From IMG/VR virus record IMGVR_UViG_3300028666_000002: a stretch of DNA of 64,000 bases; one strand, given 5' to 3'. The position numbers were made by a program, and so were the translations under genes. Below, in pieces: positions 1-64,000 of the stretch. The DNA is from a virus. The notes beneath the pieces are model-generated. The model worked only from the letters and a program-made list of their open reading frames with translations. It was not told where the DNA came from and ran no database searches. The number at the start of each line of letters is the position of its first letter. The stretch's first letter is position 1.

Positions 1-2193
1 ACGGACCAGAGCTTGAATGGTAGCGATATCCATGATGTTTTTGGGCAAAATCTCTATAACGTTCGGAATCATTGATTTGGTGTTGATTTGGAAAAGAGTC
101 TCACAAGCTCCGCCCCAGACGCTCTTAAATACTTCCGGAACTTCAGGAAGATCCCAAACATAGGCGAGTTCATTGTTGTGGGTAAAATATCCAACCGTAT
201 TTTTCTCATTATTCTTTTTATTGATTAAATCAAGGCATACGCGCACATCTCGCAACTGATGGATAACTAGAAAGTCATATTTGATAAGACCGGCAGATTC
301 GCATTCTTTAGCCTCATATTGAGTAACGTTGCCATCTTTTACCGGAACGATATCTTTAATCGGAATGTCACTCAAAACAAAAGCAGAAGCGTGTCGAGAA
401 AATGATCTGGTTAAACCCATGGCTTTACTAACAATATCCCATTCTTCTGGCCTTTCTTGGGCATATTTTTGTAAATCATCAGATAATTCTACCAATCCGG
501 GAATATGCTCGCCATCGCTATCTTCGTAACCAAATACGAACTGATGGTCATTTACGCCCTGTGGTGGCGTTGGAAGGCCCGTACTGAACGTTTCTATAGC
601 AGCCTCTACCTTACCATTAAAATATCTATTGGTGTCCTTTATGGCACTTTTAAGACGTATTGTGGTGCGCGTGGATATCTGCGCCGCCTTACTTCCATAA
701 CGGCCATATAGATACCCAGAATGGCCGTCTTCTCCCACCAAAAGTTCGCGTGATTCAAGGTCTACATCAATATCAGGAAGTTCTTTAGTCATGATACGAT
801 CCATAGAGAAGAAGCGAGTGAATGGCAAATCGTATTTAAATGGATTAACTTGAGTAATTCCCAATAGATAACAGAATAAACTACCGCCAGCGCTACCACG
901 ACCAGGACCGGCCAAAAGACCATTTTCCTTGTAGAAATTCAGAACATCTCTAATAGGAAGAAAATATGGAGTCAAATCTTTTACTGGATTTTTTGCAATA
1001 ACTTCAAGTTCTTCCCTAAGTCTAGCGGCATATCTGGGGTCGTCCCATCGCATACGACCATTTTCTTTAATGATCTGCATCGCTTGCTTAATAGGTTCCG
1101 GTCCAGAATCAGCTAAACGCCAGTCATATTTGAGTTCTAGTTTATCGTAGCGCTTACAAAACAACTCCTGGTTGTCAGTTATGCTTGAAATTAAACTGTC
1201 ACTTAGTTCCATCGCCTCTTTTAGGTATGTTGTCATTTCTTCCGATGACTTCATGTAAAGGTTAGGCTGAAGTTTATTGGTTCCCTCTTGTCGCATCGTT
1301 TGAACGACCTTATCCTCTTTTTTGGCGTAATATGCGTAATCACTAACCAAAATAGGAACATTATATTTTTGCGCTAGGGTTAAAAGCAATTTATTGACTT
1401 TTAGAAGAATATCTCCGCCTGGCAACGGCAGAAACCCCTTATGAAGCTTTACGGAGGCGATATCGCTATTGATTTCTTTGTTTACATTGTTGGAGAAAAT
1501 AGACTTTAATGTGGTATGGCCAGAACGCTCTGTCAAATCTAAGGCCTTAAATCTCCTAGCCCTATCGGTAGTTATTAAGTCATTGGCTAAGCAAGATACT
1601 TTGGTACCGTCTATAAGCTCTATTTCAATAACGCTATTCCATTTTTTAGTCCATGGTTCGCAAATTAAAGAAACGAATAGGCGATCTGGAAATATCTGCT
1701 TTAGCTTAAGAAATACAGTTTCCCCAACATCAGTGCCAGCCAACAACGTTTTCCCAACCATACAATGGGGGCCGCCAAGGACTATATCAATGTCGAATTT
1801 AGCAATAGCCTCTAAATCCTTCCAAGACCAAAGTTGTTGAACTTCTTCGTAAATTTCAATAGTTGGAAAGTCAGTTTGACTAACCACCCTACACAGTTCT
1901 TGATAAGCTTCCTGATTTTTACAGAAAAGAGTTGCCGTAAAATATTTGCAACGATTGGCGGTAGTGCCCGACACAATTGGACAGGTAGAATCTTTAAAAT
2001 AAATTTCTAGCCCAGGAATAAATTTTAGACCTTTTTTCTTAACTAAAGAATATGTTTTGAGACAAGAAGATAAGTGTCCATGGTCGGTGTAAGCAAAATG
2101 TGTGCGACCCAATGTTACCGCTCTATCAACCATGTTGGTGATAGTGCTACCGGTTAATGGTGATTCACAGTGAGTATGTAATGAAACTTTCAT
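1..2193 (-). CDS. dnaE: DNA polymerase III alpha subunit (C family), partial, runs off the left edge
   Basis: Not in the ORF track. Manual reading from ATG at 2193 gives MKVSLHTHCESP...AYTDHGH (PHP domain), then PGRGSAGGSLFCYLLGIT...LPDIDVD (DnaE catalytic signature, ~760-910). Confidence 0.95.
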   Translation of the reverse strand, partial: MKVSLHTHCESPLTGSTITNMVDRAVTLGRTHFAYTDHGHLSSCLKTYSLVKKKGLKFIPGLEIYFKDSTCPIVSGTTANRCKYFTATLFCKNQEAYQELCRVVSQTDFPTIEIYEEVQQLWSWKDLEAIAKFDIDIVLGGPHCMVGKTLLAGTDVGETVFLKLKQIFPDRLFVSLICEPWTKKWNSVIEIELIDGTKVSCLANDLITTDRARRFKALDLTERSGHTTLKSIFSNNVNKEINSDIASVKLHKGFLPLPGGDILLKVNKLLLTLAQKYNVPILVSDYAYYAKKEDKVVQTMRQEGTNKLQPNLYMKSSEEMTTYLKEAMELSDSLISSITDNQELFCKRYDKLELKYDWRLADSGPEPIKQAMQIIKENGRMRWDDPRYAARLREELEVIAKNPVKDLTPYFLPIRDVLNFYKENGLLAGPGRGSAGGSLFCYLLGITQVNPFKYDLPFTRFFSMDRIMTKELPDIDVDLESRELLVGEDGHSGYLYGRYGSKAAQISTRTTIRLKSAIKDTNRYFNGKVEAAIETFSTGLPTPPQGVNDHQFVFGYEDSDGEHIPGLVELSDDLQKYAQERPEEWDIVSKAMGLTRSFSRHASAFVLSDIPIKDIVPVKDGNVTQYEAKECESAGLIKYDFLVIHQLRDVRVCLDLINKKNNEKNTVGYFTHNNELAYVWDLPEVPEVFKSVWGGACETLFQINTKSMIPNVIEILPKNIMDIATIQALVR

Positions 2194-2243
2194 GTCTTTT
2201 TAGTATTACACAAAAAGTAATATTATTCAATCCAAAAAATATT

Positions 2244-2492
2244 TTATCCATCTTTACCATCTTGTACTATTTCCCATCCTTTTTCTTGAAACTTTTTACA
2301 CATTTTCTCTATAGATACTGCTATTCTAGCACTCTCAAATTTAAACTTATCTCTTAGATCATAGAAACTCATCCAAGATTGGATGTTATGCCATTGACCG
2401 TAGCTGTCAGTGTATCCAGATGCATGCAAGCCTAGATAGAAATTTTCTTTATCTTTACGAAGTAAGATGTCCTTACTTTCTAAATCTTTCAT
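2244..2492 (-). CDS. hypothetical protein
   Basis: ORF in a tightly packed minus-strand operon; no recognisable motif. Confidence 0.6.
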   Translation of the reverse strand: MKDLESKDILLRKDKENFYLGLHASGYTDSYGQWHNIQSWMSFYDLRDKFKFESARIAVSIEKMCKKFQEKGWEIVQDGKDG

Positions 2493-2494
2493 TG

Positions 2495-3136
2495 TTATTC
2501 CGATTCCAACAAAACTATCAAATCTTGTGTTTGACCGCCATCTTTTTTACTATTCATAATTTCTAGGAGCTTCTTGTATACATCTAAAGTGGCAAGGGTA
2601 TCTTCTTTTGCGTTGTGAAAATTACGTTTAGGTAATTGAAGATAATCAATAACTGTATTCAAACTTCCTAAATCCTGAGGAAACCAACCACAATCTTTCA
2701 GAAAATCAACATTTTGCATAACATCAACATGTTTATAGTGTAGGAGGCCTTCCCATTCTTTAGGAGATAAAAGATAATGCTGACTCCATTTTACGTCAAA
2801 TGGTACGTTATATCCCAAAGGGCGAATATTGATCGATCTACCAATTTTCTTTGAATATCTTTTTAACATGGCCACAAGCTTATCGTGGCCCTCGGAGTAA
2901 GCAACAGTTTCTGGATCTGCCAGGTGAGCTTTAATGTCAATTCCATTAACCTTAAGGGCGCCAGCTTCAGCTATCGGTAACCTACCGTCATTAGGTTTCA
3001 ATTTGAGATATAGTTCTTCAACCAATTTCAGATCTTCATCAAAAATGCCGCCATAAAATGTAAGAAGGTCAGCATCTTGAGGATTTAACCCTCCAGTCTC
3101 AGTATCAAACGCCATCACAAACTTATCTCTAGTCAC
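2495..3136 (-). CDS. DEDDh 3'-5' exonuclease (DnaQ/epsilon-like proofreading subunit)
   Basis: ExoI FDTETGG, ExoII YNVPFD, ExoIII HNAKED; close to dnaE. Confidence 0.88.
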   Translation of the reverse strand: MTRDKFVMAFDTETGGLNPQDADLLTFYGGIFDEDLKLVEELYLKLKPNDGRLPIAEAGALKVNGIDIKAHLADPETVAYSEGHDKLVAMLKRYSKKIGRSINIRPLGYNVPFDVKWSQHYLLSPKEWEGLLHYKHVDVMQNVDFLKDCGWFPQDLGSLNTVIDYLQLPKRNFHNAKEDTLATLDVYKKLLEIMNSKKDGGQTQDLIVLLESE

Positions 3137-3672
3137 GCGCTCTCCTTGGATATAAAAGTACTCGGCTTAATGAGATTTCTGTATTCGATCTCATAGCGAG
3201 ATTGGTCGTAAGTAAAGTTATTATTTCTAGTTCCAGCTGGGATGAGCTTTGCTTTATCTAGAAAACTCTTTTTTGAAATGAATCCGGTAATCCACACCTT
3301 ACTAGAATCATTTTTAACCCTGCAAAATATGTAGAAGCCAACTTCTCTATCGGCCTGTTCCTCGTAAAGTGTGCCTACAAAACTGAGGCCTGGAGCGCTA
3401 TTGCAACCCTGTGCTTTAACATCAAAAGTTACATCTTTCAAAAAGAAATCTACTTTTGGATCTTTACTAAACTCTAGCTTGCTATAAACTTCTTTAACAG
3501 CCATTTCTGCTAGATAGCCGGTCATTCTTTGTCTGGACTTATCTGTTCGGTGTGTTCCTGTGTTGCCTAGTTTCTTGAAGAATTCGTGATTACGCTTCTC
3601 AGCATTGGCAATCATTTCTTTAGTCAGTGTAACCTCTACAAAACCTGAATTATTGATTACCCAATTTTTCAT
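3133..3672 (-). CDS. hypothetical protein, possible PD-(D/E)xK nuclease fold
   Basis: GYLAE...VDF...DVK pattern resembles restriction-like nuclease active-site spacing. Confidence 0.45.
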   Translation of the reverse strand: MKNWVINNSGFVEVTLTKEMIANAEKRNHEFFKKLGNTGTHRTDKSRQRMTGYLAEMAVKEVYSKLEFSKDPKVDFFLKDVTFDVKAQGCNSAPGLSFVGTLYEEQADREVGFYIFCRVKNDSSKVWITGFISKKSFLDKAKLIPAGTRNNNFTYDQSRYEIEYRNLIKPSTFISKESA

Positions 3673-4319
3673 CTGAGCTTATCCTCTCGAATCTCCAAGA
3701 GACTGCCTCTAGTACCGTGGATACTTCTATCATAGTCTTCGCATATGTTGTTGTCAAGATCGATAACTTTTAATTTGTCTTTATAGTAAAAACAGACGAC
3801 ACCTAGCTTTTTGGTACCTATGGCTGTTTTACCAGAAATAAGTGCTTCTATCTTATCTGCTTTTTTATTGACTTGAAGTCTGGCCTCGTTGGCAAGTTTA
3901 TCGCAGCGTTCATTATGTTCGTCACCGGTATGACCTTCTACCCATCTAGTTTGAACATTCATTAGGTTTACTAATAGTTTAAGTCGTTTATATTTTTCGA
4001 TTTTATCTTGTTGTCGAAAGGTATACGTACCGTTAGTCCATCCTAAAACCAATTGACTATCGGCAACCAGGGTAACGGTCGGGTCAGATATACGTACAAA
4101 TTTTGTTTTACTCAAATCTTGAGGTTGGTTAATAAAGCCATAGACTGCCTCTAGTCCCTGAATAGCGGCTTCTAATTCTGCATCATTATTGCTAGCTTTT
4201 TCTAAATGACCGGAGCCTTCTGAGTGTTTTATACCATCTACCAATACCACATAGCCCCAACCGCCAGGTTTACTATTGACAGTAGCTGAGCCGTCCGAGT
4301 AAACCTCGATGATGGTCAT
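3669..4319 (-). CDS. rnhA: ribonuclease HI with C-terminal extension
   Basis: YSDGS..GGWG, NNDAELEA, DS, WVEGHTGDEHNERCDKLA match the RNase HI motifs. Confidence 0.93.
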   Translation of the reverse strand: MTIIEVYSDGSATVNSKPGGWGYVVLVDGIKHSEGSGHLEKASNNDAELEAAIQGLEAVYGFINQPQDLSKTKFVRISDPTVTLVADSQLVLGWTNGTYTFRQQDKIEKYKRLKLLVNLMNVQTRWVEGHTGDEHNERCDKLANEARLQVNKKADKIEALISGKTAIGTKKLGVVCFYYKDKLKVIDLDNNICEDYDRSIHGTRGSLLEIREDKLR

Positions 4320-4561
4320 TTTGTTTCGACTTTCTCGATTGGTGTAAGGGGAGTGCCCACGCCAGTGACCTGAAGAAGGGCGTTTGCAATATAATGGGCC
4401 TCTTCAGGAGATCCAGAGAATACAAGTTCTGTGGGTTGCAAATTGTTGAGTCCAGGAAAAATCTTGGGATCTGGAATAAAAGTTCTATGAATGTACACGG
4501 TCCCATTCATTTCTTGAACATCAAACTTATTCTCTTTAGTATTAATAGTTATCTTATTCAT
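4316..4561 (-). CDS. hypothetical protein
   Basis: Overlapping start/stop with neighbours in the operon. Confidence 0.6.
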   Translation of the reverse strand: MNKITINTKENKFDVQEMNGTVYIHRTFIPDPKIFPGLNNLQPTELVFSGSPEEAHYIANALLQVTGVGTPLTPIEKVETK

Positions 4562-4787
4562 CTTCGTTTACCATTCCTTCTCTTAGTTTCTCTATCGATT
4601 CCTCGTAAAGCTCTTCCACTTTCTCTTCTGGAATTGCCAGCAATCTGGCTATAACCGTATTATCTACCCCTTCCGGATTTTTTGCAAGAAATTTTGTTAT
4701 GGAATTGCTGCATTTAGGGCATCTGATGTAATCCTCTTCTTCAGCTATCTTTCTTTGAATTTCAACTTTGTCCATTTTTGCCCCCAA
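4554..4787 (-). CDS. small CxxC protein with a sigma region 4.2-like HTH (possible sigma co-factor)
   Basis: CPKC, then GVDNTVIARLLAIPEEKVEELYEESIEKLR, which follows the hydrophobic pattern of sigma70 region 4.2. Confidence 0.5.
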   Translation of the reverse strand: MGAKMDKVEIQRKIAEEEDYIRCPKCSNSITKFLAKNPEGVDNTVIARLLAIPEEKVEELYEESIEKLREGMVNEDE

Positions 4788-5151
4788 AATCTACCTGAAT
4801 CACATTATTATTAATGGCGTTTTGCTTTTTTTCCAATTCTTTCTTCAAATTAGATAAATAACCCTGAGTATCGCTTACCGCTTTACTCAAATCAGCCCTA
4901 TTATTTACCATCATAACAATTCTGGTTCTGGTTTTTGCCAACTCATCCCTTACTTTCTTAAATTCATGGGCCAAAACTACTATCTGATGACTTTTAAGAT
5001 ATGTAAGATTGGTCACTAAATCAGTTTCTAGAGTTGACAGAGCTTGAATATCTCTGCTTATTCCAGAAATATTAATCTGAACAGTTTTTATTCTGATTTC
5101 AGTATCTTTAACTTCTCGTTCTAATTTTGCCAGTTCTTCTATTTTGCCCAT
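4762..5151 (-). CDS. coiled-coil hypothetical protein
   Basis: Heptad-rich helical sequence; in operon. Confidence 0.6.
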   Translation of the reverse strand: MGKIEELAKLEREVKDTEIRIKTVQINISGISRDIQALSTLETDLVTNLTYLKSHQIVVLAHEFKKVRDELAKTRTRIVMMVNNRADLSKAVSDTQGYLSNLKKELEKKQNAINNNVIQVDFGGKNGQS

Positions 5152-5192
5152 ATTCCACGTATGGCTTAAATCACGATTATTCCTTTTATGGC

Positions 5193-5936
5193 CTAAAGCG
5201 TGATCAGCTTCCCCTCAATCAGGCAAGTTCCTTTGATGATAGGAACTGGAATCACATAAACGATACCAGTGGCCGTATCTAGATAGCCGATACCAAAACC
5301 CAAACTCCAGTCTTTCATGGCTTTAACCCTATGCATATAATCGATTTCTTCAACATCTCCGAGCCAGCCAAACATAGCTGAAACGTGTCTGTCACCATTC
5401 GCATTGCCTTCGACCATATATCCGATGCGATGGGTGTGACCGATAAGAACATTATGCTGAAACGTATCTAATGCTTTTTGGTGTGCGACTCTTCCACAAT
5501 TACCAGCATCATGGGTAATATTGAGTTTTCCGATCTTATATGCCTGCTTGTAAGGAACATACTTAAAGCCCTTTTCTTTCAATTCCAGAATCTTAGGAAT
5601 AGAAATAAAATCAAACAGTTCCGGGGCACGATCTTGAAGATATCTAAGCAGGCGATCTTCATGGTTTCCAGCGATGAATACATTATTTTTGGCACCAAGA
5701 GACTTGATTTGATCGAGAGCGGTCTTGGTAGATTCCACTTCTTCCTTAAGTTTTAAAGACCTATCGGGCGATTTGGAATGGCTGGAAACTCCATAAAAAT
5801 CTGCGAAATCTCCCATTATAACAATATGATGTGGTTTAAATTGTTTAGCCGCCTTTAACATCAAATTCCAGGCATTCAGGTCTACATATGGATGATGACA
5901 ATCGGGAATGAACAGGATTTTTTCAAGTTTAGACAT
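5193..5936 (-). CDS. calcineurin-like metallophosphoesterase
   Basis: DCH, GDFAD, GNHE, H and GHTH motifs. Confidence 0.9.
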   Translation of the reverse strand: MSKLEKILFIPDCHHPYVDLNAWNLMLKAAKQFKPHHIVIMGDFADFYGVSSHSKSPDRSLKLKEEVESTKTALDQIKSLGAKNNVFIAGNHEDRLLRYLQDRAPELFDFISIPKILELKEKGFKYVPYKQAYKIGKLNITHDAGNCGRVAHQKALDTFQHNVLIGHTHRIGYMVEGNANGDRHVSAMFGWLGDVEEIDYMHRVKAMKDWSLGFGIGYLDTATGIVYVIPVPIIKGTCLIEGKLITL

Positions 5937-6369
5937 CAGTATTTACTCCTAGTAAGTTATAGATTTCTTTCTTAGCTTTCATCGCTTTTACCGAAGCAGA
6001 TAGTCCACAATTTTGAGAGTTAGTGACCCATTCTACGTTGTCGAGGGTGTATCCTTTTTGAGAATTAATCCTATTTACCGTAGGGGTCATTTTCCTATCA
6101 AATTCACACATTACCCATCTTTTATACATTTGTAGAAAATCGGGATGATTTTTTGCCCAAGTGAGGAAGATATCCTTGGGCATTATAGGTTTTCCAATAT
6201 AAAGATCGGGACGATTAGTATTGGCCCCGGTAGTTACGCGATTTTTCATTGCACTATAAAGATTGTTTAAGAATCTACCTATTGTCACTTTTCTCTCATG
6301 ACTAGAGCAATAAACATCTTTATTACGAACATTCTTACTACAATCTTTATATTTGCAATTCTTCCTCAT
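5929..6369 (-). CDS. HNH-like endonuclease (possibly degenerate)
   Basis: PTVNRINSQKGYTLDNVEWVTNSQN resembles the DRID..KGY..DN..W...N HNH-like family, with the Asp replaced by Asn. Confidence 0.55.
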   Translation of the reverse strand: MRKNCKYKDCSKNVRNKDVYCSSHERKVTIGRFLNNLYSAMKNRVTTGANTNRPDLYIGKPIMPKDIFLTWAKNHPDFLQMYKRWVMCEFDRKMTPTVNRINSQKGYTLDNVEWVTNSQNCGLSASVKAMKAKKEIYNLLGVNTDV

Positions 6370-6374
6370 ATCAC

Positions 6375-7007
6375 TTAGTTAGCAGTAGTCGCGGTTGTAG
6401 GTGCTGCAGGAGCCGCTGCTGAAGAATCGGCTGGTGCCGCTTCTGTCGGAGCAGTGGTTTCTGTAGAAGTTGCCGCTGGCGCTGCTGCAGGGGCCTGAGG
6501 CGGAAGAATCGCGTAGGACTCCAAAATCTTGAAATCCAACTTTCCATCTTGAAGATGAAGGGTATCACCAACATTGGCGCCCTTGATTTTGCCCTGAAGT
6601 TCCGGAGAAAGTGCCTTGAGAGCAAATTGCACTCGCGGATTCTTAACGGTCCCATCAGTATCAAGTTCGCTACCAACAATGAAAGAATTCTCGCTAACCT
6701 GCGTCTCCGGAGCGATCACGCTCTGCAGAACCATATTATCGACCTTCTCCTTCAACTCCGAAATATTATTCTCAACCATAATGCGGTCCAGAACGGGGTC
6801 TGTAAGTTCTTCTCCACCGGCAGAGGCTTGAACAATGGCATTAACCTTATTATTCAAAAGCTTCACGGCATCCTTAAGAACCATGAAATCCCTAGCAAGG
6901 TTGTCAGATACGTTATAGAGCGAAAGAACTGCATTTTCCAAATCCGACAACTTTTGCGTAGCGCTACGGTTGTCAGTCTTTTTTTGATTTGCGGGTACAT
7001 TACTCAT
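6375..7007 (-). CDS. hypothetical protein with Ala/Thr/Pro-rich C-terminus
   Basis: Strong RBS (AAGGAG) upstream; coiled-coil N-terminus. Confidence 0.7.
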   Translation of the reverse strand: MSNVPANQKKTDNRSATQKLSDLENAVLSLYNVSDNLARDFMVLKDAVKLLNNKVNAIVQASAGGEELTDPVLDRIMVENNISELKEKVDNMVLQSVIAPETQVSENSFIVGSELDTDGTVKNPRVQFALKALSPELQGKIKGANVGDTLHLQDGKLDFKILESYAILPPQAPAAAPAATSTETTAPTEAAPADSSAAAPAAPTTATTAN

Positions 7008-7034
7008 TTTACTCTCCTTATTTTGTTAATTATA

Positions 7035-8012
7035 TCACGTTTTGTTAGATATATCTTTTAGTTTAGACAAAATGTTTCCTATTCCAGTACCTTGAGATGT
7101 TAGAGCGCTAGCAGCCCTAGCAGCCATTTGTTGGGCCAAAAACTCTTCTTGAGCCAATGTTGGCATGGGAATAGCGCTAGGATTCTTAACTTGCACTCCA
7201 CGTCTGGCAGAGATTTGTTTATTTCTATCATGCTTTTCTTGTTCCGTAAGCTGATATGCAGGCTTATCCAATGGAACATAATCTTCTTCCAAAAGTTCTC
7301 GCGGTACCCCTTCTTCTCTAGCAATTTGGTCTATGGTGGCATCTCGCTTTGTTCTCTTTACTGGCGCCTGTGTCCTAGCTGGCAATGGTTTATTAGTCTG
7401 CGGAGCTTTCTTTTGGCCAGTAGCACCACCGATAGGATTCAGGGTCTTTCGTTTAACAGGAGTTTCTTCAGTAACTCGTTTAACACTAGGAGTATAATCC
7501 TCAGAATTTTGAGTAGCTCCCTTGGTAGCAGTAAATGCTAATCTCTTAAGAACATCTACTTCTAATGCATTGAACGGGAAATCGAATTCTAAATGTTCTA
7601 CCTGAGTAACCTCTTTGCGCATGCCGAGCATGATTTCCATCTGTTCCTTTGCAAACTTTCGAATTGCCCTTTGAACACTTTGAACAGCCTTAGGATCAGC
7701 ATCCACACCTTCGAAAAGATCATGCCGCATTATCAATTTATACAAACTACCCTGTTCTAGTCGCAGATTGGCATCATTCAGAATAAGAGAAAAATCATCC
7801 TCCTCTTCCAATACCGCTTCACTCAAATCAAGTTCATACTCTTCCTCTTCCTGTGGCGGAAGTGGCGCGGACTGTCTAGGTGCTGGTGGGGCAGCAGGCC
7901 TAGGCAAACTAACTGGAGCGGCAGCAATAGGCTGTCCATTTCCATCTAGCTGTACTTCATCCGGCATATCCGGAAATGTCGCTTCTTCATCATCCCAAAG
8001 ATTTTGACTCAT
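7035..8012 (-). CDS. hypothetical protein (acidic/Pro-rich N-terminus)
   Basis: 325 aa ORF in operon; no recognised family. Confidence 0.7.
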   Translation of the reverse strand: MSQNLWDDEEATFPDMPDEVQLDGNGQPIAAAPVSLPRPAAPPAPRQSAPLPPQEEEEYELDLSEAVLEEEDDFSLILNDANLRLEQGSLYKLIMRHDLFEGVDADPKAVQSVQRAIRKFAKEQMEIMLGMRKEVTQVEHLEFDFPFNALEVDVLKRLAFTATKGATQNSEDYTPSVKRVTEETPVKRKTLNPIGGATGQKKAPQTNKPLPARTQAPVKRTKRDATIDQIAREEGVPRELLEEDYVPLDKPAYQLTEQEKHDRNKQISARRGVQVKNPSAIPMPTLAQEEFLAQQMAARAASALTSQGTGIGNILSKLKDISNKT

Positions 8013-8622
8013 TTTTAACCCGCCTATAATGGTAACAAATTACGAGTCCTAAAGCGTCAGCTTCGTCCTCATCTTTCTTTCTCAATGGCACTTTGAGAAA
8101 ATCCTTAAAAATTTCATTTACACGTCTTATATTAACATGCTTCCTACCAACAAGTCCAATTCTTTTTCCATTTAAATCGTAGGCAAGCTTACTTTTGTTC
8201 TTTTCTTTATACTTCCTAACCTGTTTGTTTCTCTCTTTCTCCTCTTTACTCATGGAACAGCCAATTTCTCTTCTCCAACTTTCTGTCATTATATACACGG
8301 CTTTGATTTGAGTTTCCTTGATGTATCTAGCCAATAGAAAGTGTATAAACTCTAATATCTTTTGGCTCATAGCATTCTTTGAGCCTTTAGATGTTTCCTC
8401 AATCACCAGAACATCTGGCGCTGTTTGATCGATTAATTCTTCTATTTCTTTGTAGCAAGAATAGGCCCAATCTACATAAGATTCCGGATAGACAGCGGTT
8501 ATTGGTTCGTGAATTTGTGTAAGTCTACCGTGAGATTCTAGGCGATACACATCCCCGCTTATCAGAAGAGCAAAACCCGTCTTTGTTGAAACATCCAAAG
8601 CAAGGACGCGTTCTTCGATCAT
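7990..8622 (-). CDS. RuvC-like Holliday junction resolvase
   Basis: VLALDVSTKTG, VIEE and DEADAL give the RNase H-fold RuvC acidic residues. Confidence 0.8.
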   Translation of the reverse strand: MIEERVLALDVSTKTGFALLISGDVYRLESHGRLTQIHEPITAVYPESYVDWAYSCYKEIEELIDQTAPDVLVIEETSKGSKNAMSQKILEFIHFLLARYIKETQIKAVYIMTESWRREIGCSMSKEEKERNKQVRKYKEKNKSKLAYDLNGKRIGLVGRKHVNIRRVNEIFKDFLKVPLRKKDEDEADALGLVICYHYRRVKNESKSLG

Positions 8623-8900
8623 TCCCCACCCTTCTCTTTAAGCAACGCGATCACATACTTACTTTTTGCACGGATGGCTTTCTTGGCATCTCGATATGGG
8701 GCCGCAAGTTCTGCTGCTTCAGCTTTGGCCTGTTCAAGGGCTTCGTCATCTTCCTTAGCTGTCTCTGTTTCCTCGGCATATTTGGCCAGAGTGGCAAGTT
8801 TATTGTTGAGTTGGTCTGCGGACAGTCCCTCAACTTCTGTGGCAAACTCTGGATAATTCTCTTGAACCTGTTCTCTATTGGACTTCTTTGATCGTGCCAT
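8619..8900 (-). CDS. hypothetical helical protein
   Basis: AAGGAG RBS; in operon. Confidence 0.65.
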   Translation of the reverse strand: MARSKKSNREQVQENYPEFATEVEGLSADQLNNKLATLAKYAEETETAKEDDEALEQAKAEAAELAAPYRDAKKAIRAKSKYVIALLKEKGGE

Positions 8901-8909
8901 AATTACTCC

Positions 8910-9143
8910 TTAAAAAGTAAGCGGTTTTTGTTCCTTAACACACATATCTTTATCAACTAAAACCTTTTGATAATCAGTAGGTTTTCCATCAACATGAAAT
9001 CTCTTGACATCTTTACTAAAATCAACAACGTAGCGCAATTCATTTTCGAACAAAATCTTACCTTCTACGTCGGCCTTTCTCTCATAAGAAAAAGATCCAC
9101 CCGTATGAACGGTTATGAGGATAGTGCAAATGATATCAAACAT
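8910..9143 (-). CDS. hypothetical protein
   Basis: AGGAG RBS; in operon. Confidence 0.55.
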   Translation of the reverse strand: MFDIICTILITVHTGGSFSYERKADVEGKILFENELRYVVDFSKDVKRFHVDGKPTDYQKVLVDKDMCVKEQKPLTF

Positions 9144-9144
9144 G

Positions 9145-9501
9145 TTAGCTCCTATCAGTATGGTCGAACTTTACTAGCTTCTTAAGCAGGTTCATTTTTG
9201 ACAAATAGGATATGAATGACTCTATCATAACCACATGTGCCGTATCGTTTGGAGCCACTTCTTTCCTGCTGAGCGTAATTGGTAACTGTACTTTACTATA
9301 ACTCCTTTTTGCTTCACTTACAACATTAAAAAAATCACGATAGGTAACCAAGTGTTCTAATTTGGTTACTTCGAGATGCTTATTAAATATGGTTTGAAGA
9401 AAGGCGAGTCGGTCTGCCCTATTCAAATTTGGTTCTTTTTCAAGGTATTCTCTGAGTTCTTGTTCAATCTGTTTCGGATCTGACATTGCTGGTTTCTCCA
9501 T
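9145..9501 (-). CDS. hypothetical protein
   Basis: ORF overlapping the end of the Rad50-like gene. Confidence 0.6.
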   Translation of the reverse strand: MEKPAMSDPKQIEQELREYLEKEPNLNRADRLAFLQTIFNKHLEVTKLEHLVTYRDFFNVVSEAKRSYSKVQLPITLSRKEVAPNDTAHVVMIESFISYLSKMNLLKKLVKFDHTDRS

Positions 9502-11524
9502 TTCTTATGACTAAAATCTTATCAGAAATTGATTCTTTTACAATAGGATTATGGTCAACTACTAAAATCTTTTTATTGGAATGCGTATTCTTCAATATCT
9601 CTAATGCCATCTCTGAACACGTACTGTCCAAACCGTTGAATGGTTCGTCCAAGATGGAGACATTGATTCCTTTATTAGTTTCTCTTTCTATTAAGGTCAT
9701 GACAGACAAATCTATAGCCAAATCAACAGAAGAGCGTTCTCCACCAGATAAACTGCGAATATCTATGTTTTCTTCCCCATCCATATGTAACACAGCATTA
9801 ACTTCTTCTTTTAGCTTGCCTTCCTTTGTTTCTCTAATGCTAGTAAGTTGAATGGTAGAGTTAGCCATGTTGGGGACATTTCTAACTAATTTTGTAGCAT
9901 TTTCGCTTATATCTTCCAATGTTTGTTCGAAAGAACAAGAAAGATAACTCTTTATAGCCCTCTTCAATTCTTCACTTTTTAACAATTGTCCATCTTGTAC
10001 TGCTAATTCTTGAGTTATCTTAGATATTTCTTCACTATAAGACTTCTTTTGTTGTTCGAGACTAGTTGAGGTTTTTTCATATCTAGTACGAGAATCCTCA
10101 TACATCTTCATTTTAGTTACTGCAGATTCAAATAGTTTAGCATCCAACTGAGCTTGACCGCTGACTTGTTGAAGTTCTACTGCATGAGATGCCTTTAATT
10201 GTTTGTATTTGTTGTCAAATTCATCTTGCTCTTTCTTCTGCATTTCGAAATGGGCACTTCTAATCTTGGTTTCATCTGTCTTGTCCGATTCGATAGATGT
10301 TTTCAAATCTTGTATTTTTTTGGTTAATTCGGTATATCCATTTGGTATTTTAAGCTCTGTCTGCAATGATAATTCTGTTATTTCGGCTGTTAAACGTTCA
10401 GATTGTCCAATCCAATCAATTTTTGGATCTATAATTTCTTTATATTTCTTAATGGTTTCTAATAGTTCTGTTTCTTTTTTCTTGGCAGAATCAGTTAACC
10501 ATTGTTGTTCACAGGTGAAACAGACATTCTCTCTAAGTTTTCTAATCTCTGTAGCAGTCTTTACGGCTTCTTTTGTGGCCTCTTCCGCTTTTAGGATTTT
10601 ATTTTTAAGATCTGTTTTTTTAGCTTCTGTCTCTAAAATCCTCTTTTGTACTTCATGAACTCTGACGGTTTCATCTATAAGTAATTGATTTGCTTGTTTT
10701 TCTATCAATTTCAATTCATTTTCTAGGGCATTTCTTGAAGAATTGTCGAAAGTATATTGGGTTGAAACGGGCTTGGTCAACTCTAGATTTGCTATCTCTA
10801 ACTTATGTTTGGTCACCAATTCGCTTAAAATGGCATTAGAGGCGTCCGATTTAGTTTTGAGAGTAAGTATCATTTCTTTAGAAATCTCTTTAACAGGAGT
10901 CTCTCCAAGTGATTCTATGGCACTTTGGGTGGCTAATAGGGCAGATTTCTTATTTTCCAAAGAAATGTTAAAAGATGATACTGTTTTAGTCAAATCAGCA
11001 ATTTTTTCATCCAAATCAGTAATGTGTTTTTTAAACCGACTATATCCTAAACAATCGGTAAGAAAATCATTAGTTTCCTTTGGCGTCAAAGAAAGAAAGA
11101 AGCCCTTTTCTCCTTGCTTCTTATGAAGCATCGGTCTAAATAAGTTTCTAGGAATGGAAAGAATTTGATCTAATTTCTCTTCACTTAGTTTAGAACTTCC
11201 AGTAGTTACCTCACCATTTAATTCTATTTTGAGTTTTTTACTTCTAGTTATGATTAAAGGAAGACCGTCGAAATCGAAAGTGCCCTCAACAAACATGGAC
11301 TCATCAGTTAGTCTAGATTGAAGAACTGAATTGGGGGTTGTATTAAGGCCAAAAAGAAAATCCAAAGCATTGAAGATGGTAGACTTACCAGATCCACTAG
11401 AACCACCCGTATTACCATTCTCGCCATCTACTTGAACTAAATTGCCTAACTTTTCGACATCAATAACTTGCTCATCAACAAAACGACCGATAGCTCGTAA
11501 TCGTAATTTTTTAAGAATAAGCAC
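9464..11524 (-). CDS. SbcC/Rad50 (T4 gp46-like) recombination ATPase
   Basis: Walker A GSGKST, long coiled coil with CFTC zinc hook, ABC signature LSGGE, Walker B ILDEP, H-loop VVDH. Confidence 0.93.
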   Translation of the reverse strand: MLILKKLRLRAIGRFVDEQVIDVEKLGNLVQVDGENGNTGGSSGSGKSTIFNALDFLFGLNTTPNSVLQSRLTDESMFVEGTFDFDGLPLIITRSKKLKIELNGEVTTGSSKLSEEKLDQILSIPRNLFRPMLHKKQGEKGFFLSLTPKETNDFLTDCLGYSRFKKHITDLDEKIADLTKTVSSFNISLENKKSALLATQSAIESLGETPVKEISKEMILTLKTKSDASNAILSELVTKHKLEIANLELTKPVSTQYTFDNSSRNALENELKLIEKQANQLLIDETVRVHEVQKRILETEAKKTDLKNKILKAEEATKEAVKTATEIRKLRENVCFTCEQQWLTDSAKKKETELLETIKKYKEIIDPKIDWIGQSERLTAEITELSLQTELKIPNGYTELTKKIQDLKTSIESDKTDETKIRSAHFEMQKKEQDEFDNKYKQLKASHAVELQQVSGQAQLDAKLFESAVTKMKMYEDSRTRYEKTSTSLEQQKKSYSEEISKITQELAVQDGQLLKSEELKRAIKSYLSCSFEQTLEDISENATKLVRNVPNMANSTIQLTSIRETKEGKLKEEVNAVLHMDGEENIDIRSLSGGERSSVDLAIDLSVMTLIERETNKGINVSILDEPFNGLDSTCSEMALEILKNTHSNKKILVVDHNPIVKESISDKILVIRNGETSNVRSETD

Positions 11525-11772
11525 TATTTATCCTTGAAATCTTTGGTGGATCTGTTGCGGATATCCTCAACAACTTCTAAATTCACTTCCACCTTCCTGG
11601 CCTGAAGGCCATTGTCCACTATCACGATACTACTATTGGCAGGAGCTTTCAAGGTTTTTTTAGCATTCTTACCACACTTTTCGCAAATAAAAAAGGCAGG
11701 TGCGTCTGGCACCCGCCTAAAGTATTTACTCATTGAATGGCTGCATTCGCAACTATAATGAATAAGTGGCAT
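11524..11772 (-). CDS. FmdB-like zinc-ribbon protein
   Basis: MPLIHYSCECSH...CEKCG pattern. Confidence 0.65.
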   Translation of the reverse strand: MPLIHYSCECSHSMSKYFRRVPDAPAFFICEKCGKNAKKTLKAPANSSIVIVDNGLQARKVEVNLEVVEDIRNRSTKDFKDK

Positions 11773-11774
11773 AT

Positions 11775-12656
11775 TTAATACGTGGGCACGACAGTTCTTT
11801 GCCTGCTCATGTATTGCTCCACAAATTTGTTCTTGATTTCAATTTCCCTTTCCATAGAAGCTTCTACACTCTTACTTTCCTTTTTGTTTACTGTGGAGTT
11901 TTCTGGCGACACAATACGAATATTCATCGGACTAGTATTGATGGGACAATTGTCCAAATCATAATCGATTCTGATACCCAAAAACTCTGTGGTGTGAGTG
12001 GTAAAACCATCTAGAGATGAATCACACTTAACTGCCACAATTCTATCTGCATATCCGCCATCTACAGCTTGACCGCCAGTGAGCCAAAGCTCGTTAGCGT
12101 ATGCTTTTTGATAGCTTTCCAAGGTCTGCTTGCCCTTAGAACGTTTAACTGTCTGTAGGTCCATTTCTGTCAGTCTACGAGTCCAAAAATTAAGTCTATT
12201 CTCAACTTGACTGGGACTTTGACCGCCAAAGCTTCCCTCGAATCCACCGGATGCCCTATGGCTCATCAAAACTCCATTTTGCAAGACTAACCTTTCACCC
12301 AATCCCTGCACTACCTGAAATCCCATGCTGGCAGCAAAAAGCGTGACCGTATTAATGTGCCTGTTTAGGCCCCTAAACGCTTCCATTAGCTCAATTCCAG
12401 ATTGAATCTCTCCACCGGGAGTGTTCATAAAAAGATAGATAGGCTTTGAAGATCCGAAATATGTTCCCTTATCTAACTTCTTAGCCTTAGAAATTGCCTC
12501 TCCAACACTGTTACCGTCAATTACACCACCCAAAACCAAAGTATTATTCTTAGAAAGAGTAATAACCCCATCCTTATCGGTTCCAGAGGCATTGCCATAA
12601 GAAAGCAACGCTAAAAACAAGAAAATTGCTACCCATGTGAATTTATTAAATTTCAT
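11775..12656 (-). CDS. ClpP/S14-family serine protease with N-terminal signal peptide or membrane anchor
   Basis: IYLFMNTPGG, catalytic Ser in AASMG, His in LMSHRA, ELWLT..QAVDGGYAD; N-terminus MKFNKFTWVAIFLFLALLSYGNA. Confidence 0.82.
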   Translation of the reverse strand: MKFNKFTWVAIFLFLALLSYGNASGTDKDGVITLSKNNTLVLGGVIDGNSVGEAISKAKKLDKGTYFGSSKPIYLFMNTPGGEIQSGIELMEAFRGLNRHINTVTLFAASMGFQVVQGLGERLVLQNGVLMSHRASGGFEGSFGGQSPSQVENRLNFWTRRLTEMDLQTVKRSKGKQTLESYQKAYANELWLTGGQAVDGGYADRIVAVKCDSSLDGFTTHTTEFLGIRIDYDLDNCPINTSPMNIRIVSPENSTVNKKESKSVEASMEREIEIKNKFVEQYMSRQRTVVPTY

Positions 12657-13348
12657 TTTTGCTCCTTTTGATTATTATCTATATCATATTTAGATTTTTC
12701 TAATTCTTTATCTTTCTCTGCCTGTCTATTGGCGTCAGCGTGCTGTTTTAGAAGTTCTCCAATTGTGGCGCTTTTGGGGGTTATGGTAATTTTGTTATCG
12801 CCATCTCTTTCCATGGTTACGCCATCTCCAATATTTAGGCCAATGGGCGATTTGCCTGAAGAGGATTTACCTGTACTGTCTAAATCATTAACTAATTCAA
12901 TAGCTTTCATCAATTGTCCCACTTCTTTCAAATCCAAAGAATCCATCACGGTTTCGTCATTGGTGGAAAGGTATCTGTTCAGTTTCCTCCCCAAACGCTT
13001 TTGATAGGCCTGTACCAAAAGTAGCATCCATTCCTGACTTTTGAGTTTAGAATCTACAACTCTGTTCTTTATTTTTTCCAAACTTTCGTTTATGTATTCT
13101 TCTTTAACGGCATACCAATTGTTAGTGTGGGCAAGATACAAAACTATCACTTGCTTTATCTCTAAAATAGCAGCTATTTGAGTATAAGTACTACCGCCCA
13201 AATACAAATCAAGCATTTGGAAAATATTAGAACTAGTTATCGCTCCTATGCCTGGAAGTCCATCCTCGATATATTGGGTTATCTTAGCCATCTCTTTTTC
13301 TGAGATGTCAGTCGTTTCTTTTAATACTACAGTAGGTAAATTACTCAT
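12653..13348 (-). CDS. HTH-containing protein (possible terminase small subunit)
   Basis: LYLGGSTYTQIAAILEIKQVIVLYLAHTNNW is HTH-like and is followed by helical segments; the TerS assignment is weak. Confidence 0.35.
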   Translation of the reverse strand: MSNLPTVVLKETTDISEKEMAKITQYIEDGLPGIGAITSSNIFQMLDLYLGGSTYTQIAAILEIKQVIVLYLAHTNNWYAVKEEYINESLEKIKNRVVDSKLKSQEWMLLLVQAYQKRLGRKLNRYLSTNDETVMDSLDLKEVGQLMKAIELVNDLDSTGKSSSGKSPIGLNIGDGVTMERDGDNKITITPKSATIGELLKQHADANRQAEKDKELEKSKYDIDNNQKEQK

Positions 13349-13701
13349 TCTTTACTCTCATACACTGGTTTGGTATTAAAATATACCTTTAAGGTTACAT
13401 CCTTCCAAAATAGGCTTCTTATGGCCGTTTCCAGTGCCAAAAATCTTTTATCTACAAATGACTGATTTGATTCTTCATTTAGCGTTAAGTAATAAGCAAT
13501 AAAAGACCTATGATTGATTTGTTTGCTTTTCTCATCTATAGCATGTCCTAGATCATAATCTATTCTGACTACCTGGACATCATTGAAGAAAACAAATGGA
13601 TAATTTTTGAGATTCTTCTCTTGAACTTCACTAATGCGGTTAGCTAAAATAGCCAACTGTGCCATTTCCTGCAACTTCTGTTTTAGTGTACTATCAGACA
13701 A
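13345..13701 (-). CDS. hypothetical protein
   Basis: Overlapping start/stop in operon. Confidence 0.6.
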   Translation of the reverse strand: MSDSTLKQKLQEMAQLAILANRISEVQEKNLKNYPFVFFNDVQVVRIDYDLGHAIDEKSKQINHRSFIAYYLTLNEESNQSFVDKRFLALETAIRSLFWKDVTLKVYFNTKPVYESKE

Positions 13702-14698
13702 TGCCCATCTCCTTTGCTGACTTAAGCAATTCTTGCCTATCCATATCGGTTACATAAAGATTAAGCAAAAAATCATCAAAACCCTTTCCGGCCTTTCTTT
13801 CAATTGTTTTCTTGGTATCGGTATATCGAGATCTCAATTGTGCTTTTCCCTTAAATTTGTGTTTTTCCTTATCAATCCACATTGATGTGCCGATCATTTC
13901 TAATGTAACCCTGGCATTGGCCGGAATAGTCGGTTCTATTTCCCCTTCCTTGTAGGTCATACTGTAGATAGGCTTACAAACAGAAGAGGTATCGATAAAC
14001 TCTTCTTTTATAATAAGCCCCGTATTGTCATCGTGCTCAACAAGCCACAAGCCCTTTTCTTCATTCGCATCAGAATTAGTTAACCATCTGGCTGTTCCTG
14101 GCAATATAACATTGCCAAATCTCTGCCTTTTGTGGATGTGTCCACCTATGATTAAAGGATAGTCCAATTTTGTTGGATCTACACCATTCGGTGCGTACAT
14201 CCCGCTTTCATATTGACTGCCATCTATATCTTGATGGATTACCAAAATCTTAGCTCCATAATTTTTCAATCCATTAGCGACTTCAAGAAATTTTTCCTGA
14301 TCATGCATATATGGAACGAATCCAAAAATACCATGAACTTGAGCGCTATCAATTATGGAAAGATTCTTTTTCTTCATTAGCTGAAGTGTACTAAGCGCGT
14401 GGCTCTTATAGGCATCATTTCCAGAATTGGCCAAATCATGATTGCCGACCATGACTATTAATTTCTGTGCTTCACTAAAAGTGTCTAGCCATTGTTTCCA
14501 GAATTCTAAGACTTCTGTTCTAACCACGGCAAAATTGTGAAATAGGTCGCCAAGAATAACGATCATATCTGGAGAATTCTTTATGGCAACATCCACCATA
14601 AAGCTCATTAGATTGTCAGACTCCTCTTCGTTAGAAACCTGAACATGCGGATCTCCTAGATATAAAACTTTCAAACAATTACTCCTTTGGCGAAACAA
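13694..14698 (-). CDS. SbcD/Mre11 (T4 gp47-like) nuclease
   Basis: GDPH, GDLFH, GNHD, H, GHIH phosphoesterase motifs; the Rad50 partner is downstream. Confidence 0.88.
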   Translation of the reverse strand: MFRQRSNCLKVLYLGDPHVQVSNEEESDNLMSFMVDVAIKNSPDMIVILGDLFHNFAVVRTEVLEFWKQWLDTFSEAQKLIVMVGNHDLANSGNDAYKSHALSTLQLMKKKNLSIIDSAQVHGIFGFVPYMHDQEKFLEVANGLKNYGAKILVIHQDIDGSQYESGMYAPNGVDPTKLDYPLIIGGHIHKRQRFGNVILPGTARWLTNSDANEEKGLWLVEHDDNTGLIIKEEFIDTSSVCKPIYSMTYKEGEIEPTIPANARVTLEMIGTSMWIDKEKHKFKGKAQLRSRYTDTKKTIERKAGKGFDDFLLNLYVTDMDRQELLKSAKEMGIV

Positions 14699-14999
14699 TA
14701 AACTCTACATGGACCAAATCAACGATAAGAAACGGCCCCTCTATGGCGTCGCACTCCAATGTTTTTTGTGCCCACGCTTGAGTATGTAGGATTTCCTCCT
14801 TAATATACACTATAGAGCCCTTCTGTACAAGGGTGTTATCGGATAGCATTGCCTCAATCAAAACTTTAAGGCCCTTAAGGGCAAGTTTCTGGGAGATACT
14901 GGCAAAGCCATTCCGTTCTACCGCCTTAAGACTTTCCTTCTTATATGTCTCAACAATCAATCTATTGTTAACTGATCTTTTCTTGCCGCCTATCATCAT
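14679..14999 (-). CDS. probable divergent co-chaperonin (GroES/Cpn10-like)
   Basis: 106 aa; RSVNNRLIVE ~ GroES RPLHDRVIVK, VQKGSIVY ~ VKVGDIVI, FLIVDLVHVEFIV ~ VLIMSESDILAIV; GroEL lies 2.6 kb away. Confidence 0.55.
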   Translation of the reverse strand: MMIGGKKRSVNNRLIVETYKKESLKAVERNGFASISQKLALKGLKVLIEAMLSDNTLVQKGSIVYIKEEILHTQAWAQKTLECDAIEGPFLIVDLVHVEFIVSPKE

Positions 15000-16033
15000 A
15001 TTTTTACTCCTTTTAACTTCAAAATCTTTCTATTGATAAGTGGTAATTCTCTAGCTAAATCCAGCATTTGATTAGTGACTTCTTCTTGTATATATTCTTC
15101 CTCAATATCTTGATGGGGGTCCATGGTGAAACTGTATACGTTGAATCCTTCATCAGTATTGCTGTCTGTACTTACAGTACTAGCGGCATTCATCAATGAG
15201 TTCAACTCGCTAACATTAATTTTGGTCTTAGGAATACTTTTACCATCTAAGGCATCTTCCTTAAACCCTTCCTTAACAGCTTCCGTCAATACCCTTACGT
15301 CATCTATACCCTTTCTACTTCTGAGAGTGTGAGCCTTATACAAAACTCTTTTGTCAGATGGATAAAAATGCAATACAGTTTCAGAGTAAGAGTCAATCAA
15401 ATTCCCTACCATGCGACCTATGCAAACGCTGCGAAAAACGGGAGAATATGGGCCGCACCATTTGTCTACACCAGAAGCAAGTCCCATGGCGCAAATGCCG
15501 ATCATATCGATAAGCGTCAGGTGTCCCTTGGGCGTTTTTCTGTAGAATAGCTTAGCCCTGTTTACCGCAAGAGGCATATTATTTTGAATCAATACGGTTC
15601 TAGCCTTGTCTACGCGATGATACAGCAATTCTGCCCTTTTGGGAAACGGTCCAAGCCAAGAATCCTTGATGAATTTGATTAGTTGAAAATTAATATTAAA
15701 AGTTTTAAGGGTTTCAATATCTTCTGCTTTAATGGCAGGGGTGATTTTTTTACTAAATGAAATAGCCGTTTCTCTAAAATAAGGTCTAGCACTCAAAATG
15801 TTCTTGTTTTGTACACAGATCTTTTGTAGAAATTTCTTATAAACTTCAGTAGCTTGTCGATATTTTAGGATAGTATCCTTAAATTTACTTTCCGCTTCTA
15901 ACAATTCTTCTACTTGATCTTGCTGCGTGCTGCCGTCATTGTTGTTCTCTATAGCTCGCGTTATCTCACCAGCCAGTACGTAAAATGAATTGTCGAACCC
16001 ATCTTGATATTTATGCTTGCTCATAAACATCAT
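14996..16033 (-). CDS. sigma70-family RNA polymerase sigma factor lacking region 4.2 (probable late sigma)
   Basis: LIQNNMPLAVNRAK...LTLIDMIGICAMGLASGVDKW matches regions 2.1-2.3; the protein ends at LPLINRKILKLKGVKI (region 4.1). Confidence 0.8.
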   Translation of the reverse strand: MMFMSKHKYQDGFDNSFYVLAGEITRAIENNNDGSTQQDQVEELLEAESKFKDTILKYRQATEVYKKFLQKICVQNKNILSARPYFRETAISFSKKITPAIKAEDIETLKTFNINFQLIKFIKDSWLGPFPKRAELLYHRVDKARTVLIQNNMPLAVNRAKLFYRKTPKGHLTLIDMIGICAMGLASGVDKWCGPYSPVFRSVCIGRMVGNLIDSYSETVLHFYPSDKRVLYKAHTLRSRKGIDDVRVLTEAVKEGFKEDALDGKSIPKTKINVSELNSLMNAASTVSTDSNTDEGFNVYSFTMDPHQDIEEEYIQEEVTNQMLDLARELPLINRKILKLKGVKI

Positions 16034-16046
16034 ATATCACAGGATA

Positions 16047-17543
16047 TTATTTGGTGAGTTTTATATGTTTGATTTCCGATCCAGATCTATTATAGTAAGC
16101 GATTCTATTTTCTAGGTGACGGACCATAATATCCACGTCATAAACATTAAAATCGAAGATAACGCACTTTTCTTTTGGTATACATTTATCTTTCCAAGGA
16201 TTATGTTTATAGAGCCTAACTGATCGTCCCACAGTTCCCTGCAAAGTTTTAATTTCCGAGGACCCTCCGACCCAATTAAAAGTGAAGTGATTAGCAAAAA
16301 TATTCGTACCGGTGGCTATACAAGAGGTTCCTATTAGATTCAGAGCCTGAGCCTTATTAAATTTTTCAACGCTCTCAGCCGGATCTACTTTAGACAGACC
16401 AAGTTCTGAGAGTCTTTCCGCTTTCTTTTCACTGTGGGCTATTACCGTTGGTGCTCTAAGCAGTGGCAATAACATAGCAATTTGTTCTAATTCTTCAACC
16501 AAAATAAGGGTTTGCAACCCACGATCAGATTGAGCATTTGCAAATTTGGCTATAAAGGCACAGATATTACGATTTTTAAGAAAGTGCTTCCTCTTCATAT
16601 CCAGAGCATCTTGCGTGTAATAGTTGGGATTTGAAGATTCCACATTTACGATGCGATATTCGTGTGGACATATGTAACCACCCTCTACGGCTTGTTGGGT
16701 AGTTAAAGTGTGTACAGTTTGGCCTATAATCGCCTGTAATAGCTTTTCTGCACCATCCCCTCTGGTTTGGGTGCCTGAGAAGAAGAAACGATAGGGAATG
16801 GCTGCCAAGACTCCAAAGCACATCTCTTCCAAAGTCTCCGCGCCAAACGTATGGCTTTCATCTGCTAAAAGCATATCTAGGTTAGAAAAAAATTTCCATT
16901 CCTCAGTATCACGAACTATGTTGACTAAAGAATCTCCGATACAAATTGTAAACTTCTTATCCAACTTTTTCTTTCCAGCCCCAAATGTGCCGACCATTCC
17001 CTTGCCAAAATGATATTCAAACTTTTCTAATAGTTCGTTGAATATACTTTTAGAAGGAGCCACAATAGCAGTACGAAATCCTGTTTCTCTACATAATTTC
17101 AATAAGATAGCAGATTTACCAGATCCAGTGCAAAGCTCTACGTTGCCATGTTTTACCTCTAATAGTTTCCCCCAACTTTCTTCTTGGTATGGGTATAATT
17201 CAAAAGGTAAGGGTTTTTTCCATGCAACTTTCTTTGGTGTGGGGTAAACGATTTTATTATCAATTTCTAAATTAAATCCAGTAAGATATGGAATGCTACC
17301 AGGGTAAATATGAGGTTGATTTTCTCCAAAAACCAAAATCCTTTTGGCCTTCCTTTTTAGGGTTTCAATATTGGCCATCCATTTTTCTTTATCTTTATTC
17401 CTGGCCCAATGGTTATTATATAACCTCTTAATATCATGAACTATTGAGGTATTAGTAAACGTAAGTTCCTTGCGTAGTCGTACCAATTCTTCATCAGTGC
17501 TATCGATAAATGCGCAGGTGGGATTTGATATGGTAATTTTCAT
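16047..17543 (-). CDS. superfamily 2 DExH helicase (UvsW-like)
   Basis: LYPYQ Q-motif, TGSGKS, DESH, SGT, QGTVGRSVR. Confidence 0.9.
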   Translation of the reverse strand: MKITISNPTCAFIDSTDEELVRLRKELTFTNTSIVHDIKRLYNNHWARNKDKEKWMANIETLKRKAKRILVFGENQPHIYPGSIPYLTGFNLEIDNKIVYPTPKKVAWKKPLPFELYPYQEESWGKLLEVKHGNVELCTGSGKSAILLKLCRETGFRTAIVAPSKSIFNELLEKFEYHFGKGMVGTFGAGKKKLDKKFTICIGDSLVNIVRDTEEWKFFSNLDMLLADESHTFGAETLEEMCFGVLAAIPYRFFFSGTQTRGDGAEKLLQAIIGQTVHTLTTQQAVEGGYICPHEYRIVNVESSNPNYYTQDALDMKRKHFLKNRNICAFIAKFANAQSDRGLQTLILVEELEQIAMLLPLLRAPTVIAHSEKKAERLSELGLSKVDPAESVEKFNKAQALNLIGTSCIATGTNIFANHFTFNWVGGSSEIKTLQGTVGRSVRLYKHNPWKDKCIPKEKCVIFDFNVYDVDIMVRHLENRIAYYNRSGSEIKHIKLTK

Positions 17544-17602
17544 TTGTCATAAGAGTATATCGTAGCCATATGATATAAGCAAGTATCAGAAAAGAGGTAT
17601 TC

Positions 17603-19375
17603 ATGTCATATCGTAAGGCTAAAACAAGTCCCAAAATGTTTGAGACTGACCAGAAAAAACTTCAATCAATAGTTCTTAAAACAATGAAAAGGGTTAGCGA
17701 CGCTGTTGGAAGTAGTTTAGGACCTTGCGGAAAGTTGACAACGATTGAAAGCGATTATCCTGGAATTAGCAATACGATTACTAAAGATGGTGTAACTATA
17801 TTCAAATCTCTAGGAGATCAAAATGCTTATGCACACCTAATCATTGAAACAGCTAGAGATGTGGCCACCAGAACGGCTTCAGAAGTTGGAGATGGTACTA
17901 CTACGGCTACTATTTTGTCGTATAGTATTATTGAAAATCTTTTCGATTTTTGCGAAAAAAATCCTAAATATAGTCCGCAGAAAGCTACCCGCAGGATTAG
18001 AAAAGTGGTTAACGATATTTTGTTGCCATTTATTGAATCTAAAACCATCAAAATTACGGAAGAAAATAAACAACTACTCAAGATGGTAGCGCAAATCAGC
18101 GCTAATGGCGATTCTGAAATGGCAGATGCAGTAATCAAAGCCTTTGAAGAGATTGGTTTCGGAGAAAGTTCCCACATTACAATTCGACAACTTAGTGGAA
18201 AACCAAATTATGTCGTAGAGAGGATTGATGGATTTCCAATTCCCATAGGGTTTGAGGAATCTATTGGAAAACTACACACAGCTTTTATTAACGATCAAGC
18301 AAACCAACGCGCTTTCCTGGAGAAGCCCCTATTTCTTCTTTATGATGGTCACATTAATGATCTCCTTATGTTTATGCCTTTGCTAGACGGTCTTGGTAAG
18401 AAATATGTAGAGGAAGGGAACTCAGATTACAAGAATCTGGTCATCGTCTGTCATGGATTTAGCGAAAATGTTTTGACACAGCTTGCGTTTAACTTTTCCA
18501 ATCCAAATACCTTGAATGTCTTGCCGTTAATTACACCGATGGCACAATTTTTGAATAGCCAAACACATTTTCTGCACGATCTTGCAGCCTTTACTGGCGC
18601 CAAAGTTTTTGGATTGAGAGAACAGATTGGAAATGCAACTTTGGAAGATTTGGGTAGAGGAATGGAAAGTTTTGAGGCTTATCGCTTTCGAAGCACTGTT
18701 ATTGGCGATCCAGATCCCATGAATGTGGAGGTCAGGGCAGAAGAACTTAAAACAATGATGAAAAATGCCGAAAGTGCGGCAGAAAAAATCATGCTAGAAG
18801 AGCGCTTGGGAAAAATTACCAATGGCATCGCCAAACTTACTATTTTTGGTGGTTCTAACGGAGAGCTAAAAGAGGCTCACGACCGCTGTGAAGATGCTGT
18901 TTGTGCTGTCCGCTCAGCTATTATTCATGGTGCCGTTCCTGGTGGTTGCAGGCTTGCTATTGATATGGTTATGAAACTTTCTTCAGAATTTCCTGAAGGC
19001 GATCCGGCTAGTGAAGTTTTGATAAAAGCTTTACTTGCGCTTCCCCATAAGTTACTTGACAATGCTGGTTACCATAAAGAAGAAATCAATGATATTATGG
19101 CCAGACTTATAGAAGATAGCGAATCCGTATATGATGTTGAAAACCAAGTATTTGGAAAGGCTGAAGAGTTGGGCCTTCTAGATGCAGCAAAGGCAGTATC
19201 AGAATCATTGAGTAATGCAGTTAGTATAGCCAGTGTGCTTGGTACTATGGGCGGAATTGTAGCCTATCCTAGAGATGATGCCTTTGAAAGATCAGAAGCG
19301 CGTGCCGACGCTGAATATGGAAGAGCTGTAGACAACCCGGAACAGTATAAGAACGAAGCCAACGAACGGACGTAA
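17603..19375 (+). CDS. groEL: chaperonin GroEL-like
   Basis: SLGP.G, ITKDGVT, GDGTTTA, ISANGD, EDAV.A..SA, VPGGC; no GGM tail. Confidence 0.93.
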   Translation: MSYRKAKTSPKMFETDQKKLQSIVLKTMKRVSDAVGSSLGPCGKLTTIESDYPGISNTITKDGVTIFKSLGDQNAYAHLIIETARDVATRTASEVGDGTTTATILSYSIIENLFDFCEKNPKYSPQKATRRIRKVVNDILLPFIESKTIKITEENKQLLKMVAQISANGDSEMADAVIKAFEEIGFGESSHITIRQLSGKPNYVVERIDGFPIPIGFEESIGKLHTAFINDQANQRAFLEKPLFLLYDGHINDLLMFMPLLDGLGKKYVEEGNSDYKNLVIVCHGFSENVLTQLAFNFSNPNTLNVLPLITPMAQFLNSQTHFLHDLAAFTGAKVFGLREQIGNATLEDLGRGMESFEAYRFRSTVIGDPDPMNVEVRAEELKTMMKNAESAAEKIMLEERLGKITNGIAKLTIFGGSNGELKEAHDRCEDAVCAVRSAIIHGAVPGGCRLAIDMVMKLSSEFPEGDPASEVLIKALLALPHKLLDNAGYHKEEINDIMARLIEDSESVYDVENQVFGKAEELGLLDAAKAVSESLSNAVSIASVLGTMGGIVAYPRDDAFERSEARADAEYGRAVDNPEQYKNEANERT

Positions 19376-19381
19376 TCTTTA

Positions 19382-19576
19382 ATGAATACGATAAGATGGC
19401 TGAAAAGATTAAAATGTAGACTAGGCTATCATGATTACAAAAGGACACCGTATGTTGTATACGATGATCGTTTCGAACCTTCGTGCATAGAATATGAATC
19501 TATGAAATGCCGAAATTGCACTGACGCGGTACTGTATAATGGATTGTTCAAATCTCACAGAATTAGAAAAAACTGA
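19382..19576 (+). CDS. small Cys/His protein (DUF1660-like)
   Basis: LKCRLGYHDY...CRNC pattern. Confidence 0.45.
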   Translation: MNTIRWLKRLKCRLGYHDYKRTPYVVYDDRFEPSCIEYESMKCRNCTDAVLYNGLFKSHRIRKN

Positions 19577-22538
19577 ATTCTCTAAAATGATGTTTAGTCA
19601 TCTAAACTCTTCAGAGGATGTAAAAAATTGGGTTAGACTGTTTCTAGACTTGGAAATCCCTCTAGAAATAACTGATCCAGATAGCAATTCTAGTCCATTA
19701 GATGCTATTTGGCAAATCTACAACACTTTCAAAACAAATAGTGGTGATAAAAATCCTGGTTATATACTTATGTCATGTCGAGAAGGCATGAAAACAGTTA
19801 GTGTTGCTATTCTTGAGACTCTTCTTTTGACACACTTTTCCTTAGACATTGGTCACGCCGCCGCCACAGAAGAACAGTCGGCTGTTGCTCTTGGTTATAT
19901 AGATAGTTTTTTAATGAAAATAGAACCATTAATGTTAGTCGCTGGATGGACTAACTTAACTCAGAATAAACGTCTTTTTAAATTTAAAACTCCAGAACAA
20001 AAAAGACCATTCATAAAAATCGTTATTTGTACTCCTAAGGGAATGAACAGTCTTCACTCCAACGTTCTTTTCCTAGACGAGTTGGACTTAGCTGATCCCA
20101 AAGCACTTTCCGAAGGTAAATATATTACCAGTCATAGCAAAGGTATTTATGGTGTAAAGGTATATCTTTCTACTCGTAAATATGCATACGGAAACATGTC
20201 CATCGCCATTGATCGAGCGCCGGACATGAATTATAAGATTATCAACTGGAATATTATAGATATCTGTGAAAGATGTCCTCCAGAGAGACATTTACCAAAT
20301 GGTCCAAAACAAAACGTGTACATTGGTAAAAATTTACCATTAAAAAATTTGACAATAGAAGAATTCAATATTCTTCCAGATATAGAAAAGCCAAAATGGG
20401 ATCTCATAGAAAATGTTCACCAGGGATGTGCAAAATGTCCTCTGTTGCCTGTATGTAAAACGCGATTAGCTAATAAGTCTCCTGAAGCAACTGGAGGTTT
20501 TCATAAACCCATAGTATCCGTTATACAGTCTTTCCTAGAAAATGATCCAGATTCTGCTGAAGCACAGTTAATGTGTTTTGGACCGACAACTCAGATTCTT
20601 ATGTCTGATGGTACATCCAAAAGCATAGAAAATGTCAAAATAGGAGACAGAGTAATCACGCATGTTGGATCATCAAAAAGGGTTATTGAAGTTTTTAAGC
20701 GTAAATATGAAGGCGATGTTTATTTAGTTGACAATGTTAACTGGAAACATTTTGATTCCACTATAGCAACCCCAGAGCACCCGTACTTTATTAATGGAAA
20801 AGAATTTAAAAGTATTTCCAATATTTTACCATTTAAATTTGATCGCTTTGGAGGCCTTAAATCGAAAGGTGATTACGTTTCTTTGCCAATAGAGTATGAG
20901 CCCTATGATTCTACAGAAATTAGATTTAAAGATTTGGTAAACAAGGAAACTAAATCCTTGGGGGGAAAGATTAGACTTAAGCATTCAACGGGACGTTACA
21001 TTCCTGAAAAATTCAATTTAAACTATGATTTTGGGTGGATGATAGGCTATTATGCCGCAGAAGGATATGTTAGTGAACGTACATATTCTAAAGAAAAACG
21101 CTGTACTTCCATTACTTTTTGTTCAGATGTACGAGAGATAGATTACCATGAACGTGTTAGAAAATTTGCCTCTTCGATAGGATTGTCAACATCAGAACTC
21201 GCTTCGAAAAAGGGAAACGGGTATACAATTGATTACTACAATACCACTATTGCTGAATTATTTCTGGCAATGTGTGGACGATATAGTGACAAGAAAAAGT
21301 TTCACCCAAAACTTATGGATGCGAATCTAAATTTCTTGAAGGGAATTCTTGAAGGTTTTGATGCTGGAGATGGCACTAAGAGAAAAAAGCCCTATAAAGA
21401 ACTTACTACCACAAGCTACGATTTGGCATCACAATTGTTTACTATTGCGGCTCGATTAGGACTTTGTCCACGCATAACTAAAAAACCATCCGTTAAGGAT
21501 CGTAAACAAGCTTACCTGGTTCATTATATTGACATGGACCATATATATAAACAAAAGCGAACAAAGTTTAAGTTTGAAAATAAATACAATCAGTATCGTA
21601 TAGATAATCTCTCTACAAAATCATACAATGGGTATGTGTACAATATTGAAGTAGAAAAAGATCACAGCTACATTGCAAATGGCGTCGCGGTACACAATTG
21701 CTGGAAACCCGGCAGTACTGGATTGGTTTATCCTAGATTTAGTAAAACAGAAAATATCATCACATTAAAACAAGCTTGGGAAACTTTATTTGGACCTACA
21801 AACAAAGCCGTTAATGAGCTTATGTTACTTCATGCGATGAAAAATCTTGGAATACTTTTTTATGCTGGAATAGACTGGGGTTATGTTCATGATACGACTT
21901 TTTTGATAGTGGCTATGATTCCAAATGGTGAGGTATGGCTCATGGAAACATACGCTTCTCCAGGATTGGAATTTGCAGATCAACTAGAGGTAGGAAAGGC
22001 TTATAGGGATAAATATACAATACATAAATGGTTTGCCGATACTGCAATGCCCTCTAATCTAAAATCTTTCAATAAAAATGGTATGAAATGTCCTAATTTC
22101 AAAAAAGATGTACTGGGTGGTGTGGAGGCTGTACGGTCGAAGATATCATCTGCAAGTGGAAAAAGATTCTTTAAAATCATACAAAATGAATCCAACAAAA
22201 AAGCTATAACGGCTATTAGTAAACACAGATTTATTTTGGATGGGCAGGGAAATCCTACTATGAACCCGGATGATGAAAGAGGGGTGGCTGATATCTGTGA
22301 CTCCTTACGTTATATCGGTCAAAATTGTTTTCCGGTACGAGGCACCCAAAAACCAGAGGCTGTTTGGATGGATAATCACGGAAAACCTGTAAATCCACAC
22401 GATCCAGAGCAAATGGCCGCAGCGGAAAGGGCTTCAATTCATCAGAATCAAATGAAAGAAGAAATAGCCAAAAGGGTAGGTGGAGAGCCTAATGTGATAT
22501 CGTCTGGAAAAAAAGGTGGGTTCTATTTTACTTTTTGA
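19539..22538 (+). CDS. terL: terminase large subunit containing an intein
   Basis: Deviant Walker A SCREGMKT, Walker B LFLDE, nuclease GIDWG...D...DICDSLRY; lies upstream of the portal. Confidence 0.9.
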   Translation: MDCSNLTELEKTEFSKMMFSHLNSSEDVKNWVRLFLDLEIPLEITDPDSNSSPLDAIWQIYNTFKTNSGDKNPGYILMSCREGMKTVSVAILETLLLTHFSLDIGHAAATEEQSAVALGYIDSFLMKIEPLMLVAGWTNLTQNKRLFKFKTPEQKRPFIKIVICTPKGMNSLHSNVLFLDELDLADPKALSEGKYITSHSKGIYGVKVYLSTRKYAYGNMSIAIDRAPDMNYKIINWNIIDICERCPPERHLPNGPKQNVYIGKNLPLKNLTIEEFNILPDIEKPKWDLIENVHQGCAKCPLLPVCKTRLANKSPEATGGFHKPIVSVIQSFLENDPDSAEAQLMCFGPTTQILMSDGTSKSIENVKIGDRVITHVGSSKRVIEVFKRKYEGDVYLVDNVNWKHFDSTIATPEHPYFINGKEFKSISNILPFKFDRFGGLKSKGDYVSLPIEYEPYDSTEIRFKDLVNKETKSLGGKIRLKHSTGRYIPEKFNLNYDFGWMIGYYAAEGYVSERTYSKEKRCTSITFCSDVREIDYHERVRKFASSIGLSTSELASKKGNGYTIDYYNTTIAELFLAMCGRYSDKKKFHPKLMDANLNFLKGILEGFDAGDGTKRKKPYKELTTTSYDLASQLFTIAARLGLCPRITKKPSVKDRKQAYLVHYIDMDHIYKQKRTKFKFENKYNQYRIDNLSTKSYNGYVYNIEVEKDHSYIANGVAVHNCWKPGSTGLVYPRFSKTENIITLKQAWETLFGPTNKAVNELMLLHAMKNLGILFYAGIDWGYVHDTTFLIVAMIPNGEVWLMETYASPGLEFADQLEVGKAYRDKYTIHKWFADTAMPSNLKSFNKNGMKCPNFKKDVLGGVEAVRSKISSASGKRFFKIIQNESNKKAITAISKHRFILDGQGNPTMNPDDERGVADICDSLRYIGQNCFPVRGTQKPEAVWMDNHGKPVNPHDPEQMAAAERASIHQNQMKEEIAKRVGGEPNVISSGKKGGFYFTF
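20574..21698 (+). mobile_element. intein with LAGLIDADG homing endonuclease (375 aa) in terL
   Basis: M|CFGPTT at the N-junction, block B ATPEHP, LAGLIDADG-like motifs MIGYYAAEG and ILEGFDAGDG, C-junction VYNIEV...VAVHN|C. Confidence 0.95.
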
Positions 22539-22574
22539 TATCCATAACTTATAGCGTTTTATTAGTTACAGAGC

Positions 22575-22580
22575 AATCTT
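22575..22580 (+). promoter_or_regulatory. candidate late promoter AATCTT (portal operon)
   Basis: GCAATCTTAA; one of about 15 copies upstream of genes. Confidence 0.6.
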
Positions 22581-22609
22581 AATGTAGGACTTTATCAAAA
22601 GGGTAAAAA

Positions 22610-23563
22610 ATGAGCACATTCAGTTTCTTAGTATATCTAAATGCATATTCTGATCGTAAGTCAACAAATTCCCCTGATCGTGGCAATTTTAAGTGGACCA
22701 GGGATGTTAACGGCCTTCCGGTAGGTGGTCCTACTAGCCTAGATTTCGATTTGGCGCCTGGAGAGACCAAAACCCTTGTCAACGGCGCTAGGACCCTTAC
22801 ACAAGACGGTACAACGGAATATAGCATAGCTTTGGCCCCCTTTTCGACTACCACTTACAATTTTTCATGGGTAGGCGGTACAAACCCGACTTTTAGGACT
22901 TCTAGAACGTCTGGCGCAGATGCTACCACTCAAGTAACGGTTACTGTCAATGGAACAGTGGTTACTTTTACCTCTACTGGTGGTACCCCATTAAATTTAA
23001 TCTCTGGTGGTGTTATAGCTGGCGATTACGTCACAATTGGTAATCTTTTCAATAGTTTAAATCAAGGACAATGGCAAATCATTGCCCTTACGGCTACTAG
23101 TTTTAGTGTAGTGAACCCTCAAGGGGTTAACGAAGGTCCAATTACGCTTGGAGCAGGATTTGCCAGTCAAGTTGACATCTATAGTGCGGCTGGGGTGCAA
23201 ATTGGGGATACTCTGCAGATTTTTGGTGGATTTTCACCAGTTACTCAAGGATATTACACAGTTACAGCGGTTACTGATAAATATTTGCAATTCTCTTCTC
23301 TCGGCTTACTTCCGACAGAAGGTCCTGTAACTACTGATGATATTGCTGTTTTCTCTGATGCACAGCGTTTTATCTATTTAGAATCTAACCAACATGTCTC
23401 TATGATAGTTAATAGTATAGCTGGTAATGAAATTAACCCGTTAGCAGACGGTGTTGGTCACAACGCTCCAGGTATATTTTTGAGAACATCGACGGTTTAT
23501 AGTTTGACAGTTACTAATATAAGTGTCAACACTGCTAAATTGTTCTTTGCAGCAGTAAGGTAA
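22610..23563 (+). CDS. putative virion structural protein (beta-rich)
   Basis: Thr/Gly/Val-rich; preceded by the AATCTT motif; directly upstream of the portal. Confidence 0.55.
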   Translation: MSTFSFLVYLNAYSDRKSTNSPDRGNFKWTRDVNGLPVGGPTSLDFDLAPGETKTLVNGARTLTQDGTTEYSIALAPFSTTTYNFSWVGGTNPTFRTSRTSGADATTQVTVTVNGTVVTFTSTGGTPLNLISGGVIAGDYVTIGNLFNSLNQGQWQIIALTATSFSVVNPQGVNEGPITLGAGFASQVDIYSAAGVQIGDTLQIFGGFSPVTQGYYTVTAVTDKYLQFSSLGLLPTEGPVTTDDIAVFSDAQRFIYLESNQHVSMIVNSIAGNEINPLADGVGHNAPGIFLRTSTVYSLTVTNISVNTAKLFFAAVR

Positions 23564-23564
23564 T

Positions 23565-25433
23565 ATGAGTGATACCACAAATAACGATATCAGTAAACAA
23601 CTAGCCGATGCGGCGAAAGCTGCTCAGACTATTTCCGAAGCCAATAAAAAGGGCGTTGTTTTCTCTATGGGGCAATCTGCTGACGGTGTTTTAGAAAAAG
23701 CAGGATATGAGCCCACTAATCCCAATTCGCAATTGATGTATACGCTTCAACAGGCGGCTGGAAGTGCTAACAAGAAAGCTCCCAGATTAGCTTTTACTGA
23801 AAATCCAGCACCTACCGATAACTACCTTGGTTTGTATAAGTCCAAAAGACGACTTCTGCCCGATGAAGTTCTTAAGCAGATTCGCCTTCAAGACCATTTA
23901 GTGGCTTCCATCCTACGTGCTCGTGGAAGTACGATGAGCCTTTTTGGCCATCTACGAAAGGATCGTTTTGATGTAGGTGTGGAATTATCGTTAAAACAAG
24001 AATTTTATGATGTTTTGACTCCAGAACAATATGAAAAAGTTACGGAGCGCATGAAAAAGGTCGAACGCCTGATTCTTAATTGCGGCCATACTGCTGGTCT
24101 AGAACACCATGATAAAATGACTTTGGCTCAATTCATGGATATTCAAACCCAGAATGGATTGAACTTCGCAAGATTCGGAACAGAAATAATTTATGATAGA
24201 GAAGCAGAACCAGATGAAGATGGGAACTATCCTTTTCATCGTTTTAGACCGGTAGACGTTGGTACTATTTATAAAACTGTTCGTAAGGGTGAATATATCG
24301 GAAACACCTTGCGAGAAACAGCTATGAAGATGCTGGAAAGCATCACTGGTGATAAACCCAAGATTGATCTACAGAAGTTAAAAGAAGATAAATATGCTTG
24401 GTTGCAAGTTATCGATGGCACTCCACGTCAAGCATTTACTCACAGAGAAATGTTAGTTTACAATCTTTTCCCATGTACTGATATCGAAATGAATGGTTAT
24501 CCAGTGTCTCCTATTGATACTGCGGTTAGCTCCATCACTACCCACATTTCTATTGATGCGTACAAGAAGCTTTACTTCCAAAACGGTAGAGCCACAAAGG
24601 GGATGTTGGTTATTAAATCGGATGAAGTTGATGAATCAGTCCTTAACAACATCAAGCTTCAATTCAATGCTTCTGTAAACAACGTTGCTAATAGCTTCCG
24701 AACGCCCATATTCGGCCTTGGGAAAGAAGACGATATCGATTGGTTGCCATTTGCTGGGGAAGGTCTGCAAGATCGTGAATTTGAATTTATGTACGATCAA
24801 ATTGCTAGAAATATCATGTCCGTATTCAGCATGTCTCCTGATGAACTTCCTGGATATAGTCACCTTTCTCGCGGAACTAACAGCCAAACGCTTTCTGAAT
24901 CAAATAATGAATTTAAACTCACAGCGGCTAGGGATACTGGATTAAGGCCTTTGATTGCAAAGTTTCAGACATTCTTTAATCAATTATTGTTTCCACTCAT
25001 AGATCCGCTGTTGGCCAAAATCTGTGAAATCAAATTCTGTGGAATTGATGCTCAATCCAAAGAACAAGAATCTACGCGTTTACAGCAAGATATGTCTACC
25101 CACATGTCTTACGATGAAGTCTTGAATGCGGTAGACAAAGATGCTGTTGGCGAAATGATGGGCGGCTTGGTTCCGTTCAATGAACGATATCAATTGATTT
25201 TAGACAAATACAAAAACGTTGGCGAGATAATGGGTACGTTTTTGGGCGATGCTTCTGCTATGGTAGACCCATTGCTTAGATATAAGCGTGACCCGTTCTT
25301 TTTGCAATGGCTACAACTTGTAGCTCAAGTTAATCCTGCAGCTGCACAAGCTTATTTCTTGCCACGTCCGTTTGCTATGGATATACTTAAAATGGTAGTC
25401 GCTGATTCATTAGAGGAAGAAGATGAAAAATAG
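23565..25433 (+). CDS. portal protein
   Basis: 622 aa after terL; GYPVSP, YFQNG.ATKGML, I..VF.MSPDEL, GL.PL motifs typical of HK97/SPO1-type portals. Confidence 0.85.
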   Translation: MSDTTNNDISKQLADAAKAAQTISEANKKGVVFSMGQSADGVLEKAGYEPTNPNSQLMYTLQQAAGSANKKAPRLAFTENPAPTDNYLGLYKSKRRLLPDEVLKQIRLQDHLVASILRARGSTMSLFGHLRKDRFDVGVELSLKQEFYDVLTPEQYEKVTERMKKVERLILNCGHTAGLEHHDKMTLAQFMDIQTQNGLNFARFGTEIIYDREAEPDEDGNYPFHRFRPVDVGTIYKTVRKGEYIGNTLRETAMKMLESITGDKPKIDLQKLKEDKYAWLQVIDGTPRQAFTHREMLVYNLFPCTDIEMNGYPVSPIDTAVSSITTHISIDAYKKLYFQNGRATKGMLVIKSDEVDESVLNNIKLQFNASVNNVANSFRTPIFGLGKEDDIDWLPFAGEGLQDREFEFMYDQIARNIMSVFSMSPDELPGYSHLSRGTNSQTLSESNNEFKLTAARDTGLRPLIAKFQTFFNQLLFPLIDPLLAKICEIKFCGIDAQSKEQESTRLQQDMSTHMSYDEVLNAVDKDAVGEMMGGLVPFNERYQLILDKYKNVGEIMGTFLGDASAMVDPLLRYKRDPFFLQWLQLVAQVNPAAAQAYFLPRPFAMDILKMVVADSLEEEDEK

Positions 25434-26073
25434 TCAATTAAATTACAAAAGCAAATATTTTGAATTGCGTTCCAAGTACATTAATGATTTGGATACCGCT
25501 TTTAGGTTGGGCGTTGAAGAAGGAATGAAAAGCGCTCAACAACAGCAGGCTATGGATGCTCAAGCTCAAGCTCAAGAGGCTCAGATGGCACAAGCTCAGG
25601 CGTTGGCCGGTGGACAGCCTGGAGAACAACCTGGCGGAGAACAGCCAGGTGGAAATGACCAACCGGGCATGGAGAGTCAATCTGAAGAGGGGCAGCCGCA
25701 GCCTGGTATGGAAGGGCAACCTTCTGAACTTGATCAGCATATTGGGAAACTCGAAGGAATGCTTGGTCAAAATACAGATCCTGAAATTCAAAAGAGTTTG
25801 AATGAGATCAAAAACCTCAGAAAGGCAGAGAAGTTTGCTATAGAGATGAAGAAATCAGAAAAAGCCATTGCTGGCATAGCCAAAGCTTTGCATAAGCCAG
25901 GTTTCAAGCTAAACGCATTGGCTCAGCATAATTTGTCTGATACTGCAAAGAAATCTGTCAGCATGCAGCACAAAATCGTCAACGATATTATGGAAAAATG
26001 GCAAAAAGAAGAAAGCAACGCTTCAAAAGATATTACAAATATTCTTAATATTGAAAATCTGATTAAGGAATAA
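25423..26073 (+). CDS. hypothetical head-associated protein (Gln/Pro-rich)
   Basis: Follows the portal; several xxK-S/A motifs. Confidence 0.6.
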   Translation: MKNSQLNYKSKYFELRSKYINDLDTAFRLGVEEGMKSAQQQQAMDAQAQAQEAQMAQAQALAGGQPGEQPGGEQPGGNDQPGMESQSEEGQPQPGMEGQPSELDQHIGKLEGMLGQNTDPEIQKSLNEIKNLRKAEKFAIEMKKSEKAIAGIAKALHKPGFKLNALAQHNLSDTAKKSVSMQHKIVNDIMEKWQKEESNASKDITNILNIENLIKE

Positions 26074-26077
26074 AAAA

Positions 26078-26839
26078 GTGTTTGGCATTAGTAGTAATGG
26101 TAAGGAAGCTCTAGGCCAAACCGTAGAAGATATCTTCGACCGAATAGCACTTCAGCTATTGGGGAACATCCCTAAGTTACAAAGCAAAAAGCAACTAGTA
26201 CTTTCATATCAGCCTAACTTTGGTCTATCCCATTTGTTCGTACAGGGAATGGCCAACAAAGCTCCTAATGAAATTGAAAAAGATGTACTAAAAAGCATGC
26301 TTGAAAGTGCTTATGGCTATATCGAATCTCTTAAAAACAAGACCAAATCAGACATCACAGAGCAATTAGATGGTCTAGCTAGAGAAGCCCGCCTAGGAAA
26401 AAGAAAGATTTCCAAGGAAGAAGTGCAGTCGATTCTTAATAAAGAATTTAAACGTGCCAAATCCCATATGGCCGCCATTGCAGAGCAAGAAGGAACCAAA
26501 TTTCGTAACCTGGGAAGCATGATGGATATCGCACGAGTTTCATCTTCTTTGGGCGATGCAGATCCTACTGTTTTCTTTGTGGTTGTTAGGGATAATGTCC
26601 TGTGCAATGAATGTCGAAGATTACATTTGATGCCGGATGGCGTTACGCCGCGTCTATATAAACTTTCTGAACTCAAGCAGGGATACCACAAACGTGGTGA
26701 GGACAATCCATCAGCCTTTGGCTTGCATCCCCATTGTAGGTGTACGCTTACGTATTTATCTTCCGGTTTTGGATTTAAAGAAGGCAAGTTAAAGTATCAA
26801 GAAGAAGGATTTGATGCCTATCAAGAACAGAGAACTTAG
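26078..26839 (+). CDS. MuF/SPP1 gp7-like head morphogenesis protein
   Basis: CNEC...HPHCRC C-terminal signature; near the portal. Confidence 0.75.
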   Translation: MFGISSNGKEALGQTVEDIFDRIALQLLGNIPKLQSKKQLVLSYQPNFGLSHLFVQGMANKAPNEIEKDVLKSMLESAYGYIESLKNKTKSDITEQLDGLAREARLGKRKISKEEVQSILNKEFKRAKSHMAAIAEQEGTKFRNLGSMMDIARVSSSLGDADPTVFFVVVRDNVLCNECRRLHLMPDGVTPRLYKLSELKQGYHKRGEDNPSAFGLHPHCRCTLTYLSSGFGFKEGKLKYQEEGFDAYQEQRT

Positions 26840-27024
26840 TCTTTCACGCCCCATTTTTCGTGCATTATAATTACTTTTTCTCCATCTGATGCTATATCAT
26901 TTGCTGGAAATTGATATTGACATTCTTCAGGTTCATTTACTTCAATCATCAAATCTACTTCGGCATCAGGTGGCAATTTTAATTGAAACCATTGCAATCT
27001 TTCAATTAGCTTAGATAGTTTCAT
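26836..27024 (-). CDS. hypothetical protein
   Basis: GGAG RBS; MKLSKLIERLQ start typical of small phage proteins. Confidence 0.6.
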   Translation of the reverse strand: MKLSKLIERLQWFQLKLPPDAEVDLMIEVNEPEECQYQFPANDIASDGEKVIIMHEKWGVKD

Positions 27025-27038
27025 TCACACTCCAAAAA

Positions 27039-27299
27039 TTAATTTCTCGGAAAATAATGGTAATAAACAATCAATCCCCAACTCAGAGCCTCTACAAGAT
27101 AGTTAATCGTCAAAATTAAATCAAAACCATAATTCAAGAATAAGTAAGAATACATAAAGATCGCGCCCAAGAAGATCATCCAGGCGATGGATACCGGCGT
27201 TCCTACACTTTTCCCCGCCTTAAATGTTTGATATGCAGCAGGAACTCCGCAGTATCCAAAACAAAAACCGCCTAAAACTCCCAACAATTTTGTGATCAT
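27039..27299 (-). CDS. PQ-loop/SemiSWEET-like three-TM membrane protein
   Basis: Three hydrophobic segments; GVPAAYQTFKAGKSVG occupies the PQ-loop position. Confidence 0.5.
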   Translation of the reverse strand: MITKLLGVLGGFCFGYCGVPAAYQTFKAGKSVGTPVSIAWMIFLGAIFMYSYLFLNYGFDLILTINYLVEALSWGLIVYYHYFPRN

Positions 27300-27312
27300 A
27301 TATCGCTTCCTG

Positions 27313-27492
27313 TCATCTTAAATTATCTATATCTTCATTTGCAGATATGGTTGTTACTATAAAGAATTCTACAAGTAACACAACAAATATAACCATTGAA
27401 ATCGGATATGTATTAAAAAGCCATCCCAATAAAAGTGGCACCGCGAAGGCACTAACAATAATCAGATGTACTGCCAGAATCTTTTTTAACAT
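27313..27492 (-). CDS. small two-TM membrane protein (59 aa, not in ORF track)
   Basis: Manual translation MLKKILAVHLIIVSAFAVPLLLGWLFNTYPISMVIFVVLLVEFFIVTTISANEDIDNLR; GAGG RBS. Confidence 0.55.
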   Translation of the reverse strand: MLKKILAVHLIIVSAFAVPLLLGWLFNTYPISMVIFVVLLVEFFIVTTISANEDIDNLR

Positions 27493-27653
27493 AACTTTCC
27501 TCTAAAATATTAACTACGATTCGGGATTTTGCCACTCGTGCGCCTTGTCTCCCCACATCAGTGCTAACTTAGTGGAACCTTTGTGCAGAACGCTTTCAGT
27601 ACCCAAAAATTAAGGCTCGTTTGTTTCTACCCTTAGCACGGGCCGTAGCTTCA

Positions 27654-27731
27654 TCATGTGGCACGTCTTACGACTCAGGCTTCTCAGCCCTACCTTACGG
27701 GCAAGTACACTAGTTACCTCGCCGCCACTGA
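27654..27731 (-). ncRNA. putative structured RNA with GNRA-capped hairpins
   Basis: Minus strand: closing stem GTGGCG/TGCCAC; hairpins GCGAG/CTTGC, GGCT-GAGA-AGCC, GTC-GTAA-GAC. Confidence 0.5.
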
Positions 27732-27830
27732 CTATTAATGGGCAGGCCCCTTCACGGTCCTTTTCACCAGGCTAGTGCGGTTGTTGACTTCTAGCTGCCT
27801 CACGCATTGTACTGGCACCCAATAAAATGT

Positions 27831-27921
27831 GCTGGTGGGTCGGTGAACTGCCAACTCGAACGCGACCAATCAAAACAGAGCCGACCTGTGTATCCTCTAA
27901 GCGACTTACATCGCCACCAGC
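27831..27921 (-). ncRNA. tRNA-like RNA A (91 nt)
   Basis: Terminal stem GCTGGTGG/CCACCAGC; 5' hairpin GCGA-TGTAAG-TCGC; T-arm-like GTTGG-CAGTTCA-CCGAC (5 bp + 7 nt) abutting the 3' strand. Confidence 0.6.
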
Positions 27922-27932
27922 TAAAAATTTTT

Positions 27933-28170
27933 TTTCAAAGAATCGGAATTACACCGACTTGCCATATATGAAGTCATTGAGCATCTGCCGACTCCATCAC
28001 ATTCTTATTCCGCAAATTACTTAAATACCCAAAAGACTTAACTTGCAAGGTTTCGTTATTACCCTAATGTCACGGGTATCCACCTCGAACTCTTAGGCCA
28101 AATACCGGTGGGCTAAACGCCGTAACGGTACGTTTCATTTGCACGTGTCATGTCCACGCCGTCTTTGAAA
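27933..28170 (-). ncRNA. tRNA-like RNA B with a long central insert (238 nt)
   Basis: Terminal stem TTTCAAAGA/TCTTTGAAA; CG linker; D-arm GCGT-GGACATGAC-ACGT; T-arm GTCGG-TGTAATT-CCGAT. Confidence 0.7.
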
Positions 28171-28239
28171 ATCTGTGCGGATCTCTCTCCGCTTGTCACG
28201 ATTTCACTCGTCGCCTACAGAGCTACTGTAAGAACGGTT

Positions 28240-28349
28240 GCTGGCGGGCTAACTTCGGGGGCGACCCTGTTTTAACATCCTAGATTCCTCAAAGGTGCGG
28301 AAGATTCGCGCAATCATCCGAGCGTTTCTCATTCAACGCCGCCGCCAGC
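28240..28349 (-). ncRNA. tRNA-like RNA D (110 nt, T-arm degenerate)
   Basis: Terminal stem GCTGGCGG/CCGCCAGC; CG linker; D-arm GCGT-TGAATGAGAA-ACGC. Confidence 0.6.
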
Positions 28350-28354
28350 TAAAC

Positions 28355-28489
28355 TTAATCCTTTTTGCTTCGTAATCTTTTAATTCCATGATAAATCAGA
28401 ATAATAAATCCTACTGGAACTACTACTAAACTAAAAAACAAACCAAACGCTATATAAAGCGCTAATATAATTGCGACAAGCGTATCCAT
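28355..28489 (-). CDS. small membrane protein (44 aa, not in ORF track)
   Basis: MDTLVAIILALYIAFGLFFSLVVVPVGFIILIYHGIKRLRSKKD; GGGA RBS. Confidence 0.5.
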   Translation of the reverse strand: MDTLVAIILALYIAFGLFFSLVVVPVGFIILIYHGIKRLRSKKD

Positions 28490-28495
28490 AATTCC

Positions 28496-28789
28496 CTACT
28501 TAGCAGCGCCAGTATCAACCCAATTAATGATCAGATCTCTTTCAGACTGTGGCATATCATTAGTGCCTGCTGGCATTTCCTTAGTATACACTTTTTGTTT
28601 GATTTGTAACCTAAAATTATAAGCTTCTTCATACTTTTGCCAGTTCTTTCCAGCCATATAATCATGACATCTAGAGCATCGATTTTTGAAGATAGCTTGG
28701 ATGTCTTCTGTATAAGTGGGATTTCGGGCATATCCCAATGAATTGATTAGTAAAATAGCAAGAATTGTTTTTTTCACATAGTCCTCCAA
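28496..28789 (-). CDS. exported mono-haem c-type cytochrome
   Basis: Signal peptide KKTILAILLINSLGYA (likely GTG start at 28777), CSRCH haem motif, distal EMP, C-terminal ERDLIINWVDTGA helix. Confidence 0.75.
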   Translation of the reverse strand: MEDYVKKTILAILLINSLGYARNPTYTEDIQAIFKNRCSRCHDYMAGKNWQKYEEAYNFRLQIKQKVYTKEMPAGTNDMPQSERDLIINWVDTGAAK

Positions 28790-28796
28790 ATAAAGT

Positions 28797-28970
28797 GCTG
28801 ATGAGTCGGTCTTATTCCTAGCTTGCGGTTAATTCCGCTTACTTTTTGCCGCGCTCAGTAGATATGTCTGGTCAAACCATATTCTACTTCCCCGTATGTG
28901 AATTTGCGGACCAGAATCGTCGGACTTTCGTCCCTAACATACGTGCGTGTCCTTCCACGCCGCCACCAGC
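28797..28970 (-). ncRNA. tRNA-like RNA E (174 nt)
   Basis: Terminal stem GCTGGTGG/TCATCAGC (2 G-U); CG linker; D-arm GCGT-GGAAGGAC-ACGC; internal GGAC-GAAA-GTCC; imperfect T-arm ending CCGAC. Confidence 0.68.
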
Positions 28971-28982
28971 ATCTAAACTATA

Positions 28983-37692: not shown

Positions 37693-37887
37693 GCCGTATG
37701 TTTTTGAGATACTTCATAGCTATTTTATATCATGTAGTTATAGTAAAAGTGCGGTATTTTGATTATAAGTTATTGAAATTATATATTTTTTTTATCCGCA
37801 GCAATAGTTTAAGTATATCAAAGAGTTGTCATTTCTATCGAAATAGAAATGGAAAATGTGTCTAGACACAACTAAAGGAGATTTAAA

Positions 37888-38592
37888 ATGTACTCAAATG
37901 CAAAAGCTATAGCGCTCATGAGAGACCTCACAAACAAGCTTCAGATCCGTTTCGGTCAGAGCGGAACCCCAGCCTCTATGAATTCTTTTACTCAGGGCTT
38001 TTCGGCTCCTGACGCTGCGGGCGGAACGTGGCCTTATGTCCTGTTTTATAATGCGGCTGCAGGTGCCGGTACGGGCAATCCCGTTATCTTTATCGAAATC
38101 GCGGGCATTGATGCTGTTTCTAAAGATATCTTCGGAAATGACACGGATTCTTATGCTCCCCATAAGCTCCTTTTAGGATATGAGCAGGGCGCAGCGCAGA
38201 CTTATTCGTACACCGTAACTTCAGCCAATGCTACTGCAGGGGCTGTTTATACTAACAACGGTAATTCTTTTATCGTTAACTCTACGATTGCTGGCGGTAC
38301 GACGTTGACTTCTACTGGAACTCTTGCTCCTACGGCTTCGGGCACTTTGACGAAGGCTAGTGGCACTGGCGATGCAACGATTACATTCTCTGCATTCGGC
38401 ACGCCCGGCAATCCATCGACGTGGGTTTCTCCGGCTGACCTTCTTGCGGTTGAATTCGAAGCCATTAAAACTGGCGTTGCTCTTACTCTCGTTGAAGTTG
38501 CCAATGGTGCTGGAGTCACTGCGGCTACTGTTAGTGCAGCTACACCGGTTGCCACGATTGATGATCTATACTGGCCCACGAAGTTGGTTTAA
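37888..38592 (+). CDS. putative capsid-associated structural protein
   Basis: Strong RBS; Ala/Thr/Gly-rich; first gene of the scaffold-capsid operon with the same GC-rich codon usage. Confidence 0.6.
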   Translation: MYSNAKAIALMRDLTNKLQIRFGQSGTPASMNSFTQGFSAPDAAGGTWPYVLFYNAAAGAGTGNPVIFIEIAGIDAVSKDIFGNDTDSYAPHKLLLGYEQGAAQTYSYTVTSANATAGAVYTNNGNSFIVNSTIAGGTTLTSTGTLAPTASGTLTKASGTGDATITFSAFGTPGNPSTWVSPADLLAVEFEAIKTGVALTLVEVANGAGVTAATVSAATPVATIDDLYWPTKLV

Positions 38593-38616
38593 TTGGTTGG
38601 ACTGGAGGGTTATACC

Positions 38617-39657
38617 ATGCAGTACACCGAAACACAGCTTTCAAAGCTTATACAGGACGTAGAACTAGAGTTCACGGCTCATTTGGCTAAGGCCGAAGAG
38701 GTCGGTAATACTCTTGCTAAGTCTGAAGATGGCGAACAGAAGCCTGAGAAAAAGCCGGAAGACGGCGAAAAGAAGCCGCCTTTCGAAGCTAAGCCCGAAG
38801 CTAAGCCCGAAGGTGAACAAAAGCCCGAAGGTGAAGAGAAACCTGAACAGGAAGCGGCGCCGGAAGGCGAAGCACATCCTGAGCAGGCTCCAAGCGAAGG
38901 CCATGATTATGATGAAGAGGACATGCAGCATATGCATAAAATGTATATGTCCATGTCAAAAGGCGAGCTAAAAGCACACCATGACGCGATTATGAAATGC
39001 GTTAGCGGTGGCGGAATGATGGGCAAGTCTGAAGAGGGTGGCGGAATTGGTAATACCAAATCTGAAAATCCTCCGCAGCCAAAAGTGAAGGGCGAGAACC
39101 TAGATTCTGATCCTAAAAATGGTGGAATTGATGCGGGTGCTCCTCACAATGCTCTTGGTCCGAAATCGCCAGCCAGCGATGCTAACGGCGCAAAGATTAA
39201 CAAATCTGAAGCTGCTAGACGAAATGGTGGAAAGATTGAAGAACAAGCGCCTCACAATTCGCCAGGTGCAAAATCACCGGCTAGCAAGGCAGATGGAGTT
39301 CAAATGCAAAAGTCAGAAAACACCGAAGTTGAGTTGCTTAAATCGGAACTTGGCTCGGCGAACACAAAATACGAAGAACTTAAGAAAAACTTTGATGGAG
39401 TTGCGGCTTTTTTGACCAAGCTGCTTGAGAAGAAAGCTGCTCCTGCAGGCAAGGCTATCACGTCCATGGATGTTATCGCGAAGAGCGAAGGCGCCGGGGA
39501 AGATAGTGAAAAGACACTTACGAAGGCTGATATTCATACCATTCTTTGTAAGAAAGCATCTGAACCTTCGTTACAGAAATCAGATAGAGACGCAATCAAC
39601 GTTTACTACGAACAAGGACAAGTAAACGTAACAGGAATTAGCCATTTGCTTAAATAG
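38617..39657 (+). CDS. capsid scaffolding/core protein (start moved to the ATG after GGAGG)
   Basis: Charged, low-complexity, directly upstream of the capsid gene; about ten xxK-[SAG]-[ED] motifs. Confidence 0.7.
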   Translation: MQYTETQLSKLIQDVELEFTAHLAKAEEVGNTLAKSEDGEQKPEKKPEDGEKKPPFEAKPEAKPEGEQKPEGEEKPEQEAAPEGEAHPEQAPSEGHDYDEEDMQHMHKMYMSMSKGELKAHHDAIMKCVSGGGMMGKSEEGGGIGNTKSENPPQPKVKGENLDSDPKNGGIDAGAPHNALGPKSPASDANGAKINKSEAARRNGGKIEEQAPHNSPGAKSPASKADGVQMQKSENTEVELLKSELGSANTKYEELKKNFDGVAAFLTKLLEKKAAPAGKAITSMDVIAKSEGAGEDSEKTLTKADIHTILCKKASEPSLQKSDRDAINVYYEQGQVNVTGISHLLK

Positions 39658-39683
39658 CAGTGGATTTTAATAAGGAGAATACA

Positions 39684-41081
39684 ATGATTGAACAACTTCA
39701 GTCACTTATGAAGGCGCTTGAAGCAGGAAGTTACAATGCTGCTCCAGGACAATTGGCTCAGGGAGCCGCTTTGATGGTCGAGGATCTCTCGCCCGTTATG
39801 CACAATGTAACGTTTGATGACAGTCATATTAAACTGCAAAAGATGCTTCCTTCGAAGGATGTGAAGTCTCAATTGCATCAGTTTAATCGTCAGTTGGATT
39901 ATGGTATCTTTGGTGGTTCGGCCCAGTTTGAAGGCGGAATCGGCGAAGAAGACACGTCTAACTATGTCCGTGCAGTGGTGCCGATGGCATACTACAGCAC
40001 GACTCGTAGAGTCACGGTTGCTGCTAACTACATCGGCGCGTTCGATGGCGTGAAGGCAGAAGATCGTGCGGCTGCGGACGCTGCGATGAAGCTCGCTGGC
40101 GATATCGAGTTCGACTCTTTCCGTGGACAGAGCGATTTCTCGAACGCGGGCGTGTTTGATGGTAACCCCCTTGCGGTTGCTAAGGTTCCGAATATGATTG
40201 GACTTGATCAACAGGTTCGTCAGTCGGACAGTCAGCAAAATACTCAGGATCTTATGTTTGCTGAATATGGTTCGGATCAGACGGTTGTACTGTCGGTCGG
40301 CGGAACTCTTACTCAGTCAGTGATCGAAGATAGTTCGGTTCGTTCGGCCATGAACATGGGCGCTGCGGACAGACTGGTTCTTGATCCGATCAGCTTGAGC
40401 GCGTATAACAAGATCGCGCACGCGAAAGAACGTATCATGCTTGCTGGCTCTGCTCAGGAAGCGACTGGTGCTCATTTGCGTACTCAGTGGACCTCTAGTG
40501 CGGTTGTCTCGCTCGAAGCTTCGCGCTTCCTGTCTGGCAAAACGCGCCCGGCGCGTCCGCGAAGTGGTAGCCCGGCGGCTCCGACGTTCACCATCGCTGA
40601 TGGTGGCCCGGCGGGTTCGTTGCTCCAAACCGGTAGCTATGCATATTATGTCACTGCGGTGACGATGCGTGGTGAGTCTCTCCCGTCTGCGGCGCAGACT
40701 CAGGCTGTTACGGCTGGCGATAAGGTCACTCTGACCATCACCGGTACGGGACAGTACTACTGCGTGTATCGCTCGGATCTCGGTGGAACGGCAGCGGTTG
40801 CCAAGTTCATCGGTAAGGTCGCGGCGAATGGCGCTGGATCGGGTGCGACGTTCACGGATCTCGGAAATCGTCAACCTGGCTCGGTCACGGGCTTCTTGGT
40901 TCAGGCGAATACGATGGGATTCGGACAGTTGGCTCCTTACAGCAAGCTGAAACTTGCGGTTAGCGATCTGTCACTTCCGGAGGCTCATTTCCGCTTCTTG
41001 TCCTTGGCTGCATACCAACCGAGGAAGAACGTGATCCTTGAGAATATCACGGGTCAGTTGGCTCCGAATAATCCTACGTAA
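39684..41081 (+). CDS. major capsid protein (start moved to the ATG after AAGGAG)
   Basis: ~465 aa; MK|ALEAG N-terminus and GAALMVEDL as in SPO1/A511-type capsids; FN3-like insertion YYVTAV...GES; followed by a terminator. Confidence 0.85.
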   Translation: MIEQLQSLMKALEAGSYNAAPGQLAQGAALMVEDLSPVMHNVTFDDSHIKLQKMLPSKDVKSQLHQFNRQLDYGIFGGSAQFEGGIGEEDTSNYVRAVVPMAYYSTTRRVTVAANYIGAFDGVKAEDRAAADAAMKLAGDIEFDSFRGQSDFSNAGVFDGNPLAVAKVPNMIGLDQQVRQSDSQQNTQDLMFAEYGSDQTVVLSVGGTLTQSVIEDSSVRSAMNMGAADRLVLDPISLSAYNKIAHAKERIMLAGSAQEATGAHLRTQWTSSAVVSLEASRFLSGKTRPARPRSGSPAAPTFTIADGGPAGSLLQTGSYAYYVTAVTMRGESLPSAAQTQAVTAGDKVTLTITGTGQYYCVYRSDLGGTAAVAKFIGKVAANGAGSGATFTDLGNRQPGSVTGFLVQANTMGFGQLAPYSKLKLAVSDLSLPEAHFRFLSLAAYQPRKNVILENITGQLAPNNPT

Positions 41082-41104
41082 TTAACTAGTTAGGATGTCC
41101 TTTT

Positions 41105-41139
41105 AAAAGGGTCGGTATCGTAAGATACCGGCCTTTTTT
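41105..41139 (+). terminator. intrinsic terminator after the capsid gene
   Basis: GGTCGGTATC-GTAA-GATACCGGCC then TTTTTT. Confidence 0.9.
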
Positions 41140-41182
41140 ATTTCCCTTGCATTTTTTCTAATAGTAGTGTAATCTTATATTT

Positions 41183-41938
41183 ATGAGTAAGATTAAATAC
41201 ACAAATGATATTATTTCTAAAGCAGTTGAAATGAGAATGGATGGCGAAGCTATTCCTGATATTGTAAAAGCTACAGGAATGAAAAAGCCTAGCCTACAAA
41301 AACTCTTTAGGGAAAGGGGAATAATTCTAACCCCAGAACAAAAGAAGGCGGCGCTAGCTAGACGATGGTTAAATCACGAACCAATAGTGGATGGGATGAA
41401 AAGATGCTCTAAGTGTAAAGAGAATAAACCGGTAGATGACTTCCATAAAAATGAGAAAAGACTTACAGGTTTAGTATCTTCTTGTAAGAAGTGCTATCAA
41501 GATTTTTATGAGGAAAATTCAGAAGAAATTAAGGCTAGAGTAAAAATATACAAAAATAAAAATCCAGATCTTGTTAAATTATGGGATAAAAATCGATATT
41601 TAGCTAAAACAGATGAATACATAGCTAACGCTGCTAAATGGGACAAAGAAAATCCAGAAAAACGTAAAGAAATAAAAAGAGAATACGACAAAAGAAATCA
41701 ACCTGCAAAAAATTCCAGAACGGCCTTTTATCGTGCTCAAAAAATCCAAGCTACCCCAAAATGGCTATCTGACCATCAAAAAGAAGAGATTAAACGTATT
41801 TACGTCAATTGTCCTAAGGGATTTCACGTCGATCATATCGTTCCACTAAACGGGGAAGAAGTTAGAGGTCTTCACGTACCTTGGAACTTACAATATCTAC
41901 CAGCAGCAGAAAACCTAAGAAAATCTAACAAGCTATAG
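41183..41938 (+). CDS. HNH homing endonuclease
   Basis: CSKC..CKKC zinc motif; HVDHIVPL...GLHVPWNLQ...N. Confidence 0.88.
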   Translation: MSKIKYTNDIISKAVEMRMDGEAIPDIVKATGMKKPSLQKLFRERGIILTPEQKKAALARRWLNHEPIVDGMKRCSKCKENKPVDDFHKNEKRLTGLVSSCKKCYQDFYEENSEEIKARVKIYKNKNPDLVKLWDKNRYLAKTDEYIANAAKWDKENPEKRKEIKREYDKRNQPAKNSRTAFYRAQKIQATPKWLSDHQKEEIKRIYVNCPKGFHVDHIVPLNGEEVRGLHVPWNLQYLPAAENLRKSNKL

Positions 41939-42592
41939 TTCTACTACTACTGGCTTATTAGTTGGTCTATACTGTTCAGTACAAATGCTCGCATTAACAA
42001 ATGTTGTACCATTAAAAAGATGCATTCCATAAGAATGATGGATATGACCAAAAACATGAAGTTCCGGCTTTACCTCGATAACTCTTTTATACAAATCTTC
42101 ACAGCCAACCCTACTACCATCAGGACATAGGTCTAATATGCCAGCTGGTGGTCCATGGGTAAGTAACACATCGACCTTATCAGGAATCTTCTTCCAAATA
42201 GCGGCTAATTCTGGTCCTCTAGGCACATTAAAGGCCCAGTTAAAAAACTCTGGCTGCCAAGGTGAACCATAAAACACTTTTCCGTCAATTTCTACAGAAG
42301 AATCAAGTAGATAGGTGATACCGTTGTCTCCACAAAGAGTTTTCATCATTGTAGGATCTTTCTCAGCTAACCAGTCATGATTACCCGCTGTAATAATGAC
42401 ATTCTTGAAATTTGTGGCTTGTTTCTTTAAAGATTTCAGTTCGTTAGCTATCTCGTGTGTACTTCCACGATAGGTAAGATCCCCAGAATGAACAAGCACA
42501 TCCCCTTCAGGCAGGATTACCTTAGATATTTGACAGTGCGTATCGCTTATACATACTATTTTCATAAGCCTAATATACCATATATGAAGCAA
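41933..42592 (-). CDS. metallophosphoesterase (MPPED-like)
   Basis: SDTH, HSGD, GNHD, THGPP, FGHIH. Confidence 0.9.
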   Translation of the reverse strand: MLHIWYIRLMKIVCISDTHCQISKVILPEGDVLVHSGDLTYRGSTHEIANELKSLKKQATNFKNVIITAGNHDWLAEKDPTMMKTLCGDNGITYLLDSSVEIDGKVFYGSPWQPEFFNWAFNVPRGPELAAIWKKIPDKVDVLLTHGPPAGILDLCPDGSRVGCEDLYKRVIEVKPELHVFGHIHHSYGMHLFNGTTFVNASICTEQYRPTNKPVVVEL

Positions 42593-42596
42593 TCTT
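42591..42596 (+). promoter_or_regulatory. candidate late promoter AATCTT (DUF3494 gene)
   Basis: GCAATCTTAA about 50 nt upstream of the start codon. Confidence 0.6.
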
Positions 42597-42646
42597 AATA
42601 GTGAATATTCACTCGCATAAGCGGGAAGACCTTAAGGAGATTTTTC

Positions 42647-44779
42647 ATGGCTTTAACTAATCATACTATTATAGCTCTTCAGGATGCCCTCACCTTGGTA
42701 TCTGCCGGTAATGAGTTAGCCAGCGCAATCACAAGCGGCGCTAAACTTTCTCCGGATACTCTTACCAGGCTGCAAGATGCCATGAGTAATAAAAATATTG
42801 GTAACGATCTTCAGGCAGCTATCTTGGGAACGCGTCCTCTTTCGTTTATCGATCTTCAATACATGATTGACGGTTTCGCAGATCAAGTGGTTGCTGGAAA
42901 CGTGGCCTCTAATATGGCTGGCGGTATCTCTCCTGCAGCGATCCCCCTTCTTCATAATCTCTTTTCTGTTGTTCCAAATCCTATCACGGCTCTTGGAACC
43001 AATCCTCCGAAGAATGTTTCGTTGCCTGGTGCGACTACTTTTACGGTATCGAATCTTGGACTTCCGACTACGGTTACTCTCGGACTGTCGGCTGGAAGTA
43101 CCTTTCCTTCTACTGGCCCTGGATCTTCTTTTACGTTAGCAAATGCTGGAAATACAAATCAATATATGGTTTGGTACAACGTTGCTGGCGGTAGCAATAC
43201 GAATCCTACCCCTCCTGGTTTTACAGGAATTGAAGTTACTATTAATAGCACCGACACCAATACTGTCGTGGCCACCAAAACGGCACTGGCTATCGCAAGC
43301 GCTTTGGCTGGAATGACTTCTACCGTAACTTCTAATACGGTTACCATTGTCATCAATGCGGTTCTTAGCATGGTCGCTACTCCGACTTTCTCTCCTGCGG
43401 CTGGATCATACTATGGAACGCAATCGGTTTCTTTGTCTTCGGCTACGGCTGGAGCAGCTTTTTACTATACTACAGACGGTTCGATTCCCACTACTCTGAG
43501 TCCTCTTTACAGTACGCCCATTTCTGTTTCTGCAAATGAGACTGTAAATGTGTTGGCTACGAAGGCTGGGTTTTCAAACTCTACTGTTGGCACTGCGGCT
43601 TATGTAATCTCGGTACCAGGAACTGTCGCTACTCCGACTTTCTCTCCTGCAGCTGGATCTTATTCTGGTACGCAGTCGGTGACGGTCTCTTCGATTACGG
43701 CTGGATCAACTTTTTACTATACTACGGACGGTTCTACTCCGACTACGGGAAGCACGCTATATACTGGTCCAATTTCGGTTGCTTCTAGCGAAACCGTAAA
43801 AGTGTTGGGAGTTAAGGCTGGATTTTCAAATTCTGCTATTGGCTCTGCGGCATATACTATCTCTGGGGCGGGAACTGTCGCTACTCCGACTTTCTTCCCG
43901 GCTGCTGGAACTTATGGTACCACGCAATCTGTGACTCTTTCTTCTGTTACAGCTGGAGCAACTTTCTACTACACTACGGACGGATCTACTCCAACTACTG
44001 GAAGCACTTTGTATACCGGAGCAATTAGTGTTGCGACTGGTGAGACTTTAAAAGTATTAGCTACAAAGGCTGGTTTAACGAACTCTGCAATCGCAAGCGC
44101 AGCATATGTTATCGGTCCTACAGCTGTTAATCTCGCAACTGCTGGTAACTACAGAATTCTGTCGGAAGCTGGTATCAGCGATACGTCTGGATCTGCAATC
44201 ACCGGTTCGATGGCAGTAAGCCCAATAGCGCACACGGCTATCACCGGATTTGTTCTCACACTCGATGGCGGTGGACAATTCTCTACCGCACCTAATGTGA
44301 CTGGCGATATCTATGCGGCTGATTATGCTGTACCAACTCCAGCCAATCTTACGACAGCTATTGGCGACATGACGACCGCATACAACGATGCTGCAGGTCG
44401 TACTCTCAATTCGATTGTTAATATTGGTAGTGGAAACTTGGGTGGACTCACCCTTACTCCCGGCCTTTATACGTGGTCTACCGGCGTTACGATTCCTACC
44501 ACTCTTACGTTGAGTGGCGGACCAAGCGACGTGTTCATTATGCAGATTAGCGGTACGCTCAACTTAGCGGCCTCTACGCATATCGTACTTACTGGTGGAT
44601 TGCTGGCAAGCAACGTCTTCTGGCAAGTTACTGGCGCCGTGACGCTCGGTGTAAGTTCTATATTCAATGGTATCATTTTGTCAGCGACAAATATTGCAGT
44701 TCAAACTACAGCAACCGTACACGGAAGACTGTACGCGCAGACTGCGGTTACGTTGCAAGATAACATCGTTGGTAACTAA
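42647..44779 (+). CDS. putative virion surface protein with three Fn3-associated/CHB_HEX_C-like repeats and a C-terminal DUF3494 ice-binding-like domain
   Basis: 3x VATPTF.PAAG.Y...YYTTDGS.PT; C-terminus VNLATAGNY.IL...LTPGLY...FIMQI...NVFWQV.GAVTLG...GRLYAQTAVTL is characteristic of DUF3494. Confidence 0.85.
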   Translation: MALTNHTIIALQDALTLVSAGNELASAITSGAKLSPDTLTRLQDAMSNKNIGNDLQAAILGTRPLSFIDLQYMIDGFADQVVAGNVASNMAGGISPAAIPLLHNLFSVVPNPITALGTNPPKNVSLPGATTFTVSNLGLPTTVTLGLSAGSTFPSTGPGSSFTLANAGNTNQYMVWYNVAGGSNTNPTPPGFTGIEVTINSTDTNTVVATKTALAIASALAGMTSTVTSNTVTIVINAVLSMVATPTFSPAAGSYYGTQSVSLSSATAGAAFYYTTDGSIPTTLSPLYSTPISVSANETVNVLATKAGFSNSTVGTAAYVISVPGTVATPTFSPAAGSYSGTQSVTVSSITAGSTFYYTTDGSTPTTGSTLYTGPISVASSETVKVLGVKAGFSNSAIGSAAYTISGAGTVATPTFFPAAGTYGTTQSVTLSSVTAGATFYYTTDGSTPTTGSTLYTGAISVATGETLKVLATKAGLTNSAIASAAYVIGPTAVNLATAGNYRILSEAGISDTSGSAITGSMAVSPIAHTAITGFVLTLDGGGQFSTAPNVTGDIYAADYAVPTPANLTTAIGDMTTAYNDAAGRTLNSIVNIGSGNLGGLTLTPGLYTWSTGVTIPTTLTLSGGPSDVFIMQISGTLNLAASTHIVLTGGLLASNVFWQVTGAVTLGVSSIFNGIILSATNIAVQTTATVHGRLYAQTAVTLQDNIVGN
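43373..44113 (+). repeat. three tandem 252-nt (84 aa) domain repeats
   Basis: GTCGCTACTCCGACTTTCT recurs at 43373, 43625 and 43877. Confidence 0.9.
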
Positions 44780-45099
44780 AAAGTCCATTTGAACAAAAGC
44801 AAAGCTTTGTTCGTTGAGCCTTGAAATTCTATTCTTTGAAAAGGGTAAGCCATATCGAAAGGTATGGCTACTTGTTTTTTCACTCCAACTGTATAGATAG
44901 TAGCCATAGCAAATCGGGCCTGCGGACTAACCCATATCACCCGTTTCTCAGCCATTATTTGAGCTTGATGCTCTATCCTCTTAGTCTTTTCTACAATTCC
45001 AGACTGAATACCTGCCGCTTCTAGACTTTTAATACATGCTGTTTTTTGAGTAGCATTGATGATGCCAGCACACATCATAGCTATCCAGGCACTATACAT
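44776..45099 (-). CDS. hypothetical protein
   Basis: Overlaps the stop of the kinase gene. Confidence 0.5.
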   Translation of the reverse strand: MYSAWIAMMCAGIINATQKTACIKSLEAAGIQSGIVEKTKRIEHQAQIMAEKRVIWVSPQARFAMATIYTVGVKKQVAIPFDMAYPFQRIEFQGSTNKALLLFKWTF

Positions 45100-45745
45100 A
45101 TTGGTCGATTATAACCTCTAAAATGTTATTTAACTGAGACTTGACATTATCCAAATCTTGATTAGCATCTACGCTAAAGAAAACAGTACCAGTTGAAGGG
45201 TCGTTGTTGTCTTCAAAGATATATTCTTCAAATGATTCACGTACTTTCTCTTGGTATTCAACACCCTTCATTTCAATAACATCCATTGCTCCACCACGTT
45301 TAACCCTGCGTTTAAGGGCAGTTTCAGTATTAACCCTAAAATAGATGACAATTTCAGGAAGCCTGGTCTCAAGCTCTAAAACGCCCCTATAAAGCAAATC
45401 TGTAAAATCTTTAGACACATTGTGGTCGGTATAAGCTAAATGACTATACCATCCACGGTCTGAAACCATCAAATCTGGAGGATTTTCACTTACTTCCAGG
45501 TTACGCAACCACTTATCATTTTCGTAACGCATAGCGGAGAATAGAAGCTCCATAGCTTCCCCGGATAGGCTGCTATTTGGGTCTAGGACGAATTCTCTGA
45601 GCTTAACGCATGCTGGGATATGGGGGTTTCCAACTTCTCGCGTTTCTACTACATTTAAGCCCCGTTTTTGAGCTTGTTCGATAAAGTATCGTAATGATGT
45701 GGTTTTCCCCGAACCATCCACTCCCTCGAATTCTATTTTAAGCAT
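45092..45745 (-). CDS. tmk: thymidylate kinase
   Basis: FEGVDGSGKTT, TRE, ELLFSAMR, SDR...S.LAY. Confidence 0.9.
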   Translation of the reverse strand: MLKIEFEGVDGSGKTTSLRYFIEQAQKRGLNVVETREVGNPHIPACVKLREFVLDPNSSLSGEAMELLFSAMRYENDKWLRNLEVSENPPDLMVSDRGWYSHLAYTDHNVSKDFTDLLYRGVLELETRLPEIVIYFRVNTETALKRRVKRGGAMDVIEMKGVEYQEKVRESFEEYIFEDNNDPSTGTVFFSVDANQDLDNVKSQLNNILEVIIDQYV

Positions 45746-45794
45746 AAATATCTCCTTGACACCGTAGTTTTACCTGTGTCATAATCTTATTAAT

Positions 45795-46550
45795 ATGAAC
45801 AAGAAATTCTATGTATATTGTCACAGAAATCCGGAAAATAATCAAGTCCAATATATTGGGAAAGGACAGGGAAGAAGAGCCTATTCACTAACAAAACGTA
45901 GTGCCGCACATTTGGAATGGATAGGCCTGTTATCTAAAAAAACATTGAAACCTATAATTGATATTATAGAATATTTTGATAATGAAAAGGATGCTTTAAA
46001 CAAAGAAATAGAATTAATTAAATATTACAAACATTTAGGAGTTCAATTATTAAACATTTCCGAAGGTGGTTCGCCTGGTTCAGGCTTAACTGGACAAAAA
46101 AATGGAGCTTACGGTAGAAAAAGATTTGATTTAATAAAAAGAAATCAGGCAAATAAAGGCAAAACATTAACAGAAATTTATGGAGAACAACGGGCCATAG
46201 AAATAAAAAAGACTCTATCAGAAGCCACCATTGGTGAAAATAATCCAATGTATGGAAAATCTGGCGAAAATGCACCTTGTTTTGGTAGAAATGGTGAATT
46301 GCACCCTATGTATGGCAAAAAACACAAAGAAGAATCTAAGCTTAAAATAAGCATTTCCTTAAGAGAAAATAGGGGCATAAAAATTCAATGTTCTAATGGT
46401 ATTGTTTATGCTTCTTTATCTCAAGCTGCGAAAGAATTACATATAGGAAGAAAATATATATCTGAAATTTTGAAAAAATCAAGAATTAGCCACAAAGGGC
46501 TAACATTTCAATATGTTAACTCAACTATTGGAAATCTCAAGCAATCTTAA
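45795..46550 (+). CDS. GIY-YIG homing endonuclease with NUMOD3-like repeats
   Basis: YVY...YIGKG..R, E, N; NPMYGK/HPMYGKKH repeats. Confidence 0.85.
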   Translation: MNKKFYVYCHRNPENNQVQYIGKGQGRRAYSLTKRSAAHLEWIGLLSKKTLKPIIDIIEYFDNEKDALNKEIELIKYYKHLGVQLLNISEGGSPGSGLTGQKNGAYGRKRFDLIKRNQANKGKTLTEIYGEQRAIEIKKTLSEATIGENNPMYGKSGENAPCFGRNGELHPMYGKKHKEESKLKISISLRENRGIKIQCSNGIVYASLSQAAKELHIGRKYISEILKKSRISHKGLTFQYVNSTIGNLKQS

Positions 46551-46582
46551 CTATAGAATATACCCTTTTTGGAGTAAATACA

Positions 46583-47059
46583 ATGCCGTTGTTCGCCGCA
46601 AAAGTAATAACCTCTTTTTTTAATATAAACGCGTTTACCTACGGTAATCAGTGGATCGTCAACAATGGCGACCCCATAACGCTGTATTTTCAACTTTACG
46701 ATGCTAATCAGGCTACTCAAGCCTCAAATAGTAGTGGATATTTTGGCAGTATTTTCAGTGGGATAACGCCAGTAGGACCTACTGCTGGTCTAAGATATTT
46801 GGTTGGAATTGGCTCTAACAATAATCCATATCAAGTCACCGTTACTTTCCCGTCAGTTGATCTTAACACTGCCATCACGCTAATCGCAACCCAGGTCAGC
46901 CCCGCCGATAGCTCTATTTGGTCTGTTTCAGTTCCCGCAAGCCAAGCGATTTGCGGTGGAAACATTCAATTTGCAATTTATCAGGGAAATACAATCAATA
47001 GATTTAGTGTTCTTAATATGCTGGACGTTATCTTCCCAGTAAACAATGGATGTTGCTAA
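46583..47059 (+). CDS. putative virion protein
   Basis: Late module; preceded by GCAATCTTAA. Confidence 0.5.
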   Translation: MPLFAAKVITSFFNINAFTYGNQWIVNNGDPITLYFQLYDANQATQASNSSGYFGSIFSGITPVGPTAGLRYLVGIGSNNNPYQVTVTFPSVDLNTAITLIATQVSPADSSIWSVSVPASQAICGGNIQFAIYQGNTINRFSVLNMLDVIFPVNNGCC

Positions 47060-47907
47060 TGGCTAATACACCAAATAATGTTTCTACGATTATAGGAAAA
47101 GGTTACGGAACGGCTATCTATCCGGTTCACGCTTCTGTTGTGTCTGGTTTGATGCAGCGTGTCGAACCGATGCTTACTCCGCAGCAATTAAAATCGAGAT
47201 TCCTAAAGGGCATCCCTCTATTCTTTTTCAATGGCGATACATTCTCTGACGATGACCTCAAGGATCGCATTTATCTCGCCTCCAACGTAGCCGAAGTAGA
47301 TTTAAAAGTTACTATTACTCCAGAACAATTCCAAAACAAATTGCCTTTCAAACAAGAGGACTATAAGGCTTACATCAATTTGGTAGCCGAACAGGGTCCG
47401 ATTATCAGTATTGAACAGTTGGCCATCGTGAGTGCTGATAAAAATACCATCTTTGAAATACCTGCCGAATGGATCGAAACTGCAAACTTTTCTAAGAGGT
47501 TAATCAATGTGATTCCGCTCTTAGCTGCTTACGGCGTGAATTCAGTGCAGGGTGCAGTTGGAAATGCAGGTATTGCATTCTTAAGTGTCATGGACGGATT
47601 GAACTGGGTCCCGGCTTATTGGCAAATAAAATATACGGCTGGAATGTCTAATCAAGAAGGCAAGATACCTACGGTCGTCAATGAATTGATCGGCTGTATT
47701 GCTGCCATAGATATCTTGAGCGAGATTGCGGCCACATTCATCTTTACAAGTCAATCACAAAGTCAAGATGGAATTTCGCAAAGCAGCTCTATGCCTGGCC
47801 CACGCATATATCAGTTGCGCATAGAAGAATTAATGCAAAAAAGAGCAAAGCTAGAAAGGCAGATTAGAAATATTTTTTCGTCTAGATTTTTCGTCGGCAA
47901 CTTTTAA
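47050..47907 (+). CDS. putative head-tail adaptor/neck protein
   Basis: IKYTAG...IP..V...SQSQDGISQS pattern of myophage neck-1 proteins; position after the capsid. Confidence 0.6.
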   Translation: MLLMANTPNNVSTIIGKGYGTAIYPVHASVVSGLMQRVEPMLTPQQLKSRFLKGIPLFFFNGDTFSDDDLKDRIYLASNVAEVDLKVTITPEQFQNKLPFKQEDYKAYINLVAEQGPIISIEQLAIVSADKNTIFEIPAEWIETANFSKRLINVIPLLAAYGVNSVQGAVGNAGIAFLSVMDGLNWVPAYWQIKYTAGMSNQEGKIPTVVNELIGCIAAIDILSEIAATFIFTSQSQSQDGISQSSSMPGPRIYQLRIEELMQKRAKLERQIRNIFSSRFFVGNF

Positions 47908-47928
47908 TTATGGTAAAATAGTACTTAT

Positions 47929-48675
47929 ATGGCTAATAAAGTCGGAGAAGGCGTACATGACATCTACAAAGAACGAGCCCAGCAGGGTGGAGATGTTCTG
48001 TGGCATGTTAAGATAAAGGGCCAAACAGAATTGATGGAAGGGGTTCCTCTTCACATGTCCTTAAAAGTTTTTAATGACAAAAAAGAGATGAATCTTGATG
48101 AAATAAAAGAAAAGGTTAAAAAGTTTGATATAAAAACGCCAAACCCAGAGAAATTGAGATTTAAGACTACGATTTTTACATCTGAAAGAGATGGAAAAAA
48201 GTATTTTATGCTTCTGGTGGAAGGCGCAGATAAGACTTATGAAGATTTTTACAACAGCCTAAAGCATTGTGGAACTGTTTACGATAAATTCATGACTCAT
48301 ATTACTATAGATAAGGGATTGTACGATAAGATAAATGAAGAAGGATTAAAACCAGACGAAGTGGAGTTTAGCGTTCTTTCTATCGAATTTGGGGCTGGAA
48401 ATACAGTCCATGAGTTCAAGAAAAGTTTAGATGTAGAGATAATGAAAGAAACCATCTGTTTAAACTTAGATTTGTCTATAAAGCATTTTAGCGCATCTAT
48501 GTTGAAATCAGAAGTTTTTTGCAATTATTTAGAAGATCATCCGGGATTAGAACAGCAAATTGAACAAAAGCACAAAGATAGAATAGAGCATCATTTTGGT
48601 AATGATGAAAAATTAAAAGATTTCGCTTGGAAAAATGGAATAGATGCTGCTTACGCATCGAGGAATAAGAAGTAA
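47929..48675 (+). CDS. 2H phosphoesterase, Acb1 (T4 gp57B)-like
   Basis: Two Hx[S/T] motifs: PLHMSLK and FMTHITI, about 85 aa apart. Confidence 0.6.
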   Translation: MANKVGEGVHDIYKERAQQGGDVLWHVKIKGQTELMEGVPLHMSLKVFNDKKEMNLDEIKEKVKKFDIKTPNPEKLRFKTTIFTSERDGKKYFMLLVEGADKTYEDFYNSLKHCGTVYDKFMTHITIDKGLYDKINEEGLKPDEVEFSVLSIEFGAGNTVHEFKKSLDVEIMKETICLNLDLSIKHFSASMLKSEVFCNYLEDHPGLEQQIEQKHKDRIEHHFGNDEKLKDFAWKNGIDAAYASRNKK

Positions 48676-49292
48676 TGGGTTTTGTATATAAAATAACCAA
48701 TATATTGACTGATAAAAAATATATTGGTCTTACCACAAGAAGCCTAGAGGAAAGATTTAGAAAACATCTTTTTGACGCTTTTGATGCACGAAGAAAAAAT
48801 GCTATTCACTATGCTTTAAGAAAATATGGTAAGAAAAATTTTGTTATAGAGGCAATTTTTGAAAGCAATTCATTAAATGAATTAAATGATAAAGAGAATT
48901 ATTTTATACAAAAATATGACACTTTGTATCCTAATGGTTATAATTTGATAGTTGGTGGCGGCGTTCGTATAGTATCAGAAATTACAAAAAACAGAATGAG
49001 AAAGGCACAATTAGGTAAAAAGCAATCTAAAAAAACAAGAAAAAAGAGATCTGACTCTCTAAAGGGCAAACCTCAAAAAAGGGTTTTTGTAAATAAAAGA
49101 GCTAAATCTATATGTAAACCTATTATGGAATTAACAACTGGTTTAACATTTAATTCTATTAAAGAATCAGCGAAATATTTTAATATAAGTTCTAGGGGTA
49201 TAAGCAAAAATCTTCACAACCAATCTGTTCATTATTTTGGTAAAAAATTTATTTTCCTAGATAAAGGAGAGTTTCATGCAAATAACAGCTAA
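48675..49292 (+). CDS. GIY-YIG homing endonuclease
   Basis: FVYKITN...YIGLT...RF..H, E, GYN; NUMOD-like tail. Confidence 0.88.
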   Translation: MGFVYKITNILTDKKYIGLTTRSLEERFRKHLFDAFDARRKNAIHYALRKYGKKNFVIEAIFESNSLNELNDKENYFIQKYDTLYPNGYNLIVGGGVRIVSEITKNRMRKAQLGKKQSKKTRKKRSDSLKGKPQKRVFVNKRAKSICKPIMELTTGLTFNSIKESAKYFNISSRGISKNLHNQSVHYFGKKFIFLDKGEFHANNS

Positions 49293-49776
49293 TGATGTAG
49301 ATAGAATCGAAGATTCTGGAACCATTGATGGAAATCCAGTAAAACTGGTTAGAACCAAAGGGGGGTTTTGGCTAGCGTTGGGAAGACGAAAATACAAGTC
49401 ATCTGAGGATGTTTTGGCGGCTGGGTCTCATCCTGCTATCGTAAAATATCAATTAGAAAAGCAATTCCCAGATTACCATCCAGCCATGATGAAGTCCGAA
49501 GGATTTGTAGAACCCCTTGTTATGAGTCATTCGCATTTTCTATCAGATGATTTGAGAAAAAATGGCTATGACATCTTCTCTGTTCAGACAGGGCCAAGCG
49601 TAGAATTCCTTATCACAAAACATAACAGTCAAATTGCTACCGTGAATAGCGAATTCTCTAAAGATCACCTGATTATTGAAAATCTAAATATCCCCAAAGA
49701 ATTTGCTAAAGCTATGGCGGGAGCTACAGTTGAAAAATCTGTTTCTTGTGAGGCAGGATTAAAACTGAAGAAATAA
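49276..49776 (+). CDS. hypothetical protein
   Basis: AAGGAG RBS; MMKSE motif. Confidence 0.6.
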   Translation: MQITANDVDRIEDSGTIDGNPVKLVRTKGGFWLALGRRKYKSSEDVLAAGSHPAIVKYQLEKQFPDYHPAMMKSEGFVEPLVMSHSHFLSDDLRKNGYDIFSVQTGPSVEFLITKHNSQIATVNSEFSKDHLIIENLNIPKEFAKAMAGATVEKSVSCEAGLKLKK

Positions 49777-49777
49777 C

Positions 49778-50140
49778 ATGTGTGTAAAAATAGCAAATTC
49801 AATTTCTGAAGTCAAATACGATTCAAAAAAACCTTTAGAAGAACAGCTTAATGGTTATAATAAGGTTATCATAAAATATGAATCAAAAGACCCTGATATT
49901 GATAAATTTTTAGAAGAAATGGAAAGATGTTGTAAGACCGGAGTATGCTTAAACATAGATGTCGATATGTCGCATGGGAATAACCTCAAAGGAATGAGAG
50001 CAAAAAGACAGGCCAAAAGATTGGTAAAAGATTTGAATCTAAATGAAGCAATTAAGTTATTGGTAAATATGCATTCACAAGCAGATAGAACTTTGAAAGA
50101 AATGTCTGATTTTTGCTTAAACGGAAAGAATAATGAGTAA
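49778..50140 (+). CDS. hypothetical protein
   Basis: In operon. Confidence 0.55.
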   Translation: MCVKIANSISEVKYDSKKPLEEQLNGYNKVIIKYESKDPDIDKFLEEMERCCKTGVCLNIDVDMSHGNNLKGMRAKRQAKRLVKDLNLNEAIKLLVNMHSQADRTLKEMSDFCLNGKNNE

Positions 50141-51131
50141 TAGGCCTCCAATAGGTATTCAAATACCGGTGATAACGCCATTTGCACCACAAGTGCAAGA
50201 ATCATTTGATCTGAATAGATTAGATGTTTTTGTTACTAGTCTTGGCGTAGATTTTTCTCATTTTAGGGCTATGATTAGTCCTTTAGGAAAGAATGATATT
50301 GGTGAAATTCGTAAAAATGATGGGGTAGACCAAATCACCTCTAATGGTATGCTTTACCGTTGTGCCGGTATTTTTACCGCTACCATGACCGACAACACCA
50401 GGGAACAGAAACGTACCCAAAGTGGAGTCACTGATCCATCAGAATCTAGACTCGTGATGCCGCGTTTTTACAATGTTCCAACGCCTACGGGGGTAGCTCA
50501 AGGAGAGCGTATATATCTAATGCCTGGAGATAGACTATACCTGTCTGATCCTAATGCAGATGTTTTGGTAGCTAATGTAGAAGAAATAGCCTATCAACCT
50601 GATATAGATAATGAGGCGATGTTTCCTATTGTGCGTTTACAAGAGAAAATTATCGATAGCCGTAACATAGAGTATACTTGCGGTATTGATTTTGAAATAA
50701 CTCAAGGTTCTTGCGTAGTTGGAGGACAGTCTTTGGGTGGCAACATCAGATGGCTTTCCGGTGGGAAAAATCCTGGAATCGACCCATTAACTGGAAAAGG
50801 GCGTGTGTTTTCAATTAGATATCTATACAAAGCTTTTTATTATGTTATGGCACTACCAAAAGAAGTTAGGGTTACTAACGTAACCGGAGCAAATGGGGTT
50901 AGGGCGCCACAAAGGGCGGCGATGCATGCGATAATAGTGAGAGAATACGTATTCCATCAACAAAATCGCGGAGATAAGATGAATCAACTTAAGCCAAAGA
51001 CCCAAGCTAGAACCATTAAGTCTCCGGTGGAAAATATTCTTTATCCTAATCAGCCAGTTAATGTTGACATTAGTAATGTACAAAAAATTGACATGAGCAA
51101 TATAGAAAATGGGGATGATGAAAACGAATAA
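50133..51131 (+). CDS. putative neck/head-closure protein
   Basis: Position in the neck module; DRL...YTCGIDFEI...GNIRW...FSIRY pattern seen in myophage neck proteins. Confidence 0.5.
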   Translation: MSNRPPIGIQIPVITPFAPQVQESFDLNRLDVFVTSLGVDFSHFRAMISPLGKNDIGEIRKNDGVDQITSNGMLYRCAGIFTATMTDNTREQKRTQSGVTDPSESRLVMPRFYNVPTPTGVAQGERIYLMPGDRLYLSDPNADVLVANVEEIAYQPDIDNEAMFPIVRLQEKIIDSRNIEYTCGIDFEITQGSCVVGGQSLGGNIRWLSGGKNPGIDPLTGKGRVFSIRYLYKAFYYVMALPKEVRVTNVTGANGVRAPQRAAMHAIIVREYVFHQQNRGDKMNQLKPKTQARTIKSPVENILYPNQPVNVDISNVQKIDMSNIENGDDENE

Positions 51132-51175
51132 ACTATTGTCTTTGCAAGGTAATCTTTATCATATGAGGAAAGAAT

Positions 51176-51622
51176 ATGTCTAAAAAAGTAAGAAGCATTA
51201 ATAGTGGAATGATTGTAGATCCATCCACATTAGATAATTTGAAATACAACAACCCGGCTGGCTCTCAAAAAGTTAGCGAAGTTGGAAAGCATTTGTTGCC
51301 ACTAAAACACATTAGTGGTGGTGCCGTTGCCTATACTACAGACGCAAGCACAGCGCGAGTATTAGATAGGGCTGGAGCTTGTTTGGCTATTTATAACAAT
51401 AGCGGTACTGTTCAGTCACTCACCCTGAATGAAGCCAGTACGATTGCTTCTCTGGCTCCTGGCGTCACTGATTCTGCTGGACATGTTGGAATTCCTTGTA
51501 TGCCTAATTCTTGGACTTATGTAGCTTGCGGATACTCTAATTGGGTTATCACCAGCAGCGCTAATTTGTTGGTTTTCCTGATTAACGATGAGACCTACAT
51601 CACCGTCGAACAAACTTACTAA
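51176..51622 (+). CDS. putative virion protein
   Basis: Preceded by AATCTT and a GAGG RBS. Confidence 0.5.
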   Translation: MSKKVRSINSGMIVDPSTLDNLKYNNPAGSQKVSEVGKHLLPLKHISGGAVAYTTDASTARVLDRAGACLAIYNNSGTVQSLTLNEASTIASLAPGVTDSAGHVGIPCMPNSWTYVACGYSNWVITSSANLLVFLINDETYITVEQTY

Positions 51623-51631
51623 GGACTACCA

Positions 51632-52630
51632 ATGTCTAATGCTGATCTATTTTTAAAGAAAGCTCTAGGTGAAGATTTTTTTGAATCTTTAGCCAAGGTC
51701 GAACTGTATAAATATGGCACCAGAAGCGTATTAGATATTGAAGAAATCAAAACGGCACTCCAGATAGTTCCTCGCACTATTATCGCCCTTCTTATCAGAG
51801 AGCTTAGTCCCATGAATGTGGGTGATACCAAAGAAATTCCTCTCCTTGTGGGCGTTAATGCTATGATTAGGGCTACTAAACATGAGAGAGATTGTTTTAG
51901 TGGTGATGTTGAAGAAGATTCCAAGAAAATAGCAGAATTCAAATTTAGATCCTTGCCTGGGGTTGGCTTGATAATCATGTCCGCCTTTGAACTTTACGAT
52001 ATGGAGAATCTGATTAACTCTCCAAGTGCATCAGATTTGCCAATGGCACCTGCCCCACTTTCACAGCCTAATTTCGCAGAAGATATCGACAGTAAAGTAC
52101 AAAAGCTCATAGATGAAAGATTGGCCCTTCACAGTCTTGTTGAACAGGTTGTAGAAAAAAAGATAGCACACAAAGATGCTATTCACCAGATGATGTTGGC
52201 TAAGCTTACAGAAGAAATCAGTTCTTTAAAAAATAAGATGGTAGTTGTGTCTGCCAAAACAGAATTGGCTAGAAAAGAGGCAGAAGTGGCTAAACAACTA
52301 AATCCAGCTGTATTTGAGATTGAGGAAGAAAAAGAAACGCCCACTCCTATGAAGAAAAGTCGGCCTTTGCAAGAATTCTTGGAAAAGAGAAAGAAACCTA
52401 AAGAATTCTCTGTACAGATGGCAAAGGGAGAGATGGTTTCTTGTCCAGATTGTGGCAAGGACATTTTTAATGGAAACTCACTAACTCCTTGTATTTGTTA
52501 TGGAGATTATGGTAAAATATTTTTGAAGAAGACGGAGAATGGAATAAAAGTTAGATTCTCTAGAAGTTGGGATATTGATAATATAGAAATGTTATTAGAA
52601 GTATTGAGAAAAAAGAATAAACATGTCTAA
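51632..52630 (+). CDS. hypothetical protein with C-terminal zinc ribbon
   Basis: CPDC...CIC; several xxK-[ASG] motifs. Confidence 0.6.
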   Translation: MSNADLFLKKALGEDFFESLAKVELYKYGTRSVLDIEEIKTALQIVPRTIIALLIRELSPMNVGDTKEIPLLVGVNAMIRATKHERDCFSGDVEEDSKKIAEFKFRSLPGVGLIIMSAFELYDMENLINSPSASDLPMAPAPLSQPNFAEDIDSKVQKLIDERLALHSLVEQVVEKKIAHKDAIHQMMLAKLTEEISSLKNKMVVVSAKTELARKEAEVAKQLNPAVFEIEEEKETPTPMKKSRPLQEFLEKRKKPKEFSVQMAKGEMVSCPDCGKDIFNGNSLTPCICYGDYGKIFLKKTENGIKVRFSRSWDIDNIEMLLEVLRKKNKHV

Positions 52631-53423
52631 AAAAATTACAATAGAAGAGATCCAAAAAAGAATTTTGAAGATTCACGGGAATACTATTGTTTTAGATATA
52701 GACACTTACGTAGATACTCATACTCGTGCACGTTTTATAGATAGGGAATGTGGAGAATGGTGGGCTATACCAAAAAATGTGTATGGTTTAAAGAATGGTC
52801 ACCCAAATAAAAGAGCAAAAAAAATAAGTAAATCAAAAACTTTAACTATAGATCAGGTAAAAGAAAAAATAAGAGAAAAACACGGAAATTCTGTTATTTT
52901 GATTGAATCTACCTATATAAACACTATTACAAAATGTAAATTTATAGATGAAAAATATGGTGAATGGGAAACTGTTTCACTTAATGTTTTGTATGACAAC
53001 TGTAGGCATCCCAATGGCGGGAAAGAAAGGCGAGAAAATGCTCTCTTAAAGAGTTATGGCGTAAAAAATGCCACTCAAAATAAAGAGATAGCCTTGAGGG
53101 CTGCTAAAAGTGCCAAAAATACTTATATAAAATTCCACTGGAAAACGAATGAAGAACTTGTGTGTCAAGGTTCTTGGGAAGCAAAGGTGGTGGATTATTT
53201 TAATACCAACAAAACCGAGTACGATTGGCAATCTAAAACATTTGCTATGCCAGATGGTAAAACTTATAGACCTGATTTATTTTTAATTAATGAAAATAAA
53301 TGGGTAGAAATCAAGGGAAGATTTAGAATTACGGACAAGTTAAAATGGGAGTGGTTTAAATCTGAAAACCCTACAGCAGAAGTCTGGCAAAAAAGTAAGC
53401 TAAAAGAAATGGGAATTTTATAA
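52623..53423 (+). CDS. putative homing endonuclease (repeated N-terminal modules + PD-(D/E)xK domain)
   Basis: Two KHG...Y...KF.D..GEW...HP repeats; SWE...YRPD...VEIKG. Confidence 0.75.
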   Translation: MSKKITIEEIQKRILKIHGNTIVLDIDTYVDTHTRARFIDRECGEWWAIPKNVYGLKNGHPNKRAKKISKSKTLTIDQVKEKIREKHGNSVILIESTYINTITKCKFIDEKYGEWETVSLNVLYDNCRHPNGGKERRENALLKSYGVKNATQNKEIALRAAKSAKNTYIKFHWKTNEELVCQGSWEAKVVDYFNTNKTEYDWQSKTFAMPDGKTYRPDLFLINENKWVEIKGRFRITDKLKWEWFKSENPTAEVWQKSKLKEMGIL

Positions 53424-53424
53424 C

Positions 53425-55503
53425 ATGGATAAATCAGATAACATTGTATACATATCTTACGATGCGGATAGTGCGGGTCGCAAAATCGGTCAAGCGGTTT
53501 TGAACGATGATCCTGATGAAATGTCCAGAATTTCTGAACGCATTAAGGTCGGCAACGATCTGTTTAGCCGATGGGCAAAAGAACGAGATGGTAAGCAATA
53601 TTCTTCTGGTGGCGATCAAGGCGTATACGCTATTGATAAAAAGCATGTTGAAGGATTGGAAAAGCTAAGAAAGGATTACCACTATCTTACCGGCTTAACC
53701 GTATCTATAGGAATAGGTGTCCATCTATCCGAATCGGGACAAGCCCTCTTAATGGCAAAGTTAAAAGGGAAAAATCAGATAGTGTCTTTTGACAAAGAAA
53801 CAAAGAAAGAGATTCAGCAAATAAAAAAGCGAGTTAAGAAAGGAAAATTTAAGTCCATGGAAGAATATAAGATTGCAGAATCTTACCTGGACAAATCTGA
53901 GGCGGTTAAATCTATGAAAAAAGCTGAAAGTATCAATAATCAGAAATTAGAGGATGCTACTGAAACCGCCAATTATCAAGAGAAGCCAGAGGCTACTCAT
54001 GATGATTGTGAATATTGCAATCATCAAGAGAAGCCAGAGGCTACTCATGATGATTGTGAATATTGCAATCAAACTGATGGGATTGATCCTAATCATTGTG
54101 AATTTTGTCATGATGCTGAAACTGCAGAAGGTGAAGAGCCCTGCGAATTTTGCGATAGTTCAAAAGAATTAAATAATCCCGAAGCGTGTGAGTTTTGCAA
54201 TAGTGCTGAAACTCCAGAAGGCGAAGAGCCTTGCAAATTTTGTAGTTATGATGAGCCAGTAGATGAGGCGTTAGATTTTCCTGAGTTGGCAGAACAAGAT
54301 GATGAATTTGCTAATGCCCCTGAAAACCAGGGCTATGGAGAAAATGTAAAAACTCATCCAGACGGTCTTGGTACGAGCCTTGATTCCAACAATGATCAAG
54401 CTCCCGCTGGTTCGCCAGAAGAACATGAGCAATATGAAAAAATGGGAATGACTCCGCCAATGATAGGAAAGCCTACTTCTGAAGATCATGCCCCGCTCGG
54501 CCAAAATGCTCCCATGGCCTATGGTGCTGCTCCAGAATCAGCTAATGAAGATCCAGATGCAGAAACATTGGCCTATCAAGATCCTAGGGCCGCTGAAGGG
54601 GAAGCTGCAATAGATCCAGAAGATAATCATTCTAAAGAGGCCTTACTATCTATCGCTAGTGAAATAGAAAATGATGGTAATCCTCCCGCCCATGAAGCTG
54701 ACAGCATAGACGATACTCAAATTACTAATGATAGAATGGAAGGCAACACTAGTAGGCCAGATGGGTTCGAACAAAACACTCCTAGTGATATGGGCACAGC
54801 TGGTCCTAATAATACCGATCCAAATGATAACGAACCAGACTTTTATGGTGTTTTAGAGGAAGGTTTGAATCATGACGCCGATGGTATTCAAAAAGAAAAG
54901 GCTATCAAGTCTGTTTCTCAAGCACTAATGCAATTCAAGGGCTGTAAAGATATGCTAGAACAGTCTAAGGCTCAGATGCCACAACTTTATCAGGCTTCTA
55001 TTTCTATGCTAAAAGCCATGATTGAAATGGCTACTATGCTCGGATTAGGACAAAGCGGGGCCGGATTAGGACAAGAATCAGGACAAAATTCTGAATTAGG
55101 ACAAACACAAGAATCTCTGATGCCAGAACAACCTGAGCAATCGGCACAGCCCCAACAGGAGAATGACTGGCATGAGCCCTTTCCTACACATCCAGATCAG
55201 GGTGGAGAAGCTAAGCCCGGTCACGCGCCGTCTAGCAATGAAGAGGAGGATTCTCCCTCCCCACAGTCCCAAGCCGGTAGCGTAGGAACGCCTATCGGCA
55301 AATTATCAGCCAAACACACTACCGAACACGTTGCTAGAAATCCGATGCCAATAGGAGCAATCAATGTTTCTGGTCAGCAGAAGGTTATGGATGATCAGGG
55401 TAAAATAAGATTCATCGATAGAAAGCAAGGTCTTGTTATGGGTCCGTCTGGGGTTCCCGTAAAGCCTCCAAAAATGGGCAATGAAGTTTCTAAAAATAGG
55501 TAA
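53425..55503 (+). CDS. mCpol/GGD-palm nucleotidyltransferase-like domain fused to CxxC repeats and a long acidic region
   Basis: YISYDADSAG...SSGGDQ...LTVSIGIG...ALLMAKLKGKNQ in the first ~125 aa; six C[EK][YF]C repeats; Asp/Glu/Pro-rich remainder. Confidence 0.7.
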   Translation: MDKSDNIVYISYDADSAGRKIGQAVLNDDPDEMSRISERIKVGNDLFSRWAKERDGKQYSSGGDQGVYAIDKKHVEGLEKLRKDYHYLTGLTVSIGIGVHLSESGQALLMAKLKGKNQIVSFDKETKKEIQQIKKRVKKGKFKSMEEYKIAESYLDKSEAVKSMKKAESINNQKLEDATETANYQEKPEATHDDCEYCNHQEKPEATHDDCEYCNQTDGIDPNHCEFCHDAETAEGEEPCEFCDSSKELNNPEACEFCNSAETPEGEEPCKFCSYDEPVDEALDFPELAEQDDEFANAPENQGYGENVKTHPDGLGTSLDSNNDQAPAGSPEEHEQYEKMGMTPPMIGKPTSEDHAPLGQNAPMAYGAAPESANEDPDAETLAYQDPRAAEGEAAIDPEDNHSKEALLSIASEIENDGNPPAHEADSIDDTQITNDRMEGNTSRPDGFEQNTPSDMGTAGPNNTDPNDNEPDFYGVLEEGLNHDADGIQKEKAIKSVSQALMQFKGCKDMLEQSKAQMPQLYQASISMLKAMIEMATMLGLGQSGAGLGQESGQNSELGQTQESLMPEQPEQSAQPQQENDWHEPFPTHPDQGGEAKPGHAPSSNEEEDSPSPQSQAGSVGTPIGKLSAKHTTEHVARNPMPIGAINVSGQQKVMDDQGKIRFIDRKQGLVMGPSGVPVKPPKMGNEVSKNR
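53975..54070 (+). repeat. exact 48-bp tandem duplication (QEKPEATHDDCEYCN x2)
   Basis: ATCAAGAGAAGCCAGAGGCTACTCATGATGATTGTGAATATTGCAATC at 53975 and 54023. Confidence 0.95.
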
Positions 55504-55506
55504 GAA

Positions 55507-56256
55507 ATGTCTTTAAGAATTAAGATAGATGTTCAATCTCTTTCAAAGCAATTAAAAGAATATGCTATGGAAGCAGAAGCAGATATGAGGAAAGGGGTAG
55601 CCAATCTATCTGCTTTATCTCATGCTAAAATTAGAGATCTAGCTGCAGAAAAATTACATTCTACCAGAAATACATTTTTAGACAATCTATCTCAAGTAGA
55701 GGAAGTGGTTCCTGGCGTATTTGTTATAACATTGAATGAAGCAGCATTATTTATAGAAGAAGGGATGGAAAGACATGATATGAAGCCCGATCTTTTAAAG
55801 AAGAATGCTAAAGTGGGCAAAAATGGAAGATATAAGATAATTCCATTCGAACATTCTAAACTTCCGCAGAACATGACTGGAAAAGAACAGAATATAGTAC
55901 AACAAATTAAACAGAAATTGAAGGAAGAAAAAGTACCATTTAAGAAAATTGAATATGACGCAAAGGGAAATCCTAAAACAGGAAAGCTTCATAGTTTTAA
56001 TTGGGGTGGAGAAAGGCCCGGCAAGGGCAATACTGGAGTCCTACAAAGAGTTAGTATTTATCAATCAAAAGGGCCTACAGGAAATATTCGTAGAGATATA
56101 ATGACATTTAGAACGGTGAGCGAAGGACAGACAGATAAGTGGTACCATCCAGGAATTAAAGCGGCGAAAATATTAGATGAAGCTGGAGACTGGGCTGAAA
56201 AAGAATTTTACAATTCAATACTTCCAGAAATCATTGCAAAATGGAATGGTAGATAA
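55507..56256 (+). CDS. putative neck/tail-completion protein
   Basis: IEEG...DMK...IIPF...TFRTVS...WYHPG pattern; position upstream of the sheath. Confidence 0.55.
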   Translation: MSLRIKIDVQSLSKQLKEYAMEAEADMRKGVANLSALSHAKIRDLAAEKLHSTRNTFLDNLSQVEEVVPGVFVITLNEAALFIEEGMERHDMKPDLLKKNAKVGKNGRYKIIPFEHSKLPQNMTGKEQNIVQQIKQKLKEEKVPFKKIEYDAKGNPKTGKLHSFNWGGERPGKGNTGVLQRVSIYQSKGPTGNIRRDIMTFRTVSEGQTDKWYHPGIKAAKILDEAGDWAEKEFYNSILPEIIAKWNGR

Positions 56257-57022
56257 ACAATAATCCTTTTACAGATTTCATTTTCCCTTTACAAACTTTC
56301 ACTATATCACTATTGTCACATTTATTTTTTGCAGCTGCTTCTATAATTGAATTATAGATTTCCAAAATAATCCTGTCTGAATTAATTTTTGCTACCCTCT
56401 TATTGTTTGTAATAGGTTTATTTTTTGGTATTGATTTTTTTCTCGGTAGTACTGCATCTATTTTTTTATTTTTAAAAAATTTCCACTGATATCCGCCAGC
56501 ACTTTTTTTCTTTCCTTTACAACATTTTCCTATATCGGAATTGTTAATATTGGTAATTAAAAAAGCATCTGCGCTAGAAGAATGTTCTTTTATAAAAAAA
56601 CCATCTTTCGTATATTGATATACAGGGATAAGGTGTGCCTCTCTTATTTTTCTTTTTTGATCTGCGCTGTGTTTCCTACCTTTTCCGGCTTTAGACAAAA
56701 GTTTGCGGGTTTCATCTGATATAAAACTCCCCCTACCATTACCTCCACTTGATAAGTTATAGCCATTTTTCATAGAATTATAGTATTCTATCCAATAAAT
56801 TTCTTTATTATTGAGATCTTCCAATGAATCTGCCGTATCTATAGTCTCTATTTTAAAGTTTTCAACCCCATATTTTTTGATAGCAAAAGAAAGTTTTCTA
56901 CATCCTCTATCGGGCTTTAAGTGATATTTAAAATGTTCTAAAACTCTTTCTTCTACCGTTCTAGTAGTTTGACCTATATAGCTTTTGCCATCTATGATAT
57001 TAGTAAGTTTGTAGACATACAT
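56231..57022 (-). CDS. GIY-YIG homing endonuclease with NUMOD repeats
   Basis: YVYKLTN...YIGQT, E, GYN; KSAGGYQW motif. Confidence 0.88.
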   Translation of the reverse strand: MYVYKLTNIIDGKSYIGQTTRTVEERVLEHFKYHLKPDRGCRKLSFAIKKYGVENFKIETIDTADSLEDLNNKEIYWIEYYNSMKNGYNLSSGGNGRGSFISDETRKLLSKAGKGRKHSADQKRKIREAHLIPVYQYTKDGFFIKEHSSSADAFLITNINNSDIGKCCKGKKKSAGGYQWKFFKNKKIDAVLPRKKSIPKNKPITNNKRVAKINSDRIILEIYNSIIEAAAKNKCDNSDIVKVCKGKMKSVKGLLFIYHSILQ

Positions 57023-57110
57023 ATAGAAAAGATTGTGTTAGGCATTTCGAAAATGGGAATCTCATACACTAATCTTAATATAAATATTCAAATAAATCAA
57101 TAGGGTAATT

Positions 57111-58124
57111 ATGGGATTTTTTCCGTCAGATGCAGTGCTACAAACGGTCGTTAGGCTGTTTTTAGATGATATGCGCAATAATATATGGTTGATCGATCAT
57201 ATGATGGAAGATTTTGTCAAAAATCCTTATCTCAAGAAAGCATATGGTCAGAAACAGATCGATGCATGTAAGGAATTTCTCCTTAATAATCAAATAGATG
57301 TTTATGTAGGATGGCAATCTGGCAAAATAAAACCACCATGTATTTCCATAGGATTAGGGCCGATGCCAGAGCGCGAAGGTCTAAAATTCATGGCCGATAA
57401 GGATACGGAAGAGATTGTTCTTCTTCCTAATGAGATTGGTAAACCGATAGCCTATATGGTTAAACCCTTTGTTCCTACTGGTTACGATGAAACCACAGGG
57501 GAATTGGGATTACCAACAAATATAGAGATAGACCAGATAGCTCCTGGGATGGTTTTAGTTAACCCAACCAATGCTATTGGATATACTATACAAAGTATAA
57601 CGGCAAATAGTTTATTTATCGATCCTGGACTAGCCATAGATGCTAGCAAACTTGGGATTCTTCCTCGTTATCCCTTTTATAAAGCTAGAGTGGAACATAC
57701 CTATTCAACTGGCAATTACAATATCATCTGTACGGCCCATGGCGACCCCCAAAATGCCATTTGGCTACACGACATCACCTTATATGGTCTTTTACGTTAT
57801 AAAGAGAGTTTACTAGAAGCCCTAGGACTTTCTGAAACAGTAATGTCTTCGGGACCGTTGGAAGTTAATCAAGAATTAGGCACTCCTGGTGGGGATACTG
57901 TTTGGGATAGAACCATTTCTCTCGTGGGTCAAATTGAAAATACATTTATAAAACAACCGCATCGTCTCATCGAAGTAATTAATTTTAAAAAGAAAATAGG
58001 CAAAGGTCCAAAATCTGGTTGGACTGGCGGCATTATCTTCTTGGCTAATAAAACCACACCAGCTTTCATGATGGATAACGATGAGCCTTGGTCTACCGTG
58101 GAAGATGATGATTCCGAAGATTAA
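57111..58124 (+). CDS. putative tail terminator/completion protein
   Basis: PPCISI motif; position before the sheath; preceded by AATCTTAA. Confidence 0.5.
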   Translation: MGFFPSDAVLQTVVRLFLDDMRNNIWLIDHMMEDFVKNPYLKKAYGQKQIDACKEFLLNNQIDVYVGWQSGKIKPPCISIGLGPMPEREGLKFMADKDTEEIVLLPNEIGKPIAYMVKPFVPTGYDETTGELGLPTNIEIDQIAPGMVLVNPTNAIGYTIQSITANSLFIDPGLAIDASKLGILPRYPFYKARVEHTYSTGNYNIICTAHGDPQNAIWLHDITLYGLLRYKESLLEALGLSETVMSSGPLEVNQELGTPGGDTVWDRTISLVGQIENTFIKQPHRLIEVINFKKKIGKGPKSGWTGGIIFLANKTTPAFMMDNDEPWSTVEDDDSED

Positions 58125-58141
58125 GCAATCTTATTAATACT

Positions 58142-58486
58142 ATGCCAGGATTTATTAAAACGCCAGCTGATGAGAAAAAGTGGAACGCCATCAAGCATTC
58201 TGTAGCGAAACAACGAGGTAAAAGCGTTGAAGATTTTACAGATAGAGATTGGGCTACGGTCAATGGAGCTTGGCATAAGAGTGAATTTGAAGAAATCACC
58301 AAATCTATCGCTTCCATGCCACGCATGCCAAGTGGGATGAAGATGCCTAAGCCTAAAAGCATGCCTCAAGCCCTCGATAAACCTTCGAAGTTTTTCAAAT
58401 CAGAACCAGAAGAATTTTCTCATATGAAACACCCTACTTTGATGAAATTACGTGATTTTTTGAAACATACTCGTAGTAAAAAATAA
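58142..58486 (+). CDS. hypothetical small basic protein
   Basis: Preceded by GCAATCTTA; WHKSE and FFKSE motifs. Confidence 0.55.
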   Translation: MPGFIKTPADEKKWNAIKHSVAKQRGKSVEDFTDRDWATVNGAWHKSEFEEITKSIASMPRMPSGMKMPKPKSMPQALDKPSKFFKSEPEEFSHMKHPTLMKLRDFLKHTRSKK

Positions 58487-58557
58487 GATTAATAAAATCA
58501 AATACTTAAGGTAAATACTAGGCAGGGGCACACAATCTTAACACTAGGTATGGAGAC

Positions 58558-59610
58558 TTGAGCATGGCTAATTCAGATAAACAGCTTACGGCAAAACAAG
58601 TGGCGACTGCTGTATTAGAAAAAGTAGGCGAACTTCTGCACAAATGTGAGCTTATGAAGGCAGAAAGTTACAAACCTCAAAATTCTGGTAAAGAAAATGC
58701 TAAGCCATCTGAACATAACTCTAAAGATGCTATGCAACATGCTGATGGACCGGGGCCGAAGGGTGAAATTCATCCTAAAGAAACAGAGGTTGGGGCGCCG
58801 ACCAATGAAAGCAGGCCTACTCCTGCTCCGGGAAATAACCCGAAAGAAAAGGCGGAAGGCAATAACGAGCTTGCAGGCACCACGCCAACTCAAGTTGGTC
58901 AAGATGGAAAGAATAAGCCTGGATATGATGAAATGAAAGGCCACCTAAAGTTGGCAAAGTTTATTGGACGTATGGAAGGGAAGAGAGAAAGAAATCTTTC
59001 TAATACGCAGACTCAAGGAGAGTCAACGACTCAACATAAAGAAGTTGTTAGCGGGATGAATAAATCAGAAGATTTGGCAAAAGCCGAAGCATTTAACCCT
59101 GCTAAAGCTACGGCACCTGCGGCTACGGCTGCAAAGCCGGGGTCTGCTAATTCTCCGACTAAAACTAACACAGAAACTGGTGGTTCAAGCCCCGGTGGCG
59201 CTTCAACGGGCGGAGTCGGAAGCGGTCTTGGTGGTGCTGGCACAGGCGGCGCCGCAACAGGCGGCGCTTCTACCGGTGGTGCTGGCACGGTAAATGTAAC
59301 AATTTCTGGTAGTAGCAGTACGGATACGAGTTCTGGAGCCGGTGCTAAAAAAGGTGACGGCGGTGGCAAACCTGCAGCCCCAATCACCATCAATATAAGC
59401 AATGTTGGTGGTACAACCGATGCTGGTAATGTTGCAAGCGGTGACGGTCCTGGTGCTTCGGGTTCAGGCGGTACTGCTCCGAATGGCTTTGGTGGTGGCG
59501 GCGGCGGAGCTTCTCCAGATGAGCCAAAGAATTTTAGTACGCAAGGCAAAGATAAGATGGTGAAGAGTCAGTACGGTATGCACACTCTTGAATGGCGCAA
59601 GGCTAACTAA
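58558..59610 (+). CDS. Gly/Ser/Thr-rich low-complexity protein, probable internal head protein
   Basis: LMKAE, MNKSE, LAKAE, MVKS motifs; segments resemble the scaffold's low-complexity repeats. Confidence 0.55.
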   Translation: MSMANSDKQLTAKQVATAVLEKVGELLHKCELMKAESYKPQNSGKENAKPSEHNSKDAMQHADGPGPKGEIHPKETEVGAPTNESRPTPAPGNNPKEKAEGNNELAGTTPTQVGQDGKNKPGYDEMKGHLKLAKFIGRMEGKRERNLSNTQTQGESTTQHKEVVSGMNKSEDLAKAEAFNPAKATAPAATAAKPGSANSPTKTNTETGGSSPGGASTGGVGSGLGGAGTGGAATGGASTGGAGTVNVTISGSSSTDTSSGAGAKKGDGGGKPAAPITINISNVGGTTDAGNVASGDGPGASGSGGTAPNGFGGGGGGASPDEPKNFSTQGKDKMVKSQYGMHTLEWRKAN

Positions 59611-59613
59611 TTT

Positions 59614-59883
59614 ATGGCTAAAGAAAAACAAATTAAAGAGAGTATGTCTCTAGAAGAGGCCAAGGCCTATAGAGCTTCTCAGTATAAGCCAACTATTGTT
59701 CCTTTATCTGATAAGGAAAAGAGAGAACAGTTTAGGCTTTTTTGGGCTCAATCAAAAAAGAAGTATGGCAAATCGAAAGAATTAGAACAGATCTTGTGGA
59801 TATACTTGAAGGCCACAGGACATGACGAACCGGAAAAGTTTGATGCGGGTGTTCGTCATTTTGGATTTAAGATAGGGAAATAG
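59614..59883 (+). CDS. hypothetical protein
   Basis: Directly upstream of the sheath gene. Confidence 0.6.
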   Translation: MAKEKQIKESMSLEEAKAYRASQYKPTIVPLSDKEKREQFRLFWAQSKKKYGKSKELEQILWIYLKATGHDEPEKFDAGVRHFGFKIGK

Positions 59884-59894
59884 GGAGAATAATC

Positions 59895-62045
59895 ATGTCA
59901 TTACGACTAGTTACGCCTTTTATTAATACAAATATTCCAGGAAGTTATCCGAATATTATTGTGCAGAGCCAGCCCGTTGGATTGGGTAGCTCTGGCGTGG
60001 TTGTCATCATGGGAGAAGCCGCTCAGGGTCCTAGCTATCAGCAGATCCCGTTAAAGACCAACTATTTTACTCCTAATCAGCTTGCTCTTGTTACGCAAAT
60101 CTACGGTAGCGGACAAATTGTTGATGCCTTTACTGCTTTGGCCGCTCCTTCTAATGATCCAGATATCACGGGTACAGCCAATCAAGTTTACGTTGTGAAG
60201 ACTAACACTGGAACCATCGCATCTGCTGCTATTCCTGGTGGTTATGGAACTCTATTTTTTAACAACTATGGTACTCCCGGAAATAACTACGCATATCAAG
60301 TAACGAATACTCAGACCGAAGTTACTCCGACCGTTGGCGGAAATACAGTCCCTGCTTTTGGCGCACCTCTTAACGGCGCAAGTTTCACTCTTAGAATGAA
60401 TGGATTTACTGGGGCAGTAGTTACCCTGAGTGCTACTCCCGCACTGCATGCCAATATTGGTACTTTGATTACGGAACTCAATGGATTACTTCCCGCTGGA
60501 ATTACGGCTAGTCTTGGGGTGGCACTTAATAGTCTTCAACTTACCATGGCAGTTGATCCGGGTGCGAATGCAGAAGGATGGGGTAAATCATTTGAATTGA
60601 TTGATTCCACTCCTGGCGATCTCGCTTCTCTTGGGTTGGCGGCTGGACTTACGGTATCTGCTGCAGAACCGGCGATTGAAGTTGTAACTTCTAATTCTGG
60701 AGTAAATTTTAGCGAAACCTTAGACATCGCTTCTGAAATTGGTTTGCAAATTGGATATCAGGGCACGACTGCTTTGATGACAATCAACGCCACATCGCTT
60801 ATCACTACGGTTGCTGGTGGAGTTGGTGCGAGTCTGAATATTACCCTTAGCCAATTTAATACGTTGGCAGGCTTGGTAGCTTTCATTCAAACGCAGCCAG
60901 GTTATACGGTCAGCGTTTCTGCTGCAGTTCAACAGCTGTCGCCAAGTATTCTGGATCAGGTGGCTGCGATTGGTATCGCTTCTACTGGTACATCGCTTAT
61001 GCCTGGCCGAGTTAAGATAGCATTGTATAATTTTGAAACTGCGTTGGGCACCTCAAAAGCTTTGGTTTTCACAAATACCGCACATGCGGGATTGCCAAGT
61101 TCGATGAGCCTTCCGGCTTTACTGGCTGGTGGCGGAAGAGGACCCACGCTTGCGGCAGATATCGTTAATGCATTGGCGCAAATGGCCGGTATTAATGTTA
61201 ATATCATTGTTCCGTTATTTTCGCAAGATGCATCCAGAGATATTACTGCGGGGATGACATCTTCAGCGTCCACATATACGATTGCGGCTATCAACGCACT
61301 GACAAAGAGTCACTGCATCGAGTATAGCACACCACAATTGAAAAAGAATCGTCAAGCGATTCTCTCAATGTTAGATACCTACGCTAACGACAAAAGTGAA
61401 GCACAAGGACTTGCATTTTATCGTTGCTCTCTTACGATGCAACAGATTCAGCAAGTTAATTCCCAAGGAGTTATTACAACGTTTCAGCCTTGGTACGCCT
61501 CATGCTTGGCGGCGGGTATGCAAGCGGGTGGTTTCTATAAAGCCATCGTTAATAAAGCGGCCAATATCATCAGTTATATCGACCCGGTTGGGTTTGATTC
61601 GGGCGATCCCGGCGATGTGAGTGATGCTCTTTCTGCTGGTCTGCTTTTCCTGTCAACAGATACGAGCAGGGCGGGTTACTGGGTCAGTGATCAGACTACG
61701 TATGGCTATGATACTAATTTTGTTTACAATAGTATCCAAGCTGTGTATACATCCGATCTCGTTGCCCTTGATCTGGCACAAAGCTTCTGGTTACAGTTCG
61801 GCGGTCAATCAGATGCCGATGTTACCGCAGCTTCTGGATTGGCATTCTTAGGCCAAAAGATGGCTGGCTATCTAGCGCTTAAGCTTATTGGTTCAAGCAG
61901 CGATGCGCCGCTTGGATGGAAGAATCCGAATATTATTATCAATGCACCAGAAATGGATGTGTCGGTGGAAATTAAGCTCAGTACGGCAATTTACTTTATT
62001 CCGCTTAACATCAACGTTTCGCAGATAATGAATTCGGCAAGTTAA
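59895..62045 (+). CDS. contractile tail sheath protein
   Basis: 716 aa; PGSY, IMGEA..GP N-terminus; DQTTY...SIQ and IYFIP.NI C-terminus; followed by a tube-sized gene. Confidence 0.88.
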   Translation: MSLRLVTPFINTNIPGSYPNIIVQSQPVGLGSSGVVVIMGEAAQGPSYQQIPLKTNYFTPNQLALVTQIYGSGQIVDAFTALAAPSNDPDITGTANQVYVVKTNTGTIASAAIPGGYGTLFFNNYGTPGNNYAYQVTNTQTEVTPTVGGNTVPAFGAPLNGASFTLRMNGFTGAVVTLSATPALHANIGTLITELNGLLPAGITASLGVALNSLQLTMAVDPGANAEGWGKSFELIDSTPGDLASLGLAAGLTVSAAEPAIEVVTSNSGVNFSETLDIASEIGLQIGYQGTTALMTINATSLITTVAGGVGASLNITLSQFNTLAGLVAFIQTQPGYTVSVSAAVQQLSPSILDQVAAIGIASTGTSLMPGRVKIALYNFETALGTSKALVFTNTAHAGLPSSMSLPALLAGGGRGPTLAADIVNALAQMAGINVNIIVPLFSQDASRDITAGMTSSASTYTIAAINALTKSHCIEYSTPQLKKNRQAILSMLDTYANDKSEAQGLAFYRCSLTMQQIQQVNSQGVITTFQPWYASCLAAGMQAGGFYKAIVNKAANIISYIDPVGFDSGDPGDVSDALSAGLLFLSTDTSRAGYWVSDQTTYGYDTNFVYNSIQAVYTSDLVALDLAQSFWLQFGGQSDADVTAASGLAFLGQKMAGYLALKLIGSSSDAPLGWKNPNIIINAPEMDVSVEIKLSTAIYFIPLNINVSQIMNSAS

Positions 62046-62075
62046 TTATTTTTAATGTAAGTAAGGAGAATTAAA

Positions 62076-62534
62076 ATGGCTGCTAAAACAATAGTTGGCG
62101 GTAGAACATTCGTAACAGTCGATGGTACTGTCGTTGGTGTGTTTGATAGTTGCACCATCAATGAAGGATTGACTCTAGAAGATATCCATATCCTCGGCAA
62201 ATATGGGGCTGACGAAATTGTGGCTACATCGTATAATGCCATAACTGTCTCTTGTACGGGGTTTAGAATTTACGGAAATGGTGTAAAGGTATTGCCAAAA
62301 TTTCCTACGGTGAATGATCTACTTCTTCTTGGTACGGTTACTCTCTCTGTTCAGGATAGACAAAACCTTAAGGGCAACCCTATCGCCACTATAATTAACT
62401 GCGTACCTGAGACCAATAGCGAGAATTTTAATGCCCGTGCAACCTCTAAGATCAATATCAGCTACCGTGGTACACTTTTAGTTGATGAAAGTGCCCCTAA
62501 TGATGGTGAAAACGGAGCAACGTCTCTTCCATAA
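62076..62534 (+). CDS. tail tube protein
   Basis: 152 aa beta-rich gene right after the sheath, strong RBS, followed by a terminator. Confidence 0.8.
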   Translation: MAAKTIVGGRTFVTVDGTVVGVFDSCTINEGLTLEDIHILGKYGADEIVATSYNAITVSCTGFRIYGNGVKVLPKFPTVNDLLLLGTVTLSVQDRQNLKGNPIATIINCVPETNSENFNARATSKINISYRGTLLVDESAPNDGENGATSLP

Positions 62535-62556
62535 TAGTATCTAACTTATTAATATT

Positions 62557-62593
62557 AAAAGCCTTTCAGAGAAATCTGAAGGGCTTTTGTTTT
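62557..62593 (+). terminator. intrinsic terminator after the tail tube gene
   Basis: AAAAGCCTTTCAGA-GAAA-TCTGAAGGGCTTTT then GTTTT. Confidence 0.88.
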
Positions 62594-62619
62594 AATTACT
62601 TTAATGATATAATATAGTT

Positions 62620-63423
62620 ATGCAAAGTAAATGGAAATTTGAAATGCTTCAAAAGGAAGCGTTGAAATATAAAACTAGAGTTGAATTTCAAAAAAATAGT
62701 AAGGGTGCTTATTTGGCCGCATATAGGAGAGATCTTCTGGACCAAATTTGCACTCATATGAGATTTCCCAAAACTAAACCCTATACCTTTGAAGAACTGA
62801 AGGTGGAGGCGTTGAACTACAAAACAAAAGGCGAATTTCGAAGTACTCCACTATATCACGTAGCACATAGGAAGGGTTTACTAGATCAAGTCTGCTCTCA
62901 TATGACACCCGTGCTTAACTATTGGACAGATGAAGAATTAATAAAAGAAGCCTTAAAATATACCACCAGAACAGAGTTTTCAAAAAATAGTTCAGGATAT
63001 CAAACTGCTCACGCTAGGGGTATCTTGGATCAGATTTGCTCTCATATGAAAATTTTGGGCGCAACATCTATACCAGAAAAGAAACTTTTTGATTTAATAA
63101 AAGAGGTATATTCGGAAACTAAGCGTTTGAAAGATCGAAGGGTGAGCATACTCAATAAACCTTATATTCATGGAATGGAAATCGATATTTACATCCCCAA
63201 CCTAAATAAAGGTATAGAGTTTGATGGTCGTTATTGGCATTCTATTCCTGGACTTAAACGCTCACACCCTAATTGGCCAGAAAAAGATCTCCGGAACTAT
63301 CATCAAATCAAAGACGATTATTTTCTCTCCAAAGGCATCCAAATTCTCCATATCAATGAGATTGATTGGTTAAAAGACAGGGAATCTTGTCTTAAAAAAT
63401 GTTTAACTTTTCTAAGTACTTAA
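62620..63423 (+). CDS. putative homing endonuclease (three EALKY..R.EF...LDQ.C.HM repeats + PD-(D/E)xK/Vsr-like domain)
   Basis: EIDIYIP...GIEFDGRYWHS; preceded by TGATATAAT-N6-ATG (possibly leaderless). Confidence 0.75.
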   Translation: MQSKWKFEMLQKEALKYKTRVEFQKNSKGAYLAAYRRDLLDQICTHMRFPKTKPYTFEELKVEALNYKTKGEFRSTPLYHVAHRKGLLDQVCSHMTPVLNYWTDEELIKEALKYTTRTEFSKNSSGYQTAHARGILDQICSHMKILGATSIPEKKLFDLIKEVYSETKRLKDRRVSILNKPYIHGMEIDIYIPNLNKGIEFDGRYWHSIPGLKRSHPNWPEKDLRNYHQIKDDYFLSKGIQILHINEIDWLKDRESCLKKCLTFLST

Positions 63424-63517
63424 ATCCATTACGGTTTACTACAGCAATCTTAAAGATGTCCTCATATGGTTGAGGATTTTGTTATGCAAGGGCATAACTC
63501 CTTAAAAGGATTGGGAT

Positions 63518-64000
63518 ATGGCGTTAGAGAAAGCATGGGGATTAGTCCCTCCACAACTATTTACCAGTGATGGAACCCAATTTGGCGAAATCACAGTTGC
63601 CAATACCGCTGGATTTAAAGTTAAACAAACAGCCTATCTCAAGGCTACTGGATTGCCTGACCTACCCGTTCAAATCAAAAGAGTTCTTTCTTCCACCCTA
63701 TTAGTCGTAGGCACCGTAAACAACGCTCAGATCGCTCAGTGGCCTCCTTTGAATGTAACGGCCTACACTGTGGCTAGAAATGCGGCTATAGGGGCACAGA
63801 TACAGCCCAAAAGCAATCCTACGGTAGACGATATAATGAAGGCGGTCTATGAAACCGACCCTACCGTTGCTCTACGCGTTATATTCACTGACCAATACGG
63901 AAACCTGTACAGTGATGAAAATCCACTTCCTGCCACCTTCGAAGGTACGATATCAATAGGATCAGTGGAGGTTAAAGGTACAAATGGAAATTTTTTAGAG
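63518..64000 (+). CDS. putative virion protein, partial (runs off the right edge)
   Basis: Open frame MALEKAWGLVPPQLFTSDG... to the window end; preceded by GCAATCTTAA at 63444. Confidence 0.65.
   Translation, partial: MALEKAWGLVPPQLFTSDGTQFGEITVANTAGFKVKQTAYLKATGLPDLPVQIKRVLSSTLLVVGTVNNAQIAQWPPLNVTAYTVARNAAIGAQIQPKSNPTVDDIMKAVYETDPTVALRVIFTDQYGNLYSDENPLPATFEGTISIGSVEVKGTNGNFLE

What the first reader, a model, noticed from the sequence alone, without database searches (positions are those of the whole stretch)
53425..55503. Phage-encoded mCpol-like nucleotide-signal synthase domain in the virion module
Seen: the first ~125 aa carry the palm-domain pattern Y.S.DAD..G / GGD / TVSIGIG / AL..AK..GKN, typical of minimal CRISPR polymerase (mCpol) and GGDEF/Cas10-related cyclases. 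The domain is followed by LDKSE and MKKAE motifs, then CxxC repeats and an acidic tail. Established: mCpol domains are known from bacterial defence operons; in Panoptes the mCpol enzyme OptS constitutively makes a cyclic dinucleotide that keeps the effector OptE off, and phage Acb proteins trigger it by depleting the signal. Inference: a packaged, protease-released mCpol could resupply or spoof such a signal at injection. With the 2H phosphoesterase 5 kb upstream, this would be a make-one-signal, destroy-another counter-defence pair that I do not know to be described.
Basis: partly seen in the sequence, partly recalled or inferred. Interest (0 to 1): 0.82.

Follow-up and report, generated by a model that had tools for sequence, protein, structure and literature searches.

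The report
Phage-borne mCpol nucleotide synthase fusion
A large phage carries, among its head and tail genes, a protein whose front end is an intact copy of the small "mCpol" enzyme that bacteria use to make cyclic-nucleotide immune signals, so this phage family probably makes such a signal itself to tamper with host defence.

Summary
ORF 53425-55503 (692 aa) starts with a genuine mCpol palm domain. It scores 45 bits on Pfam PF18182 (cut-off 26). The predicted fold superposes on the solved Panoptes enzyme OptS (TM 0.88, rmsd 1.7 Å). Both OptS active-site aspartates are invariant in the family. The GGDQ variant is no sign of inactivity, because OptS itself has glycine at that position.

The gene lies between the capsid and sheath genes of an Mx1-like myophage of about 170 kb. 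It has at least 75 syntenic orthologues in metagenomes. One orthologue is an unannotated protein of the cultured Myxococcus phage Mx1.

The rest of the protein is a conserved, mostly disordered "carrier". One nested lineage lost the mCpol domain and, separately, the probable 2H phosphoesterase 5 kb upstream, but kept the carrier. More distant phages fuse the same domain to NUDIX, SAM lyase, GNAT, kinase-like and ParB domains.

The junction motif K-S/A-E matches a motif eightfold enriched in the scaffold protein. This hints at cleavage by the prohead protease.

Packaging, the enzyme's product and an anti-Panoptes role remain inference. I found no paper describing a phage mCpol. The scan noted this same stretch once before, in an overlapping window.

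The parts
53425..55503 (+). Whole ORF (692 aa, P0001): mCpol domain fused to a conserved carrier
53449..53787 (+). mCpol palm domain, aa 9-121. Catalytic D13/D15 and G62-G63-D64 are present; S37 matches the OptS base-specificity site S30
   Evidence: Pfam; PDB profile; fold; invariant columns
53794..53964 (+). Conserved helical extension after the palm domain, aa 124-180 (basic, pI 9.5)
53887..53928 (+). Junction motifs LDKSE (aa 155-159) and MKKAE (164-168): candidate prohead-protease sites
   Evidence: K[SA]E stands at this column in 44 of 65 orthologues; the same motif is enriched in the scaffold protein
54007..54243 (+). Array of six CxxC zinc-knuckle motifs. The family consensus has five; the first comes from a 16-aa tandem duplication. 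Weak likeness to the DnaJ Cys-rich domain
54841..55038 (+). Conserved helical hairpin of the carrier, aa 473-538 (59% mean pairwise identity; also matched in the Mx1 orthologue)
55357..55428 (+). Conserved basic C-terminal beta-hairpin, aa 645-668 (68% mean pairwise identity)
47929..48675 (+). Probable 2H phosphoesterase (HMS at aa 42, HIT at aa 124). It shares presence and absence with the mCpol domain
38593..39657 (+). Scaffold-like protein just upstream of the capsid gene, with 8 K[SA]E motifs
39660..41081 (+). Major capsid protein (52% identical to that of Myxococcus phage Mx1)
51632..52630 (+). Conserved upstream neighbour (coiled coil plus C-terminal zinc ribbon). In relatives it overlaps the start of the mCpol gene
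52623..53423 (+). HNH homing-endonuclease gene inserted between that neighbour and the mCpol gene; absent at this place in relatives
55507..58124 (+). Conserved downstream neighbours (249 aa and 337 aa), interrupted by a minus-strand GIY-YIG endonuclease gene. They also follow mCpol proteins in distant phages
59895..62534 (+). Tail sheath and tail tube genes, followed by a strong terminator at 62556-62589

Best explanation
The gene encodes a two-part late protein of an Mx1-like myophage. Part one (aa 1 to about 160) is a catalytically intact mCpol-type palm-domain nucleotidyltransferase. By homology with OptS/mCpol it should condense NTPs into a cyclic di- or oligonucleotide. Part two (aa about 190-692) is a conserved, largely disordered carrier: a zinc-knuckle array, acidic linkers with short conserved motifs, a helical hairpin and a basic beta-hairpin. 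The carrier has a role of its own, because relatives that lost the enzyme keep it. The enzyme is therefore an accessory effector module, not a building block of the virion. The same module is joined in other phages to NUDIX, SAM lyase, GNAT, kinase-like and ParB domains, as in polyvalent counter-defence proteins. The most likely course of events is this. The protein is made with the structural proteins. The carrier takes it into the prohead. The prohead protease cuts at the conserved K-S/A-E junction. The freed cyclase enters the next host with the DNA, or else acts late in the producing cell. There it makes a nucleotide that interferes with cyclic-nucleotide immunity, working together with the probable 2H phosphodiesterase of the same module. 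Shown here: the domain identity, the fold, the conserved catalytic residues, the synteny, the modularity, the co-loss with the 2H gene and the motif statistics. Inferred: enzyme activity, the product, packaging, cleavage and the target.
For: Domain and fold:
- Pfam mCpol at 45 bits, cut-off 26.
- The family profile matches solved mCpol chains at E 2e-17 to 4e-17.
- The model has pLDDT 93.9 and best matches OptS 9pd0/9mnr at TM 0.88, rmsd 1.7 Å. GGDEF domains reach TM about 0.55 and Csm1 scores lower.

Conservation:
- D13, D15, G62 and D64 are invariant in 62 diverse sequences. D13 and D64 align with the OptS active-site residues Asp6 and Asp57 (PMC12657218, read).
- The mCpol domain is among the better conserved parts: 52% mean pairwise identity against 26-31% in three of the four linkers.

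Distribution and context:
- 75 full-length homologues, on contigs up to 171 kb, and 41 IMG/VR loci.
- The gene order from capsid to sheath is constant.
- The Mx1 orthologue WNM70340.1 matches the profile at E 6e-22.
- The block is tightly packed on one strand. The first strong terminator on that strand comes after the tube gene.

Accessory nature:
- The mCpol-less clade is monophyletic and nested among mCpol-bearing phages.
- A 100%-complete genome of that clade has neither mCpol nor the 2H-slot protein, yet it keeps the carrier and the five genes in between.
- More distant phage contigs fuse the domain to NUDIX, SAM lyase, DUF3293, DUF5661, GNAT, ParB_N and a PI3/PI4-kinase-like domain.

Cleavage hint:
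- The scaffold protein has 8 K[SA]E motifs against 0.97 expected; 0 of 20,000 shuffles reach 8. The enrichment is conserved in relatives and in Mx1.
- The same motif stands at the mCpol-carrier junction in 44 of 65 orthologues.

Neighbouring slot:
- The 2H-slot protein follows the same 'enzyme in front, conserved module behind' plan. Its rear module is shared with the GNAT-ART-NUDIX polyvalent protein of Mx1 and is weakly SLT-like.
Against: - There is no direct evidence of enzyme activity, product, packaging or cleavage.
- The two K[SA]E motifs in this protein are not more than its composition predicts (2 against 0.9). Only their conserved position counts, and that could reflect a helix end.
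- The most distant orthologues, and Mx1, lack the motif at that junction.
- The co-loss with the 2H gene is a single lineage.
- The 2H call is not supported by Pfam or PDB sequence searches.
- The carrier resembles no solved virion protein, so it could be non-structural.
- A late gene can also act in the producing cell.
- If the 2H enzyme cleaves cyclic nucleotides broadly, it would also destroy the cyclase's product.
Confidence: 0.5

Rival explanations
1. It is an active cyclase that is not packaged. It works late in the producing cell, for example to keep a guard system quiet while the phage's nucleotide-degrading enzymes act, or to time lysis. The C-terminal part would then be a regulatory or localising region, not a virion-targeting carrier.
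For: The catalytic residues are conserved. The carrier has no detectable likeness to known virion proteins. Most of it is predicted disordered. There are no proteomic data.
Against: The position inside the capsid-to-sheath block is conserved even in distant phages. The junction motif is shared with the scaffold protein. Relatives have polyvalent-type fusions, a class predicted to be delivered with the DNA (PMC5512222, read).
Confidence: 0.27
2. It is specifically an anti-Panoptes device. The phage mCpol would supply the 'all-clear' nucleotide (2'3'-c-di-AMP, cA3 or similar) that holds the host OptE or CARF-TM effector off while the phage's 2H phosphodiesterase removes CBASS or CRISPR signals.
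For: The nearest solved relatives are Panoptes OptS/mCpol enzymes. S37 aligns with the OptS base-specificity residue S30 (PMC12657218, read). The domain co-occurs with the probable 2H enzyme in every locus examined and both are lost in one lineage. Acb1-type enzymes are known triggers of type II Panoptes (PMC13577387, read).
Against: The product is unknown. The hosts are unknown, so it is unknown whether they carry Panoptes. The 2H enzyme might degrade the decoy. Mx1 has the mCpol orthologue but no 2H domain in the slot. Identity to OptS is only 26%.
Confidence: 0.15
3. It is a GGDEF-like diguanylate cyclase that changes host c-di-GMP physiology (surface structures, motility, biofilm) and does not target immunity.
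For: Most orthologues carry GGDE, which is closer to GGDEF than OptS is. Phage proteins annotated as diguanylate cyclases exist in Bacillus phages G and SP-15 and Bordetella phage CN1. Mx1 also carries a separate GGDEF protein in its head module.
Against: There is no Pfam GGDEF hit even at E up to 10. The fold match to mCpol (TM 0.88) is much better than to GGDEF (about 0.55), and the domain lacks the extra GGDEF elements. There is no RxxD I-site five residues before the motif (read directly from the sequence).
Confidence: 0.08
4. It is a pseudo-enzyme: a palm domain kept only as a structural or binding module of a virion or scaffold protein.
For: The window phage and 19 others have Q instead of E after the catalytic Asp. 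The protein is fused to a structural-looking carrier.
Against: The metal-binding aspartates and the glycines of the hairpin are invariant across sequences 33-65% identical to the window protein. The active enzyme OptS has Gly at the Q/E position. A complete phage genome does without the domain, so it is not needed for assembly.
Confidence: 0.05

Closest known systems
Panoptes OptS / mCpol (PDB 9mnr, 9pd0, 9nwn; PMC12657218, PMC12657230)
   Same: It has the same minimal palm fold (TM 0.88, rmsd 1.7 Å over 116 columns), the same two active-site aspartates, the same conserved Ser at the base-contact position, and about the same domain length.
   Different: Identity is only 26%. The gene is phage-encoded, not in a bacterial defence operon. 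The domain is fused to a carrier of about 530 aa. No 2TM-beta or CARF-TM partner lies nearby. It carries a GGDE/GGDQ motif where OptS has AADG.
Polyvalent proteins of phages and conjugative elements (Iyer, Burroughs, Anand, de Souza, Aravind 2017, PMC5512222)
   Same: An enzymatic effector domain is carried on a large phage protein near the structural genes. Relatives join the same mCpol domain to NUDIX, GNAT, ParB and SAM lyase. That paper already predicted GGDEF cyclase domains and 2H phosphoesterases in such proteins as means to interfere with host nucleotide signalling.
   Different: The paper does not mention mCpol (0 occurrences). The window protein has only one recognisable enzyme domain. 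Its carrier is not one of the described anchor domains such as MuF.
T4 Alt and internal proteins (capsid-targeted, cut by the prohead protease, injected with the DNA); from my own knowledge
   Same: The proposed logic is the same: a late-made accessory protein taken into the prohead, cleaved at a protease motif that the scaffold shares, and delivered to the next host.
   Different: The T4 targeting sequence is a short N-terminal peptide, whereas here the presumed targeting part is a long C-terminal carrier. The motif is K-S/A-E, not L/I-x-E. Nothing has been shown experimentally.
Phage-encoded GGDEF proteins (Bacillus phage G gp350, SP-15, Bordetella phage CN1, Mx1 WNM70324.1)
   Same: They are phage-borne palm-domain cyclase homologues of unknown role.
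   Different: Those are classical GGDEF domains (TM 0.5-0.56 to this model). They are not fused to this carrier.

Membership tests
mCpol domain (Pfam PF18182) | Score above the curated Pfam cut-off over the whole profile | tested here: met
   45.3 bits against 26.4, profile positions 1-113 of 114; precomputed PF18182 on the orthologues
mCpol domain (Pfam PF18182) | Minimal palm fold that superposes on solved mCpol structures | tested here: met
   Model pLDDT 93.9; OptS 9pd0/9mnr TM 0.88, rmsd 1.7 Å; 9nwn TM 0.86
mCpol domain (Pfam PF18182) | Two active-site acidic residues (KpOptS Asp6 and Asp57) | tested here: met
   D13 and D64 align with them and are invariant in the 62-sequence domain alignment and in all 65 mCpol-bearing orthologues
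mCpol domain (Pfam PF18182) | Synthesis of a cyclic di- or oligonucleotide from NTPs | not testable with these tools
   Needs an enzyme assay
Panoptes defence system (mCpol with a 2TM-beta or CARF-TM effector) | Two-gene operon with a membrane effector that binds the nucleotide | tested here: not met
   No neighbour has a CARF or S-2TM-beta hit, and no two-TM protein is seen
Panoptes defence system (mCpol with a 2TM-beta or CARF-TM effector) | Encoded by the bacterium, often next to CBASS | tested here: not met
   The gene lies in a phage capsid-to-sheath block, and its orthologues lie on IMG/VR viral contigs of about 170 kb and in phage Mx1
GGDEF diguanylate cyclase (PF00990) | Pfam GGDEF match and a GG[DE]EF motif | tested here: not met
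   No GGDEF hit at E up to 10. The motif is GGDQG here and GGDE followed by G, F or C in relatives. The fold TM is only about 0.55
Polyvalent proteins (Iyer et al. 2017) | Several unrelated enzymatic or binding domains in one phage polypeptide | tested here: inconclusive
   The window protein has one recognised enzyme domain plus a zinc-knuckle array. Relatives with the same mCpol domain do have NUDIX, SAM lyase, GNAT, ParB_N and kinase-like domains
Polyvalent proteins (Iyer et al. 2017) | Delivered into the host with the DNA | not testable with these tools
   Needs virion proteomics or injection assays
Capsid-targeted, protease-processed internal proteins (T4 Alt/IP type) | A prohead-protease site shared with scaffold or core proteins | tested here: inconclusive
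   K[SA]E: 8 in the scaffold against 0.97 expected, conserved in relatives, and at the junction in 44 of 65 orthologues. The protease specificity is unknown, and the most distant orthologues and Mx1 lack the motif at that junction
2H phosphoesterase / Acb1 (for ORF 47929-48675) | Two HxT/S motifs in a 2H fold | tested here: inconclusive
   H42 and H124 are invariant within HxS/T motifs. Atlas feature score 0.93 and structure TM 0.40-0.48 by the query (up to 0.67 by the smaller Atlas model) to 2_5_RNA_ligase2, Acb1 and LigT clusters. No Pfam or PDB sequence hit

The most novel reading that the evidence does not exclude
A whole clade of myophages of about 170 kb, including the cultured Myxococcus phage Mx1, and many other phages with polyvalent proteins, package a working mCpol cyclase. 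They would inject it together with a 2H phosphodiesterase as a coupled 'write one nucleotide signal, erase the others' counter-defence. This would be a phage answer to guard systems such as Panoptes that watch the cyclic-nucleotide pool.
Probability: 0.15. Interest if true: 0.88.

Novelty: new variant of a known kind. Interest (0 to 1): 0.7.

Why it matters
mCpol enzymes became known in 2025-2026 as the signal makers of the bacterial Panoptes guard systems. In the papers I could search they are treated as host enzymes only.

This work shows a large, well conserved phage branch of the family. A search of 1.8 billion protein-cluster representatives found 753 clusters at E up to 0.001 and 540 at E up to 1e-10. 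The contexts I sampled were all phage contigs. In them the domain sits in structural gene blocks or in multi-enzyme proteins of the counter-defence type.

If the enzyme is active, phages do more than soak up and degrade immune nucleotides: they also synthesise them. That would add a new move to the signalling arms race.

It is directly testable, because an orthologue exists in a cultured phage. Mx1 is already known to resist a CBASS plus type III-B CRISPR island of M. xanthus that stops phage Mx4 (PMC11506125).

Tried and rejected
- **DNA and protein searches of the phage record collection.** blastn and tblastn with the whole gene found nothing. Only the N-terminal part found Mx1, and weakly. 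A local unfiltered tblastn and a profile search were needed to find the orthologue.
- **Family libraries.** PHROGs gives no family for the protein. PADLOC gives only a weak CARF_HEPN_mCpol hit.
- **The search for related loci.** It failed with the diverse domain alignment because no conserved stretch was long enough. It worked with the full-length alignment.
- **Carrier and neighbours against PDB sequences.** The carrier gives only a weak DnaJ zinc-finger likeness. The two downstream neighbours give nothing.
- **2H protein.** Pfam and PDB sequence searches, including a family profile, were negative.
- **Papers.** Burroughs et al. 2015, which defined mCpol, is not in the library.
- **Standalone homologue.** P0089 (130 aa) could not be traced to a contig.
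- **Promoter and terminator scan.** It found nothing above chance inside the block.
- **Toprim.** I rejected a Toprim reading of the DxD motif (E 0.09-0.16, below cut-off).
- **GGDQ as decay.** I rejected this reading; see the rival explanations.
- **Complex prediction.** I ran no further search on a homodimer. A pass would mostly reflect likeness to the solved mCpol structures.
Full report
**1. The observation**

The ORF at 53425-55503 on the plus strand is open and gives a 692-aa protein, P0001. These are YISYDADSAG, SSGGDQG, LTVSIGIG and ALLMAKLKGKN, then LDKSE and MKKAE, then six CxxC motifs and a very acidic stretch.

The middle of the protein is acidic (aa 181-470, pI about 4.05). The last 50 residues are basic (pI 10.3).

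**2. Identity of the N-terminal domain**

- Pfam gives mCpol (PF18182) at E=1.3e-11 and 45.3 bits, against a curated cut-off of 26.4. The match runs over the whole profile.
- No GGDEF hit appears even at E up to 10.
- A profile of 62 diverse homologues of the domain finds the solved mCpol chains 9nwn (E 2.4e-17) and 9mnr/9pd0, Panoptes OptS (3.9e-17). The next best chain, a GGDEF domain, scores E 0.02.
- AlphaFold2 on that alignment gives pLDDT 93.9 and pTM 0.86.
- Foldseek against the PDB ranks OptS first: TM 0.88 by the target, rmsd 1.7 Å, 26% identity. mCpol 9nwn follows. GGDEF domains come next at TM about 0.55, then Csm1/Cas10.

In the profile alignment the protein's D13 and D64 fall on Asp6 and Asp57 of KpOptS. 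The Panoptes paper names these as the active site (PMC12657218). S37 falls on OptS S30, a base-contact position whose mutation changes the product (same paper).

D13, D15, G62, D64, G96, K112 and G115 are invariant in the 62 sequences.

OptS, an active enzyme, has Gly at that position (AADG). Among the 65 orthologues that carry the domain, 45 have GGDE and 20 have GGDQ. GGDQ persists in orthologues only 34-39% identical to the window protein and always comes with DAD (DGD is found only with GGDE). That looks like a maintained active-site variant.

**3. Where the gene sits**

The window is a myophage.
- The major capsid protein (39660-41081) is 52% identical to that of Myxococcus phage Mx1, a phage of 169.6 kb.
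- The tail sheath is at 59895-62045. The tail tube is at 62076-62534, by synteny with Phi812_tail_tube genes in relatives.
- G+C content is about 39%, so the host is not a Myxococcus.

From 46583 to 62534 the main genes are tightly packed on one strand, apart from one homing-endonuclease gene on the opposite strand. The first strong terminator on that strand follows the tube gene.

The protein has 75 full-length homologues in metagenomes, on contigs up to 171 kb. There are 41 loci in IMG/VR, several on contigs of 155-177 kb.

The gene order is constant: capsid, then 158 aa, 285 aa, the 2H protein, 166 aa, 120 aa, 332 aa, 148 aa and the 332-aa zinc-ribbon protein. Then come the mCpol protein, 249 aa, 337 aa, further genes, and the sheath.

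Mx1 has an orthologue at the same place, WNM70340.1, annotated as hypothetical. It matches the N-terminal domain and the helical hairpin and matches the domain profile at E 6.3e-22.

**4. The rest of the protein is a carrier with a life of its own**

The alignment of orthologues shows the following elements after the palm domain:
- two conserved helices;
- a junction with the consensus AYLxK[SA]E;
- five CxxC pairs;
- acidic linkers with short conserved motifs;
- a helical hairpin (aa 473-538);
- a PFPxHPD motif;
- a basic beta-hairpin (aa 645-668).

The full-length model is confident only in those islands. Mean pairwise identity is 52% in the mCpol domain, 59% in the hairpin, 68% in the C-terminal hairpin and 26-31% in three of the four linkers. 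Sequence searches against PDB find nothing for the carrier beyond a weak DnaJ zinc-finger likeness.

Some relatives lack the mCpol domain. In L020 the orthologue starts directly at the Cys-rich array, with both flanking genes in place. A tree built from three neighbouring proteins puts the four mCpol-less loci in one clade nested among mCpol-bearing phages. With Mx1 as outgroup, this reads as a secondary loss.

The L020 genome is 170.6 kb and 100% complete by CheckV. It has no mCpol anywhere. So the enzyme is dispensable for making virions, while the carrier is kept.

**5. The same domain in other phage proteins**

An exhaustive phmmer search with aa 1-140 against 1.8 billion cluster representatives finds 753 clusters at E up to 0.001 and 540 at E up to 1e-10. 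Nearly all of the best 150 carry the domain inside proteins of 300-1300 aa, mostly at the N-terminus.

Pfam scans of twenty of the longer ones show fusions to NUDIX, S-adenosylmethionine lyase, DUF3293, DUF5661, GNAT acetyltransferases, ParB_N and a PI3/PI4-kinase-like domain. The contexts I sampled are phage contigs. Homologues of the 249-aa and/or 337-aa neighbours and the sheath lie downstream in several of them.

This is the architecture of the 'polyvalent proteins' of Iyer et al. 2017. That paper predicted GGDEF and 2H domains in such proteins as tools against host nucleotide signalling, but it does not mention mCpol (PMC5512222).

**6. The partner 5 kb upstream**

ORF 47929-48675 (248 aa) has HMS at residue 42 and HIT at residue 124. 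In an alignment of 13 proteins from the same slot, the two histidines are invariant within HxS/T motifs.

ESM-Atlas look-alikes are viral clusters with 2_5_RNA_ligase2, Acb1 and LigT families. The feature score is 0.93 and all ten best hits share the clan. Structure TM is 0.40-0.48 by the query, and up to 0.67 when normalised by the smaller Atlas model. Pfam and PDB sequence searches are negative. So this is a probable 2H enzyme.

Every one of the 27 other loci that cover both slots and carry the mCpol domain has a slot protein with the twin motifs. The three mCpol-less loci that cover the slot have no gene there at all. The complete mCpol-less genome has none anywhere.

The two deletions are separated by about 4 kb of retained genes, so they were at least two events in one lineage. 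This is suggestive of a functional link, but it is a single lineage.

Longer slot proteins add a weakly SLT-like module (AQVESSGGK; Pfam SLT E 0.007, below the cut-off). The rear part of the 1479-aa GNAT-ART-NUDIX polyvalent protein of Mx1, which occupies the same slot, matches that module at E 3e-7. Both slots therefore follow one plan: variable enzyme(s) in front, conserved module behind.

**7. A possible protease site**

The scaffold-like protein just upstream of the capsid gene (38593-39657) has eight K[SA]E motifs. Composition-preserving shuffles give 0.97 ± 0.96, and none of 20,000 shuffles reaches eight. The window average is 1.8 motifs per 1000 aa.

Scaffold proteins of seven relatives and of Mx1 carry 4-10 such motifs. 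This is the pattern expected of maturation-protease sites in a scaffold; that step is an inference by analogy with T4, from my own knowledge.

In the mCpol protein the motif stands exactly at the enzyme-carrier junction in 44 of 65 orthologues. It is absent there in the most distant orthologues. In Mx1 the motifs lie after the hairpin instead. The two copies in the window protein are not by themselves more than chance.

**8. What it most likely is**

The gene most likely encodes an accessory nucleotide-signal synthase riding on a conserved late protein. It was probably recruited as a counter-defence or host-manipulation module.

My estimates are:

| Claim | Probability |
|---|---|
| Domain identity | about 0.95 |
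| Catalytic activity | about 0.75 |
| Accessory effector role | about 0.6 |
| Virion packaging and protease release | about 0.45 |
| Specific anti-Panoptes decoy role | about 0.15-0.2 |

It is not a Panoptes system. No effector partner lies nearby, no neighbour has two transmembrane segments, and the gene is viral. It is not a classical GGDEF enzyme.

**9. Novelty**

Full-text searches for mCpol, and reading of the two Nature 2025 papers, the type II Panoptes paper and a 2026 review, found no phage-encoded mCpol.

Phage GGDEF proteins exist as database annotations, and their presence in polyvalent proteins was predicted in 2017. I therefore rate this as a new variant of a known kind.

Mx1 offers a laboratory entry point. 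It plates on M. xanthus expressing a CBASS plus type III-B CRISPR island that blocks Mx4, and the authors suspected extra countermeasures in the larger Mx1 genome (PMC11506125).

The scan had noted this same stretch once before, in an overlapping window.

Noticed in passing
window 52623-53423 (+), 48675-49292 (+), 56231-57022 (-), 45795-46550 (+), 62620-63423 (+): Five homing-endonuclease-type genes (HNH, GIY-YIG, NUMOD) are scattered through the structural block. One sits directly between the zinc-ribbon neighbour and the mCpol gene, and another directly after the 2H gene. Relatives lack them at these places, and there the flanking genes overlap.
   Followed up: partly
window 53980-54075 (aa 186-217 of the protein): A 16-aa tandem duplication (QEKPEATHDDCEYCN, twice) gives this phage a sixth CxxC motif. 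The family consensus has five.
   Followed up: partly
window 38593-39657 (+): The scaffold-like protein carries eight K[SA]E motifs against about one expected. The enrichment is conserved in relatives and Mx1. This is a candidate recognition motif of the prohead protease of this phage group.
   Followed up: yes
window 32983-34461 (-) and 34489-35262 (-): A nicotinamide/nicotinate phosphoribosyltransferase (NAPRTase family, E 4e-37) lies next to a ribose-phosphate pyrophosphokinase-like protein. From my own knowledge this pair is known from phages as an NAD+ rebuilding pathway against NAD-depleting defences.
   Followed up: no
window 47929-48675; L002:5371-6447, L029:5816-6949, L033:1488-3869; Mx1 L001:24404-28843: The slot after the 285-aa gene is variable. 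It holds the 2H domain alone (232-250 aa), 2H plus a weakly SLT-like module (about 350-390 aa), a 793-aa form, or in Mx1 a 1479-aa GNAT-ART-NUDIX polyvalent protein that shares the rear module.
   Followed up: partly
Mx1 L001:17173-17904: Mx1 also encodes a separate 243-aa GGDEF protein (Pfam E 1.3e-9) between its prohead protease and capsid genes, so it has two palm-domain cyclase homologues in its virion module. Mx1 also has a 619-aa PI3/PI4-kinase-like protein there, and a kinase-like domain is fused to mCpol in another phage (P0143).
   Followed up: partly
window 42647-44779 (+): A 710-aa protein two genes after the capsid gene has three CHB_HEX_C/Fn3-associated repeats and a complete ice-binding-like domain (E 6e-65).
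   Followed up: no
window 35434-37680 (-): A 748-aa protein has a weak GNAT hit and three K[SA]E motifs. It may be another multi-domain effector.
   Followed up: no
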